DNA from: Acidobacteriota bacterium
Lineage (GTDB): Bacteria; Acidobacteriota; Terriglobia; Terriglobales; SCQP01
DNA length: 64,000 bases
Reading direction: 5' to 3'
Assembly (NCBI GenBank): GCA_027314025.1
Contig: DAHVCP010000050.1
Span: forward strand, 5,753 to 69,752
Part shown: one piece after another, positions 1-64,000 of the stretch
Layout of the letters: the number at the start of each line of letters is the position of its first letter
Position numbering within the stretch: the stretch's first letter is position 1
Translations under genes and position numbers: made by a program
The notes under the pieces: generated by a model
Seen by the model: only the letters and a program-made list of their open reading frames with translations
The model's database searches: none
Told to the model about the DNA's origin: nothing

Positions 1-84
1 GGCGCGAACCGCTATGGTCCCAATCCCAAGGAGACGGGCTCGGCGGGGTATTCGTCGGGTGCGGCGTATGCCGCGCAGCCCTAG
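1..84 (+). CDS. C-terminal end of an unidentified protein entering from upstream of the window
   Basis: Frame 1 is open from base 1 to the TAG at 82-84 (..GANRYGPNPKETGSAGYSSGAAYAAQP*). Too short to assign. Confidence 0.2.
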   Translation, partial: GANRYGPNPKETGSAGYSSGAAYAAQP

Positions 85-204
85 CCGCAAAGCGGAGCGG
101 GTCGCAAGGCGGAGCGGGCAGGGATAGCGGAGCGGGTCGCAAAGCGGAGCGGGCAGGGATAGCGGCACGGGTCGCAAAGCGGAGCGGGCCGGATACCGGA
201 GCGG
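85..204. repeat. Tandem repeat, 35-bp unit x ~3.4 (GTCGCAARGCGGAGCGGGCAGGGATAGCGGNNCGG)
   Basis: Units begin at 101, 136 and 171, with a partial unit before 101. Read directly from the sequence. Confidence 0.8.
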
Positions 205-209
205 CGGGC

Positions 210-740
210 CTAGCCCGGGAGGAATCCGCGCTGGCCCGATTCCAAGGCCAACAGGTCCGCCTTGATGGCCAGGCCGCCGCCGAAACCGGTCAAACTTCCG
301 TCGGCGCCGACGACGCGGTGGCAGGGAACAATGATGGGGATAGGGTTGGCGCCATTGGCCGCGCCCACGGCGCGGGCAGCGCGCGGCAGGCCCACGCGCC
401 GGGCGAGTTCGCCGTAGCTGATGGTTTGGCCGTAAGGAATGCTCCGCAGTTCCGCCCATACGCAGAGCTGGAACGCCGTGCCCTGGGGAGCAAGCGGGAG
501 ATCGAAGTGGGTGCGGCGGCCGGCGAAATATTCACCCAGCTGATCGCAGGCGGAGGCGAGGATGCGGCGCGCCGCGGCAAGGTGGGATGCGCCGGCGGAG
601 GATTCCGCGGCGGTAGCCGCGAGGGGCGGAGGCGGAGAACTCCGTCCAGGGTGGGGCGGAAACTCCACCCGCCGCAGGCCGTGTTCATCCGCGGCTAACC
701 ATATCCTTCCGACCGGGGTCTCTAGCGATGCGCGATGCAT
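210..740 (-). CDS. ogt: Methylated-DNA--protein-cysteine methyltransferase (Ogt/MGMT)
   Basis: Active-site PCHRV, plus the upstream helix-turn-helix [37 protein letters not shown]. Start trimmed to MHRASLE (ATG at 738-740); the 339-aa track ORF is a GC-driven 5' extension. Confidence 0.9.
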
Positions 741-997
741 GTTCTGGTCCACGGGCGCGGAGGGGCCGGCACTCCGGCTGGCTCGCAAAGCCGGACATGG
801 TTGTGGCGCCTTTGACGGGCGCAGGTCCGAGCGCGGCCATGCCGCGTCACTCCCGCGAATCGAATCCGCGCCGTCCACACCGATTATGGTATGCGCGAAG
901 AGCCGCCGCTCCGGGGTATATTCCCCAGGACAAGGTCTGGAGGGCGCGCTAGCGATTTTCGCCTGCGGCGGCGCGGCGGGCGGTTTATAGTGACTAT

Positions 998-1987
998 GTG
1001 CAGCCACATCCGGTGATGTTGCCGGGCGGCAGGGGTAGCAACAGCCGTCTGCGAGCCAAAATTGTTGTTTCCGCGGGGGGTGTTGCGCTATTGCTGGCGC
1101 TGCCGGCGTTCGCCGCCTCGGGGGGAGTCGCGCGCGTGCGTTCCCGCCGGGAACGGGCGGCAGCGGGAGCGAGCGGCGCGTTGGACGGCGCGCCACTAAC
1201 GGGCGCCTACTTGGCGCGGCGGCTGCCATCCATTTCGCTTCTGCGGCGCTCGCCTTTCGCGCCGGCCCTGCCCCGCCTGGCGGCGTTTGCTTACCCGGTG
1301 TTCTCCGCGCAGGCCATGGCGCAGGATGCGGACCAGAGCCAGAAGGGAAAACAGAAAGTCGAGAAGAAGGGCAAGGTGCGCCTGACCTACGGCGCGGGAA
1401 AAGGGCCGAAGTATTCGCCGGGGCATTTGTTCTACGTCATCCCCGCCTATGAAGTCTCCTACCTGAAAACGGTGCCGCCGATGACGCCGAAGCAAAAATT
1501 CGACGCCATGTTCAGCGAGACCTATGACTGGCAAGGACTGGCGATGGGCGGCTTGGAGACGCTGTTCGAGCACACGTCGAACGGCTATTGCGGCTATGGG
1601 CCGGGCTTTGGCGGCTACATGAAATGCTTTGCCTCGGCGCAGATTGACGCCGACGATTCCGGGTTCTGGGGAGATTATGTTTTCCCGGTGTGGTTCCATG
1701 AGGATCCGCGCTATTTCCGCCTGGGCGGGAGCCATTCGTTCGCCTCGCGGTTCCTGTACGCCGTGGACCGCACGTTCATCGTGCGCAGCGACCTTACCGG
1801 GCGCTCGACCTTCGCCTGGGCGCCGACGCTGGGGACCATCCTGGCCGGGGTCGCTTCCAACACCTACTATCCGAACGCCCAGCGCGGCGTGGGCCTGACC
1901 GCCAGCCGCGTGGAGTTCGACCTGATCGGCACCGCCATCTTCAACCTGGAAGCCGAGTTCTGGCCGGACATCCGGAACGTGTTTTAA
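998..1987 (+). CDS. Conserved hypothetical protein, probably exported (start uncertain)
   Basis: Normal amino-acid composition from ~1310 onward (..[48 protein letters not shown]..) with hydrophobic signal-like segments upstream. No family recognised. Confidence 0.5.
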
Positions 1988-2026
1988 CCGGACGCCCATC
2001 GCGGGGCCGCGCCGCCGTGGGCGGCC

Positions 2027-2070
2027 GTGGAATGGGCTTCAGCCCGTGTGCCGGCGGGCTTCAGCCGGCC
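2027..2070 (+). repeat. Short dispersed repeat, family 2 (GTGGAATGGGCTTCAGCCCGTGTGCC..GGGCTTCAGCC)
   Basis: Near-identical copies at 63923-63965 (same strand) and 54351-54396 (reverse complement). Confidence 0.75.
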
Positions 2071-2199
2071 GGTTGGCGCGACCCCGCGACAACCAACTTG
2101 GGAGGGGCTTACCACCGCCGGCGGGGAGCCCCTCTCGGCAACCCTGCCGCGCACCGCTACGGCCACTTCACGCCGCCGGAACTGCGCCCGGGCCGCCAT

Positions 2200-2276
2200 T
2201 GGCGGGCGCGGCGGGATTCGAACCCGCGACCCTCCGCTTAGAAGGCGGATGCTCTGGTCCACTGAGCTACGCGCCC
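2200..2276 (-). tRNA. tRNA-Arg (anticodon TCT), CCA encoded
   Basis: The reverse complement folds as a cloverleaf. Acceptor GGGCGCG/CGCGCCC, TAGCTCAGTGGA D-arm, anticodon stem TCCGC/GCGGA with loop CTTCTAA, T-arm GCGGGTTCGAATCCCGC, discriminator G plus CCA. Confidence 0.95.
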
Positions 2277-2507
2277 GCGGCTTCCATTCTACGGCGGCGC
2301 GGCCGCGAGCTGCACGGGGCGGCGGCGAGGCGGTGTGCGCGCCGGCCGCGCGCGGCAGGGTCGCTGGAAACGCTGGAGAACGCGTCCAACGTCGCGCAGC
2401 GAGCGGCGCGCGACGCGAGCGATCAGGTCCTTGGCGGGATGGCTGGACGTGCTTTGCGCCCCGCCGTTTGCGGCGGCGGCGTTTCGTCGCTGCCCGCGGC
2501 CGCGGCG

Positions 2508-2750
2508 TTATTGCGCGCCACTGCCCGCGGCCGCGGCTTCGGCGGCGAGGATGTGGGCTTCGGCGCCTTGGAAGCCGCAGGTTTTATGGCTGCCGTCGCA
2601 GAAGGGTTTGTTGTTGGAATGGCCGCAGCGGCAGAGGGAGATGGCCGGCTTGTTGATGGGAATTTCCTGTCCGTTGGAATCAAGAAGGGTGAATGGCCCC
2701 TCGACGTGGAGCGAACCGTTGCGGCGAATGGTGATCTTGACGTCCGGCAT
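2508..2750 (-). CDS. CDGSH-type iron-sulfur domain protein
   Basis: 80 aa containing CRCGHSNNKPFCDGSH, the CDGSH 2Fe-2S signature. Confidence 0.85.
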   Translation of the reverse strand: MPDVKITIRRNGSLHVEGPFTLLDSNGQEIPINKPAISLCRCGHSNNKPFCDGSHKTCGFQGAEAHILAAEAAAAGSGAQ

Positions 2751-2950
2751 AAGACAACAGTGTAAACCGCTCGCGCGGGCCGCGCCTTTTGCCCGGGCCG
2801 CAACGCCGGCGTGGGAAGGCCGCGAAATTTGCCGTGCACCCGCTGCGCACGAACGGACGTCACGGCCCGTCCGCGCAAGATCCGCGCAAGATCAGCGCGA
2901 GAAAAGCGGCGGGGCTGGCGCCCGCGCCCATTTGGCTTACGGACGCCGGC

Positions 2951-4357
2951 TTAGCCGGCCGCGCGCGGGCGGCGGCGCTGGCGCCAGAGGAAGAACGGGA
3001 TGCCGGCCAGGATGATGGCCAAACCGACGATCGAGGGCAAAAGGTTGGCGGCGAAGGTCTGCTCCAGGATGACCAGGGCGCAGAGGATGAAGATAGCCGG
3101 CAGGACGGGATAGCCCCACATGCGATATGGGGAGGTTTCGCCGCGGCGGCGGAAGGCGAAGAGCGAGGAGACGGCGAGGGCGTAGAACAGCCACTCGGCG
3201 AAGATGGTGAGCGTGAACAGGCCCTGATAATGGCTGGCCAGGGCGAAGATGCAGGTGAAGGCCGCTTGGATCCAGAGGGCGACGTCGGGCGTGCGGTAGC
3301 GGGGATGGACGTGGGCCAAGCGGGAGAAGAACACGCCATCGCGGGCCATGGCGAAGGGCGCGCGGGCGCCGGACAAAATGGAACTGTTGAGGGTGGCGAA
3401 GACCGAGACCATGATCGCCACCGAAACCAGCGCGCCGCCGTGGCGGCCGATGAAGGCCGCGGCCATGGTCCCGGCGACGTTGTTGTGGGCCGCCACCTGG
3501 GCCGGGGAGAGCACGTAGAAATACGCGACGTTGACCAGGGCGTAGGCGGCGAAGACCACGGCCAGGCCCACGCCCATGGCGATGGGAATGGTCCGCTGCG
3601 GCTGCTGGATTTCACTGCCCGCCAGCGTCAGGTTGTTCCAGCCGTCGTAGGCCCACAAGGCGGCGACCAGCGCGGCGGCGAAGCCGCCGAAGCCGCCCAT
3701 GCTGGCCAGCGGCGCCGCCAACTGCTGGCCCAGATGATGCCAGTCGCCCGGCGCCCAGAGGAAGGCGGCGGCGATCAGCCCGGCGATGAGCAGCAGCTTG
3801 AGGGCGGTGAACCAGGCTTGCAGGCGGCCGCCCTGGCGCACGCCAAAATAATTGACCGCCGTGACCAGGATGATGACGCCGGCGGCGAGGAGCTGGATGC
3901 CCTGGATGCCCACGCCGGCGAAGGAAATCACCGTGGCGTTCAGCCCCGGCCAGATGAAGCCGGCGGCGAGGGCGAAGCCCGCCCCGATGGCCGCGGCGGA
4001 GACGGGGCGAATGATCCAGAACATGCCCCAGCCGAACAGAAAGCCGAGGCCGGAGCCCCAGCCGTCGCGCAAAAATACATACTCCCCACCGGCTTGCGGC
4101 CGCAGCGCGCCGAGTTCGGCATAGGCCAGGGCGCCGAACAGCGAGAGCAGGCCGCCGACCACCCAGGCGGCCATGATCCAAGTGAAGGAATGCACCTCGC
4201 GGATCATTTCATTGGGCACGAAGAAAATGCCGGAGCCGATCAGCGTGCCGACGACCAGCGCCACGCACTGGAAGGGCGTAAGGCCGCGCACGAGGCCGTC
4301 GGCGGAGACGGTGGGCTCGGCGGGAGCGGTGGGTGGGGGCGCGGGGTGGGGGTCCAT
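2951..4357 (-). CDS. Amino acid permease (APC superfamily)
   Basis: About 12 hydrophobic segments with an APC-like N-terminus (GTLIGSGIFFVPNEM). Start set at MDPHPAPPP (ATG 4355-4357); the alternative upstream start at 4450 is less likely. Confidence 0.85.
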   Translation of the reverse strand: MDPHPAPPPTAPAEPTVSADGLVRGLTPFQCVALVVGTLIGSGIFFVPNEMIREVHSFTWIMAAWVVGGLLSLFGALAYAELGALRPQAGGEYVFLRDGWGSGLGFLFGWGMFWIIRPVSAAAIGAGFALAAGFIWPGLNATVISFAGVGIQGIQLLAAGVIILVTAVNYFGVRQGGRLQAWFTALKLLLIAGLIAAAFLWAPGDWHHLGQQLAAPLASMGGFGGFAAALVAALWAYDGWNNLTLAGSEIQQPQRTIPIAMGVGLAVVFAAYALVNVAYFYVLSPAQVAAHNNVAGTMAAAFIGRHGGALVSVAIMVSVFATLNSSILSGARAPFAMARDGVFFSRLAHVHPRYRTPDVALWIQAAFTCIFALASHYQGLFTLTIFAEWLFYALAVSSLFAFRRRGETSPYRMWGYPVLPAIFILCALVILEQTFAANLLPSIVGLAIILAGIPFFLWRQRRRPRAAG

Positions 4358-4616
4358 GGCGTGGCGGATGGGGTCGGAGGCTTGCGGCGCCTTGCGGCGG
4401 CTAGGATGACGCCTGGCGCGCCGGGGCGGCGCGCGGCACGCGCTCCCCATTCGGCTGACTATAAACCAAGCGCGGCATCTCCCGGCGACGTGGCTCTGCG
4501 ATCCACCGGCCTGCTGCTCGTCTTAGGTCGCTTGGCGGGATGCGGCGCCGGGCGCGGAAGGGTTCGCAAGCTTGCGATGGATTGACTCGTTTGACGCGCC
4601 GTGAAATAGTCCACGT

Positions 4617-4805
4617 ATGCCAGCCAGCCCCCGGCCGGAGTTACCGATCGGTCATTACCGACTGACCTTTGCCGGACGGCCGCGGCGCTGGCCGGAGTTT
4701 GCCGGCTCCGCATGGCGCGGCGTGCTCGGGCGCGAACTGCGCGTGATGAAGAAGGGATTGACCGTTTGGCGTACGAACTCCCCGGCGCAGTCGGTCACAA
4801 GTTAA
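4617..4805 (+). pseudogene. Possible 5' remnant of a Cas6/RAMP-like (DUF2276-type) gene, losing sense where GC drops
   Basis: HYRLTFAGRPRRWPEFAGSAWRGVLGRELR resembles my recollection of the N-terminal xRLxLxA..LxLPxFxGSxLRGxxGxALR pattern. The sequence after ~4745 is unrelated. Weak, memory-based call. Confidence 0.2.
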
Positions 4806-4960
4806 GTTCAAATGGCCAGAGTACAATACTCTTAGTCCGGGACGGCAAGCGTCGGAAATAGGGGCCAAACTTCTAGCTGGTCTGCATGACAAACTTGGGC
4901 TCACCAATGAGCAAGCTGCACCGTTACTTAACCGCTACATTCTAGCACTGGAGAAAGAAC

Positions 4961-5161
4961 ATGGAGAAGCAAAACTCAGAGAGACCACGAGCTCTGCGCC
5001 CGACGAAATCGGACGAAAAATTACTGGTTTCCTTGATTATAAAAATGGTGGAAGAGCACCTGAAGGAACACCCGGAACAAACCTGGCTGGAAAACGACCT
5101 GATCTCCTTCGACTTCGGCTTCGAGGAACCAAAGAAGTTGGAGAAAACGCCAGAGAAATAG
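4961..5161 (+). CDS. Small acidic hypothetical protein inside a low-GC patch
   Basis: 66-aa ORF preceded by GGAGAAAGAAC-ATG. Codon usage is AT-rich, unlike the neighbours. No family recognised. Confidence 0.3.
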   Translation: MEKQNSERPRALRPTKSDEKLLVSLIIKMVEEHLKEHPEQTWLENDLISFDFGFEEPKKLEKTPEK

Positions 5162-5328
5162 CATCTCGCTTCGCGGCCAAAGGTAATGCCGCATATAGCT
5201 ATCGAGATGGTATCTTGGAGGGTGGGGCTAAGAGCGCCAGATCCTACGCTACACCAGTTTATCCTGAGCGGACTCGGGCGCGGGCGTGCAAGCCGGCGCC
5301 CGGATCCAGGAGGCATTGACGCAGCAGC

Positions 5329-6867
5329 TTAGGGGGCCTGGCGCGCCGCGGCGGAGTGCGCCACGGCTTGGCCGCTGGGCGGCGCGGGGCGAAGCCAACT
5401 GAAGGCGTAGCCGGTCAGGAAGGTGGTCACCGTTCCGCCGACTATAAACCATGTGAAGGGCAAACCGGAAAGCCCCAAGGCGACGGCGGCCGCGACGCCC
5501 ACGATCATGCCCACGATGGCGCCGAACTCATTGGCGCGGCGGGTCACCGTGCCCAGCAGGAACACGCCCAGCAGGGCGCTGAAGGGATAGGAGATGATCG
5601 CCAGGCCGGCCACCAAAACCGAACGCGAATCGCGGCTGGCGTAGGCCACGGCGGCCAGCACTACGGTCCAGCCCACCGTCGCCAGGCGGGACATCCACAA
5701 GTAATGTTTTTCCGACTGGCCGGGGTTCAGGTGCGGGCGGTAGAAATCCATGATGGTCGTGGAGCTGAGCGCGTTCAGCGCGGCGCTCAGGTTGGACATG
5801 GCGGCGGCGATGATGGCGGCGATCAGCAACCCCGCCAGGCCGACCGGGAAGAAGCGGGCGATATAGGAGGGATATAGGCGGTCGTATCTGCCGAACTGGC
5901 CGGCGGCGGGCAGGGCGTGGCTTTGATAGAAGACGTATAGCAGCACGCCGATGAACAGGAACAAGACGAATTGGAAAAAGATCACCACCCAACTGCTGAG
6001 CAGCGCCCATCGGCTCTCCCGTTCGCTTTTGGCCGAAAGCAGGCGCTGCACGATGAGCTGGTCGGTCCCGTCGGTGGCGGTGGTCAGGAACATGCCGCCG
6101 ATCAGCCCTGCCCAGAAGGTGAACGGCTGGGTCCAGGAAAACCGGAAATGCCAGATGCGGAATTTGTGCGCGGCGGCGGCGACGGCGGCGACATGCGCCC
6201 AACCCCCGGGAATGCCGCGCAGGATGAGGAAGAAGCTGAGTATGGCGCCGGCGACGTAGATGCAGATCTGGATGAAGTCCGTCCAGATGACCGCGCGCAT
6301 GCCGCCCTCGAAGGTGTAGACCAGGGTCAGGGCGGCGATGATGAGGATGATCTCCAGGTTGTTGAAGTGCCAGCGTAGGCCCAGGCGGGGCAGGGCATCC
6401 AGCACCACGCCGCCGACGATGGCCAGCGCCCACAGCCGGACGCCTTCGGCCATGGCCCGGCCGCCCAAAAAAATGGCGGCGCTCAGGCTTTTGAGCCGGG
6501 TGCCGAAGCGGCGCTGCATCAGTTCATAGGCGGTATACAGTTCGCCTTTGAAGTAGTGCGGCAGCAACAGGGCGGAGATGACGATCCGGCCCAGCAGATA
6601 GCCGAATACCAGTTGCAGGAACGCGAAGTCGCCGGTGTAGGCGATACCCGGCGTGCTGATGATGGTGAGGACGCTGGTTTCGCCGGCGACGATGGAAAGG
6701 GAAATGGCCCACCACGGCACCGCGCGGCCGCCGAGAAAATAATCCTTGAGGGTGGTCCCATGGCGGCGAAAGGAGATGCCGAACAGGGTGATGCCGACCA
6801 GGTAGGCGCCGATAATGGCGAGATCGAGAGGATGAAGTCCGGGATGCAGCCCCACGCCTTGAAGCAT
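5329..6867 (-). CDS. Sodium:solute symporter (SSF family)
   Basis: 512 aa and ~13 TM segments. SSF-like N-terminal region (YFLGGRAVPWWAISLSIVAGETSVLTIISTPG). Confidence 0.9.
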   Translation of the reverse strand: MLQGVGLHPGLHPLDLAIIGAYLVGITLFGISFRRHGTTLKDYFLGGRAVPWWAISLSIVAGETSVLTIISTPGIAYTGDFAFLQLVFGYLLGRIVISALLLPHYFKGELYTAYELMQRRFGTRLKSLSAAIFLGGRAMAEGVRLWALAIVGGVVLDALPRLGLRWHFNNLEIILIIAALTLVYTFEGGMRAVIWTDFIQICIYVAGAILSFFLILRGIPGGWAHVAAVAAAAHKFRIWHFRFSWTQPFTFWAGLIGGMFLTTATDGTDQLIVQRLLSAKSERESRWALLSSWVVIFFQFVLFLFIGVLLYVFYQSHALPAAGQFGRYDRLYPSYIARFFPVGLAGLLIAAIIAAAMSNLSAALNALSSTTIMDFYRPHLNPGQSEKHYLWMSRLATVGWTVVLAAVAYASRDSRSVLVAGLAIISYPFSALLGVFLLGTVTRRANEFGAIVGMIVGVAAAVALGLSGLPFTWFIVGGTVTTFLTGYAFSWLRPAPPSGQAVAHSAAARQAP

Positions 6868-6958
6868 AGAGAACTGGCCGGCCTAACGCCAGGCAAGGAT
6901 GCGCCCGCCGCCGGCCCTGGGCGCGCTCAGTTGGCCCCGGCGTGCGCCGCTGCTAGGT

Positions 6959-7192
6959 GCGCCCCGCTGGCCCTGGGCGCGCCGCCGGAGCTGGCTGTGG
7001 ACCGCCGGAGTCGGGTGCGCGCCGCCGGCCCGCAATCCGGTGCGGCCGTGGCCATCCGCGCCCCGCTGGCCCTGGGCGCGCCGCCGGAGCTGGCTGTGGA
7101 CCGCCGGAGTCGGGTGCGCGCCGCCGGCCCTGGGGGCGCGGGCCGCCGGCCCGCAATCCGGTGCGGACGTGGCCATCCGCGCCCGCAAAATA
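6959..7192. repeat. Tandem duplication, 109-bp period (second unit carries a ~20-bp insertion)
   Basis: GCGCCCCGCTGGCCCTGGGCGCGCCGCCGGAGCTGGCTGTGGACCGCCGGAGTCGGGTGCGCGCCGCCGGCC.. starts at 6959 and again at 7068. Confidence 0.85.
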
Positions 7193-7244
7193 ACGCCGCC
7201 GCGGAAGGCGGACCTCGCCGGCCGTTTCACCTCCGCCGTGCGGG

Positions 7245-7964
7245 CTAGGGCTTGCGCGTGGGGCGCATCAACACTTCGCTGACGAAGCTCTGCGGGTTTT
7301 GCGTCACCAGCATGGCGACGACATGCGCCACGTCGTCGGGCTGGAGCATGACGGCGCGGTTTCTGCCGCGGTCGGGCACCAGGTCGGTATCCACCGATCC
7401 CGGGCAGACCAGGCTCACGCGGATCCCATAGGCGCGGAGCTCTTCGGCGGCGGAGATGGTCATCCCCTTTAGGCCCCACTTGGAGGCGGCATACGCGGCG
7501 CCCTTGGGCACGGGATTGTGGGCGGCGAGGGAAGAGATGTTGATGATGTGGCCGCATTGCCGGCGGATCATGTGCGGGGCGACGGCGCGCAGCGCTAAAT
7601 AGGGGCCCCGGAGGTTGGTCTCCATCACCGCCTGCCAATCCTCCGGCGCCAACTCATGGAGCGGAGTCCCGAAGGCGCCGATCCCGGCATTATTGACCAA
7701 TACATCCACCCTGCCATGGGCCGCTACGGTGCTGGCGATCAGCCCCTCGACCTCTTCCGGCCGGCGCATGTCGGTAGGCCGGGCGGTGACATCGAGGCCG
7801 TCGGCGGACCATTCGTGCGCGATTTCTTCCAGCCGGGCGCGGTTCCGCGCCGCCAGCACCACCCGGCCGCCCATGGCCGCCAAGCGGCGGGCGACGGCTT
7901 CGCCGATGCCATGGCTGGCGCCGGTGATGATGCAAACTTGCTCTTGGAGGATGTTTTCTGCCAT
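7245..7964 (-). CDS. SDR-family oxidoreductase
   Basis: TGASHGIGEAVARRL cofactor motif, NNAG, and the YAASKWGL catalytic YxxxK. Confidence 0.9.
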   Translation of the reverse strand: MAENILQEQVCIITGASHGIGEAVARRLAAMGGRVVLAARNRARLEEIAHEWSADGLDVTARPTDMRRPEEVEGLIASTVAAHGRVDVLVNNAGIGAFGTPLHELAPEDWQAVMETNLRGPYLALRAVAPHMIRRQCGHIINISSLAAHNPVPKGAAYAASKWGLKGMTISAAEELRAYGIRVSLVCPGSVDTDLVPDRGRNRAVMLQPDDVAHVVAMLVTQNPQSFVSEVLMRPTRKP

Positions 7965-8146
7965 ATTGCGAGGGTGGCGGCGGGCGCCGGCGACGGCCCT
8001 AGGGGCATGGACTCCATTCTGGGCGGCGGAGCAGCATGTCCGGTGCCGTCGTCTTCTTTAATATTCCACCCGTTTTGCCGCGGGTGAGCAGTGTAACGGC
8101 GAGATTGCGCGGGGAATCGAATTGTGAGCGGAGGAAAGAGAACCCA

Positions 8147-9430
8147 ATGATGGATGGAATGCGGACTGCCGGTGGTCGTGAGTGGCTTCGAGGGGCGGCC
8201 TTGGCCACGGGGCTGTGCCTATTGGCCGTGGCGCCCGTCTGGGCGCAGGCGATCCCTCCCTGTCCGGCGCCGGGCACGCCGCTGGCCAAGCGCACCTGGA
8301 AGGGCGGGATGCCGGAGTATAACGCCTACATCGCCGCCTCCAAGCTGACGGGTACGGCGCAGGCGCAGGCGTTTGCCGCGTTTCTGCAAAAATATCCCCA
8401 GTCCGACTATCGCTTGCCGGCGTTGCAGCAGGAGATGGCTGGTTATGTGACGGCGAAGAATTACGCCGCGGCCGAGCGCACCGCGGAAGCGGTGCTGAAG
8501 GACCCGCACGCGCCGGCGGCGGTGCAGGCCGGAGCCTTCACCGTCATCGCCTATTACCTGCCCAACGCGGCGGCCAATTTGCCCGCTACCAGCGCGCGCA
8601 TGAGCCAGGATTTGGTGCGGATTGACTGGGCGGCGCACTGCGGCCAGCAAGCCCTAGCCGCCACCCAGGCGCCGGCGCAGAAAAAGGCGCAGGCCAGCTA
8701 TGTCTTCAACCGCGCCGCCGGCTTCGTGGCCCTCCAGCGGCATCACTACGCCGCCGCCTCCCGCCACTTCCAATCCGCGGTCGAATTCAATTCCAAGGAC
8801 GCGCAGTCGTATTACTGGCTGGGCATCGCCGAGCTGTACAAAAAGCCGGCGGACTTCAGCCGCGGGCTGTTCTACGTTGCCCGCGCCCAGGCCCTGGCGC
8901 CGAGCGCGACGACCATCAGCAGCTATTTGCAGAAGGCCTATACCAGCTATCACGGTTCCGCGCAGGGCTTGAACTCCCTGGAGTCCACCGCCCAGGGCAG
9001 CGCCGAGCCGCCCTCGGGCTTCAAGATCCAGTCGGCGCGCGACATCGCCATGGCGCAGTACCAGGCGGAGCTGCAGAAGGTGAACGCGGCCAATGCCGCG
9101 GCGCGGGCCAAGCTCTATCCGGCGGATACGTTCCGCGGCATCAAACAGCGCCTGATGAATCCGGCGACCCGCATGAGCGAGTGGAAGCAGGTGAAGGGGC
9201 AGACCTACCAGCTGCAGGGCGTGGTGGTATCGGCGACGCTGCGCACGGTGGATCTGTCGGTGGATCCCTTTGATCAGCAGGCGAAGCCGCCGAAGGTGGA
9301 TGTGCATTTGGTGCTGGCCGCGCCGCGGCGTGTGCATGCCGGCGCGCATGTGACCATCACCGGGACGGCGACGGCCTTCCACACCACGCCCAGCTTCCTG
9401 ATGGTGATGAACAAAGGCAAGGTCGGGTAA
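8147..9430 (+). CDS. Secreted hypothetical protein (possibly TPR-like helical)
   Basis: GGAGGA RBS before the ATG at 8147. Signal peptide ..GAALATGLCLLAVAPVWAQA. The body is helical and Ala/Gln-rich. Confidence 0.6.
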   Translation: MMDGMRTAGGREWLRGAALATGLCLLAVAPVWAQAIPPCPAPGTPLAKRTWKGGMPEYNAYIAASKLTGTAQAQAFAAFLQKYPQSDYRLPALQQEMAGYVTAKNYAAAERTAEAVLKDPHAPAAVQAGAFTVIAYYLPNAAANLPATSARMSQDLVRIDWAAHCGQQALAATQAPAQKKAQASYVFNRAAGFVALQRHHYAAASRHFQSAVEFNSKDAQSYYWLGIAELYKKPADFSRGLFYVARAQALAPSATTISSYLQKAYTSYHGSAQGLNSLESTAQGSAEPPSGFKIQSARDIAMAQYQAELQKVNAANAAARAKLYPADTFRGIKQRLMNPATRMSEWKQVKGQTYQLQGVVVSATLRTVDLSVDPFDQQAKPPKVDVHLVLAAPRRVHAGAHVTITGTATAFHTTPSFLMVMNKGKVG

Positions 9431-9485
9431 TCGCGGCCCGGCGGGGGCGCGCGGCGCGGCGGGAACTCCGCGTCTCCCCGCGTCC

Positions 9486-10337
9486 TCAGCGCAGCCAGGC
9501 TTCCAACGCGGTGGCGGCGTCGGTGGAATCGTCGCGGTATTTGACGATCACGGGCGCGTACAGGGACAGACCCCACTCTGGCCCGCGGCCGCGGCGGACC
9601 GCGCGGCCCCCGGGCACCACGACCGCGCCGGCGGGAACGCGGAGTCCCTCGCCGGCCGCGGCGCGATGCACCTCGCCCCGCGGCAGGTCATACAGCGGCG
9701 TGGATCGCGTCAGCACGACGCCGGCCGCCAGCACCGCGCCGGCGCCGATATGGGCGCCTTCATAGATGCCGCAGTTGCCACCGACCAGAACATCATCTTC
9801 CACGATGACCGGAGCGGCGTTGACCGGCTCCAAAACGCCGCCGATTTGCGCCGCCGCGCTGAGATGCACCCGCCGGCCGATTTGGGCGCAGGAGCCGACC
9901 AGGGCGTGGGAGTCAATCATGCTGCCCGCGTCCACATAGGCGCCGATATTGATGTAACACGGCGGCATGCAGATGACGCCTGGGGCCAGGTAGGCGCCGT
10001 CGCGCACGCTGCTGCCTCCAGGAACCACACGCACGCCGTCGCCCAGACGCCAGTCCCGCAATGGCAGCGTGTCCTTATCGCAGTAGCGCAGCGGCCCGGC
10101 GGGAGGATATTCCGTGAGCTGGCCGAGCCGGAAGCCGAGCAGAATACCCTGCTTCACCCAGGCGTTGGTGCGCCACCCCTGGGCGGCGGGCTCGGCGGCG
10201 CGGACCTCCCCGGCATTGAGCGCGGCGCGCAGTGCGGCGAAGGCGGCTAGCGCTTCGGCGCGCTGCGCGCCCAGGTCGGGGATGGCGGCGAGCCGCTCCA
10301 CGGCGGCGGCCAGGGCGGCGGTGTCGGCCGGACTCAT
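9486..10337 (-). CDS. dapD: 2,3,4,5-tetrahydropyridine-2,6-dicarboxylate N-succinyltransferase
   Basis: Matches E. coli DapD blocks: WVKQGILLGFR, YINIGAYVD.G.M.D, LVGSCAQIG..VHLS, IGGVLEP. ATGA overlap with the dapA stop. Confidence 0.9.
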   Translation of the reverse strand: MSPADTAALAAAVERLAAIPDLGAQRAEALAAFAALRAALNAGEVRAAEPAAQGWRTNAWVKQGILLGFRLGQLTEYPPAGPLRYCDKDTLPLRDWRLGDGVRVVPGGSSVRDGAYLAPGVICMPPCYINIGAYVDAGSMIDSHALVGSCAQIGRRVHLSAAAQIGGVLEPVNAAPVIVEDDVLVGGNCGIYEGAHIGAGAVLAAGVVLTRSTPLYDLPRGEVHRAAAGEGLRVPAGAVVVPGGRAVRRGRGPEWGLSLYAPVIVKYRDDSTDAATALEAWLR

Positions 10338-11266
10338 GCGCGCGAGCCGCTGGCCCGCGGAGCATCCTCGCGGAGCAGGCCGAGCGCGTCAAGAATGCGG
10401 AAGAATTGCTCCCGGCGCGGGTTCTGCATGGGGGTCAGCGGCAGGCGGTAGACCTCCCGGCAATAGCCCATCGCCGCCAGCGCGGCCTTCACGGGGATGG
10501 GATTGGATTCCAGGAAATTGCCCTCCAGCAAGGGCAGGAGATGAAAATGCAGGCGCCGGGCGGAGGCGAAGTCGCCGCTGCGGGCCAAACGCATCAGCTC
10601 GGTCATCTCCGCCGGCATCTCATTGCTGGCGACGCTGATCACGCCGCGGCCGCCCAGCGCGACCACGGCCAGCGCCAGGGCGTCATCGCCGGACAGCACG
10701 GTGAAGCTGGGGGGCACGGCGGCCAGCACCGCCATGATTTGGTTCAGGTTGCCGGAGGCTTCCTTGACGCCGGCGATATTGGCGACCTGGGCCAGGCGGG
10801 CGACCGTTGCGGGCTCAATGTTGCTGGCGGTGCGGCCAGGCACGTTGTACAGCACCAGCGGGATCTGGATGGCGGCGGCGATGGCGGCGAAGTGCTGGTA
10901 CAGGCCCTCCTGGCTGGGCTTGTTGTAATACGGGGCGGCGGAAAGGATGCCGTCCACGCCCAGCGCCGCAACGTCGCGCGCTAGGGCGACGGTGGCGCGG
11001 GTGTTGTTGCCGCCGGCGCCGGCCAGCACGGGCACCTGGCGCTCGCCGCGCCGCGCTTCCTCGACGGCAATGGCCACCACGCGCAGGTGTTCCTCGCGGC
11101 TGAGGGTCGCGGTTTCTCCCGTGGTGCCGCCGGGAACCAGAAAGTCCACGCCTTCCGCGATTTGCCAGCGCAGAAACCGCCGCAGCGCGGATTCATCCAC
11201 CGCGCCGTCGGCGGTGAAGGGGGTAATCAAGGCGGTGCCGCAGCCCGTGAACGGAAATGCCATCAT
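10334..11266 (-). CDS. dapA: 4-hydroxy-tetrahydrodipicolinate synthase
   Basis: GCGTALITPF.., GTTGE..TLS.EEH, YNKP, LYNVPGRT. Start MMAFPF with a GAGGAC RBS. ATGA overlap with the dapB stop. Confidence 0.9.
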   Translation of the reverse strand: MMAFPFTGCGTALITPFTADGAVDESALRRFLRWQIAEGVDFLVPGGTTGETATLSREEHLRVVAIAVEEARRGERQVPVLAGAGGNNTRATVALARDVAALGVDGILSAAPYYNKPSQEGLYQHFAAIAAAIQIPLVLYNVPGRTASNIEPATVARLAQVANIAGVKEASGNLNQIMAVLAAVPPSFTVLSGDDALALAVVALGGRGVISVASNEMPAEMTELMRLARSGDFASARRLHFHLLPLLEGNFLESNPIPVKAALAAMGYCREVYRLPLTPMQNPRREQFFRILDALGLLREDAPRASGSRA

Positions 11267-11952
11267 TGTCCTCCCGCGGCCATGCGGCCCAGTTCCGGGG
11301 CGATGGCGTCGAATGCATGCAACCCCCGCCGGCCCAGGATCCACCGCGCCGCCAGCAGCGCCCCTTCGGCGAAGCCGCGGCGGGAACGGGCGGTATGGGT
11401 CAGGGTAATCGTGTCGGCGGCGGCGTCGAAACCGACGGTATGGGTGCCGGGAATGGTCCCGGCGCGCACGCTGCTGGCGGGCACGTTGGGCCGGCCCGCC
11501 GCCGCCAAAATCGCTTGCAGCCGCTTCGCCGTGCCGGATGGCGCGTCCTGTTTGTGGCGGTGATGGGCCTCGGTGATGAAGGCGTCATAGCTGCCGGGCA
11601 CGGCTTCCGCCGCCGCCGCCACGGTGCGGAAAAACGCCTGCATTCCGAGGGAAAAATTGGCGCCATGGACCGCGCCCACCGGCGCTTCCGCCACCAGGCG
11701 CTCCGCCGCGGGCAACTGCTCCAGCCAGCCGGTGACGCCAATGATCATGGGAATGCCGCCCGCCATGGCCCGCTCCAAGTTGCCCATCACCGCGCCGGCC
11801 ACGCTGAAGTCAATCGCCACCAAGCCCGGCGTCCAGCCGGCGCGCCAGTCGGCCGCGCCGCGCACGATGTGCGCCACGCGGTGGCCCTGCTCCCGCGCCA
11901 CCTCCTCGACACAGCGATTCATTCGGCCGTAGCCGATCAAGATCAAGTCCAT
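11263..11952 (-). CDS. dapB: 4-hydroxy-tetrahydrodipicolinate reductase
   Basis: DapB signature EAHHRHKQDAPSGTA. Start trimmed to MDLILIGYGRMN (ATG at 11950-11952). Confidence 0.9.
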   Translation of the reverse strand: MDLILIGYGRMNRCVEEVAREQGHRVAHIVRGAADWRAGWTPGLVAIDFSVAGAVMGNLERAMAGGIPMIIGVTGWLEQLPAAERLVAEAPVGAVHGANFSLGMQAFFRTVAAAAEAVPGSYDAFITEAHHRHKQDAPSGTAKRLQAILAAAGRPNVPASSVRAGTIPGTHTVGFDAAADTITLTHTARSRRGFAEGALLAARWILGRRGLHAFDAIAPELGRMAAGGQ

Positions 11953-12039
11953 GCGATCAACGGCGATGGCGGTAGTGTACCCTGGCGCGCGGTGATCGCG
12001 CCGCCGCCAGGCTGCAACCGCCGGGCCGCGCCTGCGGGG

Positions 12040-12140
12040 CCCCGGTCCAGCCGGGCGCGGAAGCGGCGCTCCGCGCTGCGCCAATCAGAGCGGGACGCCC
12101 CGCCAGCGGCGGGGCTGGGGCCCGCGCCCACCGATGACGA
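12040..12140 (+). repeat. Dispersed GC-rich intergenic repeat, family 1
   Basis: Contains ..AAGCGGCGCTCCGCGCTGCGCCAATCAGAGCGGGACGCCCCGCCAGCGGCGGGGCTGGGGCCCGCGCCCACCGAT. Confidence 0.8.
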
Positions 12141-12660
12141 AAGCGCCCGCTCCGCCGGGTAGTTCGGGAGTTGAGCGGCGCCGCTCCGGCGGCCACGCGC
12201 GGCGGCTAACCGTGCCGATGGCAATGAGGCCGAACGCCGGCGGCGGCGGGTGAGAGCAGCATTCCCACCAGCCGCGGCGCCGTGGCGTCGGCCAGGTGGT
12301 CGGCGGTCTTGCGCACCAGCCAGCCGGTCGCCAGCAAAGCCAGCAGCACCAGCGCCACTTCCAGCCAAATCCGCGGGCGCCGCACCCGACGAATGGACAC
12401 CACACGCTGGGGAACCCGGCGCGGGCGCCGCGCGGGAGGCGGAGACGGGATTTGCGGCAGGGTCGCCATGGGTGCTTCTATCCATGAATACGCGCCATGC
12501 GGGCCAAAGTTAGCTGTAACTTGGGTGGAAATTCGCCTGATGCATCGCCGCGGTCAACCCGCGGCGGCGGCTAGGAATGGAATCGCCCGCAAGCGCGGCG
12601 CGCCGGATGCGGCGCGGGCCGGGAGCAAATGGACGGGCGCGGTCCGCGCGCAAGGCCGGA

Positions 12661-13218
12661 TTATTGTACGTGCACGCGCAGCTGGACCGGCAGCGTGGCG
12701 GGCGGACGGCACAGTGTGTCGTTGCAGGCTTGGTATTGCAGCGTGCCGGACAGCACCTGCGCTCCGGCGCCCGCCGCGGCGCGCAGATCCACGCGCACCG
12801 GGAACGTGCCGCTGAATACCGAAAGTGGCTTTGCGGCGAACTGAAACTTCAACTCCCGCGGCTGCGGCCAGTGGATGGCGCGCACCTTGATGCCCTTGCC
12901 GTGGCCGGAGAAACGCAGCGTGGTGGCAATCAAAAAGGAGGAATTGGGGTGGTTGGAATTGATGTGATAGCCCGCGCGCACCCGGAATACGAGCACCGCC
13001 TGGCTCACGCCGCCGCGACGCAGCGCCGGCGCCTGGACGCGCCGCAGGGTGACGACCGGGGCCGGGCCGCCGGCCGGGCCGCTGGCGCGCGGCTCCGGCG
13101 CATGGGCCGCCGCCAGGGCGAAACCGCCCAGCAGCAGCATCGCCGCGCCGACGATCAAACAGCCCAGGCCCGCGGGGTTGAAACTAAAGGATTTTTTGGA
13201 TGCGATATTGCAGTTCAT
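12661..13218 (-). CDS. DsbD N-terminal (DsbDalpha)-like thiol:disulfide interchange domain protein
   Basis: Signal peptide, then a beta-rich domain ending ..SGTLQYQACNDTLCRPP, like the DsbD alpha domain Cys region. Last gene of the ccdA-tlpA operon. Confidence 0.65.
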   Translation of the reverse strand: MNCNIASKKSFSFNPAGLGCLIVGAAMLLLGGFALAAAHAPEPRASGPAGGPAPVVTLRRVQAPALRRGGVSQAVLVFRVRAGYHINSNHPNSSFLIATTLRFSGHGKGIKVRAIHWPQPRELKFQFAAKPLSVFSGTFPVRVDLRAAAGAGAQVLSGTLQYQACNDTLCRPPATLPVQLRVHVQ

Positions 13219-13816
13219 CTTGTCCTTCCAGGCCCTCGACGCGTGCGGAGATTTCGCCGTTGCGGCCAATGAAGAAAGTCGTCGGCAGGCCGAACGGCAT
13301 GCCATAACTGGTGGCCAGCGCGCCTTGGTCCATGGCCACCGGGTAGTCCATGGCGTGCGTCGCCAGGTATTTTCTGACCGGCGCCGCCTGCGAATCTTCG
13401 GAAATGCCGATGATTTGCAGCCCCTGCGCCGCGTATTTCTTTTGCAGCGTATTCCAGAAGGGAATCTCTTCCTTGCAGGGACCGCACCAGGAGGCCCAGA
13501 AATCCAGAATCACCGGATGGCCCTTGAACTGCGCCAGCGAAATGGGCTTGCCCTGGAGCGTGGTGAGGTTGAAATTCGGCGCGGTCATGCCCTGCACCGA
13601 ATCGGCGGTCATCAGCACGCCCGCCGCCGGCGCGCCGCCACTGGCCGCGGCTGCCTTGGCGGCGGCGCGGCGATGGGCGGAGATGTAGAGCAGCCCGCCG
13701 GCGACCACCACGGCGACGATGATCCAGTTGGTCAGGCGCGCCTTGCCGGTGTTGCCGCTTGCGCCAGGATCGGGAGTCGGAGTTTCGGAAGAGCCGGATT
13801 GGGGTGCATCGCTCAT
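13184..13816 (-). CDS. TlpA/ResA-family thioredoxin-like disulfide reductase, membrane anchored
   Basis: WASWCGPC active site and an N-terminal TM helix. ATGA overlap with the ccdA stop. Confidence 0.85.
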   Translation of the reverse strand: MSDAPQSGSSETPTPDPGASGNTGKARLTNWIIVAVVVAGGLLYISAHRRAAAKAAAASGGAPAAGVLMTADSVQGMTAPNFNLTTLQGKPISLAQFKGHPVILDFWASWCGPCKEEIPFWNTLQKKYAAQGLQIIGISEDSQAAPVRKYLATHAMDYPVAMDQGALATSYGMPFGLPTTFFIGRNGEISARVEGLEGQDELQYRIQKIL

Positions 13817-14634
13817 AGAACCAGCTTATTCAAGAATGGGATTTGGGCCAAGTAGCCCGATAGCAAGGTCATCTGATGCGTCAGCAGCAGTACGCCGATC
13901 AGCACCAGCAAACCCCCGGAAATGACTTCCACCGTGTGCAGATGGCGGCGGAAACCCTTATAAAACGCCGCGAATCGGTCCAATGCCAAGGCGGTCAGCA
14001 GGAAGGGCACCGCCAGGCCGAGAGAATAAACCACCAGCAAGTAGACGCCCTGGCCGGCGGTGTGTTGGCCGGCGGCCAAGATCAGGATCGTTCCCAGGAT
14101 CGGACCGATGCATGGCGTCCAGCCAAAGGCGAAGGCGAAGCCAATGGCGAACGCCCCGGCGCTGGTGGCGCCGAACTTCTGAGCCCGCAAGCGTTTGTCC
14201 GAGTACAACGCGCCGATCTTGATGACCCCCAGCAGGTGCAGGCCGAAGAGGATGACGATGATGCCGCCCACTTCGCTCAGCACCGTCTGATAGGTGCGGA
14301 GCACATGGCCCACCGAGGTGGCGGCGGCGCCCAGCCCGATGAATACGACGGAAAAGCCGAGAATGAAAAATAGCGCGTGGCGCAGCAGCGCGCTGGACTG
14401 CCACAGCCGCCGCCGCGGTGGCGCGGGGGCGGCCACCGCCACGGCCTGGCCGCCGCCCTCGGCCGGTTCGGCCGGAACCGCGGGCGGGCCCGGCGGCGGG
14501 CCGCCCAAGGGAGCTCCCGCGGCGGTGCCGGAAAGCATGGACAAGTAGCCCGGAACCAGGGGCAGCACGCACGGCGACAAGAACGAAAGCAGCCCGGCGA
14601 GGAAGGCGTAGGCGAAGGTGACGGAATGAGCCAT
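13813..14634 (-). CDS. ccdA: Cytochrome c biogenesis protein CcdA (DsbD transmembrane-domain family)
   Basis: LSFLSPCVLPLVPGYLS and ..FGWTPCIGPILG.. conserved Cys motifs. Six TM segments. Confidence 0.85.
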   Translation of the reverse strand: MAHSVTFAYAFLAGLLSFLSPCVLPLVPGYLSMLSGTAAGAPLGGPPPGPPAVPAEPAEGGGQAVAVAAPAPPRRRLWQSSALLRHALFFILGFSVVFIGLGAAATSVGHVLRTYQTVLSEVGGIIVILFGLHLLGVIKIGALYSDKRLRAQKFGATSAGAFAIGFAFAFGWTPCIGPILGTILILAAGQHTAGQGVYLLVVYSLGLAVPFLLTALALDRFAAFYKGFRRHLHTVEVISGGLLVLIGVLLLTHQMTLLSGYLAQIPFLNKLVL

Positions 14635-14747
14635 CGGTTCGGGGTAGGGATCTACGAGCGCCGGATGGGCGGTTAACCGCCCACCTCACAATGGATGTTG
14701 GCCGCCGCGCCCAGGTTACGAAACTTGCAACCCTAAGAGCCTCCTCC

Positions 14748-15932
14748 TTATAGAATGCCCTGTTCCCGCGCTACCCGCGCCAAAATGTCCAGCGCCTGCG
14801 TCAGTTCCTCGCGCGTGTGCGTGGCGGTGACGATGGTCCGCAGCCGCGCTTTGCCCTCGGGAACGGTGGGGAAGGCGATGCCGGTGGCCAGCAATCCCGC
14901 TTGAAACAGCGCCGCGGAGAAGGCCATGGCCTTGCGCCCCTCGCCCACCATGATCGGCGTGATCGGTGTCTCGCTGGCTCCAGTGTTGAAGTCGAGCTGC
15001 TGCAAGCCGGTCTTGAAAAACCGCGTGTTGTCCCACAAGCGCTCGATGCGTTCCGGTTCGTCTTCCAGCACCTGAAACGCCGCCAGGCAGGTGGCCGCCA
15101 CAGAGGGCGGGTGGGAGGTGGAAAACAAAAACGGCCGGCCGCGGTGGTACAGAAACTCGATCAGTTCCCGCCGCCCGCAAACATAACCGCCCAGTGCTCC
15201 CACGGCCTTGGACAGCGTGCCCACTTGCACGTCCACCCGGCCGTGCAAGCCAAAATGATCCACCGTGCCACGGCCGTTTTTGCCCAGCACGCCGGAGGCG
15301 TGGGCGTCGTCCACCATCATGATGGCGCCGTATTTCTCCGCCAAATCGCAGAGCTGGGGCAGCGGGGCGATATCGCCGTCCATGCTGAAAACGCCGTCGG
15401 TGATCAGCAGCTTCCGGCCCGGCTGGCCGGCGACTTCCTTCAGCCGCGCTTCCGCCGCGGCGACATCGCGGTGGGGGAAGACCTTGATGGTGGCGCGGGA
15501 GAGGCGCGCGCCGTCAATGATGCTGGCGTGGTTCAGCTCGTCGGAGATGATGAAATCCTCGCGCCCTAGGATGGCGCTGACCGTGCCGGCGTTGGCGGTG
15601 AACCCGCTCTGGAACACCACCGCGGCTTCGGTGTGCTTAAAGGCCGCGATTTTGGCCTCCAGCTCCATATGGATGGCCATGGTGCCGGAGATGGTGCGCA
15701 CCGCTCCCGAGCCCACGCCCTCGCGGTCCAGCGCCTGATGGGCCGCCTGCCGCAGGCGGGGATGGGTGGTCAGGCCGAGATAGTTGTTGGAGCTGAGATT
15801 GATGACGCGGCGGCCGTCGAAGATGGAGATGGGTTTCTGTTCGCCCTCCAACACCCGCAGGCGGAAGCGCAGGCCCTTGCTCTCCAGTGCGGCCAGCTCA
15901 TCGGCCAAATATTGCAATTGTGGACGGGACAT
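14748..15932 (-). CDS. kbl: Glycine C-acetyltransferase (2-amino-3-ketobutyrate CoA ligase)
   Basis: PLP-dependent family motifs: NNYLGL, SGFTANAG, DDAHASG, GTLSKA. Start trimmed to MSRPQLQYL (ATG 15930-15932). Confidence 0.9.
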   Translation of the reverse strand: MSRPQLQYLADELAALESKGLRFRLRVLEGEQKPISIFDGRRVINLSSNNYLGLTTHPRLRQAAHQALDREGVGSGAVRTISGTMAIHMELEAKIAAFKHTEAAVVFQSGFTANAGTVSAILGREDFIISDELNHASIIDGARLSRATIKVFPHRDVAAAEARLKEVAGQPGRKLLITDGVFSMDGDIAPLPQLCDLAEKYGAIMMVDDAHASGVLGKNGRGTVDHFGLHGRVDVQVGTLSKAVGALGGYVCGRRELIEFLYHRGRPFLFSTSHPPSVAATCLAAFQVLEDEPERIERLWDNTRFFKTGLQQLDFNTGASETPITPIMVGEGRKAMAFSAALFQAGLLATGIAFPTVPEGKARLRTIVTATHTREELTQALDILARVAREQGIL

Positions 15933-15948
15933 AATCTCGGGGCGGGCC

Positions 15949-16995
15949 TCAGGCGGGACGTTGGCCGTCGGGATATAACAGCACCTTGGCGGCGGCGCCG
16001 CTGCGCAGTTCCTCCATCGCTTGCGCAAAGCTGGCCAGCGGCAGGCGGTGCGTGAACAGCGGCTCAAGCTGAAGGCGGCCCGCGCGCAGCAGCGCCTGCA
16101 TTTGATACCAGGTTTCGAACATGCGCCGGCCATGGATGCCCTGCACCGTGAGGCCCTTCAAGATGATCTGATTGCCCAAATCCAATTCCATGGGGGTGGC
16201 GGGAATGCCCAGCAAACTGACCCGGGCGCCGGGACGCGCCAGCGCGAACGCGGTGCGGACGCCGTCGGCGTGGCCGGAAAACTCCAGGACCACGTCGGCG
16301 CCGCCGCCCTCGGTCTGGTCGGCGATTTCCTCCACCGCCCGCGCTTGCCGCGGGTCCAGCGCCACATCCGCGCCCATTTGCCGCGCCAGCGCGCGGCGGT
16401 GTTCGTTGATCTCCATGGCGAAGATCGGCCCGGCGCCCACCGCCCGCGCCACGGCGATGCCCATCAGCCCGATCGGCCCGCAGCCGACCACGGCCACGCT
16501 GCGCGCCGCGATTTCCCCGGCCAGCACGGTATGCACGGCGTTGCCCAGCGGATCGAGAATGGCGCCATATTCGGCGGGCACCGCGGGGTCCAGCTTCCAA
16601 AGATTGCTCTCCGGAATGCGGACGAATTCGGCGAAGCAGCCATCGGCATCCACGCCCAAAATGTGCAGCGACCGGCAAACGTGCGCCTGGCCGGTGCGGC
16701 ATTGCAGGCAGCGCCCGCAGGCGATGTGCATCTCGGCGCTAACGGCTTCGCCCGGCCGCGCCGACTGCACCTCCGCGCCGATTTTCTCCACCACGCCGCA
16801 GAACTCATGGCCGAAGGTCAAGGGCGGCCGCAGCCGCCGCCGCGACCAATCGTCCCACTCGTAAATGTGCAGATCGGTGCCGCAGATCGAGGCCATCCGC
16901 ACCCGCACCAACACGTCCCGCGGACCCAACTCCGGCACGGGTACGGAGCGAATTTCCGCTCCCGGCGCCGGGCTAGGTTTGACCAGGGCTTGCAT
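15949..16995 (-). CDS. tdh: L-threonine 3-dehydrogenase
   Basis: Zn-ADH fold: ICGTDLHIYEWD, GHEFCG, CGRCLQCRTG, GCGPIG. Adjacent to kbl, the classic tdh-kbl pair. Confidence 0.9.
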   Translation of the reverse strand: MQALVKPSPAPGAEIRSVPVPELGPRDVLVRVRMASICGTDLHIYEWDDWSRRRLRPPLTFGHEFCGVVEKIGAEVQSARPGEAVSAEMHIACGRCLQCRTGQAHVCRSLHILGVDADGCFAEFVRIPESNLWKLDPAVPAEYGAILDPLGNAVHTVLAGEIAARSVAVVGCGPIGLMGIAVARAVGAGPIFAMEINEHRRALARQMGADVALDPRQARAVEEIADQTEGGGADVVLEFSGHADGVRTAFALARPGARVSLLGIPATPMELDLGNQIILKGLTVQGIHGRRMFETWYQMQALLRAGRLQLEPLFTHRLPLASFAQAMEELRSGAAAKVLLYPDGQRPA

Positions 16996-17409
16996 AGGAA
17001 ATGAGCCGGTAGCAACCGACTTTTGATGCTAACAGGTTTGCCTTTCCCCGGCCCTACGCCGCCGCCCTGCCGTCCGGTTGGTGGGGCCTAACGTCCGCGC
17101 CGACGCTCGGCGGGGCGCGCCCGCGCGCGCCTCGCGCCAGGTGCGACGGCGTCAGCCCGTAACACGCCGCGCGCCGCCGCCATGCCGCGGCGTTGCGGCC
17201 GCCCCCGCTGTTTGGCGGCACGCCGCGCTACCCCGCGCAGCCGGTTGATCTACCATGGCGGAGTCAGTGGCTGGGTAGGGCGTTAGGCCGGCGGGCGAGT
17301 CCGTCTGGCTTGCGGCGCCCGGCGGACGCCGCACCAGGGCCGCCACACCAACGCCCGCCCCACCGACGCGATCACAGCAAAACGATCACACCAGGGCCAC
17401 CGCACCAAC

Positions 17410-19941
17410 ATGAGCACTTCCCGCTTGCGCTCCCTCTTCCGCTCTGGCGCCGCCGGCGCGATTTTCTGTCTTGTCTTGGCCCTGCCCGGCTGGGCGCAGT
17501 GGACCCCGGTGGGCAATATGCCGCCGGCGCGGCGCGTCGCCGATGGGGTCATTTACAGCAACGCCCAGGGGGTAGTGCGCCTGACGGTGATTCGCCCGGG
17601 CATCATTCGCGTGTGTTTTACGCCGGCGCCGGAGGTCCACCTGTCCCTGGGCCGATCCTTCGCGCTAGCGCCAAAGTCCTCCCCCGCCGCGCCCCCGGCC
17701 TTCACCTTCGCCACCGGCGTGGCCGGCGACGTACTGCAAACTTCGGCGCTCAAGGTGGTCATCACCCGTCATCCCTTCCGGTTGCGGTTTTACGATCCCA
17801 GCGGGCAGTTGATTGACGCCGACGCCGCTGATGGCATGGCGTTCGATTCCGCGGATGCCGCCGACGGCGGCGGTGCGCGCGTGCGCGTTTGGAAGCAATT
17901 GAACGCCGGCACGCATTTCTACGGCTTGGGGGAAAAGACCGGTCCGCTCGATAAGCGCGGCGAGCGCCTGGGCGGCACCGATTACGTGATGTGGAACACC
18001 GACCAGCCCGGCTATAACAACGCCACCGACCCGCTCTACGCCGACATTCCGTTTCTGCTGGTGCTGGACAAACCCGCGCACCAGCCGGCGCTGGCGCACG
18101 GCGTGTTCTTCGACAATACCTTTCGGGCCAGCTTCGATCTGGGCAAGACCAGCCGCCGCTTTTACGATTTCGGCGCGCAGGGAGGGCCGCTCAACTATTA
18201 CCTGATCGCCGGGCCCACGCCCAAGGACGTGTATCGCCGCTATGCGGCACTGACCGGCCGCATTCCCATGCCGCCGCTTTGGAGCCTGGGCTACAACCAG
18301 TGCCGCTACAGCTATTACCCCGCCAGCCGCGTACTGCATATCGCCGAGAAGTTCCGCCAATTGCACATTCCCGCCGACGTGGTGTGGATGGACATCGCCT
18401 ACATGCGCGGCTACCGCATCTTCACCTGGAGTCCCAAGGGCTTTCCCCATCCCCGCCGCCTGCTGTCCCAGCTGCACCGCATCGGCTTTCATGCCGTCAC
18501 CATCATTGACCCCGGCGTGAAGCTGGACCCGAGCGGCTATGCCACCTATACCAGCGGCGTCGCCGCCGGCGTCTTCGTCAAATATCCCAGCGGGCGGATC
18601 TATGCCGGTCCGGTCTGGCCGGGGCCGGCGGTGTTTCCGGACTTCACGCAAGCGGCGGCACGCACCTGGTGGGCGGGGCAGGTCGCCCGCTTCGCCGCCG
18701 CCGGCGTGGACGGCCTTTGGAACGACATGAACGAGCCCTCGGTCTTCAATACCGCGAGCGGCACCATGCCGGACTCAGTGATCTTCCATCACGACGGCCA
18801 GGCCATCACCGCCGCCGCGGCGCACAACGTGTTTGGGCAGCAGATGTCCCGCGCCTCGCGCCAGGGGTTGCTGCAACTGCGTCCGCAAGACCGTCCTTTC
18901 GTGCTGACCCGGGCCACCTACGCCGGCGGCCAGCGCTACGCGGCGCTGTGGACCGGGGACAACACCTCCCGCTGGAGCTATCTGCCGGACGGCATCACCA
19001 CGCTGCTGGGGATGAATCTTTCCGGTTTCCCCTTCGTCGGCAATGACATCGGCGGCTTCGCCGGCACGGCCACGCCCGACCTGTGGACGCGCTGGGTGGA
19101 AGCGGCGGCGTTCTTTCCCTTCATGCGCGGCCATTCCTCGATCGGCACGCCGCAGAAGCAGCCCTGGTCCTTCGGCACGGCTCACCTGGCGGAGAATCGC
19201 CGCGCCATTGAGCGCCGCTATCAATATTTGCCGTACATTTACGACGCCTTCCATCAGGCCGCGCAGACCGGCCTGCCCATCCTGCGCCCGCTGGTGCTCG
19301 CCTTCCCCAACGATCCCCACACCTACGGCCTGGCGAGCGAATATCTATTCGGCCGCGATCTGTTGGTCGCGCCCATCTTGCGCTCCGCCAGCACCGGCCG
19401 CGGCGTCTATTTTCCCGCGGGGACTTGGTATCGTTTGCAAAATGGCCGTGCCCCGCAGGCGTTTACCGGGCCGGCAACCAAGACCGTAAGCGCCGCTGAG
19501 GGCCAGTTACCCTTGTTCGCCCGCGACGGGGCCATTCTCTTTCGCGCGCCGGGGGGCAAATCCGCGCCCATCAACGCCGCCGCCGAGCTAAAGGCGCCGT
19601 TGACGTTCGACATCCTCGCCCAAACCGCCACCGCACGCAGGTTGTACGAAGATGACGGCGAAACCTTCGCCTATCGGCATGGCGTCTATTTCCGCCGCAC
19701 GGTTGCCTATCAGCCCGGTTCTCAGCAAACGGTGATCACGCTTTCCGCCGCCCAAGGTTCGTACCGGCCGCCGCGGCACGACAACATGATCGAGCTTCAT
19801 TGGACTCCCAAACCGGCCGGCGTGGAATTGAACGGCACGCCGCTCCCCGGGAGCGCGGTGCATTACAACCGCAAGCTCCAGCGCCTCCGGATCGCCATTC
19901 CGCAATCCGCGGCGCGGCAAACGGTCACCGTGCGTTGGTAG
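17410..19941 (+). CDS. Glycoside hydrolase family 31 (alpha-glucosidase/alpha-xylosidase type), secreted
   Basis: GVDGLWNDMNEPS catalytic nucleophile block, WTGDN, and GNDIGGF acid/base block. N-terminal signal peptide. Confidence 0.9.
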   Translation: MSTSRLRSLFRSGAAGAIFCLVLALPGWAQWTPVGNMPPARRVADGVIYSNAQGVVRLTVIRPGIIRVCFTPAPEVHLSLGRSFALAPKSSPAAPPAFTFATGVAGDVLQTSALKVVITRHPFRLRFYDPSGQLIDADAADGMAFDSADAADGGGARVRVWKQLNAGTHFYGLGEKTGPLDKRGERLGGTDYVMWNTDQPGYNNATDPLYADIPFLLVLDKPAHQPALAHGVFFDNTFRASFDLGKTSRRFYDFGAQGGPLNYYLIAGPTPKDVYRRYAALTGRIPMPPLWSLGYNQCRYSYYPASRVLHIAEKFRQLHIPADVVWMDIAYMRGYRIFTWSPKGFPHPRRLLSQLHRIGFHAVTIIDPGVKLDPSGYATYTSGVAAGVFVKYPSGRIYAGPVWPGPAVFPDFTQAAARTWWAGQVARFAAAGVDGLWNDMNEPSVFNTASGTMPDSVIFHHDGQAITAAAAHNVFGQQMSRASRQGLLQLRPQDRPFVLTRATYAGGQRYAALWTGDNTSRWSYLPDGITTLLGMNLSGFPFVGNDIGGFAGTATPDLWTRWVEAAAFFPFMRGHSSIGTPQKQPWSFGTAHLAENRRAIERRYQYLPYIYDAFHQAAQTGLPILRPLVLAFPNDPHTYGLASEYLFGRDLLVAPILRSASTGRGVYFPAGTWYRLQNGRAPQAFTGPATKTVSAAEGQLPLFARDGAILFRAPGGKSAPINAAAELKAPLTFDILAQTATARRLYEDDGETFAYRHGVYFRRTVAYQPGSQQTVITLSAAQGSYRPPRHDNMIELHWTPKPAGVELNGTPLPGSAVHYNRKLQRLRIAIPQSAARQTVTVRW

Positions 19942-20445
19942 CTCCGCGCCGGTGCGTTCCCGGGCGCTAGTCTCGCGAGGCAACCGCCGCCCCGGCGGAC
20001 GAATCGTACCGCTAGGCGGACAAGAAGAGCGTTTTGCTTGGAACCTCAATTATTCGGCGCAAGCCAAATAAGGAGCACCCAGCAAAGCGTCTTGCCTTGT
20101 CCGCCATTTCTTTGGCCTCCCGCAACAATTTGACTTCGCGCTAGGCGCGGCTAAAATAACCATGAGGACCCTGCGCTTTCCCAGCGATACGATCTGGGCC
20201 AAATTCAGCGCCGGCGGGCGCCGGCTGCTGGTGGTCACGGAGAGTCAGACGGCCTACCTGTTTTCGCTGGCGCATTTGACCTCCCCGGTGCCCGCGGCTT
20301 CCGCGCCGGCGGCGAAATTGCCGCGCTAGACGTGGACGCGACGGCTGCGCGCGGCGCCCGCCTGGCAAATGCGGTCCCGCCTGGCGAACGCGGCCCCGCC
20401 TTCGGCCCATCCAATCTCTCAAACGAAATCGAATGAGAGGTTTTG

Positions 20446-21192
20446 ATGAGCACTGATCCCGTTTATCCCATGCCGTCGTCCTCCGGCCGAGGAGCGCCGC
20501 CGCTGACGCCGGAAAATCTCGGCCCACGGCTAGCGGAGTTGCCGACGGTATTTCTTCAACCCATTGCCGCGCCGTCCATTCTGGGGCTGTTCGGCTTCAG
20601 CGCCGCGACCTTCATTGTCGGCGCCAATATGGCGGGCTGGTTCGGCACCCTCGCCAGCAACGTGTATATAGCCCCCTACGCGGCCACCTTCGGCGGTATC
20701 GCGCAGCTCTTGGCGGGAATGTGGGCGTTCAAGGCGCGCGATGGCCTGGCCACCGCGGTGCATGGCATGTGGGGCTCGTTCTGGATCGCCTACGGCATCC
20801 TGTTCACGCTGGTGGGTGTTGGCGCCATCGCCGCTCCGGGCGCTAAAATGCCCGCGCTGGGCTTTTGGTTCATCACCTTGGCGGTGATTACTTGGCTGTG
20901 CATGTGGGTCTCGCTGGGCGAGTACAAGTCCATGGCGTGGGTGTTGGGGCTGCTGGCCCTAGGCTCCAGTTTTGCCGCGCTCGCCTTTCTGACCGGCGCT
21001 GCCGGTTGGCGTATCTCCGCCGGCTGGCTCCTGGTGGCGTCGGCGGTGGTGGCTTGGTACACGGCGGCCGGGATTATGGCGTACACCATGTACAACAAGG
21101 AGATCTGGCCCTTGGGCATGCGCCCGCGGGAAAAGGCCGCGCCCAAGCTGGCTTTTGGATTCGGAGAGCCGGGGGTGAAGCGGGGGCAGTGA
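20446..21192 (+). CDS. GPR1/FUN34/YaaH-family (acetate/succinate uptake type) membrane protein
   Basis: Six TM segments. Collinear with E. coli SatP/YaaH blocks (APSILGLFGFSAATF.., GGIAQLLAGMWAFK, GSFWI). Confidence 0.7.
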   Translation: MSTDPVYPMPSSSGRGAPPLTPENLGPRLAELPTVFLQPIAAPSILGLFGFSAATFIVGANMAGWFGTLASNVYIAPYAATFGGIAQLLAGMWAFKARDGLATAVHGMWGSFWIAYGILFTLVGVGAIAAPGAKMPALGFWFITLAVITWLCMWVSLGEYKSMAWVLGLLALGSSFAALAFLTGAAGWRISAGWLLVASAVVAWYTAAGIMAYTMYNKEIWPLGMRPREKAAPKLAFGFGEPGVKRGQ

Positions 21193-21229
21193 GCCCGCGG
21201 AATCGGCTCAAGGTAAAAATCGGGCGTGC

Positions 21230-22360
21230 TTATTCGGCCACGACCCCTTGCCGGCTCAGTTGGCCGCAGGCGGCATAAACCTCGCGGCCACGGGGCCGGC
21301 GCACATAGGCCGGCAGTCCGGAGGCCCGCAGTTGCCGCTGAAATGCCGCTACGGCATCCGGCGAGGGCGGAGCGAAGGGAATCTCCGGGCCGGCATTCCA
21401 GGCGATGAGGTTCACTTTGGCGCGCAGGCCCGCGCTCAGCGCCGCTAGGCGCCGCGCATCGGCCAAGGAATCGTTGACCCCGGCCAGCAGCACGTACTCC
21501 CAGGTCAAGCGCTCTCGCGGGCCGAGCGGGAAGGCTCGGGCTGCCGCCGCCAGGGCCGCCAAGCCGCCCTGCGCCCGATTCAGCGGCATCAGCCGTTGCC
21601 GCAGTTCGTCGGTGGTGGCGTTCAGGGAAATCGCCAGACGGGGCCGGTTCGGCTCGGCGCCGAAGCGGGCGATTTTGTCCACGATGCCCGATGTGGAGAT
21701 GGTGATGCGCCGCGGGCTGAGCCCCGCGCCGGCGCCATGGGTTAGCACGCGGACGGATTGCATCACCGCCGCATAGTTTAGGAAGGGCTCGCCCATGCCC
21801 ATGTAGACCAGATTCAGCCGCTCGCCGCCGGCGCCGGCGGCGATGCCGTGCTCATGCATCAAGCGCAGCACCTGGCCGACAATTTCTCCCGCCGTCAGGC
21901 TCCGTTTCAGCCCCAGGCGCGCCGTCATGCAGAACTGGCAGTTCACCGGGCAGCCGGCTTGGGTGGAAATGCAAAATGTGGTTCGCCGCCGCAGCGCGCG
22001 GCCTTCGGCGTCAAAGATTTCGTCGGGCAGATACACTGCCTCGACGGTTTCCCCGTCCCCCAGCCGTAACAAATACCGTACGGTGCCATCCGCGGCGGCA
22101 AACCGCCCCGCCACGGCCGGCCAACTCCACGGCGCCATGGCCGCCAGGTGCTGGCGCGCGCGCTGGGGTAGAGCGGCGATCTCGTCCCAGCTCTGTACGC
22201 GCTGCGCTTGCAGGGCGTTGAAAATCTGCCTACCTCGGAACCGTGGCCAACCAAACTCCCCCGCCCGTGCGGCGAGGTCGTCGGGCATCAGGCCCAGCGG
22301 ATCCTCCCATGCCTCTGCGTGCTGCGGCGCGGTTCGTAGTTCCGCGCGGCGCGACTCCAT
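21230..22360 (-). CDS. rlmN: 23S rRNA (adenine2503-C2)-methyltransferase, radical SAM
   Basis: CPVNCQFCMT radical-SAM cluster, GMGEP, C-terminal ACGQL. Start trimmed to MESRRAEL (ATG 22358-22360); the track's 590-aa ORF is a non-coding extension. Confidence 0.9.
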   Translation of the reverse strand: MESRRAELRTAPQHAEAWEDPLGLMPDDLAARAGEFGWPRFRGRQIFNALQAQRVQSWDEIAALPQRARQHLAAMAPWSWPAVAGRFAAADGTVRYLLRLGDGETVEAVYLPDEIFDAEGRALRRRTTFCISTQAGCPVNCQFCMTARLGLKRSLTAGEIVGQVLRLMHEHGIAAGAGGERLNLVYMGMGEPFLNYAAVMQSVRVLTHGAGAGLSPRRITISTSGIVDKIARFGAEPNRPRLAISLNATTDELRQRLMPLNRAQGGLAALAAAARAFPLGPRERLTWEYVLLAGVNDSLADARRLAALSAGLRAKVNLIAWNAGPEIPFAPPSPDAVAAFQRQLRASGLPAYVRRPRGREVYAACGQLSRQGVVAE

Positions 22361-22469
22361 ACCGCATCCTAGCACGCGCGCCGCCGGTCGTCTGGCTCCA
22401 GGAGATTGAAAACAAATGACTTTTGTCGGCCAAGACGGCGGGGCGACGGCCGCCATTCGATCCGACGGA

Positions 22470-22728
22470 CGGCCCTGCCCGATGCGGCCGCCGCGCTTCC
22501 GGCCGTACCCGTTACCGGCGGTCGAAGCGGCCCCTGCCACTCGCGGGCGGCCGCGCCTTTTCCCCCGGGGCAAAGCAGGTGCGGGCAGGCCGCCGCATGA
22601 AAGAACGCCGCGGCTCGCCCCGCGCGCGTAAGCCAGGGCAACGCCCCGCGCCGATGAAAGCCGCGCTCCGCGCCAATTAAAGCGGGACGCCCCTCCGCAG
22701 GCGCGGCTGGGGCCCGCGCTGATCAACG
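22470..22728 (+). repeat. Dispersed GC-rich intergenic repeat, family 1 (long form)
   Basis: ..GCGCGCGTAAGCC..CGCGCTCCGCGCCAATTAAAGCGGGACGCCCCTCCGCAGGCGCGGCTGGGGCCCGCGCTGATCAA. The upstream arm resembles the arms at 34830 and 43700. Confidence 0.7.
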
Positions 22729-23039
22729 TGCCGCCGCCCCATGCACGCCGGGCCAGCCGCAGCCCAGGCGCACCGGCACGACTCATACCGCGCCGCCTCA
22801 CGGCACCGCCACCTCGGCTGGCCGGGCGCATCCGCCGCCACATCGCCGCGGTTGCATCCGAACCTAGGGCGGCGCGCTCCGGCCGAGCAACGCGGCCCGT
22901 CAGCCAGCTCCGAATGCGCCCCGGCGCCGCAATCCGCCCTGCTGGCGCGACCGCGGGACGGCGGTCCGGCCCACCGCCGCATCGCTGCGCCCAGCCTGCC
23001 ACGGCGTCGCTCGGAACCGCGTTTGCTTCCGATATGTGA

Positions 23040-23068
23040 TTGAAAATAAAATAGTTATGTCAATAATT
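23040..23068 (+). promoter_or_regulatory. Sigma70-like promoter candidate upstream of the M16 peptidase gene
   Basis: TTGAAA (23040-45), 17-bp spacer, ATAATT (23063-68), inside a strikingly AT-rich stretch. Confidence 0.35.
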
Positions 23069-23152
23069 TTCGGCCCGCGCCTTTATGTCACAATGAATAG
23101 GCCGGGGTTGCTAGCGCTTTGGCGGCCTCGCCGATTTGTCTAGGAGGCGGTT

Positions 23153-24457
23153 GTGTCTACGACGATTTCCCCTATCACCGTCCCCTCCGCCACTTCCGAT
23201 ATCCAACGCGCCGTTCTGCCCAACGGCGTGCGCGTCATTACCGAGGCCATGCCCCATGTGCGCTCGGTGTCGCTCGGCATTTGGGTGACCTCCGGCTCCC
23301 GGCGGGAGGATGCGCCGGAAAATGGCATCACCCATTTCATCGAGCATATGGTTTTCAAGGGCACTACCAATCGCTCGGCCGAAGACATCGCGCGCTCGGT
23401 GGATTCCGTGGGCGGCAATCTCGACGCCTTCACCTCCAAGGAGAACGTCTGTTTCAACGCCAAGGTGCTGGATGAGCATGTGCCGCTGGCCTTGGAAGTG
23501 CTCGCCGATCTGGTGCGCAATCCGCTCTTCCGCGCCGAGGACATCAGCCGCGAGCAAGGCGTCATTTTGCAGGAAATCAAAATGGACGAGGATAATCCCG
23601 ACTATCTCGTCCATGAGATCTTCACGCAGAATTTTTGGAAGGATCATCCGCTGGGCCGGCCGATCCTCGGCACCAAGGACACCGTGCGCGCGTTGCGCGA
23701 GGAAACCGTTCGCCGCTATTACGGCCAATGGTTCGCGCCCGATCATTTGGTCATCGCCGCCGCCGGCCATTTGCAGCATGAGCGTTTCGTGGATTTGGTC
23801 CGGCAGTGGTTCGACGACCTGCGTCCCGTCGCCAATGGGCATGCCGAGGGGCCTCCCAAGAGCCATGCCCGCATCGTTCTGCGCAACAAGAAGCAACTGG
23901 AACAGGTGCAGGTATTTTTGGGTTTGCCCGCCCATCCCATCGTCCACGAGGGACGGTACGCCTGGTCGGTGCTCAACACCCTCCTGGGCGGCGGCATGTC
24001 CTCCCGGCTATTTCAAAATATTCGTGAGCGCCAGGGCCTGGCCTACGCCGTCTTCAGCGATCTCAACCCCTACCGCGACGCCGGCATGTTCTGCGTGTAT
24101 GCCGGCACCAGCATCCAGACCGTGCCGCAGGTGGTCCGTTCGGTCGTTGCCGAGCTGAGGGATTTGAAGGCCAATCCCGTGCCAGCCGAGGAACTGCGCC
24201 GCGCCAAGGACGGCGTCAAGGGCAGCCTGATGCTGGGTTTGGAATCCACCGGCGCGCGCATGTCCCACCTGGCCCGGCAAGAGATCTACTTCGGGCGCCA
24301 AGTGTCGCTGGACGAAATGCTGGAGCGGATTGAAGCGGTAACCGCGGACGACGTGCGCGACATCGCCGCGGAGTGCTTTGTCGGCGAGAAGGTCGGCGTG
24401 ACCGTGCTCGGCAACCTTAACGGCCTGAAGATCACGCGCTCCGATCTGGAGATCTAG
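23153..24457 (+). CDS. M16-family zinc peptidase (insulinase/pitrilysin-like)
   Basis: HFIEHMVFKGT (HxxEH zinc motif). AGGAGG RBS before a GTG start. Confidence 0.9.
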   Translation: MSTTISPITVPSATSDIQRAVLPNGVRVITEAMPHVRSVSLGIWVTSGSRREDAPENGITHFIEHMVFKGTTNRSAEDIARSVDSVGGNLDAFTSKENVCFNAKVLDEHVPLALEVLADLVRNPLFRAEDISREQGVILQEIKMDEDNPDYLVHEIFTQNFWKDHPLGRPILGTKDTVRALREETVRRYYGQWFAPDHLVIAAAGHLQHERFVDLVRQWFDDLRPVANGHAEGPPKSHARIVLRNKKQLEQVQVFLGLPAHPIVHEGRYAWSVLNTLLGGGMSSRLFQNIRERQGLAYAVFSDLNPYRDAGMFCVYAGTSIQTVPQVVRSVVAELRDLKANPVPAEELRRAKDGVKGSLMLGLESTGARMSHLARQEIYFGRQVSLDEMLERIEAVTADDVRDIAAECFVGEKVGVTVLGNLNGLKITRSDLEI

Positions 24458-24583
24458 CCATCCCGGCCCGCCTGCCGCCGGCACTGCATACCGGAGCCAC
24501 GGCTCGCCTGCCCGCCGGAGCGCTGGCGGGCGGGTGATGCTGCGCACTCGCCCCCACGCAGTTCCCGCCGCCCCTGTTACCGT

Positions 24584-26089
24584 ATGGACATGACTTCGGC
24601 TGTGCGCTCCGCGCTCGCCGCCGCTCCGGAACGGCGCGCCAAAATCGTTTGCACCCTCGGTCCCGCCTGCGCCTCGCCGGCGGGCATCCGCGAATTGATC
24701 GCCGCGGGCATGGACGTCGCCCGCCTCAACTGCGCCCATGGCGATGCCTCCTGGCGGGCGGCGATTACCACCGAGGTGCGGCAAGCCGCGGCGGAGTTGG
24801 GACGCGAGGTCGCCGTGCTGTTGGATCTGGCCGGGCCCAAGATCCGCACCGGAGGCCTGGCCGGCGCGGAACGCCTGGCGCTGGCCGCGGGTTCCACCGT
24901 GACGCTGATGGCCTCGGCCTCAGCCGGTTCGGCCGATGCGAACGGCGTTATCACCACCAGCCACGATCTGGCCAGCGCGGTCAGCCCCGGCGATGTCATC
25001 TTGCTCAGCGACGGCCTGATCGAGTTGCGGGTGGCGGCGGTCGCCGGCGGCGCCATTACCTGCCGCGTAATCAATGGCGGCGAGCTCGCCGGCCATCAAG
25101 GGGTCAACCTGCCCGGCGCCCGCCTGCCGATTCCCGCCATGACCGCGCAGGATATGGCCGACCTGCATGCCGGCTTGGCGGCCGGGGTGGATTTCGTCGC
25201 CCTGTCCTTCGTGCAGTCCGCCGCCGACGTGGATCTGTTGCGGCAAGCCATCTTGGACTGGGCCGCGGCGCATCCCGAGGCGCCCGGCGCCGCCGCCACC
25301 GCGATCATCCCCAAGCTGGAAAAGCCCAGCGCCATCACCGAGCTGGACGCCATCCTGAGCCGCTCCAACGGAGTGATGGTGGCCCGCGGCGACCTGGGCG
25401 TGGAATTGCCGCCGGAGCAGGTTCCGGTGCTGCAAAAGCGCATTATCCGCGCTGCCCGGCACCATCATATTCCGGTCATCACCGCCACGCAGATGCTGGA
25501 GTCCATGACCGCCCATCCCCGCCCCACCCGCGCCGAAGCGACCGACGTGGCCAACGCCGTTTGGGACGGCAGCGACGCGCTGATGCTTTCCGGTGAAACC
25601 GCCAGCGGGCAGTATCCCAACGCCGCGGTGCGCATGATGGCCCGCATCATTACCGAGGCGGAGGGCGCCCACCAGGAGGATTTCGAGCCGCGCCGCCGCC
25701 GCTGGGAGGACGGCACGCCGCATTCCATTCCCGAGACTATCGCCGCCGCCGTGGCCACCGCCGCCCGCGAGCTGCCCATGGCGGCGATCGCCGTCTACAC
25801 CCAAGGTGGCGAAACCGCCCGCCAGGTCGCCGCCTTCCGTCCCCCCTGCCCGATCTACGCCCTCGCCGCGGATCCGCGCGTCCGCCGCCGCCTAGGGCTG
25901 TACTGGGGCGTTACTCCGGTAGCCTCGCCGGAGATGGCCACCACCGACGAGATGCTGCGCCGCGCGGAGCGCCAGTTGCTGGACCACGCCCTGGGCCAGC
26001 CGGGCCAGGTGCTGGCCATCGTCGCCGGCGTCCCGTTCGGCATCTCCGGCCATACCAACCTGATGCGCCTGGTCCGTGTCGGGGAATGA
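24584..26089 (+). CDS. pyk: Pyruvate kinase
   Basis: KIVCTLGPA, MDVARLNCAHG, MVARGDLGVE, TQMLESM, and a C-terminal regulatory domain. Confidence 0.92.
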   Translation: MDMTSAVRSALAAAPERRAKIVCTLGPACASPAGIRELIAAGMDVARLNCAHGDASWRAAITTEVRQAAAELGREVAVLLDLAGPKIRTGGLAGAERLALAAGSTVTLMASASAGSADANGVITTSHDLASAVSPGDVILLSDGLIELRVAAVAGGAITCRVINGGELAGHQGVNLPGARLPIPAMTAQDMADLHAGLAAGVDFVALSFVQSAADVDLLRQAILDWAAAHPEAPGAAATAIIPKLEKPSAITELDAILSRSNGVMVARGDLGVELPPEQVPVLQKRIIRAARHHHIPVITATQMLESMTAHPRPTRAEATDVANAVWDGSDALMLSGETASGQYPNAAVRMMARIITEAEGAHQEDFEPRRRRWEDGTPHSIPETIAAAVATAARELPMAAIAVYTQGGETARQVAAFRPPCPIYALAADPRVRRRLGLYWGVTPVASPEMATTDEMLRRAERQLLDHALGQPGQVLAIVAGVPFGISGHTNLMRLVRVGE

Positions 26090-26293
26090 GCCTGAGTCGC
26101 GGGGCCGGTTGGCGGGCCGTCTCCCAGGCGTAGGCGTGCGGTGCTCCCGGGGCAAGCCTGTAGGCAGGCAAGCCGCGTGTCCGCGGGGAAACGCGGCGGT
26201 CGGCAACCGACAGGGGCGAAAATTGCTCGCCCGCCGGAACCGCCTGTAACCTTTCCACTTGGAATTTCGTACGCCGCCAACGTTAGTGCCAGC

Positions 26294-26323
26294 TTGGCGC
26301 ACTATCCCTATTCGGAGTATAGT
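26294..26323 (+). promoter_or_regulatory. Sigma70-like promoter candidate for the BNR-repeat gene
   Basis: TTGGCG, 18-bp spacer, TATAGT (26318-23), ~20 nt before GAGGAG-N6-ATG. Confidence 0.3.
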
Positions 26324-26344
26324 TTGCCGGTTGAGGAGAACACG

Positions 26345-29300
26345 ATGCCCACTCGCCGCCCTTCGTTCCGCCCCAAACGTTTTCGCCTGATCGCCCTGCT
26401 GGTGGCGTTGCCGTTGCTGGCATGGCTGACGCCCGTCCAGGCGCAGAACAGCGCCGCCAAGACTGGCGCGCTGGGCGTGCTAAAGTTCCGGGAGCTGGGC
26501 CCCGCGGTCGCCGGCGGCCGCGTCACCTCGGTGGTCGGCATTCCCGGCAACCCTGACGTGTATTACGTGGGAACGGCGGGAGGCGGGGTTTGGAAATCGG
26601 TGAACGGCGGCTACACCTGGAAAGCCATCTTCACCCACGAACCCAATTCCATTGGCGTTGTCGCCTTGGCGCCCTCCAATCCGAACCTGGTCTGGGTGGG
26701 CACGGGCGAGGCCAACATCCGCGGCGATGTGATTAACGGGCATGGCGTCTACTTCTCCCCCGATGGCGGCGCCACCTGGCAGTTCATGGGTCTCAAGCAC
26801 GCCGGGCAGATCTCCAGCATCGTGGTCAATCCGCAAAATCCGAATGAAGTCTGGGTCGGCGTATTCGGTAACGCCTGGAAGGCTAACAACACGCGCGGCG
26901 TGTATCGCACCGAAAATGGCGGCAAGACTTGGCAGCGGGTGTTGTTTGTCAATGACCAGACGGGCGTTTCCCGGCTCATCATGGAGCCGGGTAACCCGCG
27001 CGTGCTGTTTGCCGCCATGTGGCAAGCGGTGCGGCATCCGTGGTACTTCTCCGATGGCGGACCGGGCAGCGGCATCTATCGTTCCACGGACGGCGGCGCG
27101 ACCTGGACCAAGCTGACCAAGGGCCTCCCCAAAGGGCCGCTCGGCCGCATCGGCCTGGCCGCCGCTCCCAGCGATCCGCAGCGCATCTACGCCCTGATCG
27201 AGGCCAAGCACGGCCGCCTGTGGGTGACCAACGACCTGGGCAATCACTGGAAATACGTCAACAACAACCACGGCATTGACGACCGTCCCTGGTATTTCTC
27301 CTTCATGGCGGTGGCGCCCAACGATCCCGACCGCGTGTACTTCCTGGCGTCCGGGATGTATGAGACGCAGGACGGCGGCCACGTCGCCAAACGCATCGGC
27401 CGCGGCGTTCATCCCGACAACCATTCGATGTGGATTGATCCCTCCGACCCCAGCCGGATCATCGAAGGCAACGACGGCGGCGTGTATCTGTCGCTGGACA
27501 CCGGCCATAACTGGCAGTTCCTGGCCAACCTGCCGATCGAGGAGTATTACCAGGTGGCCACCAGCAACCAAATCGCCTTTGAGGTGTGCGGCGGCTTGCA
27601 GGACAACAACGCCTGGTGCGGGCCCAGCCGCAGCGGCTACCGCATCACCGGCAGCGATTGGTTTACGGTTGCCGGCGGCGACGGACAATATGCCGTGCCT
27701 GCTCCCAGCAACCCCGACATCATCTATGCCGACGCCCAGAACGGCTCCATCGGCCGTGTGGACCTCAAGAACAACACCTCCCGTTACGAGCGGCCCACGG
27801 TGCTGGGCGTCAGCGCCAAGCCCCCGGCGGATCTGCGCTATCGTTTCAACTGGACCGCGCCGATCGCGGTTTCGCCGGCCAATGACAATATCGTCTACAT
27901 CGGCGCCAACGTTCTGTTCAAGAGCACCGACGGCGGATTGCACTGGACGCCGATCAGTCCCGACCTGACCCGCAACGACAAGGCCAAGCAGCAAACCAGC
28001 GGCGGCGCGATCGAGCATGACATCAGCGGCGCGGAAACCTACGACACGATTCTTTCCTTCGGTGTCTCCCCCCATGATCCCCGGACCATTTGGGTGGGCA
28101 CCGACGACGGTTTGGTGCAGGTGACGCGCGATGGCGGCGCTCATTGGAGCAACGTCACCGGCAATATTCCCGGCTTGCCGCAGTGGGGCCGGGTGCAGCA
28201 AATTGATCCGTCGCCGTTCAACCCCGGCAGTTGCTACGTCTCCTTCGATTTTCATGAGACCGGCAACAACCACGCATATGTCTACAAGACCAATGACTAC
28301 GGCAAGACCTGGACGAACATCAGCGCCGGATTGCCGCCGGACACCCCGGTCATGGTGGTGCGCGAGGATCCCGACCAGCGCGGATTCCTGGTCGCCGGAA
28401 CCGCCACCGGCCTGTTCTATTCGCAGAACGACGGAGCATCTTGGCGGCCGCTGAAAGCCAATCTGCCGACCATCACCGTCTACGACCTGAAGTTCGTTCC
28501 CCGGGATCATTCGTTGGTCCTGGCCACGCATGGCCGCGGCATTTACGTGCTGGACAACATCACCCCGCTCGAGGACCAGACGCCGGCGATCTTGGCCAGC
28601 AACTTCCATCTCTTCCCGGCGCTGCCGGGCTACATGCTCAACTTCCGGCCGCGGAACACGCCTAGCCTCAGCAGCTTCACCACGCCCAATCCGCCGGCCG
28701 GCGTCATGGTGGATTACTACGTGAAGACCGCCGTCAAGACCACTCCGGCGGAAAAGCGGCAGCACCAGAAACCGGTGAAGATCACCATCACGGACGCCCA
28801 CGGGCATGTGGTGGACACGCTCTTTGGGCCCGCCAAGCAGGGGTTCAATCGCGTCACCTGGCCCATGCGTTACGCCGGCGCCACGCCGCTGGACTTCATC
28901 AAGCCTCGCCGCGGCGGCTATTTCTTCTTCCGCGGCATGGGTCCGGCGGCGGCGCCGGGCGTCTACAAGATCACGGCCACGTTGCATGGGCAAAGCCAGT
29001 CGGTAACGGCGGAGGTCAAGGCGGATCCCAGCTTCCCGGTGAACATGGCCAACTTCGCGGCCGACACTCGCATCGCGCTCAAGGCGCGCAACGACCTGTC
29101 CGCGCTGAACACGATGCTCAATCGCCTAACGGCGTTGCACGAGCAATTGGCGTCGGTCGCCAAAATGCTGCGGCCGTCGCAGCCGACCGGCGTGGTCAAC
29201 GCGGAGTATCGGCCGGTGCTGGCGCGCGCCCAGGCCCTGGACAAGAAGGTGATGGCCATGAAGAATGCCGTTTACAACAGCAAAGTTCAGCCGGGCAGCG

Positions 29301-29581
29301 AGGACAGCCTGCACTATTTGTCGGACTTCCACGACATCATGAGCATGCTCATGTTTGAGTTGACGCCGGGCTACGACCTGCCGCCGAATCAGGACGCGGT
29401 GGCCCTGCTGGCCAAGGAGAACACCAAGCTGCATGGGTACCTGGCCCAGTTCAACGGGTTGCTGCGCACCGACGTGGCGGCCTTCAATCGCCTGGCGCTG
29501 CATCATCACGCCAGCACGCTGTTTGCCGGCGCGCCGATTGCCGATCCCACTACCGGGAGCGGCTACGCCAGCGGCATGTAA
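26345..29581 (+). CDS. Secreted BNR/Asp-box repeat protein (sortilin/VPS10-like double beta-propeller)
   Basis: At least 9 Asp-box motifs (SVNGGYTW, SPDGGATW, TENGGKTW, STDGGATW, SLDTGHNW, STDGGLHW, TRDGGAHW, TNDYGKTW, SQNDGASW). Signal peptide. Start at MPTRRPSF with a GAGGAG RBS. Confidence 0.8.
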   Translation: MPTRRPSFRPKRFRLIALLVALPLLAWLTPVQAQNSAAKTGALGVLKFRELGPAVAGGRVTSVVGIPGNPDVYYVGTAGGGVWKSVNGGYTWKAIFTHEPNSIGVVALAPSNPNLVWVGTGEANIRGDVINGHGVYFSPDGGATWQFMGLKHAGQISSIVVNPQNPNEVWVGVFGNAWKANNTRGVYRTENGGKTWQRVLFVNDQTGVSRLIMEPGNPRVLFAAMWQAVRHPWYFSDGGPGSGIYRSTDGGATWTKLTKGLPKGPLGRIGLAAAPSDPQRIYALIEAKHGRLWVTNDLGNHWKYVNNNHGIDDRPWYFSFMAVAPNDPDRVYFLASGMYETQDGGHVAKRIGRGVHPDNHSMWIDPSDPSRIIEGNDGGVYLSLDTGHNWQFLANLPIEEYYQVATSNQIAFEVCGGLQDNNAWCGPSRSGYRITGSDWFTVAGGDGQYAVPAPSNPDIIYADAQNGSIGRVDLKNNTSRYERPTVLGVSAKPPADLRYRFNWTAPIAVSPANDNIVYIGANVLFKSTDGGLHWTPISPDLTRNDKAKQQTSGGAIEHDISGAETYDTILSFGVSPHDPRTIWVGTDDGLVQVTRDGGAHWSNVTGNIPGLPQWGRVQQIDPSPFNPGSCYVSFDFHETGNNHAYVYKTNDYGKTWTNISAGLPPDTPVMVVREDPDQRGFLVAGTATGLFYSQNDGASWRPLKANLPTITVYDLKFVPRDHSLVLATHGRGIYVLDNITPLEDQTPAILASNFHLFPALPGYMLNFRPRNTPSLSSFTTPNPPAGVMVDYYVKTAVKTTPAEKRQHQKPVKITITDAHGHVVDTLFGPAKQGFNRVTWPMRYAGATPLDFIKPRRGGYFFFRGMGPAAAPGVYKITATLHGQSQSVTAEVKADPSFPVNMANFAADTRIALKARNDLSALNTMLNRLTALHEQLASVAKMLRPSQPTGVVNAEYRPVLARAQALDKKVMAMKNAVYNSKVQPGSEDSLHYLSDFHDIMSMLMFELTPGYDLPPNQDAVALLAKENTKLHGYLAQFNGLLRTDVAAFNRLALHHHASTLFAGAPIADPTTGSGYASGM

Positions 29582-29606
29582 GCGAAACCGGGCGGCATGG
29601 GGTAAA

Positions 29607-29637
29607 GGCGGCCGGCATCAGCCGGCCGCTTTTTTTT
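29607..29637 (+). terminator. Rho-independent terminator
   Basis: GGCGGCCGGC-ATCA-GCCGGCCGC stem-loop followed by T8, 26 nt after the stop codon. Confidence 0.7.
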
Positions 29638-29746
29638 CGCGCGACCGGGCGCCGGCGGATGGCGAAATCGCGTTCCGCGCGCGGCCGCGCGCGGCCGCAG
29701 CCGCTCCTCCGCTCCGCTCCCGCTCCCGCACCCGTAAAATAGAACG

Positions 29747-31381
29747 ATGCCCGTCTGCCTGGACCAGCGACAAATTCCAGGACTCAGCCGCCTGTACGCC
29801 GATTACCTCTATCAATTCGACCGCGTCGCGCGCTTTTACGGCGCCGCGACGGCGTCGCCGTTTGCTCCGGGAGTCTTGGCCGCGGCGGCCCGGAATGTGT
29901 CCTATGCCTCCGGACTGCGCGCGCGGGTGACCGCGGCGCTAGCGGCGGGCAATCGCGCCTGGGGCGCCGGGTCCGCCACCGAGGAACTGTTGGCGCTTTT
30001 GGGCCGGCCGGAAACCGTCGTGATCGTCACCGGCCAACAGGTTGGACTGTTTGGCGGTCCGCTGCTGACCGTGTACAAGGCGCTCACGGCGGTGCTCACG
30101 GCGGAACGCCTGCGCGCCGAGGGCGTCGCCGCCGTGCCGGTATTTTGGCTCGCCAGCCAAGACCACGATTTCGCCGAAATCAACCAAGCCTGGATCCTCG
30201 GGGCGGACGGTGAACCGCGGCGGGTCGAGTTGCCCCCGCCGTCCGCGCCGCCGCTATCGCCGGTCGGCCGGATCGTCTTGGGGCCGGAGATCGGCGCCAC
30301 GCTCGATGCGTTCGCCCAGGCCACCGGCGCCGCCCCGGATGCCATCGCCCCGCTAGCCGCCGCCTACCGTCCCGGCGAGACGCTGGCTTCCGCCTTCGCC
30401 CGCTTACTGGCGCGGTGGTTCGCGCCTTGGGGCTTGATCGTCCTTGATCCCCTCGACCCAACGCTCGCCGCCGCCGCCGCTCCCGTCGTGCAGCAAGCCG
30501 TGGAGCGCCACGAGGAACTCGTCGCGGCGTTGCAGCAGCGAAACAGGGAATTGCGGGAGGCCGGCTACCACGCGCAGGTCCATACGGATGGCGCCGCGCT
30601 GCTGTTCTTGGAAACCAACGGGCAACGCCAGGCGCTGCGCTTCAGCGCCGGCGGCGCGCAAGCCGGCGCGGAGCGGTATTCCGTCGCCCAGCTCGCCGCT
30701 CTGGCGCGGGCCGAGCCCCATCGCTTTTCCCCCGGCGCGCTGCTCCGCCCTTTAGTGCAAGACTATTTGTTGCCCAGCGCCGCGCAAGTGACCGGGCCCG
30801 CCGAAACCGCCTATCTCGCGCAATCCAGCGCTCTTTATGCCGTGCTGGGCCAGGCCCCGCCGCTGCGGTTGCCCCGCCTCAGCGCCACCTTGCTGGATGC
30901 GCGCACCCGCCGGCTGCTGGAGAAATATCAGCTCACCGTGCCGGAAATTTGGGGCCTGGACACGCACGGGGATGCTCCCGCCGCCTTGGCTGCCCATCTG
31001 GCCCGCCAGACCGTGCCCGCCGGACTGGCCGCCAATCTCGCCGCGCAGCGCGAGGCGGCGGCGCAAGGATTCGCCGCCGTCGGATCGCAGGTTGCCGCCG
31101 TGGATCCGTCCCTGGTGGATTTTGTCCGCACGGCGGGAGAAAAGGTGCGCCACCAGTTCGATCAGGTCGAGGCCAAGCTGGCGCGCAGCCTCGCCCGGCG
31201 CCAGGAAGACCTCGCGCGCCAAGCCCATCACCTCGTCGGCCAGTTGTATCCGCAGCGCCAGCTGCAAGAGCGCCTTTGGAACAGCTCTGCCGCTGCGCTG
31301 CGTCTCGGTCCCCTTTGGCCCGCCCTGCTTCACGATCAGCTGCAGCCGGCCTGCCCGGATCACCAGTTCGTGGACATCTAG
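29747..31381 (+). CDS. bshC: Bacillithiol biosynthesis cysteine-adding enzyme BshC (putative)
   Basis: 544 aa, the BshC size class. N-terminus ..LSRLYADYLYQFDRVARFY.. matches my recollection of the family. No alignment was run. Confidence 0.6.
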   Translation: MPVCLDQRQIPGLSRLYADYLYQFDRVARFYGAATASPFAPGVLAAAARNVSYASGLRARVTAALAAGNRAWGAGSATEELLALLGRPETVVIVTGQQVGLFGGPLLTVYKALTAVLTAERLRAEGVAAVPVFWLASQDHDFAEINQAWILGADGEPRRVELPPPSAPPLSPVGRIVLGPEIGATLDAFAQATGAAPDAIAPLAAAYRPGETLASAFARLLARWFAPWGLIVLDPLDPTLAAAAAPVVQQAVERHEELVAALQQRNRELREAGYHAQVHTDGAALLFLETNGQRQALRFSAGGAQAGAERYSVAQLAALARAEPHRFSPGALLRPLVQDYLLPSAAQVTGPAETAYLAQSSALYAVLGQAPPLRLPRLSATLLDARTRRLLEKYQLTVPEIWGLDTHGDAPAALAAHLARQTVPAGLAANLAAQREAAAQGFAAVGSQVAAVDPSLVDFVRTAGEKVRHQFDQVEAKLARSLARRQEDLARQAHHLVGQLYPQRQLQERLWNSSAAALRLGPLWPALLHDQLQPACPDHQFVDI

Positions 31382-31464
31382 CCGCCGCACTCGAGTGCGG
31401 CGCCCGGGACATCGGCGTGTCACAATAACCTGGCGTTCCGCCGTTAGCCGGGCGCGAAATACCT

Positions 31465-32010
31465 ATGCCGCCCACCGCCGGATGGGAGAACTTTTACGTG
31501 ATCGTCGGCTCCGCCGCCGGGGCGCTGATCGGCTTGCAGTTCGTGGTGGTCACGCTCCTCGCCGGCACGCCCGCGGCCGACGGCGGCCAGCAGGACAGCC
31601 GCGTGTTCGCTACCCCGACCATCGTGCATCTCGGCGCCGTTCTGCTGCTCGCCGCAGCGCTCTGCGCCCCGTGGGGCGGCATCGCGGCTCCGGCATGGAT
31701 TTGGGGCCTCACGGGGCTAGCAGGTCTGGGCTATATCGCCTCCGTGGCCTGGCGCATGCGCACCCAAACCGCCTACCGGCCCGAGTTCGAGGATTGGCTG
31801 TTCCACGCCGCGCTCCCCGCGGTCGCATATGGGGCCTTCGCCGCCTCCGCTTTCACCGTGGGCGCTCATCCCCGCGGGGCGCTTTTCGCCGTCGCAGCCG
31901 CGGCGCTGCTGCTGCTGTTCACCGCCATTCACAATGCGTGGGATAGCGTCACCTACCACGTCTTTGCCAGCCGCCGCCGCGCGCATGCCGCGCGGAACCA
32001 CCCAGAATGA
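31465..32010 (+). CDS. Hypothetical integral membrane protein (4-5 TM)
   Basis: Hydrophobic segments with coding-like composition. No family recognised. Confidence 0.5.
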   Translation: MPPTAGWENFYVIVGSAAGALIGLQFVVVTLLAGTPAADGGQQDSRVFATPTIVHLGAVLLLAAALCAPWGGIAAPAWIWGLTGLAGLGYIASVAWRMRTQTAYRPEFEDWLFHAALPAVAYGAFAASAFTVGAHPRGALFAVAAAALLLLFTAIHNAWDSVTYHVFASRRRAHAARNHPE

Positions 32011-32014
32011 CCAC

Positions 32015-32041
32015 GGCCATGCCGCGGTCGGCGGCATGGCC
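32015..32041. terminator. Hairpin between convergent genes (possible bidirectional terminator)
   Basis: GGCCATGCCGC-GGTCG-GCGGCATGGCC perfect 11-bp stem. No clear U-tract. Confidence 0.35.
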
Positions 32042-32069
32042 TTGGATACACGCTCGCTGTGGTGAACGA

Positions 32070-32294
32070 CTAGTTCTGCGCCACGGTTTCGGTTTCCGGC
32101 TCCTCGCTGGCTACGGGTTCTTCTTCCAGTCCGTCAAAGATGTTGAACTCGTAATCAATATCATTGTCGTGGTTGATCCCCGCAGCTTTGTCATGGTTCC
32201 GCTGGAGCCTCTTTTCCATCTTGTCCTTCCGCCGCTCCTGACGCGCTTTCTCTTTCTGACGTTTTTGGAAACTGGGACGGGAACGACCGGCCAT
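32070..32294 (-). CDS. Small highly charged hypothetical protein (74 aa; basic N-half, acidic C-half)
   Basis: GGAGG RBS 7 nt before the ATG. MAGRSRPSFQKRQKEKARQERRKDKMEKRLQRN..DYEFNIFDGLEEEPVASEEPETE. Two other overlapping frames were rejected. Confidence 0.5.
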   Translation of the reverse strand: MAGRSRPSFQKRQKEKARQERRKDKMEKRLQRNHDKAAGINHDNDIDYEFNIFDGLEEEPVASEEPETETVAQN

Positions 32295-32496
32295 GGGACA
32301 CCTCCGAGGAAAAGAATTCCGGCGGCGGCGGCGCTCCTCGCCGTCCCGGTACGGGCCAAGGCGCACCCGATTGCGCGCAAAATGGCCCGAAAAAGCTCAT
32401 CTCCAGTTTACCAGTTAGCACCGTCACGCGGAAGCCTACCCCCGCGGGTCCGTTGGCGAACCGGGGTACAAGAGATTCCTAACGCGGCGATCGGCG

Positions 32497-32526
32497 GCAA
32501 GCAAAACGGCGGGCCCGAAGGCCCGC
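32497..32526 (-). terminator. Candidate terminator downstream of the ferritin-like gene
   Basis: GGCGGGCC-TTCG-GGCCCGCC hairpin followed by GTTTTGCTTG on the minus strand. Confidence 0.5.
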
Positions 32527-32555
32527 CGCCGTGCCGCAAGCCTGGGAGCGGCGGT

Positions 32556-33167
32556 TTAGGGATTGTAAAAACGGCGGTTTTTGCTGTAAGGCGCCTCGCC
32601 CGGCTCGCCGCGCCGGAAATGGCCCGAAGGGATGGTCTTGTGATCCCGCTCCTGCGCCAGGAGTTCGATGAACCAGGCCTCGTGCTCAATCTCTTCGTTC
32701 AAGATCCGCGCCGCCATGTCGTAGGTCCGAGGATCCTTGCCGAACGTGAGGTCGCAGATCTCCGACCAACTGCGGATGGCGCAGCGCTCGCTTTCCAGCA
32801 ACAAGGTCAAAATATTGACCGCGGTCGGCGGGCTGGGCAGCTTGGCCGGAGCACAGCCGGCGCCATTGTGGAAGGCGGGCAGATCGTTGGGCAGCTCACC
32901 GCCCAGTTCATAAATGCGCGGCACGATCAGCTCCCAGTGAGCGCGATCCTCCAGGCGGGCATCCTCGCAAATCTCCTTGTAGTCTTCATGCCCGGCCAGG
33001 TGCATGCGCAGGATGGTGTAGTAGTAATACGTGCTGGAAAACTCGGCCGCCGCATTGGCGATGAGTTTTTTGATCAGCAAATCCACATCAACGCCGCGGG
33101 CGCGAATCTCCTCCACGCCGACGCGGCCGGTTAAGTCGCCGTAACCAATCTTTTTGGCTTCCGCCAT
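32556..33167 (-). CDS. DPS-like (DpsL) ferritin-superfamily di-iron protein
   Basis: [52 protein letters not shown] and [10 protein letters not shown] closely parallel the archaeal DpsL sequence as I recall it. GGAGGA RBS. Confidence 0.8.
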
Positions 33168-33177
33168 GGTTCCTCCT

Positions 33178-34803
33178 TCAGCGATTCGCCCGCCGCAATG
33201 GGCGGGTGAAAGAAAAAGATGCGTCCGATGGCCCCCCATCAATCCCAACGGTGTGCTGAAATCGCTCCACCACGCGCAGGCGCTGGCGCCAGTCCTCATT
33301 CAGTCCCACGCGTTCCACTTCGACCTCCGGTGCGATCCAGCGCAACAGCGCGCCGGTGCAGTGATGCCACCGAAGCGCCGGCGCCACCAAGGTCAGCAGG
33401 GGTGGATCGGGGCGCAGCGCCAAACCGGGAAAGTACCCCCGGCGGGCAAAGTCGCCGGTTTTCTGATGCCGCCGCACCGCGCGCCAATAATCCAGCGCCT
33501 GCAACGGGAACTGGATATCTTCACTGGCTTTCAGCTCCAGGATGCGCAACCGCCCGTCACGGTCCGCGGTGAGCATGTCCATCACTTCCCGATGTTCTCG
33601 GCGCAGACTTGGAACTTGCGTATAGACGCAGCGCTCGTCGCACCGCGGCGCCACGGCGGACAGTTCCAATCGCACCTGCTCCTCCATCCATGCTTCGGGT
33701 TGGCATTGGGCCAAATAGCCGTGGGCATCCGCATCGGGCCCGCGTTCCCGGTCTAATCGCAGCAAGAACGCGCGGAAGTCATCCATCCGTTCCGGCGTCA
33801 AGGGCCGCGAGCGCATCTCTCCCGCCCAACCCGGGGCATGCGCCGCCTGGCCCAGGCCGAAGGTAAAACTGGCGATCATCGCCTCGGGTCCGCGCGCGGT
33901 GCGCGCGAAGGTCAGTCCGTGGAGGCGGAAGGCAACGCCGTCGCCACCTTGGGTCACGGTGGCGCGCGGGCATAGGCGTCGGATCTGGCTCCATAACCCC
34001 TCCGCGGCGGCGGGGAGCGTGCGGGCCGCCGCGGGAGCGGCGCGGAGCACGGACTCCAAGTTGCCATCGGTCAGCGGCGACAATGGCCGCAAATGGCCGG
34101 CGGCGTCATCCAGTTGATAGACCGCGATCCGCTCGGCATCGCGGAGAACGGGCACGCGCCCCAGGGTTGGCCCACACTGCCCCTCGGGCAGCACCAGCAT
34201 CATGTGCGACACCGGCACGCCCTCGCATTGGGAGGGTAATCGGTCCGCCCACAACAGCAGCGCGATGAGCGCGCCATCCACCACCGCCTGGGACCGGCCC
34301 GGCGGCGACGCCACCGCCGCCGCGATGCTATGGCGGTGGCGAAAAAGAAAGAACTCCAGCGGCTGCTCGCCTTGTTCGCGCGCCAGGCCCGAGGTCAGCT
34401 CCAGTCCCACGAGCGGCGACGGCCGCCATCCCGCCCATTCCCGCGCGATGGCGGCGAGCACGCGCGAGCGGAACTCCCGCCGGCCGCGCCGGGAGGCCGG
34501 AGGCAGCGCGGCGCTTTCCAGGCGCAGCGGCGCGGGCTCGCGCTGGCCAAAACGCAACGCTTGCAAATGCAGCGCCCCCTTGGTTTCCCGCGCTTCCACG
34601 ATCCGCCGCACCAGGCTCCGGCCCGGCGCCCAGAAATGCGCCACCACCTTGCCTCCCTCGCACGCGATCTGGCACCCGCCGATCTGCCCGTCGAGCGCCA
34701 ACTGCACCTCATCGTTCTCCACGACCCGTACGCGTGGCTGCGCCGCCAAAAAGCTTCGCAACCGTGCCGCCAGGGCCTCAGCCTTGTCGGGAGCTAGATT
34801 CAT
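33178..34803 (-). CDS. Hypothetical protein with C-terminal PD-(D/E)xK nuclease-like domain
   Basis: ..[34 protein letters not shown].. fits a D-x(n)-ExK restriction-endonuclease-fold motif (NucS/DUF91-like). The N-terminal ~380 aa were not recognised. Confidence 0.55.
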
Positions 34804-34829
34804 CGCCGCCTGATCTTAGGCGCTTGGGT

Positions 34830-35072
34830 TGCTCTGCGCCACGCCCCGTTCGGGGGGCAGGTCCATCTCGCGGGGGCCGCGCCCTTTGCCCGTGGAGCAA
34901 ACCGGGCGCGGGAAGGCTGCGAAATCCCGCGGGGCGGCCCGCCCAAGGCAAGGGAAGCGGCGCGACCCCCGGCGACGCGTCGGCTGGGCCGGGGCGAACG
35001 GGGTCCCCGGCCCAGCCAGCCGCGCAAGCGGGACGCCCGGCGAAGCCGCGCTGAGGCCCGCGCCCATCAACG
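34830..35072 (+). repeat. Dispersed GC-rich intergenic repeat, family 1 (long form)
   Basis: ..GCCGCGCCCTTTGCCCGTGGAGCAAACCGGGCGCGGGAAGGCTGCGAAATCCCGCGG....GCGCAAGCGGGACGCCCGGCGAAGCCGCGCTGAGGCCCGCGCCCATCAA. Confidence 0.7.
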
Positions 35073-35148
35073 CGTGGCGGCGCCGACGCCGCGCCCCGAC
35101 CGGAGCGGCAGCACCGCTCCCGCTGCGTCCGTAGTAACATTTCGCCCC

Positions 35149-36987
35149 ATGCGGGCCTTCCCGCAATGTTTTTGGGGCCCGGGCCCCGCCGCGCGCCTGA
35201 AGCGCCCCAGCTCAAGCCCGGGCGCTGCGGTTTCCATCGCGCCGGAACTGCTGCGCACCGCCGCCTATTGGGCGATGCTTGGAGCCGCGGCGCTGGCCGC
35301 CAGCCCGCCGGGCGCGCATTTCAGCGTGCTGATCCGGGGCGGCGAAATCATTGATGGCAGCGGCGGGCGCGCGTATCGCGCCGACATCGGCATCCGCCAC
35401 GGACGGATCGCCGCGATCGGCAACCTCCAGAACGCCCGGGCTGCAACCGTCATTGATGCCCGGGGGTTGGTGGTGGCTCCAGGCTTCATTGACATGCTTT
35501 CCCATTCCGACGCCGCGTTGCTGCGCAACGGCGGCTGTTGCAGCAAGATCTATGAAGGCGTCACCACCGAGGTGCTGGGCGAGACCGCCTCGGTGGCTAC
35601 CGCGGGCCCCTTGGCCGGCGTCGCGCTGCGCCAACAGCGGCGCCTATTTGCCGCGCAAGGCGTATCCGTGAAATGGCGCCGGTTGCGCGGCTATTTTCAG
35701 CGCTTACAGCGCCAAGGCATTCGCCTCAACGTCGCCAGCTACGCTACTTTCGGCTGCATTCGGGAGTCGGTGATGGGCATGTCCAGTTCCGTGCCCACGC
35801 CGGCGCAGTTGGCGGCGGAGCAAGCGATGATGGCCCAAGCCATGCGCGATGGGGCGCTGGGCTTGGCCACGGCGTTCAGCTACGTGCCGGACATTTTTGC
35901 CCGCGATCCGGAAGTGATCGCGGTGGCCCGCGTGGCGGGGAGATATGGCGGCATCTACGCCACCCACGTCCGCGGACTGGGGAACATCAACGCCGGAGGC
36001 ATTCAAGAGGCGATTCGCATTGCCCGCGCCGCGCGCTTGCCGCTGCACATCTTTCACCTCCAGGTGGACCGCAATGACGGCCGGCAAGCTGCCAGCCGGG
36101 CTCTCGGTTGGATCGAGCGCGCCCGGCGCCAGGGCCTGCGCGTCACCGCCGATGCCTACCCCTACCGCGCCGCCGACAACTCCGCCGCTTCCATGGTGCC
36201 GGCGCGGTTTCGCGCCGGGGGCGCCTCCGCCCTGCTGCGCCGCCTCGCCAACCCGCGGCTCCGGGCGGAGATCGTGCGCGGCATCGCCGCCTCCGCCCGC
36301 CGCTTCGGCACGCGCCGCGATCCCGCCGGCTGGCGGCAGGAATATGTCATCTCGATTGCGCGGCCCAGCGACCGCCGCGATCTCGGCAAGAACTTCCAGA
36401 TCCTGGGCATGATGATGCGCCTGCCGCCGGCCCAGGCCGTGGCCCGGCTGTTGCGGCGCGAGGGCGGCAGCTTTGGCCGCATGTTTTTCAACAAGAGCGC
36501 CGCGTCGGTACGGCAGATCATCGCCGCGCCGTTCGTCAGCATTGGCGGCGACGCGATTGACGCCGACATGGCGGACAACGATGGCTATGCCGTCCCCCAT
36601 CCGCGCTACTTTGGCGCCGAAGCGCGGATTCTGGTGTGGGCGCGGGAGAAGCGATTTAGCCTGGCGGAGGCGGTGCACAAGATGACCGGCCTGGCGGCGC
36701 ATAGCTTGCAGCTGCGCGGCCGCGGGTTCATTCGCCGCGGCTACGCGGCGGACGTGGCGATCTTCAATCCCCGCACGGTGCAGGACCACGCCACCTACGC
36801 GCATCCCTGGCGCTACGCCAGCGGCGTCGCGGACGTTCTCGTCAACGGCGTGCCGGTGCTGCTGCATGGCCGCGTGACCGGCGCCCGGCCGGGCCAGGTG
36901 CTCCACGGTCCGGGCTGGCGCCATGGATGGCGAATGGGATCCCCCAGCCAGGCGCGTAAGCGGGACGCCCCGCCGCAGGCGGGCTAG
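35149..36987 (+). CDS. N-acyl-D-amino-acid deacylase (D-aminoacylase) family amidohydrolase; start uncertain
   Basis: LIRGGEIIDGSG..ADIGIRHGRIAAIG..VIDARGLVVAPGFIDMLSHSD and a C-terminal ..ADVAIFNP... The last 11 codons lie in a family-1 repeat. Confidence 0.8.
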   Translation: MRAFPQCFWGPGPAARLKRPSSSPGAAVSIAPELLRTAAYWAMLGAAALAASPPGAHFSVLIRGGEIIDGSGGRAYRADIGIRHGRIAAIGNLQNARAATVIDARGLVVAPGFIDMLSHSDAALLRNGGCCSKIYEGVTTEVLGETASVATAGPLAGVALRQQRRLFAAQGVSVKWRRLRGYFQRLQRQGIRLNVASYATFGCIRESVMGMSSSVPTPAQLAAEQAMMAQAMRDGALGLATAFSYVPDIFARDPEVIAVARVAGRYGGIYATHVRGLGNINAGGIQEAIRIARAARLPLHIFHLQVDRNDGRQAASRALGWIERARRQGLRVTADAYPYRAADNSAASMVPARFRAGGASALLRRLANPRLRAEIVRGIAASARRFGTRRDPAGWRQEYVISIARPSDRRDLGKNFQILGMMMRLPPAQAVARLLRREGGSFGRMFFNKSAASVRQIIAAPFVSIGGDAIDADMADNDGYAVPHPRYFGAEARILVWAREKRFSLAEAVHKMTGLAAHSLQLRGRGFIRRGYAADVAIFNPRTVQDHATYAHPWRYASGVADVLVNGVPVLLHGRVTGARPGQVLHGPGWRHGWRMGSPSQARKRDAPPQAG

Positions 36988-37012
36988 GGCCCGCGCCTAT
37001 CATTGAGCCAGG
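36950..37012 (+). repeat. Dispersed repeat, family 1 (short form), overlapping the stop codons of both convergent genes
   Basis: GGCGCGTAAGCGGGACGCCCCGCCGCAGGCGGGCTAGGGCCCGCGCCTATCATTGAG. Confidence 0.8.
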
Positions 37013-38690
37013 GCCAGCCCACCGCCGGCAGGCAGGGAACGCCCCGGGGCAGGAGCACGGCCCAGAGTTGCGGCGGCGCCGGCATGGTGGCGCAATGGTG
37101 GAAGCGCCGCAGCAGATAGACTTCCAGCGGGCGCGCGCCGGAGAAGGAAGTGACCGGCATGCCGGGGAAGTTCTTTGCCTCCCATTGGATCGCGCCTAAG
37201 TCGAACAGCACCGCCACGGGCGGTGTGGCGGCTAATTCGGCCCGCGCGGCCGCGAACTGCCGGGGTGAGTTCTGTCCCCATTGCAGCCAGGCGAAGCGGG
37301 TGGGATTGGCGCGCCCGGACAGATAGTAGTAATCCGGCAGGTAGGGGTAAACGAAGATCGGTCCGGGTGGCAGGCGCCGCAGGTAGGCCAGCACGGGATC
37401 GGGAACCGCCATGCGCAGCCGGCCGTGCGCGGTGGCCACGGTGGCGGGAAATCCGCCAAGGGCGCGGGCCCAGTAGTGCACGCCGGCCACGGTAAAAAAC
37501 AACAGCACGTACACGGCGATGACCGGCGCCGCCGCGCGGGCCGCCGGGCCCGGGTTGCGGCGGCCCGTGATCCAGGCCAAGGTGAGGACGAAAATGGGCG
37601 TCAAATAGGCGATGTGGCCGTAATCCTGCCGCGTCAGCACCACGCTCAACAGCAAGCCGGCCATGACCGTTCCAGCCAATAGGTAATAGCCCCGAGCCAG
37701 CCCGGAGGGGCGATGGCGCCGCAGTCCCAGCCACAGCGCCGCCGCCACGCCCACGCCGATCCAAGGCAGCAGCAGGATCGCCAGATGGGGACTGAACCAC
37801 AGCCAGGCCTCCGCCTTCGCCAGCCAGGAACCGGTGGACGGGATATGCGCGTGGAAAAACATATATCCGTAGGGCAGCGAATTGGCGGCGAGATAATGCC
37901 GCAGCGGCCAGAGGACATCCGCGATCATTGCGCCCAGCGCGCCTTGGCTGGCGAAGTACGCCGCGGTGGCCAGCGCCGGCAGGGCAAATCCCGCCGCGAT
38001 TGCCCATCCTTGCCGCGGCCGCAGTTGCGCACGCCACGGTGGCCGGCGCACCAGCCACACGGCCGCCGCCGCCAGCCCCAGCACCAGCCCCGCGCCCTTG
38101 GATTGCTCATCCAGGCAGGTCAGGGCGGCGAAAAACCCGACCGCGCCGGCGCTGATCCAATGCGGCCGCTCCAGCCAGAGCACCGCCGCGTACAGCGCCA
38201 GGTAGGCGAGCAGCGTGCTGTCCCAGTTGTGCAGGGTGATGAACTCGAACGGCAGCGTCAGCAACGCCATGGCGTAGGCGGCCAGCAGCGCTGCCCAGCG
38301 CGCCGCCACCCGCCGCGCCAGCAGGTAGGTGAGGACGGCCATCGCCGCGCCTTCCAGCAGGAGGACGACGCGCCCGGTGAATACCGAGTCGCCGAACAGC
38401 CGGAACAGCAGCGCCAGGCCGTAATAGGAACCCGGCGTATAAAAGCTGAAAAAATCCCGGTACAACACCTGCCCATGCAGGATGCGCTGTGCGCCTTGCA
38501 GCAGGATGCCTTCGTCGGGCCAGAAAGCCTCGCAGCGGAGGAACGGTATATATGCGAGGGCGGTGCCCGCAAAGACCACCGCCGCCCAAAGCCATTCCGT
38601 CCACGAACGCTCGGGGCGAAATAGCCCGGCTTCAGGGGGCGCCGGCCGGGCGGCGGCAGGGGCTGCTGCGGTGGGCGAGGTCGGGTGCAT
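36984..38690 (-). CDS. Polytopic membrane glycosyltransferase, GT39/ArnT-like (PMT_2-type)
   Basis: 568 aa and more than 10 TM segments. The N-terminal loop ..FWPDEGILLQGAQRILHGQVLYRDFFSFYTPG.. is typical of ArnT-like lipid-linked sugar transferases. Confidence 0.6.
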   Translation of the reverse strand: MHPTSPTAAAPAAARPAPPEAGLFRPERSWTEWLWAAVVFAGTALAYIPFLRCEAFWPDEGILLQGAQRILHGQVLYRDFFSFYTPGSYYGLALLFRLFGDSVFTGRVVLLLEGAAMAVLTYLLARRVAARWAALLAAYAMALLTLPFEFITLHNWDSTLLAYLALYAAVLWLERPHWISAGAVGFFAALTCLDEQSKGAGLVLGLAAAAVWLVRRPPWRAQLRPRQGWAIAAGFALPALATAAYFASQGALGAMIADVLWPLRHYLAANSLPYGYMFFHAHIPSTGSWLAKAEAWLWFSPHLAILLLPWIGVGVAAALWLGLRRHRPSGLARGYYLLAGTVMAGLLLSVVLTRQDYGHIAYLTPIFVLTLAWITGRRNPGPAARAAAPVIAVYVLLFFTVAGVHYWARALGGFPATVATAHGRLRMAVPDPVLAYLRRLPPGPIFVYPYLPDYYYLSGRANPTRFAWLQWGQNSPRQFAAARAELAATPPVAVLFDLGAIQWEAKNFPGMPVTSFSGARPLEVYLLRRFHHCATMPAPPQLWAVLLPRGVPCLPAVGWPWLNDRRGP

Positions 38691-38962
38691 GAGTGCGGGC
38701 GGCCCGCGGGCCGCGGCAAACCGGGGTGGATGGGCCTACAGCCCACGCTAGCATTCACCGCCGCTGGTTGCGCCTGCGCGGCGATGGTAGAGCCGTTTCC
38801 TGGCCGCGCGGGCAGGCATGGCTTGGGTACCGGCGCCTGGCGCCCGCCGGCCGCGGCAACTTGGAGCGGCCCAAAGCGCCGGCGGGCATCCGTTGCCGGC
38901 CGGCGCAACCCGGGGTGGGGAGCCCGGGGTGGGGAGCCAGCCACAGCGCCGCGACTCGGCCT

Positions 38963-39089
38963 CCAAAACTGAGCGGTTGAGCCGCCGACGAGGCCGGGGC
39001 GGCGTGCGGGCGCGCGCAGGCGCCGGGTCGCTCGCGGCTGGCCGCGGACAGGAGGACCGGCGAGCCAGAGGCCGGGTATTGGTCTAATT
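38963..39089 (+). repeat. Left copy of a ~127-bp direct repeat bracketing the KaiC-like cassette
   Basis: CCAAAACTGAGCGGTTGAGCCGCCGACGAGGCCGGGGCGGCGTGCGGGCGCGCGCAGGCGCCGGGTCGCTCGCGGCTGGCCGCGGACAGGAGGACCGGCGAGCCAGAGGCCGGGTATTGGTCTAATT aligns base by base with 42363-42490. Confidence 0.85.
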
Positions 39090-39183
39090 GGGAATCCCCA
39101 CCACTCCGCCACCCACCTGCCCTCTATTTATGCGAAGGGCCTGACCGCAACCGCTTCTCCCGCCCGGCAACCTCCAGGACCCA

Positions 39184-40698
39184 TTAGCTTGCATCCACCG
39201 TCCCTGGGTGCTCCGAGGGCCCGTCCGGCGATGCGGGTCGGTCCGAGTGAATGGGGATGCCGCTGATCAGGCCCTGATAGTGGATGAGGCGCTTGCCGAG
39301 AATCACCACGCCCTTAGACGTGATCTCATACTCGCGAATATCCTTGGCGTGATTGCCGCCCCGCATCTTGATCACCACGAGAATCTTGCGAAGCTGGCCA
39401 TCGATGGACACGTACCGGAGCCGGACGATGTCGTCGGCGAGAAAAGAAATTGAGTAGGTGCTGAACGGGAACTCAGTAAACGACTCGTCCACTTCCACCG
39501 TGCTCAGAATCGTCACCCCAATTCCCGTCAAAGCGAAGATCATGCGATAGAGCGATTCGCGAAAGTCGGCACGGAAGCCTGGCGACAGAGCCATTTCAAA
39601 GCCAGCCAGCGAATCAATGACCAGACGCTTGGCGCCAATCTTCTGCACGGCGTCGAGGATCGAGTGCATGGTCTCATCCACGGAGAGATCCAGCGGACGC
39701 AAATAGAGGATCTCGAGCTTTCCTTCCTTTTGCGGCGTTTCCAGATCCAACCCTAGGTTGGCGGCCCGCTCCGCGTAGGCCTGCGGACGCTCCTCAAAGA
39801 CGGCCACGATTCCCGACTCTCCTTGGCGTAGGCCCTCGGCAATGAATTGGGTTGCCAGGACCGATTTCCCGGTTCCCGAAGGCCCGGCTACGAGGACGCT
39901 GTCGCCTTCGCGAACGCCGCCACCGAGCATGTTGTCCAACTCGGGAACCCCGAAGCAAAGACGCCTATGGCTGGGCGGATTCCTCACGCGTCCAGTCAGC
40001 CCGAACGTGCGCGAAAACGCCTGCACGCCGGCCTCGGTAATTCGGAAGGTGTGCAGTCCCGGCACGGAATTCTGGCCGCGCAGTTTGATAATCTGCAGCT
40101 TTCGTACGATTGAGTTCCGCTCCGGCGTCTGACGCAACCAGAACAGCCCATCGGCGACGGTGAATATGGGATTGTCGTGCAGCTCGTCCTCGGCATATTC
40201 GCCGATCAGAAACGTTGTCGCCTGCCAGCTGGCCAAGAACAGCGATAACCGTTGAATGAACGATTGCAGGCTGATATCACTCAACGGCTTCCGCGCCATG
40301 GTTCGGAAGGAGTCGACGACTACAAATGCGGGATTGAACCGTTCAACCTCCGCGGTAATCCCATTCAAGACCGCGCCCAGGTCACCATCTAAGACCACCT
40401 GGCTCAGATTGAGGAAGCGAATGGTCCCCGGCAGCTTGGCTGGATCGAAAAAGGTGTACTGTTGCTGGTATCGCAGCATCTTGATGGCAGACTCGCCGAG
40501 GACGGTGAAGTAGAGCGCGGGCTGCGCCGGAGTGGCGTTGGCGAAAACAAATTGATGCGCCAGCGTCGTCTTGCCGCTGCCTGGTTCTCCCGCGATGATG
40601 TTGAAGGAAAATTCTGGGAGACCGCCCCCCACAATCTCGTCAAGCCCCGGAACGCCGGTAGATAATTTGCGGATCGTTACTTTGTCTTGGGTGCTCAT
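39184..40698 (-). CDS. KaiC-like double RecA-domain ATPase
   Basis: Two KaiC/RecA-like domains with Walker A motifs GEPGSGKTTLA and GPSGTGKSVLA, Walker B-like VVVDSF and LVIDSL, and the C-terminal KMRGGNHAKDIREYEI block. Start MSTQDK; ATGA overlap with the upstream ORF. Confidence 0.85.
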   Translation of the reverse strand: MSTQDKVTIRKLSTGVPGLDEIVGGGLPEFSFNIIAGEPGSGKTTLAHQFVFANATPAQPALYFTVLGESAIKMLRYQQQYTFFDPAKLPGTIRFLNLSQVVLDGDLGAVLNGITAEVERFNPAFVVVDSFRTMARKPLSDISLQSFIQRLSLFLASWQATTFLIGEYAEDELHDNPIFTVADGLFWLRQTPERNSIVRKLQIIKLRGQNSVPGLHTFRITEAGVQAFSRTFGLTGRVRNPPSHRRLCFGVPELDNMLGGGVREGDSVLVAGPSGTGKSVLATQFIAEGLRQGESGIVAVFEERPQAYAERAANLGLDLETPQKEGKLEILYLRPLDLSVDETMHSILDAVQKIGAKRLVIDSLAGFEMALSPGFRADFRESLYRMIFALTGIGVTILSTVEVDESFTEFPFSTYSISFLADDIVRLRYVSIDGQLRKILVVIKMRGGNHAKDIREYEITSKGVVILGKRLIHYQGLISGIPIHSDRPASPDGPSEHPGTVDAS

Positions 40699-41150
40699 GC
40701 TTTTCTCGCGTGCTCGGAATGGTAATCGTCGAGGGCTGCCCCTGGCCACGCAACCCGCAGCAGGCTCAAGGTCAAGGCGTCGCCAAGAAATGTAACAAGC
40801 AGGCAGAGTAGGCGAGCGATGAGGACGCGTCCTCCCTCGTCCGCCGGGGACTCGGCAGCCTGATCGTTGTCATTCTTCATTGGATGGCCATACTCGCCCA
40901 GACCCTGCAGTGACCCGTCTCCCGCAATCCGGGCCGCGCTAAGGCCGGGAGCTTCCGTTTGGGCCAGCGTCAAGGCGCGGGCAGCGAACGCTTGAAAACC
41001 CGCGATGCCCGCAAACTCGCTCACGCCCTGGCGTAGCTTCTCGTAGACGCGAAGCGCTGCAGGCTCCGAGGGCGCGGGGAGCGGGTTAGCGGCGGCTTCA
41101 TAAATGAGAAGACGACGGGCTAAATCTCGCATTCCCGGGGCGACCGTCAT
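40695..41150 (-). CDS. Hypothetical helical protein, paralog A of the KaiC-associated pair
   Basis: 151 aa, collinear with the N-terminal ~135 aa of the 231-aa ORF upstream (RDLARxxxxxEA..RVYExLR..GFQAxAARALxLA..LIAxLLxLxxTFLGxAxTLxL). Its stop overlaps the kaiC-like start. Confidence 0.65.
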   Translation of the reverse strand: MTVAPGMRDLARRLLIYEAAANPLPAPSEPAALRVYEKLRQGVSEFAGIAGFQAFAARALTLAQTEAPGLSAARIAGDGSLQGLGEYGHPMKNDNDQAAESPADEGGRVLIARLLCLLVTFLGDALTLSLLRVAWPGAALDDYHSEHARKA

Positions 41151-41297
41151 GTTGACACGTGGTGCAAGGCAGATGCGCTCATTTGCCGTTATCGGCCTCG
41201 TAGGTGGATCGGGGCGGCGCGTCCAGCCTGCCGCAATCGCCCGCGACCGTGAGGTGCGCCGCCTCCAGAGCCGCTCTGGGTACCGTGCGGGCGGAAC

Positions 41298-41993
41298 TCA
41301 ATGCACATAGCCATCGGCGGGCGGGAGCAGTGCGTCTTGCAGGGGGCCGCCAGCCTTGCTTTTGATGAGCGTGAAAACATCCAGCACCGTGGCAATGCTG
41401 TGAATGTTTCCCGCAACACTCAAGAGTCCCTCCTCCATCCCGGGGTACCGGGCCGCGAGGGCTGCAATATGCTCACCCACGCTCCTCAGCTGGTCAATGT
41501 CCACAAGAAGGTCGCCGAAAGCCGTAGCCGTTGCTGGTCCATCGGCAGCTGCCCCGACGACCGCGTCCGCTGCGGTGGTGGCCGGTTCTGCCGGGATGTC
41601 AGCCTGAAGGTGCAAATCGTCAATCAAATGCAGGGTTGTCGCCTCGCCAAGGAAGGTGAGAAACAGCCCGAGCAGCTGTGCAATCAGAGCGATGCCGGCC
41701 TCGCGATACGCATCCGCATCCGTCGGGGACTCAATTTCTTCCAGACCGCGCAAGGTGCCATTTGCCGCAACCTGGGCGGCGTTGAGGCGGGGTGATTGCC
41801 GCTTCGCTAGCGCCAAGGCACGAGCCGCGATCGCCTGAAAGCCGTCAGCACCCATGGTTGAGCCAAGCTGCCGACGCAGCGCCTCATAGACGCGCACCGT
41901 TGCGGGTTGGGCGCGCAGCGTGGTCGTACCGGCATCGGCCTCGCAAACAACGAAGCTGCGGGCCAAATCGCGCGTTTTGTCGGGTGGCGGCAT
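41298..41993 (-). CDS. Hypothetical helical protein, paralog B (with ~95-aa C-terminal extension)
   Basis: 231 aa with an AGGAG RBS before the ATG. Homologous to the 151-aa ORF. No family recognised. Confidence 0.7.
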   Translation of the reverse strand: MPPPDKTRDLARSFVVCEADAGTTTLRAQPATVRVYEALRRQLGSTMGADGFQAIAARALALAKRQSPRLNAAQVAANGTLRGLEEIESPTDADAYREAGIALIAQLLGLFLTFLGEATTLHLIDDLHLQADIPAEPATTAADAVVGAAADGPATATAFGDLLVDIDQLRSVGEHIAALAARYPGMEEGLLSVAGNIHSIATVLDVFTLIKSKAGGPLQDALLPPADGYVH

Positions 41994-42106
41994 CGCTCCT
42001 ATTCCCTGCTTTCACGCCGCGGCTCGCTTTGCACCTGAAGCGTTTACCGCAATGGCACTCCCATGCCGGCAGCTCCGGCAGCCAGACCCTCGAAATATGC
42101 CATTGC

Positions 42107-42135
42107 AATCTATCTTGGCATCAGCCAGGAGTCAA
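42107..42135 (-). promoter_or_regulatory. Sigma70-like promoter candidate for the KaiC-like cassette
   Basis: Minus strand TTGACT (42135-42130), 17-bp spacer, TAGATT (42112-42107). Immediately followed by a 9-bp inverted repeat (42098-42106 / 42049-42057). Confidence 0.35.
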
Positions 42136-42162
42136 TGGCTGAGCAAAAGTGAACCTCCGGCC

Positions 42163-42330
42163 GCAGGGGTCGCGCCGTTTGCACCTAGGCCAAGTCGGCG
42201 CGAAAAGGCCGCGACATTGCCTGCGCGCCCACGGCGCGCGGAAGAAGGCCGCGGCTCGCCTGAGCCAGCGCAGCGGCGCGGCCCCCAGCGACGCGTAAGC
42301 GGGGCAGCGCCCCGCGCCCGTCAATAGCGG
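42163..42330 (+). repeat. Dispersed repeat, family 1 (degenerate long form)
   Basis: Starts GGGGTCGCGCCGTTTGCACCTAGGC (compare 47524 GGGTCGCGCCGTTTGCACCTGGGC). Ends ..GACGCGTAAGCGGGGCAGCGCCCCGCGCCCGTCAATAGC. Confidence 0.65.
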
Positions 42331-42362
42331 TGCCGAGGCCCTCGTCCCCGGCCCCGCAGCGG

Positions 42363-42490
42363 CCAAAAATGAGCGGCTGTGAGCCGCCGGCGAGGCCGAG
42401 GCGGCGTGCGGGTGTGCGCAGGCGCCGGGTCGCTCGCGGCTGGCCGCGGGCAGGATGACCGCCAAGCCAGGGGCTGGGAATTGGTCTAAT
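42363..42490 (+). repeat. Right copy of the ~127-bp direct repeat bracketing the KaiC-like cassette
   Basis: CCAAAAATGAGCGGCTGTGAGCCGCCGGCGAGGCCGAGGCGGCGTGCGGGTGTGCGCAGGCGCCGGGTCGCTCGCGGCTGGCCGCGGGCAGGATGACCGCCAAGCCAGGGGCTGGGAATTGGTCTAAT. Ends 6 nt before the OYE start codon. Confidence 0.85.
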
Positions 42491-42496
42491 AGCTAC

Positions 42497-43588
42497 ATGG
42501 ACCATCTTTTCGCTCCCTGGCGCCAGCGCGGGCTGGATCTGAAGAACCGCATCGTGGTTTCGCCGATGTGTGAATATTCCAGCCAAGACGGCTTCGCCAA
42601 CGACTGGCACTTCGTGCATTTGGGCAGCCGCGGGATCGGCGGCGCGGGTTTGGTGTTTACGGAGGCGTCGGCGGTGACGCCCGAAGGCCGGATCAGTCCC
42701 GACGATTTGGGCATTTGGGACGACCGCCATATCGCCCCGCTGCGGCGCATCGTGGACTTCCTGCACCAGCACGGCGCCCGTGCCGGCATGCAACTGGCGC
42801 ATGCCGGCCGCAAAGGCAGCACCTTCGCGCCGGCCCGTGGCGAGGGCGCGGTGCCGCTGGAGCAGGGCGGCTGGACGCCAGTGGCCCCCAGCGCGTTACG
42901 CTTCGCGCCCAACTATCCCCTGCCGCGGGAGCTGGATGCCGCGGGCATCGCCGCCGTGGCCGCCGCCTTCGCCGCCGCCGCCCGCCGGGCGCTGGCCGCA
43001 GGCTTCGATGTGGTCGAAATTCACGCCGCTCACGGCTATCTGCTGCATGAGTTTTTGTCGCCGCTCAGCAATCAGCGCCAGGATGGTTACGGCGGCAGCC
43101 TGGAAAATCGCGGCCGCATCGTGGCCGAAGTGATCGCTGCCGTCCGCGCGGTTTGGCCGCAGGAGCGGCCGCTGTGGCTGCGCATCTCCGCCACCGATTG
43201 GGCGCCCGGGGGCTGGGACGTCGAACAGTCCGTGGCGCTGGTGAGCCGCTTGGCGCCGTTGGGCGTGGACCTGGTGGACTGCTCTTCCGGCGGCAACGTG
43301 GCGCAGGCGCAGATCCCGGTCGGCCCGGGATATCAGACCGCCTTCGCCGCCCGCATTCGCCGCGAGACCGGCACGGCCACTGGCGCGGTGGGCATGATCG
43401 TCGCGCCTGCCCAGGCCGACGCCATCATTCGCAGCGGCCAAGCCGACGTGGTGTTGCTGGCGCGGGAAATGCTGCGCGACCCCTATTGGCCGCTGCGCGC
43501 GGCGCGCGAACTGGGGCAGACGGCGGCGTGGCCGGTGCAATATCTGCGCGCCGCGCCCGCCGGCAGCCCCGCCGCCCAGCCGGTGTGA
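42497..43588 (+). CDS. NADH:flavin oxidoreductase, Old Yellow Enzyme family (YqjM/NamA type)
   Basis: NRIVVSPMCEYS, HFVHLGSRG, HAAHGYLLHEFLSPLSNQRQDGYGGS, ADVVLLAREMLRDPYW. Confidence 0.9.
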   Translation: MDHLFAPWRQRGLDLKNRIVVSPMCEYSSQDGFANDWHFVHLGSRGIGGAGLVFTEASAVTPEGRISPDDLGIWDDRHIAPLRRIVDFLHQHGARAGMQLAHAGRKGSTFAPARGEGAVPLEQGGWTPVAPSALRFAPNYPLPRELDAAGIAAVAAAFAAAARRALAAGFDVVEIHAAHGYLLHEFLSPLSNQRQDGYGGSLENRGRIVAEVIAAVRAVWPQERPLWLRISATDWAPGGWDVEQSVALVSRLAPLGVDLVDCSSGGNVAQAQIPVGPGYQTAFAARIRRETGTATGAVGMIVAPAQADAIIRSGQADVVLLAREMLRDPYWPLRAARELGQTAAWPVQYLRAAPAGSPAAQPV

Positions 43589-43594
43589 GCGCGC

Positions 43595-43810
43595 GGAGCG
43601 TTTACTGGCGCGGGCCCCAGCCCCGCCTGCGGCGGAGCGCCCCGCTTTGATGGGCGCGGGGCGTCGCCGCCCCGCTTAGGCGCTGCCGGGGGCTGCGCCG
43701 CCTCCTTTGCCCGGGGCAGGCCGCGGCGTGCCTGTGCGCGCCGCGCGGGCGCTGGAATTTCCGCGGCCTTCCCGCGACCGCTTTGCGCGTCGGGGCAAAA
43801 GCCGGGCCTG
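43595..43810 (-). repeat. Dispersed repeat, family 1 (long form, inverted orientation)
   Basis: The reverse complement reads ..CGCCTAAGCGGGGCGGCGACGCCCCGCGCCCATCAAAGCGGGGCGCTCCGCCGCAGGCGGGGCTGGGGCCCGCGCCAGTAAA. Confidence 0.7.
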
Positions 43811-43839
43811 GCGAAAGGAGTTAGCGGCAAATTGCTAAA

Positions 43840-44532
<693 letters not shown>

Positions 44533-44683
44533 GGCGGCGGCGCCCGATCTTGGATGCGGCCGCTGGCGGGCTTGCTCCGCAGCGGCCATTCGCGCCGCCC
44601 CTGCGCGGGCGGCGCCGCGGCGGGCCGCCGGCGGCCCTGCCATTGGCGCGCCAGGCGGCGGCGCGGCGGGCACGGTCCACGCC

Positions 44684-45715
44684 ATGAGCGGTGCTGCCTC
44701 CGGTTTCGGCAAAGGCCCGTGGGCGGTGATTGGCGCGGGCGGCTGGGGCACCGCCTTATCCGTGGTGCTGGCGCGGCAAGGGCATGCGGTGCGGTTGTGG
44801 GCGCGGCGGCCGGCGATCGCCGCCGCCATCGCCGAGCAGCGGGAAAATACCGTCTATTTGCCCGGCGTGCCGGTGCCGCCGGCGGTGCAGCCGACCGGCG
44901 ATTTGGCCGCCGCGCTGCGCGGCGCGGTGGGCGTCATCTTGGCGGCGCCGTCGGCGCACACCCGCGCGATCTTGGCCGATATGGCGCCGTATTTGTCGCC
45001 GGCGACGCCTTTGATCAGCGCCACCAAAGGCCTGGAACTCAGCTCGCTGATGCGCATGAGCGAGTTGGCGCAGGATGTGTTGCGGCCCCACTTCAACCGG
45101 CCGCCCCGCCACGCCGTGCTCAGCGGGCCCACGTTTGCCCGCGAAGTGGCGCAGGGCGAACCCGCCGCGGTGGTCATCGCCTCGGCGGATAGCGAACTGG
45201 CCGCGGATATTCAATCCTGCTTTTCCGACGCCACCCTGCGCCTGTACACCAGCACGGACGTGACCGGCGTCGAACTGGGCGCGGCGGTGAAAAACGTGAT
45301 CGCGATCGCCGCCGGCATCTGCGACGGCTTGGGGCTGGGGGCCAACACGCGCGCCGCGCTGATTGCCCGCGGGCTGGCGGAGATGGGACGCCTGGCGGCG
45401 GCCTGTGGCGGCCGGCGGGAAACATTGTCCGGGTTGGCCGGCCTCGGCGACCTGGTGCTGACCTGCACCGGCGACCTCAGCCGCAACCGCACCGTCGGAT
45501 TGGAACTCGGCCGGGGCCGGTCGCTGGAAGAGATCCTTGCCTCCCGGCCCACGGTGGCGGAGGGCGTCAACACCTGCGCCGCCACCATGCGCCTGGCCTC
45601 CCGCCACGGCGTCGAAATGCCCATCACCGAACAAATGCACGCCGTCTTGTTCCAGCAGCGGGCGCCCCGGGACGCGGTCCGCGCCTTGATGGAACGCTCC
45701 TTAAAGGCGGAATAA
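44684..45715 (+). CDS. gpsA: NAD(P)H-dependent glycerol-3-phosphate dehydrogenase
   Basis: VIGAGGWGTALS, NTVYLPGV, SGPTFAREVA, KNVIAIAAG, GDLVLTCTG.LSRNR. Start trimmed to MSGAASGFG (ATG at 44684). Confidence 0.9.
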   Translation: MSGAASGFGKGPWAVIGAGGWGTALSVVLARQGHAVRLWARRPAIAAAIAEQRENTVYLPGVPVPPAVQPTGDLAAALRGAVGVILAAPSAHTRAILADMAPYLSPATPLISATKGLELSSLMRMSELAQDVLRPHFNRPPRHAVLSGPTFAREVAQGEPAAVVIASADSELAADIQSCFSDATLRLYTSTDVTGVELGAAVKNVIAIAAGICDGLGLGANTRAALIARGLAEMGRLAAACGGRRETLSGLAGLGDLVLTCTGDLSRNRTVGLELGRGRSLEEILASRPTVAEGVNTCAATMRLASRHGVEMPITEQMHAVLFQQRAPRDAVRALMERSLKAE

Positions 45716-45957
45716 CGACAACGGTGGCGCGACGGCGCCGCCCGGCGCGGTCACCCCGCAGCGCCGGCTCCCTCGTCCAGCGGGGCCGGCCCAATGCCCC
45801 AACACCAAAGCAGATGCGCGCGGGTGACGGCGGAGTTGTCCAGCGCTGCGGTTTGGCTGCGGTCGGCGCGGCACGGCGCTGCCGAAATGACTGACATTTT
45901 GGCCGCTGCCAGACCGCTAAGTCCTCTGTTTTGATTCGCGCCGCGGCATAATTTTTG

Positions 45958-46422
45958 TCAGTGTCCGTTTCCGGCGCCGGACGCCGGGCCCCAGGGTTCC
46001 GGACCAGGCCGCCAGGCGCCGCCGGCCGTGCCATACGGGCTGGCAACCACGACGGTATAGCCATCCGGGTCCTTCATCCAGCATTCCCAATGGTTGGGCC
46101 CGCCGTCGCCCTCCGCAGGATTGCGATGGCGCGGCAGCACGATGGTGACGTTCATCTCCGCGGCGCGTTGCAGGACCGCGTCAAAATCGCCTACCTCGAA
46201 CCATAGAAGCACGCCGTTACCATACGGCTTATCGGCCGCGTCGCCGATGGCGCCATGCTCGTGCCCGACGCCAAAGCGGTGCAGTTGCAGCACCAGTTGG
46301 CCATCCGCGACCAGCTGCTCGTATTCCGTTCCCCCATGGTTGGAGCGGCAACCTAGGAGGCGCTGGTACCAGCGGCTGCTGGCTTCCACGTCGGTGACGG
46401 CGATGAGCGGCTGGGGGCGCAT
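45958..46422 (-). CDS. VOC-family (glyoxalase/bleomycin-resistance fold) protein
   Basis: VTDVEASSRWYQRLLG.. N-terminal beta-alpha-beta-beta-beta module and ..DPDGYTVVV. Confidence 0.75.
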   Translation of the reverse strand: MRPQPLIAVTDVEASSRWYQRLLGCRSNHGGTEYEQLVADGQLVLQLHRFGVGHEHGAIGDAADKPYGNGVLLWFEVGDFDAVLQRAAEMNVTIVLPRHRNPAEGDGGPNHWECWMKDPDGYTVVVASPYGTAGGAWRPGPEPWGPASGAGNGH

Positions 46423-46492
46423 TTGCCGACAGTGTAGCTGACACCGCCATGCTGGCGGGCCGCCAGCCGGTGGGACGGCGCCCGGCTTGCGC

Positions 46493-47494
46493 CTACCGCA
46501 CGGTTTGGAGGTGGGCGCGATACCAGGCCACGGTGGCCGCCAGGCCTTGTTGGAGGGACGTCCGCGCCCGCCAGTTCAGCTCCTGGGCGGCCCGCGCGGA
46601 GGCCAAATATTGCCGGTCAATTTCGCCTTGCGCGGTGGCGCGGATATCGGGCTGAAGGTCCGTGCGGCCGCAGGCGGCGAGGATGGCGTGGACCAAGGGC
46701 AGCACAGCGATCGGTTCGGCGCTGCCGAAGTTCAGGGCCTCGCCGCGGCAGCGCCCGTTCATCACCGCCTCGGCCAGCGCCAAATAACCGCGCACGGCAT
46801 CTTCGGCATACAGGTAATCGCGCACCGGCGTGCCATCGCTGCGAATCTCCGGCGGCTGGCCGGCCAAGGCCGATTGAATGGTGCCGGGGATGATGCGGGA
46901 AAAATTGAGATCGCCGCCGCCATATAAATTGGCGCAGCGGGTCACCGCCACCGGCAGGCCGTAGGTGTGGAAATAGGAGCGGGCCAGGATGTCGGCGCAG
47001 GCTTTGGAAGCGTCATACGGGAAGCGCGGCTGGAGGCAAAACTCTTCGCGATAGGGCAGCTCGGCGTGGTCGCCGTAGGCTTTGTCGCTGGAGGCGACCA
47101 GGACGGCGGCGATGCGGTCCGCCTGGCGGCGGCAAGCCTCCAGCACCGTCCAAGTGCCGCGAATGTTGGCCTCGAAGGTCGCCACCGGGCTGCGCCGCGC
47201 CGGCCCCACCAGCGTCTGCGCCGCCAGATGAAACACCACGCTAGCGTCGTATTCGACGATGGCCCGTTCGACGGCGGCGGCGTCTTCGATCGCGCCGGGA
47301 ACCCGGGTTACGCGCTCGCGCAGGGCGAACAAATCCAGGCCGTTGGGCCGCGGCTCGTCCCGCACCAGGGCGATCACCCGCGCCCCCGCCGCCAGCAGCG
47401 CCTGCGCCAGCCAGGCGCCAAAAAACCCGCTCGCGCCGGTGACCACCACGCCCCGGCCCTGCCACCTGGACTGTGCCGCCGAAGATCCTTGCAT
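46493..47494 (-). CDS. NAD-dependent epimerase/dehydratase (extended SDR; CDP/NDP-hexose 4,6-dehydratase-like)
   Basis: VVVTGASGFFGAWL Rossmann motif, ASSDKAYG, and the YDASKACAD catalytic YxxxK. Confidence 0.8.
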   Translation of the reverse strand: MQGSSAAQSRWQGRGVVVTGASGFFGAWLAQALLAAGARVIALVRDEPRPNGLDLFALRERVTRVPGAIEDAAAVERAIVEYDASVVFHLAAQTLVGPARRSPVATFEANIRGTWTVLEACRRQADRIAAVLVASSDKAYGDHAELPYREEFCLQPRFPYDASKACADILARSYFHTYGLPVAVTRCANLYGGGDLNFSRIIPGTIQSALAGQPPEIRSDGTPVRDYLYAEDAVRGYLALAEAVMNGRCRGEALNFGSAEPIAVLPLVHAILAACGRTDLQPDIRATAQGEIDRQYLASARAAQELNWRARTSLQQGLAATVAWYRAHLQTVR

Positions 47495-47523
47495 CGTTCT
47501 TGGATTGTAGCCTCTCTGCCGCG

Positions 47524-47690
47524 AGGGTCGCGCCGTTTGCACCTGGGCAATGCCGGCGGGAAACGGCCGCACAATTCCGCGGGACGGCCCGCCCCCGGCC
47601 CTGCCTGGCGCGTAAGCGGCGCTCCGCGCCGCGCCAATTCAAGCGGGACGCCCCGCCGCAGGCGGGGCTGGGCCCGCGCCCATCAATTTT
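47524..47690 (+). repeat. Dispersed repeat, family 1 (near-consensus long form)
   Basis: GGGTCGCGCCGTTTGCACCTGGGC....GGCGCGTAAGCGGCGCTCCGCGCCGCGCCAATTCAAGCGGGACGCCCCGCCGCAGGCGGGGCTGGGCCCGCGCCCATCAAT. Confidence 0.8.
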
Positions 47691-48304
47691 GTCCGCTGAC
47701 GAGTTTCGGGCCGGGCGCCGCCAGGCCGGCGCGCGACACGCCCTGGACGCCGAGCCGCCCGAGCAACGTTACGACGCGGCTGGGGTCGCCCAGATCCGTC
47801 CAGCGGAGTTTCGCGCAGTGGAGCACGAGCAGGTGAGATGGACAAGCCGCGAGGACTTCCCCGGAAAAGCTCGGCGCGGGAATGCTGGCGTACAGTTTGC
47901 GCAAGGCGCCGCGCCCCGTCGCGGCGATTCCGGGCGGCAGCACGGATTCGAACGATTCCAGGAGACCGGGAACGGTCCGCCGGATCAACGGTGGGAAAGC
48001 CGACACGCGGCCGACCATGATGAAGCTGTTCCACAGGCAGCCCCGCTCCATCATCAGGGACGCGACTGGCCGAGGCGGTTTCTCGGACACTTGGACGACG
48101 CGGTGGATCGGACTGAGGGACGTGCTCGCCACGAGAGCGCCGGGTTCGAACCAGGTTCTGGGCGGCCGAACTCCAACCGAGCGCGGCGAGCCGGCTCCGA
48201 GCGACGAGGCTCTCGCGCTGTTTGCGCCGGATAACCCGCTGCTCCCGCAAAAGAACACCGAGCGCGCGTTCGCTTGTGAACAGCGCTGGGCCGCATGGAC
48301 TCAT
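47683..48304 (-). pseudogene. Truncated and probably frameshifted mannose-1-phosphate guanylyltransferase-like nucleotidyltransferase remnant
   Basis: The 191-aa frame has ..VGVRPPRTWFEPG..VVQVSEKPPRPVASLMMERGCLWNSFIMV..RWTDLGDPSRV, collinear with the middle and C-terminal blocks of ManC-type enzymes. The GxGxR N-terminal domain is absent. A second frame (..EQRVIRRKQRESLVARSRLAALG) weakly resembles the EPxGRNTAPAIALAAL block. Confidence 0.4.
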
Positions 48305-48337
48305 ATCCTGAGGCAGGTCACTTGAAAGGATCCACTC

Positions 48338-49090
48338 ATGTCATTTCACCCGTTCACTCCGAAACCCCTAGCGGCGCTGGCAATGCTGGTGGCGCTGGGA
48401 CTGTTCGCGGGCACGCCCCCGGCCCACGCACAGCAAACCACTCCCCCCAACCAAGACCAGGCGCAGAGCCAGAATCAGGCAGCGACCCCGGTGACGGCTA
48501 CCGGGTGCCTGCAATCCCCCAATTCCAACGTGTATTCGCTGACCGACCAGTCCAGCGACACGACCTATACCCTGACTAGCAGCAGCGTGGACCTGAGCAC
48601 CCATGTGGGCCACACCGTGACCGTCACCGGCACGCCGGTGTCGCCGAGCGCTAACAACGGCATGGCGGATAGCAGCAGCATGGCTGCGGATCAGGCTCCT
48701 GCGGCGACCGAGCCGCTCGAAGTCAGCAGCCTGACCATGGTGAGCACCACTTGCGGTTCCGCGTCGGCAACCGCTGCCGGGACAACGGCGACGGCGACGG
48801 CGGACAACAGCGCGGGCGATGCGACGGCTACCCCAGCGGCGGGCCCGAACGACGGGACGGCGCAGGCGGCAAGTCCGGCCACGACGCCGGCGGCTGACGC
48901 GGCTACGCCACAGGAAAGCGACAACGGCGCTGCAACGGCTACCCCAGCGGCGGCCGATTCCGGCACGGCACAGGCAGGGGCTAATAGCCTGCCCAAGACC
49001 GCCGGAGATCTGCCACTTCTCTCGTTGTTGGGCCTGCTGGTATCGGGAGCTGGATTGGGCATGCTTCTGCTGGTGAAAAGGCTGGCGTAA
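48338..49090 (+). CDS. Secreted Thr/Ala/Ser-rich protein with C-terminal sortase sorting signal (LPKTAG + TM + KR)
   Basis: Signal peptide ..LFAGTPPAHAQQ. The C-terminus is LPKTAGDLPLLSLLGLLVSGAGLGMLLLVKRLA. Confidence 0.7.
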   Translation: MSFHPFTPKPLAALAMLVALGLFAGTPPAHAQQTTPPNQDQAQSQNQAATPVTATGCLQSPNSNVYSLTDQSSDTTYTLTSSSVDLSTHVGHTVTVTGTPVSPSANNGMADSSSMAADQAPAATEPLEVSSLTMVSTTCGSASATAAGTTATATADNSAGDATATPAAGPNDGTAQAASPATTPAADAATPQESDNGAATATPAAADSGTAQAGANSLPKTAGDLPLLSLLGLLVSGAGLGMLLLVKRLA

Positions 49091-49471
49091 GCGTCCCTCC
49101 GTCTCCGTCTCGCCCGGCAAAGCGAGTTCGCGCCGGGTGAGGCGAGACCGACCAGTGTTCACTATTGGACAGACTCGTTCTTCCCCTCGGGATCGCGTTG
49201 CGGTATGCGAGCACAAGCAGCGCGGCAGCAGACGCTGCGAGGAAATGAAGGTGTCGATGCGCAAAAATGCTTGCTGGCGCATTCTGTGCGGCGCTCTTCG
49301 GCGCCCTTTGCCTGCCGAACGCGCGAGCGGACCAGTGCGCGGCGCAGCCGCGCTGGGGCCCGCGCCAGTCATTCGCCTCACCCGGTGCGGGAGACCGCTC
49401 CGGGTGAGTCTCTGTTCGCGGGCGGGCCAGTGTGGACTCCGCACTGCCGCCGCCGGGAGGCACGGAGCTTA

Positions 49472-50098
49472 ATGTCGCGCAGATCCGTTCTTGTCTTGTC
49501 CGGGCGGCTGCTTATCGCCGCAGGCATGCTGGCGCTGCTCACTGCCGGATTTTTCTATTTGCAGTCGGCGCTGTTTCAGAGCGCGAGCAACCGCGCATTC
49601 GACCGTCTGCGGGCGGCGCGCCGCTCGCCAGCAGCAAGCCAGCTGACGGCGGCCCCGGATTCCGGGAGCCGCGCGGCGCGGAATGCGGCTCGCGTGCCTA
49701 CCGGCGCGGAGGTGGGCCGGATCCAGATTCCCTCCCTGCATCTCTCAGCCATCATTCTGCAAGGGACGGGCGCGGGCACGCTGCGCCTCGCCGTGGGGCA
49801 TTATCCCAGCAGCGCGCTGCCCGGCGCAGGCGGGAATGTCGTGCTGGCGGGCCACCGCGACACCTTCTTTCGCCCCCTGCGCCATATTCGGCGCGGCGAC
49901 CAGATCATCCTGGAAACGCCGCGCGCCACCGTGGACTATCGCGTCGAAACCACCGCCGTGGTCAGCCCCAGCGACGTGGCGGTATTGGCGCCCACTGCGG
50001 GCAATATTTTGACGCTGGTGACCTGTTATCCGTTCTATTACATCGGACCGGCGCCGCACCGGTTTATCGTGCGGGCGACGCTTGTGCCGCGGCCTTGA
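49472..50098 (+). CDS. Sortase (transpeptidase), membrane anchored
   Basis: N-terminal TM helix, catalytic His in VVLAGHRDT, the TLVTCYPF (TLxTC) Cys motif, and a downstream Arg (RFIVRA). Start MSRRSVL with a GGAG RBS. Confidence 0.85.
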   Translation: MSRRSVLVLSGRLLIAAGMLALLTAGFFYLQSALFQSASNRAFDRLRAARRSPAASQLTAAPDSGSRAARNAARVPTGAEVGRIQIPSLHLSAIILQGTGAGTLRLAVGHYPSSALPGAGGNVVLAGHRDTFFRPLRHIRRGDQIILETPRATVDYRVETTAVVSPSDVAVLAPTAGNILTLVTCYPFYYIGPAPHRFIVRATLVPRP

Positions 50099-50124
50099 AG
50101 GCGCATCGGCGGACAGCAAGGGTC

Positions 50125-50240
50125 ATGGCCGGTCGCGGGGCCCCCGGCCCAGCCTGGCGCGTAAGCGGCGCTCCGCGCCGCGCCAATTAAGGCGGGATGC
50201 CCCGCCGCAGCCGCGCTGCGGCCTGCGCCAGTCAATCGGA
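50125..50240 (+). repeat. Dispersed repeat, family 1
   Basis: ..GGCGCGTAAGCGGCGCTCCGCGCCGCGCCAATTAAGGCGGGATGCCCCGCCGCAGCCGCGCTGCGGCCTGCGCCAGTCAAT. Confidence 0.8.
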
Positions 50241-50498
50241 CACTGTTTGTCCAGCGCCGCTGGTTGGAGCGCCGCCTGCGGGAGCTGCGCTGTGTGCCAT
50301 GGATGCTCGCCGGCCGGCGCGACGGGCGGCCCGGCTGGATCCGGCGGAAACCCTTCGTCAGGAGTAGTGCCGGCGCCGCGCCCCGCATGGTTCGCTGCCC
50401 GGGTGGGGCACGAGGCCGCCGCGGCCGGCGCGCGCAGCCCGGCCAACCGCGTGGCGCCTCCGGCGGCGCCGACGGTACAATGAGCCAGCACCCCCGAT

Positions 50499-50753
50499 AT
50501 GCCGAGCCCCTTGCCTCCCGCCGCATTGCGCGCGACGCTCGCGGATATATTCGCGATTCCAGCCGAGCAAATCACCGCCGACCTGAACGCGGCGTCCCTG
50601 CCTGGTTGGGATTCCTTCCGCCATTTGCAGGCCATTTTGGCCCTGGAGAGCGAGTTTCACGTCCAGTTCGATCCCCAGCGCATCGGTGATCTCACCACCG
50701 TCGCCGCCTTGGAAGCGGAACTGCGGGCATTGGGCGTGCAATTCCAAGGGTAA
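50499..50753 (+). CDS. Acyl carrier protein-like (phosphopantetheine-binding) protein
   Basis: 84 aa four-helix pattern with ..LPGWDSFRHLQAILALE.. (DS attachment motif). Confidence 0.7.
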   Translation: MPSPLPPAALRATLADIFAIPAEQITADLNAASLPGWDSFRHLQAILALESEFHVQFDPQRIGDLTTVAALEAELRALGVQFQG

Positions 50754-50773
50754 GATGGCGACAGAGCGCTGCC

Positions 50774-50944
50774 ATGGCCATTAGCCCGGATTTGCTGGAG
50801 ATTCTCGTCTGCCCGCTGGACAAAGCGCCGGTGGATCTGAAGCCGGACCAAAGCGGCTTGAAATGCCGGCAATGCCACCGCGTCTATCCGATTCGGGACG
50901 ATATTCCGGTGATGCTGGTGGATGAAGCCAAAATTGAACCCTGA
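50774..50944 (+). CDS. Trm112/YcaR-family (UPF0434) small zinc-ribbon-like protein; not in the supplied ORF track (56 aa)
   Basis: Hand translation: MAISPDLLEILVCPLDKAPVDLKPDQSGLKCRQCHRVYPIRDDIPVMLVDEAKIEP*. The LLxxLxCP..K..L and YPIxDGIPVLL pattern is the Trm112 signature. Confidence 0.75.
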   Translation: MAISPDLLEILVCPLDKAPVDLKPDQSGLKCRQCHRVYPIRDDIPVMLVDEAKIEP

Positions 50945-51989
50945 CGTCTTGGCCCCGGGGCCATCGGCGCACGGCGCCGGCGTTGCCGCCCGCCAGGTGC
51001 TGGTGGAGTTGCCGCGCGGCGCCTGGGTGGCGGTCATCCGGCTGCGCAGCCTGGGCGACATCATTCTCACCACGCCGGCGCTGGCGGCGCTGCGACGCTG
51101 GCGCCCCGATCTGCGCTTGGTGTATTTGGCGGAGCCGCAGTGGACGGCGGCGCTGGCGGGCAATCCCGACATCACGCAAGTGATCGCCGTGCCCGGCGGC
51201 GGCGCCGGACGCCTGGCGGCGCTGCGGGCATTGCGCCGGCTGCGACCGCGCTTGGCGGTGAACCTGCATGGCGGCTCGACCGCGGCTTGGCTGACCTGGG
51301 GCTCGGGGGCAAAGTGGCGCGCGGGCTTTGTTGGCCACCGCCACGGATGGGCGGTGAACCTGCGCATGCCGCCGCAGCCGCCGCCTCCCGGCCGGCGGCG
51401 CTGGCACACCGCCGAGCACGTCGCGGGGCTGTTGCGCTTTCTGGGCCTGCCGCCGGGAGAGTTGGGCCCGGCGCGCGTCGTGCCCGCGGCGGCGGCTCGC
51501 CCGGCGCTGGCGGCGCGTTTGGCGGCGGCCGGTGTTGCCGGTTCCTTTGCCTTCATCAACGCCTTTCCCCGCGAGGCGGCGATGCGCTGGCGTTCAGCGG
51601 ATTATGCGGCGTTGCTGCCGTGGCTGCGGGAGCGCTGGGGATTGGCGGCGGTGCTGGCGCATCCCGCGGCGCCCGATGCGGAGACCGCCGCGCCGCTGCT
51701 TGCCGCCGGAGCGCGGCTGCTGGCGCCGACGACGGTGACGGAATTGATCGCCGTCATCGCCGGCGCGGAAATCGTCATCGGCAGCGACGGCGGTCCGCTA
51801 CATATTGCCGCGGCGCTGGGGACACCGGTCGTTGCATTATTCGGCCCTACTGACCGTGAGGCGTGGGCGCCATGGCAGGCGCGGCATCGCTTATTAATGG
51901 CGCCGGCCACCGAGGTGCCCTATCTTGAAGTTCAGCGGGCGGTGAATGATCTGCTGGCGGTGCAAACCATTGCACCCGGCAGTTTGTGA
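50922..51989 (+). CDS. Glycosyltransferase family 9 (LPS heptosyltransferase-like); start uncertain
   Basis: VAVIRLRSLGDIILTTPALAALRR..P...L.YL and C-terminal ..VIGSDGGPLHIAAALGTPVVALFGPT. Confidence 0.8.
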   Translation: MKPKLNPDVLAPGPSAHGAGVAARQVLVELPRGAWVAVIRLRSLGDIILTTPALAALRRWRPDLRLVYLAEPQWTAALAGNPDITQVIAVPGGGAGRLAALRALRRLRPRLAVNLHGGSTAAWLTWGSGAKWRAGFVGHRHGWAVNLRMPPQPPPPGRRRWHTAEHVAGLLRFLGLPPGELGPARVVPAAAARPALAARLAAAGVAGSFAFINAFPREAAMRWRSADYAALLPWLRERWGLAAVLAHPAAPDAETAAPLLAAGARLLAPTTVTELIAVIAGAEIVIGSDGGPLHIAAALGTPVVALFGPTDREAWAPWQARHRLLMAPATEVPYLEVQRAVNDLLAVQTIAPGSL

Positions 51990-52193
51990 CCGCCGCCAGG
52001 GCGCATCGCGCCCGCCCCGCCATGCGCGGCGGACGTTTGCGTGCCGTCGCCTCGCCGTCCAATCGGTCGGTCCTGGGAGCAATGGACGGCGGTTAGGGTG
52101 GCGACGGCCGGCCCGCGGCGCAGGAAGCCCAGGGGAGATTTTGGGCAGCAATGACGGCGCGCATACGGGGCGGGAGATTTTCGCGCGCAACGA

Positions 52194-52222
52194 TTGACAT
52201 TCGCATTTAATCCAGCTATAAC
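52194..52222 (+). promoter_or_regulatory. Sigma70-like promoter candidate
   Basis: TTGACA (52194-99), 17-bp spacer, TATAAC (52217-22), 58 nt before the ATG at 52280. Confidence 0.45.
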
Positions 52223-52279
52223 CCTCAACATATATCTTTGCTGTGCTGCGTTTTTTTGGGTGAACAACTGAGGAGAACC

Positions 52280-52492
52280 ATGTCAACCATTAGCAAAGCC
52301 ATTCGTGACTTGGAGGAGCAGCGCCGGCGGATTGATTCCGCTTTAAAGGTGCTTCGGGGCCTTGATCACGGCGGCAGCGGCGGCGGAATCCGGAATATTT
52401 CCGAAGAGGGCCGGAACCGTATCGCGGAGGCGCAGCGCCGCCGCTGGGCGAAGGTACGAGCGGCCAAGGCTGCCGCTTCCGGGAAGAAATAA
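52280..52492 (+). CDS. Small basic hypothetical protein (70 aa)
   Basis: GAGGAG RBS. MSTISKAIRDLEEQRRRIDSALKVL..ISEEGRNRIAEAQRRRWAKVRAAK. The stop is 3 nt before the TTG start of the esterase. Confidence 0.5.
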   Translation: MSTISKAIRDLEEQRRRIDSALKVLRGLDHGGSGGGIRNISEEGRNRIAEAQRRRWAKVRAAKAAASGKK

Positions 52493-52495
52493 CTC

Positions 52496-54115
52496 TTGCG
52501 CCTGTCTCGCCGCCTTTTATTGCCGCTCGCCGTTTTGCTCGCGGCGGGAGTATGGCTGGCCGCGGCGCGGAACTCTGCTTCCGCTTCCGCTTCGCCGGCT
52601 CCCCAGGTGCGCCTGGCCAGCGGGCGGATCCTGGGACGGCGGCTGGCGGGAGGAGTACGCTTTTTCGCCGGTATTCCCTTCGCCGCGCCCCCGGTGGGGC
52701 GCGGGCGTTGGGCTCCGCCGCGTCCGGCGCGGTCCTGGCGCGGCGTGCGCGCCGCGCAACACTTCGGCGCGCCGTGCATGCAGCGGCGTCCTCCGCCGCG
52801 GATGGGACCGTGGACGCATGCCTTCAATTCCTACCGGGCGCCGAGCGAGAACTGCCTCTATGTGAACGTCTGGGCGCCGCGCGCCCCGCCCCATCCTCTG
52901 CCAGTGATGGTATGGATCTACGGCGGCGGTTTTGTCAGCGGCGCCGGCAGCGTGCGGATCTATAACGGCGCGGTCCTCGCGCGGCGCGGCGTGGTGGTGG
53001 TGAACTGCAACTACCGCCTAGGCGCCTTCGGATTTTTGGCGCTGGCTGGGCTGGCGCGGGAATCGCCGCATCACTCGGCGGGCAACTACGCATTGCTGGA
53101 CCAAATCGCGGCGCTGCGCTGGGTGCGCAAGAACATCGCCGCATTCGGCGGCGATCCCGGGAACGTCACCATTTTCGGCCAGTCCGCGGGCGCCGCCAGC
53201 GTAGGGCTGCTGCTGCGGTCGCCGCTGGCGCAGGGATTATTCCAGCGCGCCATCATCATGAGCGGCCAGGCGGCGCTGCCCATGCATGGCCTGATGGGCG
53301 GCACGCCCTTGGCCGTGGCGGAGCGGCAAGGCCAGGCTTGGGCGCGGCATTTGGGCGTGCGGGGCAGCGGCGGTCAGCTGGTCGCGCGGTTGCGGGCCTT
53401 GCCCGCGGCGAAAATTTTGGCCGGCGGCACGGCGAACCTGGGGCCAATCACCGATGGCTGGGTGATCCGGCCGGGCCCGGGACCGCGGCGGCAAGCGGAA
53501 GTGATGATCGGCATGGTCGCCGACGACATCGGCGTCGGCTATTACGGCATGGGCCCGCGTCCGCGTCCCACCTGGGCGGGCTATCAATCCGGGCTGCGGC
53601 GGCTGTGCGGCGCTCAGGCGGCGCAATGCGCCGCGCTCTATCCCGCCAAGAACGCCCGTCAGGGGCGGGCGGCGCTGACCGCGGGACGCCAGGATCGCGC
53701 CCGCGTGTCCATCGCCAAATGGGCGCGGCGGCAACTGCGCTACAGCCCGCGCGTGTATACCTATTATTTCAATCACGCCATTCCCTGGCCCCAGCATCCG
53801 GAATACGGCGTGTTTCATTCCTCCGAGCTGCCCTACGTCTTCGCCAATCTGCGCCTGATGCAGCGGCCCTGGGGGCCGGTGGATCATCGCCTGGAACGGC
53901 AGATGTCCCGTTATTGGCTCAATTTCGCCAAGACCGGCAATCCCAACGGCCGGGGGTTGCCACGCTGGCCGGCATTCAATCCCAACCACCAGCAGACGAT
54001 GGAGCTGGGCAACCGCATGGGCCCGATGCGGCTCGCGCCGCCGCGGCGGCTGGCGTTTTGGCGGCGGCATCTGAAATATCCGCTCGGCGCCGGTCCGGTG
54101 TCGGCAGGAAAATAG
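52496..54115 (+). CDS. Carboxylesterase type B (para-nitrobenzyl esterase-like), secreted
   Basis: VWIYGGGF oxyanion block, the FGQSAGA (GxSxG) nucleophile elbow, NYRLGAFGF. Signal peptide; TTG start. Confidence 0.88.
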   Translation: MRLSRRLLLPLAVLLAAGVWLAAARNSASASASPAPQVRLASGRILGRRLAGGVRFFAGIPFAAPPVGRGRWAPPRPARSWRGVRAAQHFGAPCMQRRPPPRMGPWTHAFNSYRAPSENCLYVNVWAPRAPPHPLPVMVWIYGGGFVSGAGSVRIYNGAVLARRGVVVVNCNYRLGAFGFLALAGLARESPHHSAGNYALLDQIAALRWVRKNIAAFGGDPGNVTIFGQSAGAASVGLLLRSPLAQGLFQRAIIMSGQAALPMHGLMGGTPLAVAERQGQAWARHLGVRGSGGQLVARLRALPAAKILAGGTANLGPITDGWVIRPGPGPRRQAEVMIGMVADDIGVGYYGMGPRPRPTWAGYQSGLRRLCGAQAAQCAALYPAKNARQGRAALTAGRQDRARVSIAKWARRQLRYSPRVYTYYFNHAIPWPQHPEYGVFHSSELPYVFANLRLMQRPWGPVDHRLERQMSRYWLNFAKTGNPNGRGLPRWPAFNPNHQQTMELGNRMGPMRLAPPRRLAFWRRHLKYPLGAGPVSAGK

Positions 54116-54350
54116 CGCGCAGCGCGACCGTTCGCACGCCGCAAGCAGGCACGCCCGCGTTGCGGGGCGGCGGGATTCTCCAGCGTTGCGGGGAACTCTG
54201 TGCCAAAGCCTGGTAGGGCTCCGGCCCTGTGTTCGCGCCAATATTGTGTGGGCGTCCCGCCAATGGCGCGACCGTCGCCATCTGGGCGGCGGAAACCGAC
54301 CGCCGGGACGGCTATCCTGCCTTTCGCCGCGCCTAGGGCTGCGGTTGGGC

Positions 54351-54396
54351 GGCCGCGGGCTAAAGCCCGCGCCACACAGGCTGAAGCCTATTCCAC
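54351..54396 (-). repeat. Short dispersed repeat, family 2 (inverted copy)
   Basis: GGCCGCGGGCTAAAGCCCGCGCCACACAGGCTGAAGCCTATTCCAC is the reverse complement of the 2027 and 63923 motif. Confidence 0.7.
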
Positions 54397-54465
54397 GCGC
54401 CCGGTCAGGCCAAGCTGCTGAAGCCGGCGGCCGGGCGCCCGGCGTGGGATAACCCGGAGCGCCGG

Positions 54466-55023
54466 CTAGCGCCAATGAAAGCGCGTGACGCTCAGCGTCC
54501 GGCCATTCCAGTTGCCGGTCACGGAGACAGCAAGGTCGTCGGCGCGCGTTACGCGGCGCAGGGCCGTGATCATGCGCCGGTTGGCGGCAGGGCTGAAAGG
54601 ATAGAAGCGATCGCCCTGGATCACGCCTAAGCCGGACTGAATGCAAGGCTTCTCGAGCAATATGCAGGCCTTTTGGTGCACCACGGGGAGCAAGCCGTCA
54701 TGGCTGGCGATGGCGATGTCGGCGCAGTACTTGTCAATGAGAATGCCGTTGAGGTGAATGACGCGGCTGGGCGCGGGCGGCGTGGCCGCAAAGCCCGCCG
54801 GCGCGAGCGCAACCACGCCGCCTAGCGGCGCGAACAGAAGCCCCAAGAGCAGGCCCAAGGGCAGAAGGATCGGCGCCGCCGCACGGGCGGTTCTGGGCCG
54901 TTCTCCTGGCCGTCCTTCCGGCCATCTCCGTGGTCCAGCCAGCCGCGTCCGCGAGTCGCGCCTCTTCCGGCGAGGCTGGGTTCCGCGCCCGCCGGTTAGT
55001 CCTGCCCGCGGCGGCCGCCGCAT
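54466..55023 (-). CDS. Hypothetical exported protein; start uncertain
   Basis: The C-terminal ~130 aa have normal composition (..VIHLNGILIDKYCADIAIASHDGLLPVVHQKACILLEKPCIQSG..) after a hydrophobic segment. The upstream part of the ORF may be non-coding. Confidence 0.45.
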   Translation of the reverse strand: MRRPPRAGLTGGRGTQPRRKRRDSRTRLAGPRRWPEGRPGERPRTARAAAPILLPLGLLLGLLFAPLGGVVALAPAGFAATPPAPSRVIHLNGILIDKYCADIAIASHDGLLPVVHQKACILLEKPCIQSGLGVIQGDRFYPFSPAANRRMITALRRVTRADDLAVSVTGNWNGRTLSVTRFHWR

Positions 55024-55099
55024 CGTTCTCCCCGATTTGCCCCCCACACTCGCCCCCGTTCGGCCCACCGTCCAGCGGTTTGAGCCGCTGCCGCTCACG

Positions 55100-55395
55100 C
55101 TACTCGCGTGCGGTTGGATGAGAGCCGCTGAATGCAAGTTGGCCGCTCGCCGGGCCGCGCCTCTCGCCCGGGCAAAGCGGGAGCGGAAAGGCCGCGATGC
55201 TCCCGGCGACCCCTTGGCGCGCGGGGGCCGGGCGGCCCGCCGAAGCAAGCAGTGCGGCGCGGCCCCCAGCGATGCGCCGACTGGGCTGGGGCGAACGGGG
55301 CCCCGCCCCAGCCGGCGCGCAAGCGGCGCACCGCGCCGCGCCGATCCAAGCGGGATGCCCCGCCTTGACGGGGCTGGGGCCCGCGCCATTCAATG
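55100..55395 (+). repeat. Dispersed repeat, family 1 (long form)
   Basis: ..GGCGCGCAAGCGGCGCACCGCGCCGCGCCGATCCAAGCGGGATGCCCCGCCTTGACGGGGCTGGGGCCCGCGCCATTCAAT. Confidence 0.75.
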
Positions 55396-55445
55396 TTGCT
55401 TGCGTTCGCTGGGAACAATGCGGCGTAATCTGCGTAGAAGAGCAA

Positions 55446-57896
55446 ATGGCTTCCGACCTGCGTTACGCGCTGCGACTGCTGCGGCAGGCGCCGGGCTTTG
55501 CCGCCATCGCCATCCTGGCGCTGGCGCTGGGCATTGGCGCCAACACGGCCATGTTCACCGTGGTGGACGCGGTGCTGATGCGGCCCTTGCCCTATCCCCA
55601 CGCGGACCGCATCGTGCAGGTGCGGAAAAGCTACCACGGCGGTGGCAGCCAGACCAGCACCTCGGTGCCCAACTATTTGGACGAGCACCGCTCGCCGGCC
55701 TTCGCCTACACTGCCGCTTACGATCCGCTGGCTACCGGCTTTAGCCTGCTGGGCCAGGGGCTGCCCGAGCGTTTCGCCGGCCTGCATGTGACGGCGGATT
55801 TTTTCCGCGTTTTGGGCGTCCAGCCGGTGCTGGGCCGGGACTTCGCCCCGAAGGAAGACCAGCCCGGGCATGCGCCGGTGGCGATCCTCAGCCATGGCCT
55901 GTGGAAGACGAAGTTCGGCGGCCGGGCGGACGTCATCGGCCAGGCGGTCACCTTCAATAACAAGGCCTACACCGTCATCGGCGTGCTGCCCAAGAGCTTT
56001 CGTTTTTCCCCCCGCGCCGATGTCTTAACGCAGCTGGACTTGCAGCATTCGCTGACCTACACCGACCGCCAGGCGAACATCTACAATGTCATCGCCCGCC
56101 TGGCGCCGGGGCTCAGCCTGGCGCAGGCGCAGGCGCGGACCAATCTGCTGGCCAACCAGCTCTCCAGCCGATTCTCCGCCGACAAAAACAGCGGCATTTT
56201 GCTGCGCCCGCTGCGGCGGGAGTTGTCCGGCCCGGTGCGCCCGGCGCTGCTGATCCTGCTGGGCGCGGTGGGCTTGGTGCTGCTGATCGCCTGCGCCAAT
56301 GTCGCCAACCTGCTGCTGGCGCGGGCGGCGGGACGGCATCAGGAACTGGCGCTGCGCACGGCGTTGGGCGCCGCCCCGGGGCGCATTGCGCGGCAACTGT
56401 TGACGGAGAGCCTGCTGCTGGCGTTTTTGGGCGGAGCGGCGGGGCTGCTGTTCGCCTATTGGGCGGTGCCGGCGCTGGTGGCGCTCAGCCCGGCCAGCCT
56501 GCCCCGCGTCACCGCCATCGGCATCAGCCCGGCGGTGCTGCTGTTCACGCTGGGCTTGTGCTTGGCCACGGGGTTGATTTTCGGCGTGGCCCCGGCGTGG
56601 CAGGCGTCGCGGCCCGACGTCAACGCGGTGCTGAAGGAAGGCGGCACGCGCGCCAGCGGGGGCCGCGGCCGGCGGCGGCTGCGCGCGGCGCTGGTGGTCA
56701 GCGAAATCGCCTTCGCCCTGGTGCTGCTGAGCGCGGCGGGCTTGCTGATCACCAGTTGGATGCGGCTGGAGGGCGTGGCGCCGGGCTTTCAGCCCGACAA
56801 CGTCCTGACCATGCGCCTGGCCATGGCGCCCAGCCGTTACAACAGCGCGCTGGCCGTGGCGAATCTCGATAGCGAACTCCTGCCGCGTTTGCAACGGCTG
56901 CCGGGCGTGCGCGCGGCGGCGCTTTCGGACGATTTGCCGTTGCAGGGCTGCCCGGATCTGCCCTATGAAATCATGGGCCGCCCGGCGCCGCCGCGGAACA
57001 ATTTCCCTGACGGCTATTACCACGTCGTCGCCGGCCACATCTTCGCCGCCCTGGGCATTCCTCTGCTGCGCGGCCGCACGTTCACCGCCGCCGACAACGC
57101 GCATTCCCAGCGCGTGGTCATCATCAACGAGGCGGCGGCGCAACGCTGGTGGCCGCACCAGGATCCGGTGGGCCAGGCCATCTGGATCGGCAAGCCGATC
57201 ATGGGCCCGGCGCTGACCGATCCCGGCCCGCGCACCATCGTCGGCGTGGTGGGCAATCTGCATCAGGGCTCGCTCGGCGACCGGCACATCCGCGACGCGC
57301 TCTACGTGCCCGAGTCGCAGGTGCCGGACGCGCTGATGGCGGAGTTCGTCAAGCTGCTGCCGCCGGCGGTGGTGCTGCGCACGGCGGGCGATCCCGCCGC
57401 CGTCACCGCGGCGGCGGAGCGCCAGGTTTGGGCGGTGGACCGCTCCATCCCCATCTACCAAGCCCGCACGCTCAACCAGATCATCGCCCGCTCCAACGCG
57501 CCGCAGCGCTTCAACGCCCTGCTGCTCGGCATCTTCGCCTTGCTCGCGCTGGCGCTGGCGGCGGTGGGCATCTACGGCGTCATGGCCTATTCGGTGGCGC
57601 AGCGCCAGCGGGAGATCGGCATCCGCATGGCCCTGGGCGCGGAGCGCGGCCGCGTGCTGCGGCTCATCCTGGGCGACGGCCTTAGGCTGGCGGTGCTGGG
57701 CGTGGTCATCGGCTGGGCTGCGGGCCTGGCCCTCACCCGCCTGCTCGCCAGCTTATTGTTCGGCGTCAAAAGCTGGAACCCGGTCATCTTCATCGCCACC
57801 GCCGTCGCCCTGACCGCCGTGGCCGCGCTGGCCAGCGTCATTCCCGCCCGCCGCGCCGCCGGCGTGGACCCCATCCAAGCCCTGCGCAACGAATAG
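55446..57896 (+). CDS. ADOP-type duplicated MacB/FtsX-like ABC transporter permease
   Basis: The N-terminus MASDLRYALRLLRQAPGFAAIAILALALGIGANTAMFTVVDAVLMRPLPYP is the hallmark of the acidobacterial duplicated orphan permease family. Two FtsX modules. No ATPase gene is adjacent. Confidence 0.85.
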   Translation: MASDLRYALRLLRQAPGFAAIAILALALGIGANTAMFTVVDAVLMRPLPYPHADRIVQVRKSYHGGGSQTSTSVPNYLDEHRSPAFAYTAAYDPLATGFSLLGQGLPERFAGLHVTADFFRVLGVQPVLGRDFAPKEDQPGHAPVAILSHGLWKTKFGGRADVIGQAVTFNNKAYTVIGVLPKSFRFSPRADVLTQLDLQHSLTYTDRQANIYNVIARLAPGLSLAQAQARTNLLANQLSSRFSADKNSGILLRPLRRELSGPVRPALLILLGAVGLVLLIACANVANLLLARAAGRHQELALRTALGAAPGRIARQLLTESLLLAFLGGAAGLLFAYWAVPALVALSPASLPRVTAIGISPAVLLFTLGLCLATGLIFGVAPAWQASRPDVNAVLKEGGTRASGGRGRRRLRAALVVSEIAFALVLLSAAGLLITSWMRLEGVAPGFQPDNVLTMRLAMAPSRYNSALAVANLDSELLPRLQRLPGVRAAALSDDLPLQGCPDLPYEIMGRPAPPRNNFPDGYYHVVAGHIFAALGIPLLRGRTFTAADNAHSQRVVIINEAAAQRWWPHQDPVGQAIWIGKPIMGPALTDPGPRTIVGVVGNLHQGSLGDRHIRDALYVPESQVPDALMAEFVKLLPPAVVLRTAGDPAAVTAAAERQVWAVDRSIPIYQARTLNQIIARSNAPQRFNALLLGIFALLALALAAVGIYGVMAYSVAQRQREIGIRMALGAERGRVLRLILGDGLRLAVLGVVIGWAAGLALTRLLASLLFGVKSWNPVIFIATAVALTAVAALASVIPARRAAGVDPIQALRNE

Positions 57897-58306
57897 CCGC
57901 AATCGCGCTCGGGCTTGATTGCGTCTCGCCAGCGGCGCGCCGTTCGCCCGGTGGGGACGAGCCGTCCGCGCCCCCGGGAAAGCGTTAATTTCCCGGCGCG
58001 GGTCGAGCCTTCCGCCGCAGGCGGAGAATAAATCTGCGGCGCCAACCCCGGCTTACGGCGCAGCGAAGGTGGAATAGCCGCCTCGGCTGGCGGACCGATG
58101 TTCCTCCGGCAAGGCCGACCGCAGCTCGCTGGGCGCCCGCATTCCCCGCCAATGCCGCCGCGGCTGACACGGGGGCGCGGGCCGCCGGTCCGTCCGTGGG
58201 GCGGCCCCCGGGGCTCGGCCCGGGGCAGCCGACGCCCGGAGGGACGAGGGCACGAGGGGCCCGCGGCCTTGAGGTCGCGGCCCTTTTTGGGGTAGCGTCT
58301 GGTGGG

Positions 58307-58744
58307 ATGAGCCCGAGCGTTGCCCGCCTGACCCTGTTCGCGCTGATCTCCGCGGTCGAGGAGGACCTGCGGCGGCTAATGCTGCTGCACCTAGGGCACC
58401 TGGACCCTCCGCGCGTGCTGCCACCCGAAATTCTCCGAAACGCGGCTGACCGCCTCGCGGGGGAGGGGGCCCGCGGGCACGCGCCGCCCAGCCTCCGCGA
58501 GCTGGCACCCTACCTTGACTTCGCGGATGCCTACAAGGTCCTGAACGCGTCTGGCGCCCACCTCCCCGCGCCCCTGTCCGCGCACCTGAGATCGCTGACC
58601 GAGTCCCTGGACGCGATCGCGCCCGTCCGCAACCGTGTGATGCACGGCCGCCCGCTCGAGGGCCGACCTTTGCGAGGGCCTTGCCGACAGCAGGGAACCG
58701 CGCTGGGATTCCGTTGGCGCTGCGCTGGGCCGGCTCAGGGCTGA
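58307..58744 (+). CDS. Fragment 1: Swt1-like HEPN domain
   Basis: ..LDAIAPVRNRVMHGRPLE carries the Rx4H HEPN motif. After ~58660 this frame becomes Arg/Gly/Pro-rich and meaningless, while frame 0 continues sensibly (ADLCEGLADSREPRWDSVGAALGRLRADPSYVLGL..). Confidence 0.7.
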   Translation: MSPSVARLTLFALISAVEEDLRRLMLLHLGHLDPPRVLPPEILRNAADRLAGEGARGHAPPSLRELAPYLDFADAYKVLNASGAHLPAPLSAHLRSLTESLDAIAPVRNRVMHGRPLEGRPLRGPCRQQGTALGFRWRCAGPAQG

Positions 58745-59789
58745 CCCCAGCTACGTGCTCGGGCTTACCATACCGGACGGGCGTGCGGAAAAGGGCGGCG
58801 ACCGGCACAACCTGCCGCAGCCGGACTTCGACGAAACCGGGTTCGTTGGCCGGAGGGAGGAGGCGCGTGCGGTCCTGAGCCAATGTCTGGGTACCTACCC
58901 GGTGGTTACAGTTCTCGGCGAAGGCGGGCTCGGGAAGACGGCACTGGCGCTGAAGGTAGCCTACGAACTGCTGGACCAGTCCGAGCAGAGGTTCGAGTCG
59001 ATCATCTGGGCCACCTCGAAGAGCAGCCAACTCACTGGCTCCGAGGTGGTCACGATCCGCGACTCGATCAAAACATCGCTCGGGCTGTTCGGCGAGGTCG
59101 CAGCCAGGCTTGCGGGCGCGAGGTTCGAGGACGCCGTGAACGAGGTGCTCGAGTACATGGAGGAGTTCCGGGTTCTCGTCGTTTTGGACAACCTCGAGAC
59201 GGTCGTCGACGAGCGGGTGAGGTCCTTCCTAGGGCGGCTTCCTGCCGGCGGCAAGGTTCTGATAACCTCGCGGGTCGGCCTGGGCGCCTTCGAGTACCCG
59301 TACAGGCTCAGGCCGATGGACGGGCGCGAGGCAGCGCAATTGCTGCGAGCAACCGCTGAGGCGAGGGGGATCGCCGACCTGTCGGGGGCCTCGTCGGAGC
59401 GTCTCCTGGGCTACTGCCGCCGCATGCACGACAACCCCGGATTCATAAAATGGTTCGTCTCCGCCGTCCAGGCTGGGAGGCGCCCGGAAGAGGTGTTGAG
59501 CAACCCGGCTACCTTCCTCAATTTTTGCATGCAAAACGTCTACGAGTACATCTCCGGCGAGGGGAGGGCGATTCTCAGGGCCATGCTGGCTGCGCCCGGC
59601 TACCAGAGCCAGGCCGGACTCTGCTTCCTCACCGAGCTCGGGGTCGACGACTTGCAGCGCGGGCTCCAGCAACTGCTCACGACCAATATGGCGGTAATGT
59701 CCGTGCAGGCGGGGGCCGCTGCCCACGAGACGCTCTACTCCCTCGCCGAGCTGCCGAGGGCCTACGTGACAAGGCACCATCCCCCTTAG
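58641..59789 (+). CDS. Fragment 2: NB-ARC/STAND P-loop NTPase module
   Basis: FVGRREE..VVTVLGEGGLGKTALA (Walker A), FRVLVVLDNLE (Walker B), VLITSR. Open in frame 0 from 58641. Confidence 0.75.
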   Translation, partial: CTAARSRADLCEGLADSREPRWDSVGAALGRLRADPSYVLGLTIPDGRAEKGGDRHNLPQPDFDETGFVGRREEARAVLSQCLGTYPVVTVLGEGGLGKTALALKVAYELLDQSEQRFESIIWATSKSSQLTGSEVVTIRDSIKTSLGLFGEVAARLAGARFEDAVNEVLEYMEEFRVLVVLDNLETVVDERVRSFLGRLPAGGKVLITSRVGLGAFEYPYRLRPMDGREAAQLLRATAEARGIADLSGASSERLLGYCRRMHDNPGFIKWFVSAVQAGRRPEEVLSNPATFLNFCMQNVYEYISGEGRAILRAMLAAPGYQSQAGLCFLTELGVDDLQRGLQQLLTTNMAVMSVQAGAAAHETLYSLAELPRAYVTRHHPP

Positions 59790-60849
59790 CCGCGCGGACC
59801 ACGCAAGGCTAACGAAGCGCTGGAGGCAGCTCGTCGCTGCGGCCGAGCAGGTGTCGGCGCCCGGCGAGTCCCGCAGGTACGCCTTGCAAAGTATCGCCGT
59901 CCGCTCCCGGGGCGACAGGCTGATCGCGCGGTACCTCATGGACGCCCTCGACTGCATCCGCTGCGGCCGCCTCGATGAGGCCGACCGCCACATCGGGAGG
60001 GCGCGCGAGCTCGCGCCAGGGTTTTTCGAGGTGCGCAGGATCGAGGCCCTGCTAAGGGTCGAGGAGGCGAATTACGTGGCGGCACGGGATTGCTACGAAG
60101 CTGCGCTCGACCTCGAGCCCAGGCACGCTCCGCTCCGGCTATTTTTCGCAAAGTTCCTGCTCCGACACCTGAGCGACGAGGATGGCGCTCTCGGTCAGCT
60201 GCGCGAGGCGCTCAAGCTGGACCCCGGCGCGACCGAGCTCCTGCTTGAGGCCGCGCGGGTAAATCTCTACCTCTCAAATTTCGAGGAGGCGAGGAGGGCG
60301 CTGGACGGCCTGATGGAGCGGGAGAACGCCGCCACCCCGTGGGAGCGGCGGAAGCTTCTCGATCTAGACCTCCAATACCACTCGCGGCTGGCCGAGCGGG
60401 AGTTGGCGGAGCACGACGCCGCCGGCGCCCTCACGCACCTCAAGCGCTTGCGTGCCTCTTACGAGCGGATCCCCGAGGCCTCGAGGGACGAAAAGACGGC
60501 CAAAACGGTCTCAAAAGTCCTGCCCACGGCCGCGTCCTGCCACTCCCGGCTTGAAGGGACCCTTCGCGCCGCAGCGCTCGAGTTTTGGGAGTGGCTCGCG
60601 GAAACAGCCGGCCGCCCCCGTCTCCCGGCATCGGAAGGGACTTTATCCGGGACCGTTGTGAGGCTGCTGGGGAGCTACGGTTTCCTTACGACCGACGACG
60701 GGGCTGAGCTTTACTTTGCTGCGCCGCTGGACCGCCCCGTCGAGGTCGGGGACCGCGTGACCTTCGCGCTCGGGAGCAACTCCGTCGGCCCGTGCGCGCA
60801 GAACGTCCAGCGCTCCGTGCAGGGGATGCCGCGCAGTCCGCAAACCTAA
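59770..60849 (+). CDS. Fragment 3: TPR array + cold-shock-like OB domain
   Basis: TPR-like helices (..ARDCYEAALDLEPRHAPLRLFFAKFLL..). The C-terminal GTVVRLLGSYGFLTTDDGAELYFAAP..VEVGDRVTFAL..GPCAQNV parallels CspA (GxVKWF..GFGFI.PDDG..DVFVH...G..V.F....GP.A.NV). Open in frame 1 from 59770. Confidence 0.7.
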   Translation, partial: QGTIPLSRADHARLTKRWRQLVAAAEQVSAPGESRRYALQSIAVRSRGDRLIARYLMDALDCIRCGRLDEADRHIGRARELAPGFFEVRRIEALLRVEEANYVAARDCYEAALDLEPRHAPLRLFFAKFLLRHLSDEDGALGQLREALKLDPGATELLLEAARVNLYLSNFEEARRALDGLMERENAATPWERRKLLDLDLQYHSRLAERELAEHDAAGALTHLKRLRASYERIPEASRDEKTAKTVSKVLPTAASCHSRLEGTLRAAALEFWEWLAETAGRPRLPASEGTLSGTVVRLLGSYGFLTTDDGAELYFAAPLDRPVEVGDRVTFALGSNSVGPCAQNVQRSVQGMPRSPQT

Positions 60850-60944
60850 ACCTTGGGCGGGGTTCAACCGCCGCGGCGTGGCCGTGCCCGTCCGGGGCCC
60901 TGGCGATAGAATGATTGTCATAACCGCTCGCTGGGGCACCCGCC

Positions 60945-61598
60945 ATGCGCACTGCCGAATTCGCCGCTTCTCCCGCCGCCGCCCGGCTCAGCCTGCGGCT
61001 TCCGGTGCCGGAAGAGGGCGCGCTACGGCTGCCGGCTGAGTTGCTCCCGTCCAGCGACCAGGAACTGCTCGCCCTGTGCGCCGAGAATCCCGGCTTGCGG
61101 ATTGAACGGGAAGCTGGTGGAGAATGGATCGTGATGCCGCCCACCGGTGGTTACTCGGGCCATTGGGGAATTCGCGTCGCCGCACAGTTGCAGAATTGGG
61201 CCGACCGCGACGGCTCCGGCGTCGCCTTCGATTCCAGCACCGGCTTCCGCCTCCCAGGCGGTCTCGCCCTGCGCGCCCCCGACGCCGCCTGGGTGCGCCG
61301 CGACCGCCTCATGGCCCTCAGCGAGCGCGAGCGCCGCGGCTTTTTGCCGCTCTGCCCAGACTTTCTGATCGAGATCGCCTCGCCCAGCGACCGCCGCGCC
61401 GACCTCGATGCCAAGATGGCCGAGTACCGCGCCTCCGGCCTGCGGCTCGGCTGGCTGATCCTCCCCGATTCCCGCAGCGTCGAAATCTGGACCCCCACGG
61501 AGACGACGGTCCTGGCGGCGCCCGCTACGATCTCCGCCGACCCGCTGTTGTCCGGCTTCGTGCTCGACCTCGCCGCCATCTGGCAGCCGCCATTCTAG
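60945..61598 (+). CDS. Uma2-family (DUF820) PD-(D/E)xK endonuclease
   Basis: ..RIEREAGGEWIVMPPTG..H.....A.L..W......G.AFDSSTGFRLP.....APDAAWV..PDFLIEIASPSD.....KM.EY...G...GWLI.P. matches the Uma2 layout. Confidence 0.8.
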   Translation: MRTAEFAASPAAARLSLRLPVPEEGALRLPAELLPSSDQELLALCAENPGLRIEREAGGEWIVMPPTGGYSGHWGIRVAAQLQNWADRDGSGVAFDSSTGFRLPGGLALRAPDAAWVRRDRLMALSERERRGFLPLCPDFLIEIASPSDRRADLDAKMAEYRASGLRLGWLILPDSRSVEIWTPTETTVLAAPATISADPLLSGFVLDLAAIWQPPF

Positions 61599-62449
61599 GC
61601 CCCTCGCCTCGCGCCACTCGGCGCCGTGGCGGACGCAGCCCGCGCAGGGCCCGGCCGGACCCGCGCCAAGCAAAAATCCAACGCTGGGCTCAAGCGCGCC
61701 GCCGCGCGACGGCGGGTGGTGTGCTCCGGCCGTGGGCTTTGTGCTGTGGCGCCTGACGCAGAGGCAAGAACACGGTTGGGGACGCCGCACCCACCGCGGC
61801 CGGCCGCCATTGCCCATCTTGCGGCGGAGACGCCGCGAGGAAATGGGTAGTGATGTGCCGCAAGATGAAACGGATCGCATGGTCGCTCTGCGGGCAGGGA
61901 CAGCACTGGAGATGGTAGACGGCCCGGTACAAGATCCGCTGGCCCCGGGCGTAAGGCCCCAACCGGCGCTGGCCGTTGGGTGCGAGGCGAAGGGTAGGAG
62001 TAGCAGTCCGTTCGCACATGCTTGCACCTTCTTGCATGCCGAGAGCCACACGCGTCCGCAGTTGTCGTGCTGCGCGTAGCGCGGCAACCGGGAGAGCCCG
62101 GTGCGCGCGGGCCGGAGGTGGGAAGTCCGCCCAAGCCCCAGCGCGCGGGGCGCGCAACCATGGCTCCGCCAGGCGCGGCGTCGGACCATGGGCGGCGGAG
62201 CCACAGCATCCAGAACGAGGGAACGCAGTCAGCCACGGGCAGGGCGCAAGCGCGCAATGCTCCGTGGGGGTCTCTGCCCAAACCATGGGTGCTCTGCCCA
62301 AGCAGATCGTGGCAGGAGCCGTTGGTTTCCCTTCGCCGACGCCGCGTGTTTTTCCCGCGATGCGTTTCTCGGCGGCGTCACCGAATGGTGGGCCAATCCG
62401 CCGCGAGGTCGGCGAACTCAGGCGATGGCGCGGCGAGCGGCGCCGCCGG

Positions 62450-63760
62450 CTAGGAGCCGGGCGGCGGTGTTGGCCGGCTCGCGTTGGCTGCCGCGGCGGC
62501 GTCCAGCCGCAGCCCGGCGAAAAACGCCCGCTCAGCGGCGAGGGCTTGCGTGCGGACCGAGATGGCGGTGTCCAGCAGCACGAAGCCATACAAGGTGGGA
62601 GCCATGCGGTCCAGGTGCGGCGCCAGACGAAAATATTGCACCTTGGGCGACTTGCCTCGCGGCGGCATCCGCGGCGTTTCGAAGGCCAGGCCGGGGTATT
62701 TTGGCCTCCGCCAGGCGAAGACCGTGATCAAGCCATCGCCGCCCCCTTCCGGCTGGTAATAGCCCGGCTGCGACTCGGCATAGCCGCGGCAGCGGGCGAC
62801 GGGACACGCCGGTGGAGTGACCGCGGCTAGGCGCACGCCGCCGGTGCGAATCCGGGCGAATTGGTCCAGCGATTCACCGGGATGCGACGGCTGCACCATC
62901 AAGAGCAAATGCGGCGTGACCTCGGCCGTGCGTCCGCGGAACGGGCCCAGCGCGACGGCGACGGCGCAGGTGTCGTTGTGCAGCGGGTAAAACACCCACT
63001 TCCATTGTCTGCCGATGGGAAGCGCAAGTCCGCAGGCGTCGCTGGAATAGAGCATTCCGGCGGCGGTTCGCTCCGCGCTCCAGACCTTGGCGGGCGCGTA
63101 ATCGCGGCCGGCAACGGCGCGCCGCGTCAGGGTCCGCGCTTGGCGCAACACCGCCCGGTCGCCGGCATTGGGCGCCGCGTGCTCGCGGCTCAGGCGTCGC
63201 TCGGCGTAGAGCGCGTGCTCCGGCATGCCGGCGAACATGGCGCACTCTGCATAGGCGCGCCAGAAGCTTGGGGCAAGGCGGCGCGACGGGAACCGGTGCT
63301 CCACCTGGAGCAACAGGGTCATGCCTTGGGCGCTGCCGTTGCCGGTGCCGCAGAAAAAGGCCCCCAGCAGCCAGGGCGGGCGGGGATCGGCGGGCGCCAG
63401 GCGCGCGGCGGCGCGCAGATCGGCGACGGCGGCGGCGTAGGAGTTCGGCACGTCCAGGTTGTATGCGAAGGTGGCGGCGATGCCGGCGGCCAGCGCCGCT
63501 TCCTCGTTCCGCGGGGCGTGGGCGGCCGCCGTCTGGAGCGTTTTGCGGTCGCGCCGCAGCGCGGCGGCGGCTTGGGCGCGGAGCGGCGCCGAGCCCCGCG
63601 GAGGCCAAACGGCGACGATGGGCTCGATGCGGGCGAGGTCTTGCACGGCGGCCGCCGCCTGGGGTGGCAGCCGGCTGCGGTGCAGGACGGCGGTCTGCGC
63701 CGGCAGCGGCACGGCGAGCGCCAGGACGGCCAGCAGCCGCAGGCGGCATTGCAGCTTCAT
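62450..63760 (-). CDS. Hypothetical secreted protein
   Basis: Signal peptide MKLQCRLRLLAVLALAVPLPAQT. 436 aa of coding-like composition. No family recognised. Confidence 0.6.
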   Translation of the reverse strand: MKLQCRLRLLAVLALAVPLPAQTAVLHRSRLPPQAAAAVQDLARIEPIVAVWPPRGSAPLRAQAAAALRRDRKTLQTAAAHAPRNEEAALAAGIAATFAYNLDVPNSYAAAVADLRAAARLAPADPRPPWLLGAFFCGTGNGSAQGMTLLLQVEHRFPSRRLAPSFWRAYAECAMFAGMPEHALYAERRLSREHAAPNAGDRAVLRQARTLTRRAVAGRDYAPAKVWSAERTAAGMLYSSDACGLALPIGRQWKWVFYPLHNDTCAVAVALGPFRGRTAEVTPHLLLMVQPSHPGESLDQFARIRTGGVRLAAVTPPACPVARCRGYAESQPGYYQPEGGGDGLITVFAWRRPKYPGLAFETPRMPPRGKSPKVQYFRLAPHLDRMAPTLYGFVLLDTAISVRTQALAAERAFFAGLRLDAAAAANASRPTPPPGS

Positions 63761-63922
63761 GGCCGGCAGTGTAGCAGCGTGCCGGGCGCCGCACCGGTCC
63801 CGAGATGGGTTCCTCCGCTCGCAGCCCGGAAGGTGCGCGCGGTCGGCGGCCGCCCGGCGCGCAACGTGGGCAATGCCTCCGGCTTGCGTGCGGTCGCGCT
63901 CGGCGCGGCCAGGGCCGGCTGC

Positions 63923-63965
63923 GTGGAATGGGCTTCAGCCCGTGTGCCGCGGGCATCAGCCCGCA
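63923..63965 (+). repeat. Short dispersed repeat, family 2
   Basis: GTGGAATGGGCTTCAGCCCGTGTGCCGCGGGCATCAGCCCGC, near-identical to 2027-2070. Confidence 0.75.
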
Positions 63966-64000
63966 GCCGCCGCGGCGTCAGCTCCAGCCGTAAGCGTAGC

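Follow-up and report, generated by a model that had tools for sequence, protein, structure and literature searches.

A fixed pseudogene in an acidobacterium belongs to a horizontally spreading single-gene family of putative HEPN-STAND ribonucleases

The gene studied here lies on the forward strand of the window (the whole 64,000-nucleotide stretch of DNA that was analyzed) between positions 58307 and 60849, and it yields an 846-aa protein after removal of one base at each of two +1 frameshifts. Three-frame translation revealed that the coding signal passes through frame 2 (58307 to 58663), frame 0 (58665 to 59783), and frame 1 (59785 to 60849). The ATG at 58307 is the start codon; a public gene call of 145 aa begins at the same ATG, and the N terminus of the window protein (MSPSVARLTL) aligns with that of the family (MSYSxSRLTL). 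The first fragment (58307 to 58663; residues 1 to 119) carries most of a putative Swt1-like HEPN domain and, in translation, ends right after the Rx4H motif. According to Pfam, the family alignment, and a homologue model, the second fragment (58665 to 59783; residues 120 to 492) comprises the end of the HEPN domain, a linker, an NB-ARC domain, a helical domain, and a winged helix. The third fragment opens with a long connecting helix that leads into about seven TPR-like helical repeats, as identified by Pfam and the homologue model (59785 to 60633; residues 493 to 775), and it closes with a stretch (60649 to 60849) that contains a divergent cold-shock-type OB fold (residues 781 to 833; 60649 to 60807), assigned from sub-threshold Pfam scores and homologues, followed by a short tail and the stop codon. 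GC3 is 0.81 to 0.84 in the three fragments. All the motif strings quoted in an earlier sequence-only reading of this DNA (RNRVMH, GEGGLGKTALA, LVVLDNLE, LITSR, and the C-terminal tail) were recovered in the corrected translation, an agreement far beyond chance. No paralogues of the gene were found within the window, and the locus showed no significant promoter or terminator signal, no GC anomaly of the kind that could mark an island boundary, and no nearby tRNA, the sole tRNA of the window being located at 2200 to 2276.

The Rx4H motif of the window copy (R108-N-R-V-M-H113) is encoded at 58628 to 58645. R108, R110, H113, R115, and P116 are invariant across 40 aligned sequences; in alignments of 40 and 50 sequences, the R and H of the motif never vary and the N that follows the R is at least 90% conserved. 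The corrected window protein returned no Pfam HEPN match, even at E ≤ 10, and its HEPN membership thus rests on homology to relatives that do score. HEPN_Swt1 (PF18731) matched 27 of 34 homologue N-terminal domains at E ≤ 1, with the best score in homologue P0083 (31.6 bits versus a cutoff of 27.5, over model positions 3 to 112 of 115), and the other recurrent N-terminal Pfam matches among homologues, namely, Abi_2, RiboL-PSP-HEPN, and DUF4145, are all HEPN families. The HEPN assignment made in the sequence-only reading therefore stands by virtue of the Rx4H motif and the homologue scores, not of any score of the corrected protein itself. In the homologue alignment, an invariant linker (HNLPxPDFDETGFxGR) follows this domain and precedes NB-ARC. 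These features point to a Swt1-like HEPN domain, a predicted RNase, at the N terminus of the window protein.

Downstream, the NB-ARC switch contains a Walker A motif (GEGGLGKT, 58917 to 58940; the longer string GEGGLGKTALA also starts at 58917), a Walker B motif (LVVLDNLE, 59175 to 59198), and LITSR (59259 to 59273). Pfam recognized NB-ARC in the window copy (5.4e-9; 36.1 bits versus a cutoff of 23.5) and in 40 of 40 homologues. The AF2 model of homologue P0001 (a model of the relative, not of the window copy) displays an NBD-HD1-WHD core and matched 6mfv, SAMD9, Sr35, ZAR1, and CED-4 with a Foldseek probability of 1.0. The TPR segment of the window copy scored above threshold as TPR_19 (1.6e-9) and also matched TPR_2 (2.8e-6), and the P0001 model places 14 helices at residues 542 to 777. 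This segment, presumed to be the sensor, includes a conserved LAPxYFEVHRVEA motif; mean pairwise identity is 0.43 over residues 541 to 690 and 0.25 over residues 691 to 775. No HTH or LuxR-type output domain appeared among the Pfam matches of the window copy or the scanned homologues. JGI pipelines tag some homologues as "GutR-like"; identity as a GutR/MalT/LuxR-type STAND activator was considered and rejected because HEPN fills the output position and HTH is lacking.

The C-terminal tail of the window copy, GTVVRLLGSYGFLTTDDGAELYFAAP..VGDRVTFAL..GPCAQNV, spans 60649 to 60807. Its match to the Pfam cold-shock domain (CSD; PF00313) remained below the cutoff of 27 bits (15.4 to 21.4 bits; best E value, 2.2e-4; model positions 3 to 65 of 66). 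Relative to the family, 11 residues are absent between strands 3 and 4, and LYFAA stands in place of the family's FFHxS, so that the RNP2 His is gone. The CSD proposed from the sequence nonetheless finds backing in relatives, 32 of 40 of which matched the Pfam model (best, 6e-14), while the window protein itself stays under the threshold. A five-stranded barrel occupies residues 789 to 853 in the P0001 AF2 model, and CSD-bearing members keep FGFI and FFHxS, aromatic motifs of RNP1- and RNP2-like type, at 90% conservation or more. The module is the least conserved of the protein (0.28). Family variants of ∼780 aa have no CSD and otherwise keep at least 40% identity across whole subclades; S1 takes its place in P0011, P0085, and P0090; and an Azospirillum member has two CSDs. 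Being exchangeable and dispensable within the family, the CSD is probably not the primary sensor; the comparison suggests instead an optional accessory RNA-binding module.

Searches with the corrected protein retrieved 441 homologues (E values down to 5e-229; 39 to 46% identity), the closest of which is only 46% identical. The sequence-only reading had proposed a search for intact orthologues; intact homologues of 845 to 880 aa number in the hundreds and are spread over at least 10 phyla, and they bear out the HEPN, NB-ARC, TPR, and CSD architecture that it had put forward. Overall, the family occurs in 387 of 185,579 species genomes (∼0.2%), with a patchy distribution. A search with the HEPN domain returned 264 clusters (50% identity) at E ≤ 1e-30, nearly all with the domain at the N terminus of ∼850-aa proteins or fragments. 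PADLOC v2 matched the corrected protein to no Avs model, returning only spurious TRIP13 and mad8 hits (E of ∼0.003 to 0.007), and NCBIfam and PADLOC gave no family-level match, only TPR fragments and a weak, CSD-like hit to retron Se72. In PHROGs v4, the family corresponds to phrog_24039, a profile that carries no functional annotation; it covers residues 1 to 736 of the corrected window protein (E value, 6e-197) and aligns end to end with P0001 and with a relative from IMG/VR. With 780 positions, this profile represents the CSD-less variant.

All-against-all BLAST of the ORFs at 80 homologue loci disclosed no conserved neighbor gene. An operon or partner gene was accordingly rejected, as the only matches were antisense shadows and generic SDR, ABC, and response-regulator families. 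Of eight annotated contexts, six contain relaxase, recombinase, integrase, transposase, toxin-antitoxin, TIR, or CHAT genes, and two are housekeeping. About a tenth of 135 immediate neighbors matched restriction, Shosta, PsyrTA, or PDC models at E ≤ 1e-10, as a raw, uncontrolled count; across loci, the adjoining genes include type I, II, III, and IV restriction genes, ShosA, PsyrA, and PDC candidates. Members are plasmid borne in Rhizobium and Planococcus, and the IMG/VR relative has integrase, primase, anti-repressor, and small terminase genes as neighbors on a satellite-like viral contig. The family is thus a stand-alone single gene that spreads horizontally. The absence of conserved neighbors, the mobile and defense company, and the viral contig fit a single-gene, Avs-like abortive-infection RNase.

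The sequence-only reading took this domain combination to be undescribed, which is incorrect. Anantharaman, Makarova, Burroughs, Koonin, and Aravind catalogued it in silico in 2013, listing in Table 1 and in the text a Swt1-like HEPN fused to "STAND-ATPase, TPR, S1" (Biol Direct 8:15; PMC3710099); the same survey mentions cold-shock-like C-terminal OB folds and predicts a role in conflict or defense. Its examples Npun_F6454, MED222_16016, and Desac_1927 share with the present family the domain order, the composition, and the Abi2/Swt1 HEPN clade with an active Rx4H, a link drawn from architecture and taxa rather than from alignment. They differ from the window copy, which is frameshifted, is cut short in a HEPN helix, and lacks part of its CSD. 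The genera of two of these examples, Nostoc and Vibrio, also contain members of the family found here.

Among characterized defense proteins, the Avs/AVAST systems (Avs1 to -5; Avs7 to -21, Lee et al. 2026, PMC13581612) have the same order of nuclease-type effector, STAND NTPase, and TPR-like sensor, are likewise single genes, spread horizontally, and often lie near other defense genes. Here, however, the NTPase is NB-ARC/AP-ATPase-like, the predicted effector is a HEPN RNase instead of a DNase, SIR2, or TIR, the presumed sensor is a short stretch of ∼240 aa that is relatively well conserved, and an OB fold is added. To our knowledge, HEPN-effector STANDs are absent from the characterized Avs families. 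The best matches of the full-length model in Foldseek were a PH0952-type archaeal STAND-TPR protein (6mfv), CED-4, ZAR1, and Sr35 (E values of 2e-11 to 1e-6), which share with the family the NBD-HD1-WHD core followed by helical repeats but lack the OB fold and carry either a different effector domain or none; TM-scores were low (0.2 to 0.3) because domain orientations differ. DARNA (PD-T7-3), ApeA, HepS, and PrrC also bear an N-terminal Rx4H HEPN, are activated only upon infection, and cleave tRNA anticodon loops, leading to abortive infection. Activity of these DARNA-type RNases needs HEPN dimers inside a higher-order oligomer; they lack an NTPase switch, and their helical C-terminal domain is unrelated. 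CoCoNuT type IV restriction systems (PMC11090510) also combine cold-shock-like OB folds, HEPN nucleases, and an NTPase motor, with predicted RNA targeting, but they are multigene, McrBC-derived, and GTPase-driven rather than single-chain STANDs.

For intact members, it is reasonable to assume an effector-switch-sensor logic like that of Avs. If Avs/NLR-type STANDs and HEPN enzymology are taken as guides, ligand binding by the TPR region would release an ADP-locked NB-ARC domain, upon which the activated protein would oligomerize and its paired N-terminal HEPN domains would build composite Rx4H active sites. These sites would cut cellular or invader RNA (tRNA or mRNA), so that growth stops and the infection is aborted. 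The C-terminal OB fold would most likely tether the protein to single-stranded RNA, for substrate recruitment or for tuning of activation. A literature search retrieved no published phage-protection or trigger test of any family member.

An alternative to a defense function is a role as a housekeeping or stress regulator, i.e., an NTP-gated RNase that remodels cellular RNA upon an endogenous signal and is guided to RNA by its CSD, much like the MalT/GutR/AfsR-type STAND regulators but with an RNase replacing the DNA-binding output domain. High conservation across phyla, which extends to part of the TPR region, would suit such a regulator, as would the loci embedded among core metabolic or chaperone genes, the "GutR-like" label, the lack of a PADLOC model for the family, and the classical role of CSDs as RNA chaperones. 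A housekeeping gene is harder to reconcile with so rare and patchy an occurrence, with the lack of a conserved operon, with carriage on plasmids, integrative elements, and a satellite-like viral contig, and with the frequency of defense and toxin-antitoxin genes as neighbors. Moreover, the gene has been lost here without apparent consequence and is split in two other genomes. We consider this explanation possible but unlikely.

A defense function could also involve the CSD as a true second sensor, with firing dependent on both a TPR-bound phage protein and CSD-bound phage ssRNA or ssDNA. The precedent is DARNA/PD-T7-3, a HEPN defense protein triggered by nucleic acid, namely, SSB-bound ssDNA (preprint 10.64898/2026.02.22.705581); the co-occurrence of CSD and HEPN in the RNA-targeting CoCoNuT systems and the strong conservation of FGFI and FFHxS in CSD-bearing members argue in the same direction. 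The loss of the CSD from entire subclades, its replacement by S1 or its duplication in other members, and its standing as the least conserved module argue against it, and they leave the "dual protein and nucleic-acid sensing" of the sequence-only reading without support. Such a requirement therefore seems improbable. We hold a similarly low expectation that intact members are an uncharacterized class of bacterial NLR-like immune receptors in which nucleic-acid recognition by CSD or S1, together with the conserved TPR sensor, licenses the NB-ARC-gated HEPN RNase; the nucleic acid could be, e.g., phage ssRNA/ssDNA or a guarded host RNA, and such a STAND, if real, would read RNA in addition to protein.

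As for the window copy, comparison of its DNA with the homologue alignment located the first lesion at 58658 to 58704, where ∼20 nt are missing and the frame changes from 2 to 0 (+1). The RPL codons are separated from a conserved Trp codon by 46 nt, as opposed to 22 codons (66 nt; range, 21 to 24 codons) in homologues, which removes ∼7 residues of the loop and helix after RPL (RPLxFDDLxxTLDxAxxL in the family); this 7-residue gap is confined to the window copy in the alignment. The second lesion (59781 to 59789), read directly from the DNA, is an extra C in a C5 run (59781 to 59785) that shifts frame 0 to frame 1 (+1) and yields a TAG stop at 59787 to 59789. Deleting one C gives HHPLSRADH..KRWRQL, which aligns without gaps to the family sequence KHHPVxxx..KRxxQL. 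Two NCBI MAGs and two Logan assemblies share the segment from 57897 to 60944 with 100% identity and no gaps, although they represent three haplotypes and can be told apart by SNPs in the permease gene that flanks it. All recovered copies of the locus of this genome bear the same lesions, and an intact allele was not found. A single intact ORF is present in 77 of 80 genome homologues, so there is no conserved programmed frameshift in the family, and programmed frameshifting was rejected on these grounds. It is barely credible that sequencing or assembly errors, or programmed frameshifting, account for the shifts and that the organism makes the full 846-aa protein: the homopolymer of lesion 2 is a classic error site, and the copy keeps coding-type GC3 and every invariant residue, but the DNA is identical across at least two sequencing runs, lesion 1 is a deletion that costs seven conserved residues rather than a homopolymer slip, and recoding is not a family trait. 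The sequence-only reading was thus mistaken in treating the frameshifts as something to repair.

The window copy is a true pseudogene with genuine, fixed lesions. It deviates at 15 of 160 highly conserved columns, mostly by I/V/L exchanges (homologues: median, 6; maximum, 14). Its coding-type GC3 and intact set of invariant residues suggest that inactivation occurred recently. The gene of this Terriglobales-like acidobacterium can no longer perform the proposed function, because the ∼20-nt deletion shortens the helix beside the catalytic motif, and both this deletion and the 1-nt insertion shift the frame. Collectively, the locus is probably best explained as a recently inactivated copy of a horizontally moving single-gene HEPN-STAND family whose intact members would be RNA-cutting abortive-infection systems.

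The window gene is an ordinary dead member of a catalogued family and carries little weight in itself, since the gene is dead and its architecture has been on record since 2013. The interest lies in the family, which is compact (∼850 aa), encoded by a single gene, unusually conserved over at least 10 phyla, borne on mobile elements, and missed by current defense-annotation models (PADLOC v2). Its natural CSD-plus, CSD-minus, S1, and double-CSD variants make up a ready experimental series, and the fixed pseudogene described here adds a minor instance of the fast turnover to be expected of costly suicide-type genes.

Three-frame translation and the ORF listing revealed a single coding signal at 58307-60849 (+) of the window, spread over three frames (58307-58663, 58665-59783, and 59785-60849, all +). 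Omission of one base at each junction yields an 846-aa protein, the length given by the sequence-only reading, and every motif string quoted there was found by translation of this copy on the same (+) strand: RNRVMH (58628-58645; the HEPN catalytic Rx4H motif, R108 to H113), GEGGLGKTALA (from 58917), LVVLDNLE (59175-59198), LITSR (59259-59273), and a CspA-like tail (60649-60807). The proposed HEPN, NB-ARC, TPR, and CSD assignment held only partly for the window copy itself. Pfam searches with curated cutoffs recognized NB-ARC in the window pieces (36.1 bits versus a cutoff of 23.5) and placed TPR_19 above threshold, whereas the CSD remained sub-threshold (15.4 bits in context and 21.4 for the tail alone; cutoff, 27) and HEPN was not matched by Pfam at E ≤ 10, even after frame correction.

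The four parts are instead recognizable in homologs. The corrected protein retrieved 441 proteins, the best 120 of which share 39-47% identity over 81-100% of the query and are mostly 845-950 aa long. In member-by-member Pfam scans, NB-ARC and TPR_19 were matched in all 40 of 40 homologs and CSD in 32 (best, 6e-14). HEPN_Swt1 was matched in 15 of the 40 full-length sequences and in 27 of 34 N-terminal domains scanned alone; the other recurrent matches of these domains were solely Abi_2, RiboL-PSP-HEPN, and DUF4145, all within the HEPN superfamily. One homolog, P0083, exceeds the curated HEPN_Swt1 threshold (31.6 versus 27.5 bits) over model positions 3-112 of 115. Alignment of 40 sequences showed R7, E18, D20, R49, D71, R108, R110, H113, R115, and P116 to be invariant in the N-terminal domain, and the linker HNLPxPDFDETGFxGR and the Walker motifs to be nearly so. 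AlphaFold confidently predicted an all-alpha N-terminal domain (pLDDT, 92.8) in which a long helix terminates in the motif. In a full-length homolog model (pLDDT, 85), the NBD-HD1-WHD core is followed by 14 TPR-like helices and by a barrel of five strands (789-853); this model matches 6mfv (an archaeal STAND-TPR protein), SAMD9, Sr35, ZAR1, and CED-4. The same four-part layout occurs in Actinomycetota, Bacteroidota, and a Clostridium MAG. Sequence profiles and predicted structures thus indicate that the HEPN-NB-ARC-TPR-CSD architecture is real at the family level.

The window copy is a genuine pseudogene. Its two +1 frameshifts had been treated as something to repair, which overlooked a dead copy, as the lesions are reproduced in four assemblies. 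At lesion 1, the stretch from the RPL codons, which come after the catalytic motif, to the next conserved Trp codon measures 46 nt, against 22 codons (range, 21-24) in homologs. The alignment places a 7-residue gap, unique to the window copy, behind RPL, and a single deletion of ∼20 nt accounts for both this gap and the +1 shift; the lesion shortens the helix packed beside the Rx4H motif. Lesion 2 is a surplus C within a run of five (59781-59785) that leads to a TAG stop, and dropping it renders the alignment with homologs ungapped again. The CSD also lacks 11 residues and its RNP2-like His, differences that could have arisen by variation of the lineage and not by decay. Programmed recoding as a family trait was rejected, since 77 of 80 genome homologs are single, uninterrupted ORFs; L028 may be split, and two loci clearly are (L030 from Ameyamaea chiangmaiensis, 176+736 aa; L073 from an Acidobacteriaceae MAG, 239+475 aa), so that pseudogenization has recurred independently in the family. 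Sequencing error was ruled out. A search seeded with the Uma2 gene downstream recovered the locus in GCA_027314005.1 (contig DAHVCO010000004.1), GCA_027314945.1, Logan SRR10333329, and Logan SRR13766253, all four being 100.000% identical and gapless across 57897-60944. In the adjacent permease gene, two recovered loci (L096 and L098) depart from the window at 2 positions each, not the same ones, and the identical broken gene is common to at least three haplotypes. The host is an acidobacterium: its GpsA is 100% identical to protein P0121, and the closest relative after that to bear a name, 'Terriglobales bacterium', shares 80%. Inactivation looks recent, given that the fragments keep a coding-type GC3 (0.81-0.84) and all invariant residues; of 160 highly conserved columns, 15 deviate in this copy (homologs: median, 6; maximum, 14), mostly by I/V/L swaps.

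Dual protein and nucleic acid sensing, as initially suggested, is not supported by the relatives. Variants of ∼780 aa (e.g., in Nostoc, Vibrio, Shewanella, and Rheinheimera) stop after the TPR region, and S1 (PF00575) takes the place of the CSD in homologs P0011, P0085, and P0090. A 935-aa member from Azospirillum sp. TSH64 (L013, 10001-12808) ends in two tandem cold-shock-like repeats. Mean pairwise identity is 0.62 for the NBD, 0.43 for the first TPR half, 0.39 for HEPN, and 0.28 for the CSD, which is among the least conserved modules. An OB fold that is absent, swapped, or doubled, and poorly conserved, fits better with an exchangeable single-strand nucleic acid-binding accessory than with an obligatory second sensor. 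The first TPR half, with its LAPxYFEVHRVEA motif, is relatively well conserved, which suggests a conserved ligand.

Scanning one genome per species identified relatives in 387 of 185,579 species, across Myxococcota, Cyanobacteria, Chloroflexota, Pseudomonadota, Actinomycetota, Bacteroidota, Planctomycetota, Spirochaetota, and Acidobacteriota. A relative on a 5-kb contig of a Candidatus Heimdallarchaeota MAG (L062, 3547-4986; 45% identity over residues 1-444) could reflect horizontal transfer or a binning contaminant. A HEPN-domain profile, searched exhaustively at E ≤ 1e-30, gave 264 clusters at 50% identity, almost all of them ∼850-aa proteins with an N-terminal HEPN, or fragments. Relatives are borne by Rhizobium megaplasmids, a 65-kb Planococcus plasmid, and four IMG/VR contigs. 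On one of the latter (L091, 1-10325; UViG_2636415801_000001), a satellite-like module carries a CSD-less member as its cargo, behind an anti-repressor, a repressor-integrase fusion, a primase, and a small-terminase-like fragment. In PHROGs, the family is represented by phrog_24039, annotated as of unknown function.

Clustering of all flanking ORFs at 80 loci yielded no conserved neighbor. Mobile or defense-type genes occur in six of eight annotated contexts: MobA/MobL with a serine recombinase; GIY-YIG, ORF6N, DUF559, and SLFN_AlbA_2; a TIR protein with IS4; two integrases, a primase, and a CHAT-TPR protein; MazEF, Phd, an AAA_15/21 ATPase, and a Tn7-like transposon; and three IS families with HicB, ThiF, an ImmA-like peptidase, and a DUF4011 helicase-nuclease. 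Housekeeping contexts were acyl-CoA carboxylase/mutase and groES/EL. At L090, near homolog P0096, the island that holds the STAND gene also encodes a 1590-aa DUF4011-AAA_11/12-MTES_1575-DUF3320 helicase-nuclease (22063-22835), ThiF, and an HTH and ImmA-like peptidase pair. Among 135 nearest neighbors at 34 loci, about one-tenth matched PADLOC at E ≤ 1e-10, an uncontrolled, raw frequency; among the matches are restriction genes of types I, II, III, and IV, ShosA, PsyrA, PbeA, and several PDC/HEC candidates. The window gene sits between a MacB/FtsX-type permease and a Uma2 endonuclease, where neither a tRNA nor a GC anomaly nor an evident island boundary was found. The mechanically delimited permease ORF (55197-57896, +) starts ∼80 codons too early (public calls: 816 aa, ∼55446-57896) and contains all haplotype-distinguishing SNPs (56587, 56663, 57483, and 57488). 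The gene for the putative restriction endonuclease of the Uma2 family (PF05685, E 7e-39; 60945-61598, +) follows the pseudogene after 96 nt; it is intact, and the four assemblies carry it without a difference. Elsewhere in the window, a 436-aa ORF (62450-63760, −) with coding-type GC3 (0.86) and a hydrophobic N terminus is called as a gene in public assemblies and has no Pfam match at E ≤ 1e-4, and a double-domain KaiC-like ATPase (39184-40749, −; PF06745, E 1e-72) occurs in this noncyanobacterial (Terriglobales-like) genome.

Across the family, the domains come in a common order, the catalytic and nucleotide-binding residues are conserved, and the gene stands alone and is mobile. From the behavior of Avs/NLR-type STAND proteins and HEPN enzymology, we infer that ligand binding by the TPR region would release the NB-ARC switch, the protein would oligomerize, paired HEPN domains would form composite active sites, and RNA cleavage would arrest the cell and abort infection; the effector-switch-sensor logic first proposed is plausible by analogy. 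A functional precedent is DARNA (PD-T7-3), an enzyme with an N-terminal HEPN that responds to SSB-bound ssDNA by cutting the anticodon loops of tRNA (preprint 10.64898/2026.02.22.705581), and in CoCoNuT systems, with predicted RNA targeting, cold-shock-like OB folds are likewise combined with HEPN nucleases (PMC11090510). A GutR/LuxR-type regulator identity was rejected because no HTH domain occurs among the Pfam matches of the window copy and the scanned homologs. The HEPN-STAND-TPR-OB combination, not recognized as described in the sequence-only reading, is not new: Anantharaman et al. (2013; PMC3710099) had already catalogued Swt1-like HEPN joined to a STAND ATPase, TPR, and S1, along with cold-shock-like OB folds at the C terminus, in examples (Npun_F6454, MED222_16016, and Desac_1927) likened to the family by architecture and taxa. 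A 2026 survey of 589 STAND clades (PMC13581612) characterizes Avs7-21 and, in its main text, names HEPN only for a non-STAND Streptomyces protein. By analogy the family would work like Avs; it lies outside every modeled Avs family, and PADLOC v2 has no model matching it. Literature searches found no experimental study of the family, which is a reasonable and cheap subject for experiments.

Follow-up and report, generated by a model that had tools for sequence, protein, structure and literature searches.

Positions 58307-60849 of the window, by which we mean the whole 64,000-nt stretch of Acidobacteriota DNA analysed here, very probably hold a pseudogene, inactivated recently, that once encoded a single-gene STAND immune-type protein and lies in a defence-turnover hotspot. 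Three successive frames of the + strand carry the coding signal of the STAND gene in translation, with a lesion at each switch of frame. The features are as follows:

58307 to 58660, + strand: STAND segment 1, residues 1-118, N-terminal Swt1-like HEPN up to ...RNRVMHGRPLE, in the start frame
58628 to 58645, + strand: HEPN Rx4H motif (R-N-R-V-M-H), catalytic, intact, 5 codons upstream of the deletion
58660 to 58661, + strand: lesion 1, junction of a 20-nt deletion, with 7 codons lost and the frame shifted
58661 to 58744, + strand: out-of-frame tail of segment 1, GRPLRGPCRQQGTALGFRWRCAGPAQG and then a stop (TGA at 58742-58744)
58662 to 59783, + strand: STAND segment 2, residues 119-492, comprising the end of the HEPN, a linker, the NB-ARC NTPase and a winged-helix region, to ...TRHHP
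58917 to 58940, + strand: Walker A, GEGGLGKT, in segment 2
59175 to 59198, + strand: Walker B, VVLDNLE, in segment 2
59781 to 59785, + strand: lesion 2, CCCCC, where a 1-nt insertion (C4 to C5) most likely occurred, followed by the frame-0 TAG at 59787-59789
59785 to 60849, + strand: STAND segment 3, residues 493-846 and stop, comprising a helical linker, TPR repeats and a C-terminal cold-shock/OB domain
about 59926 to 60408, + strand: TPR repeats (Pfam TPR_19)
about 60649 to 60813, + strand: cold-shock/OB domain (weak Pfam CSD; family profile vs. PDB CspB)

Segment 1 was delimited by translation and by alignment to intact homologues and to L001 (OFHJ01011405.1). The first frame (codon phase 58307) runs from 58307 to E118 at 58658-58660 and then enters the out-of-frame tail, which has no equivalent among the aligned homologues. 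The second (phase 58641) stays open between 58641 and the TAG at 59787-59789 and the third (phase 59770) between 59770 and the stop at 60847-60849; the net arithmetic of both switches is +1. Once repaired, the gene encodes an 846-aa product that can be aligned to intact homologues along its entire length. Its matches include more than 400 homologues that are in one piece, measure about 856 aa and are covered over their whole length (46% identity and 99% coverage for the best, itself of about 856 aa), and the alignment is collinear over both junctions.

These homologues share the domain order Swt1-like HEPN, NB-ARC STAND NTPase, TPR, cold-shock domain. In alignment A1, residues R108, R110 and H113 of the HEPN Rx4H motif (as defined by Anantharaman et al. 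2013, PMC3710099) never vary. The Pfam HEPN_Swt1 model matched 14 of the 21 family members (best 1.9e-4) and the intact L001 at 0.031, below the Pfam cut-off; the repaired window protein, which lacks 7 residues, gave no HEPN_Swt1 match. NB-ARC was found in 21/21 members and in the window copy at 2.6e-8, above the Pfam cut-off, with AAA_16 also matched. The NTPase residues G206, G207, G209, K210, T211 and D294-E297 are invariant in the alignment, and Foldseek matched the NTPase-TPR fold to STAND/NLR/CED-4 structures, e.g. 6mfv, Sr35 and ZAR1. The window copy also matched TPR_19 (8.8e-9) and, weakly, CSD (0.07), a domain seen in 19 of the 21 members (best 6e-14) and supported by matches of the family profile to PDB CspB structures (about 1e-8). 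The locus thus has the HEPN, STAND NTPase, TPR and OB-fold of the Swt1-like HEPN-STAND-TPR-OB family but lacks its single uninterrupted ORF; since it is spread over three frames with two lesions, it would be a pseudogenised member of this family rather than a functional one.

The family has no family-level name, there being no curated NCBIfam or PADLOC model, and we found no experimental characterisation of the HEPN-STAND-TPR-CSD family in the literature. PADLOC returned only TRIP13 and mad8 for the repaired protein (E 3e-3 to 7e-3) and only CSD_V and TPR-CSD fragments for the homologue P0001; the Avs1-5/bNACHT models gave no PADLOC match at E<=0.1. A defence role for the family is probable from its domain architecture, the inference made in PMC3710099 and the hotspot context.

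The nature of the first lesion was revealed by alignment of the DNA to L001, which is 89.5% identical at the nucleotide level and passes through junction 1 in a single frame. Exactly 20 nt (GTCGACGACTTTCCGAGGGT in L001) are absent from the window between 58660 and 58661. The sequence-only reading had ascribed this break to a +1 slip, an extra G in the GGG at 58660-58662. The GGG is there, but the break is a 20-nt deletion according to L001 and the homologues, and the run is uninformative because 99.5% of the 101-nt windows of the sequence hold a run of at least 3. The lost residues (VDDFPRV in L001; family consensus FDDLAxT) include an invariant Asp (D122) adjoining Rx4H; all 20-30 aligned homologues keep the 7 residues, where the window shows a 7-residue gap. 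With the family HMM, restoring 20 nt beats the best single-base repair by 23.7 bits. On the AF2 model of P0001, the missing stretch falls at residues 120-126, a loop and the start of helix 122-136. As to the origin of the lesion, a 16-nt duplication from the 8-nt direct repeat CGAGGGCC (58657 and 58673; 16 nt apart) was rejected, the intervening sequence not being duplicated and L001 showing a deletion. Clean microhomology behind the deletion was also rejected: the junction ambiguity is only 1 nt, and the nearby imperfect repeats of L001 lie 17-18 nt apart instead of 20.

The second lesion can be placed less precisely. The frames overlap across 59770-59789 only, giving a permissible interval of 20 nt. 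In profile scoring, the best fit was obtained by removing one base anywhere in 59780-59787, with 2-nt insertions scoring worse, and the length at junction 2 is unchanged relative to 19 of 20 homologues. The C5 tract is the sole run of at least 5 in 59780-59787; this coincidence is more than chance, because such a run is expected in only 3.8% of random 20-nt windows. The profile scoring agrees with the single extra C in CCCCC (59781-59785) proposed by the sequence-only reading, C4 to C5 being the most likely site, and the ancestral state was most likely C4. Its broader statement, that both interruptions are +1 shifts at homopolymers, therefore survives at most for the second: only lesion 2 is homopolymer-associated. 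A sequence that it quoted as LSRADHARLTEAWRQL actually reads LSRADHARLTKRWRQL. An additional T in the TT pair (59786-59787) is an equally good fit to the profile. When the C-terminal 416 aa were used to search for a close relative over junction 2, the sole matches were ORFs of the window itself.

To what extent the breaks exist in the organism is addressed by their recurrence. Both lesions are present, with 0 gaps, in five assemblies (L003, L004, L005, L006 and L007) representing four haplotypes that are 0-19 SNPs apart. These are two NCBI MAGs, Logan SRR10333329 and SRR13766253, and ENA ERZ27237090, compared as assembled contigs; L003 is the TPA MAG GCA_027314005.1, L003 and L005 are identical, and some assemblies may share read sets. 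The zero-gap comparison spans 3.7-13 kb and covers SPAdes-style NODE names, MEGAHIT k141 and Logan pipelines. Sequencing or assembly error, in which both breaks would be indel errors in a gene that is intact in the organism, was among the options of the sequence-only reading. The position of the second break at a C5 run, the metagenome-assembled source and the assembly-level comparison are in its favour. However, five assemblies produced by different pipelines carry exactly these lesions without a single gap, which excludes random assembly error, and a 20-nt deletion is not a homopolymer miscall. Moreover, the window contains 156 runs of at least 5, yet about 25 other large genes read through with full-length Pfam domain matches, in support of the sequence-only reading, which had seen the other large genes as uninterrupted. 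We consider an artefact extremely unlikely.

The other broken gene reported in the window, a truncated nucleotidyltransferase remnant at 47683-48304, received weak support: it gave a PDB match to residues 160-269 of the mannose-1-phosphate guanylyltransferase 2x5s (E=1.3e-4), while Pfam found no match in the minus-strand ORFs of 47639-48304. Frameshifts were also considered at the overlapping same-strand ORFs of 9486-12084 and 14748-17028 and rejected, these being separate genes with their own domains (dapD/dapA/dapB; aminotransferase and ADH). No close relative of the STAND protein turned up in a scan of genome contigs, and a literature search by sample and assembly accessions gave no match. 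The exact-product look-up of the 332-aa third ORF had no match either, because gene callers chose a different start.

Phase-variable defence and restriction genes exist in other bacteria, and slipped-strand mispairing at mononucleotide runs could in principle toggle a costly defence gene such as this one, the on/off switching that the sequence-only reading had envisaged. Junction 2 does fall within a C run. The tract is just 5 nt long, however, one of 10 of its kind in the gene and of 156 in the window, and slippage could not restore the 20-nt deletion, with its 7 conserved codons and invariant Asp. The suggested check for run-length polymorphism among metagenome variants was also negative: C5 is the same in all five assemblies and four haplotypes, with no length polymorphism seen. 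Instead of the long tract of varying length that marks a contingency locus, we thus found a constant C5 and an irreversible deletion, and regard phase variation as hardly credible.

The pattern of substitutions bears on the timing of the loss. Compared with L001, dN/dS is 0.25 overall and 0.18 in the part now out of frame; the value of 0.25 indicates past selection on the sequence. Between two lesion-bearing haplotypes, 8 nonsynonymous and 4 synonymous SNPs were counted (pN/pS 0.70), and with these 12 SNPs only, a dN/dS of 0.25 was rejected at just p=0.07. The post-lesion SNPs are compatible with neutrality, and the pattern would fit a recent loss. Lesions aside, the gene has stayed pristine and retains every residue that is invariant in the family, although a split gene still under selection would look alike.

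This last point raises the question of whether the split locus might still function, either as three polypeptides (a truncated HEPN of 145 aa, an NB-ARC of 344 aa and a TPR-CSD of 303-332 aa) or by +1 ribosomal frameshifting, e.g. by tRNA-Pro on CCC_C at 59781-59784. Slippage by +1 of tRNA-Pro occurs on CCC_C, three ORFs are called in every assembly, and the correct frames contain no further stops or indels while keeping every invariant residue. On the other hand, all homologues examined are single ORFs, so that the family conserves no split and no programmed shift, and the first ORF lacks the HEPN helix beyond the catalytic motif. Translation would also miss about 31 residues ahead of the GTG at 58755 and about 22 ahead of the GTG at 59851, for want of a start codon; the post-lesion substitutions look neutral, and a sister lineage has lost the greater part of the gene. 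A functional split locus is therefore very unlikely. A prfB-like programmed +1 frameshift was rejected, the homologues being single ORFs over both junctions and L001 being in frame at junction 1. It is highly improbable that low-level +1 tRNA-Pro slippage on CCC_C (59781-59784) or reinitiation keeps the broken locus active, yielding an NTPase-TPR-CSD protein without a working HEPN, or a split STAND system. If so, the HEPN-less product might be a decoy or regulator, and the pristine remainder of the gene would be explained.

Recent pseudogenisation, a further option of the sequence-only reading, is the one supported by the recurrent lesions, the substitution pattern and the turnover seen at the locus itself. 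BLAST of L008-L016 against the window delimited one further feature:

57912 to 60898, no strand assigned: variable segment between the ADOP permease (ends 57896) and Uma2 (starts 60945)

In related Acidobacteria genomes, this segment is either missing, left as a remnant or replaced. The remnant (L008-L011, L013 and L014) consists of the 5′ leader, a 157-nt piece in inverted orientation and the final 330 nt of the gene; in L012 and L015 the STAND gene is wholly gone from the slot, and in L016 an AAA_21 (AriA/GajA-like) ATPase cassette lies in its place.

We propose that pseudogenisation involved a 20-nt deletion at 58660/58661, which removed 7 conserved codons directly after the HEPN Rx4H motif and shifted the frame, and the insertion of 1 nt within 59780-59787, most probably a step from C4 to C5 via replication slippage; both are real mutations that have become fixed in the population. 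By analogy with Avs and NLR proteins, the TPR/CSD sensor part of the intact ancestor would keep the protein off, and ligand binding would lead to oligomerisation via the NTPase and unleash the HEPN RNase. In the window lineage, the effector domain is destroyed and the protein reduced to three untranslatable or truncated pieces. The locus may thus be viewed as one frame in ordinary defence-gene turnover, with related genomes showing later stages of loss or other cargo.

For annotation, the locus would best be described as one HEPN-STAND-TPR-CSD pseudogene, not as three genes nor as an assembly error to be 'corrected'. Together with its relatives, it forms a small decay series at a single slot in uncultured Acidobacteria, from an intact allele (L001, for the first 443 residues at least) through a lightly broken one and a rearranged remnant to an empty slot or another ATPase cassette. 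The series would reflect rapid turnover of a STAND immune gene and leaves the understanding of such genes unchanged. A role as an RNA-targeting immune sensor was predicted for the family in 2013 (PMC3710099), and an intact homologue of the HEPN-STAND-TPR-CSD family would be a reasonable study target.

The closest known counterparts are those in Table 1 of PMC3710099, a computational compilation in which Swt1-like HEPN is combined with a STAND ATPase, TPR and an S1/cold-shock OB-fold (Npun_F6454, MED222_16016 and Desac_1927). The window gene has the same order, with an N-terminal HEPN with Rx4H, a STAND (NB-ARC) domain, TPR and a C-terminal nucleic-acid-binding OB-fold, and its family likewise consists of stand-alone genes with no conserved partners. 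Unlike these proteins, the window copy has been broken twice, by its 20-nt deletion and by the 1-nt insertion. Avs and bacterial NLR-like proteins share the tripartite layout of an N-terminal nuclease-type effector, central STAND NTPase and C-terminal repeat sensor. The context is also Avs-like, the window gene occupying a variable slot where a related genome has an AriA/GajA-like ATPase cassette. In contrast to Avs, the NTPase of the window family is of the NB-ARC type, there is an extra C-terminal cold-shock domain, and the anti-phage role is predicted only. As in ordinary bacterial pseudogenes and defence-island turnover, we see shared frameshifting indels (one at a short homopolymer) in an otherwise intact coding signature, neutral-looking recent substitutions, and larger deletions or replacement at the site in sister lineages. 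There is no difference in kind from such pseudogenes; the one notable point is the recovery, from public metagenomes, of several stages in the decay of a single gene.

The coding signal of the STAND gene (58307-60849, + strand; GC content of the window about 68%), in the order Swt1-like HEPN, NB-ARC, TPR and cold-shock domain (CSD), runs on translation through three frames:

From ATG 58307, + strand: frame 1, MSPSVARL..., meaningful as far as ...RNRVMHGRPLE, with E118 at 58658-58660
From 58641 to the stop TAG at 59787-59789, + strand: frame 2, carrying ADLCEGLADSREPRW...AYVTRHHPP
From 59770 to the stop at 60847-60849, + strand: frame 3, carrying LSRADHARLTKRWRQL...

Past E118, frame 1 yields 27 unrelated residues and then TGA at 58742-58744; GC3 is 0.83-0.84 for the second and third pieces. 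Translation bore out the coordinates and frame arithmetic of the earlier sequence-only reading, each of the two switches being +1 net, apart from one transcription slip (TEAW given where the sequence has TKRW). A repaired protein of 846 aa, made by deleting one base per junction, has Pfam matches to NB-ARC, AAA_16, TPR_19 and, weakly, CSD. More than 400 single-ORF homologues exist, usually 850-870 aa long (best 46% identity, 99% coverage). In a 21-sequence alignment, the repaired protein is collinear with its homologues from Met1 to the C-terminal OB domain, and the later frames, already taken for continuations of the gene, align with intact homologues across both junctions. Walker A (GEGGLGKT), Walker B (LDNLE) and R-N-R-x-x-H-x-R-P-L are invariant throughout. 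A member-by-member Pfam scan (n=21) recovered NB-ARC and TPR in 21/21 members each, CSD in 19/21 and HEPN_Swt1 in 14/21 (best E 1.9e-4); the family profile matches cold-shock protein structures at about 1e-8.

The first switch (58660/58661) had been attributed to one extra G at GGG 58660-58662, which proved wrong. Aligned with 20 homologues, the window protein lacks 7 residues right behind RPL, where the family consensus is RPLxFDDLAxTLD... and length is constant in 20/20 homologues. A 1926-nt metagenome contig (L001, OFHJ01011405.1), 89.5% identical at the nucleotide level to window 58136-59616, reads across this junction in an unbroken single frame (...RNRVMHGRPLEVDDFPRVADFCESLAGSKEPHW...), and the sole coding-part gap in the pairwise DNA alignment is GTCGACGACTTTCCGAGGGT, missing from the window between 58660 and 58661. 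When repaired variants were scored on a profile built from the 20 distant homologues only, restoring these 20 nt gave 1071.3 bits, compared to 1047.6 bits for the best single-base removal. The +1 model seemed to fit because a 20-nt loss shifts the frame exactly like one added base; the GGG run carries no evidential weight, since such runs occur in 99.5% of 101-nt windows of the sequence. No clean microhomology for the deletion was found around the junction. In the model of P0001, an intact homologue, the lost residues (120-126) lead from the loop behind the Rx4H helix into the first turns of helix 122-136 and include Asp122, invariant in 30 sequences; the HEPN effector of the window copy is structurally damaged. 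The upstream neighbour in L001 (1-411) is unlike that of the window, with no ADOP permease, and the STAND gene therefore occupies another genomic context in the L001 lineage. A 49%-identical family member (contig OBLW0100065969.1, L002 1280-1400) shows a frame change near HEPN residue 35, which may mean another pseudogene of independent origin or an error confined to one contig.

At the second junction, frames 2 and 3 overlap only within 59770-59789; the conserved HHP needs frame 2, and frame 3 must take over before TAG. The best profile scores (1047.6-1048.8 bits) were obtained by removing one base anywhere in 59780-59787, with more upstream single-base removals and two-base insertion models (≤1045.1 bits) scoring lower, and the repaired protein equals 19/20 homologues in length here. 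The interval holds CCCCC (59781-59785) and TT (59786-59787). Since runs of at least 5 occur in just 3.8% of random 20-nt windows of the sequence, slippage from C4 to C5 would be the likeliest event. L001 stops at residue 443, short of this junction, and a dedicated search for a close relative spanning it returned only the window's own ORFs; as no close relative covers it, we infer the ancestral state. The three frames and the +1 arithmetic stand as first read, and the second junction fits one extra base within or beside C5; the claim that both lesions sit at homopolymers fails for the 20-nt deletion.

Three readings had been offered for the interruptions: sequencing or assembly error, recent pseudogenisation, and slippage-based on/off switching. 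Exact-protein look-ups starting from the NB-ARC ORF and from the adjacent Uma2 gene fetched the locus from five assemblies:

L003, NCBI MAG GCA_027314005.1: 100% identical to the window
L004, NCBI MAG GCA_027314945.1: 2 SNPs
L005, Logan assembly of SRR10333329: identical
L006, Logan assembly of SRR13766253: 2 SNPs, not those of L004
L007, ENA ERZ27237090, contig k141: 19 SNPs in 3701 nt

The five represent four haplotypes and stem from no fewer than three independent data sets and three assembly pipelines. Each aligns to the window with zero gaps, and neither junction shows any sequence difference. The error reading does not survive this, nor does switching, since the suggested check for run-length polymorphism revealed none among the four haplotypes. 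Short-read data are suggested by the SPAdes-style names, complete with coverage values, of related MAGs in the same TPA series. As previously noted, other large genes are uninterrupted: about 25 have full-length domain matches despite 156 runs of at least 5 in the window, making random or systematic indel error very unlikely. From these sequence comparisons, both lesions appear to be real and fixed.

Between the window and L001 (436 codons, Nei-Gojobori counting), dS is 0.167, dN 0.042 and dN/dS 0.25 (0.18 in the now out-of-frame part); purifying selection therefore acted on the gene during most of the period after the two lineages diverged. The window and L007, which have both lesions in common, differ by 12 SNPs in the gene, 8 nonsynonymous and 4 synonymous; the resulting pN/pS of 0.70 cannot be told from 1 (p=0.52) and exceeds 0.25 only marginally (p=0.07), a direction as predicted for a pseudogene, albeit with low power. 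Inactivation is recent, because no further stop or indel has accumulated.

In relatives whose flanks are about 91-95% identical, the variable slot still lies between ADOP permease and Uma2, but its content differs:

Window 57912-60898: slot occupied by the STAND pseudogene, flanked by the genes for the ADOP (MacB_PCD/FtsX x2) permease and Uma2
L008 9239-9970, same in L009-L011, L013 and L014 (JGI and Logan samples): rearranged remnant, called as a 228-aa ORF, no Pfam match
L012 7657-7941 and L015 1301-1586: empty, spacer of only about 286 nt, no STAND sequence
L016 6909-9951: another insert of 3.0 kb, opposite strand

In the remnant class, homology to the window breaks off at 57911 and returns at 60517; the interior consists of about 130 nt of STAND 5′ leader (L001 387-514) and an inverted 157-nt TPR piece (window 60103-60259), followed by the final 330 nt of the STAND gene. 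This is the same gene, far more decayed, and the 228-aa ORF is almost certainly spurious. In the L016 insert, a partner of unknown function accompanies a 586-aa AAA_21 ATPase for which PADLOC shows similarity to AriA (8e-14), and also to GajA and HEC-01A. Slot contents that vary in this way across related Acidobacteria MAGs are what a defence hotspot looks like, and this turnover provides independent evidence for STAND gene loss over mis-assembly. With reproducible lesions, the selection pattern and these slot losses, recent pseudogenisation is the only one of the three readings to survive.

The Uma2-family endonuclease gene (60945-61598, +) matches PADLOC candidate-defence models PDC-S03 (E about 1e-7) and is at least 90% identical on many contigs (14-member cluster). 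The 'empty' spacer of L012 and L015 is filled by a copy of the second of two short repeat families:

Intergenic, about 95 nt, at least 8 window copies (82-91% identity), also in related MAGs: 47591-47687, 50140-50236, 12040-12130, 55301-55398, 22664-22726, 43607-43683 (-), 36958-37002, 35025-35070
Second family: window 63851-64000, 2009-2069, 54348-54404 (-); L012 7778-7912; L015 1423-1555

The first could be REP- or MITE-like. A 191-aa ORF (47683-48258, -) matches only residues 160-269 of mannose-1-phosphate guanylyltransferase (PDB 2x5s, E=1.3e-4), with no Pfam match, which fits the truncated nucleotidyltransferase remnant proposed earlier and would make it the second decayed gene of the window. 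Nearby, a secreted low-complexity Ala/Thr-rich protein (48338-49090, +) ends in LPKTAG and a hydrophobic tail, resembling an LPXTG sorting signal, and a sortase-domain protein follows downstream (49205-50098, +; Pfam Sortase 1.9e-32), an unusual pairing for an Acidobacteria genome also encoding a heptosyltransferase.

At their longest, the possible products of the STAND locus are a HEPN fragment of 145 aa that ends in a nonsense tail, an NTPase of 344 aa from GTG 58755 and a TPR-CSD piece of 303-332 aa, with about 31 and about 22 conserved residues left untranslatable ahead of the second and third, respectively. It is improbable, even for all of these taken jointly, that the locus still functions as a split gene or through leaky +1 frameshifting, that its breaks are artefactual, or that it is phase-variable. 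The locus represents a pseudogenised copy from a family known from computation only, in a slot of defence-gene turnover.

Two intact homologues checked are both stand-alone genes in unrelated neighbourhoods, and PADLOC and NCBIfam models gave no family name. The AlphaFold model of P0001 (mean pLDDT 83) best matches a STAND-TPR protein (6mfv), plant NLR resistosomes, CED-4 and SAMD9. What we observed directly is which domains are encoded, how well their motifs are conserved, what the lesions are and where they lie, that they recur across assemblies, and the decay series in related genomes; by analogy with STAND/NLR and HEPN proteins, the intact protein would be a sensor, autoinhibited until a trigger, perhaps RNA, is bound by its TPR/CSD part, and NTPase-driven oligomerisation would then activate the HEPN RNase. 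The HEPN survey of Anantharaman et al. 2013 (PMC3710099) tabulates fusions of Swt1-like HEPN to 'STAND-ATPase, TPR, S1' and describes in its text HEPN-STAND proteins bearing C-terminal cold-shock-like OB folds, an architecture that the present family shares.
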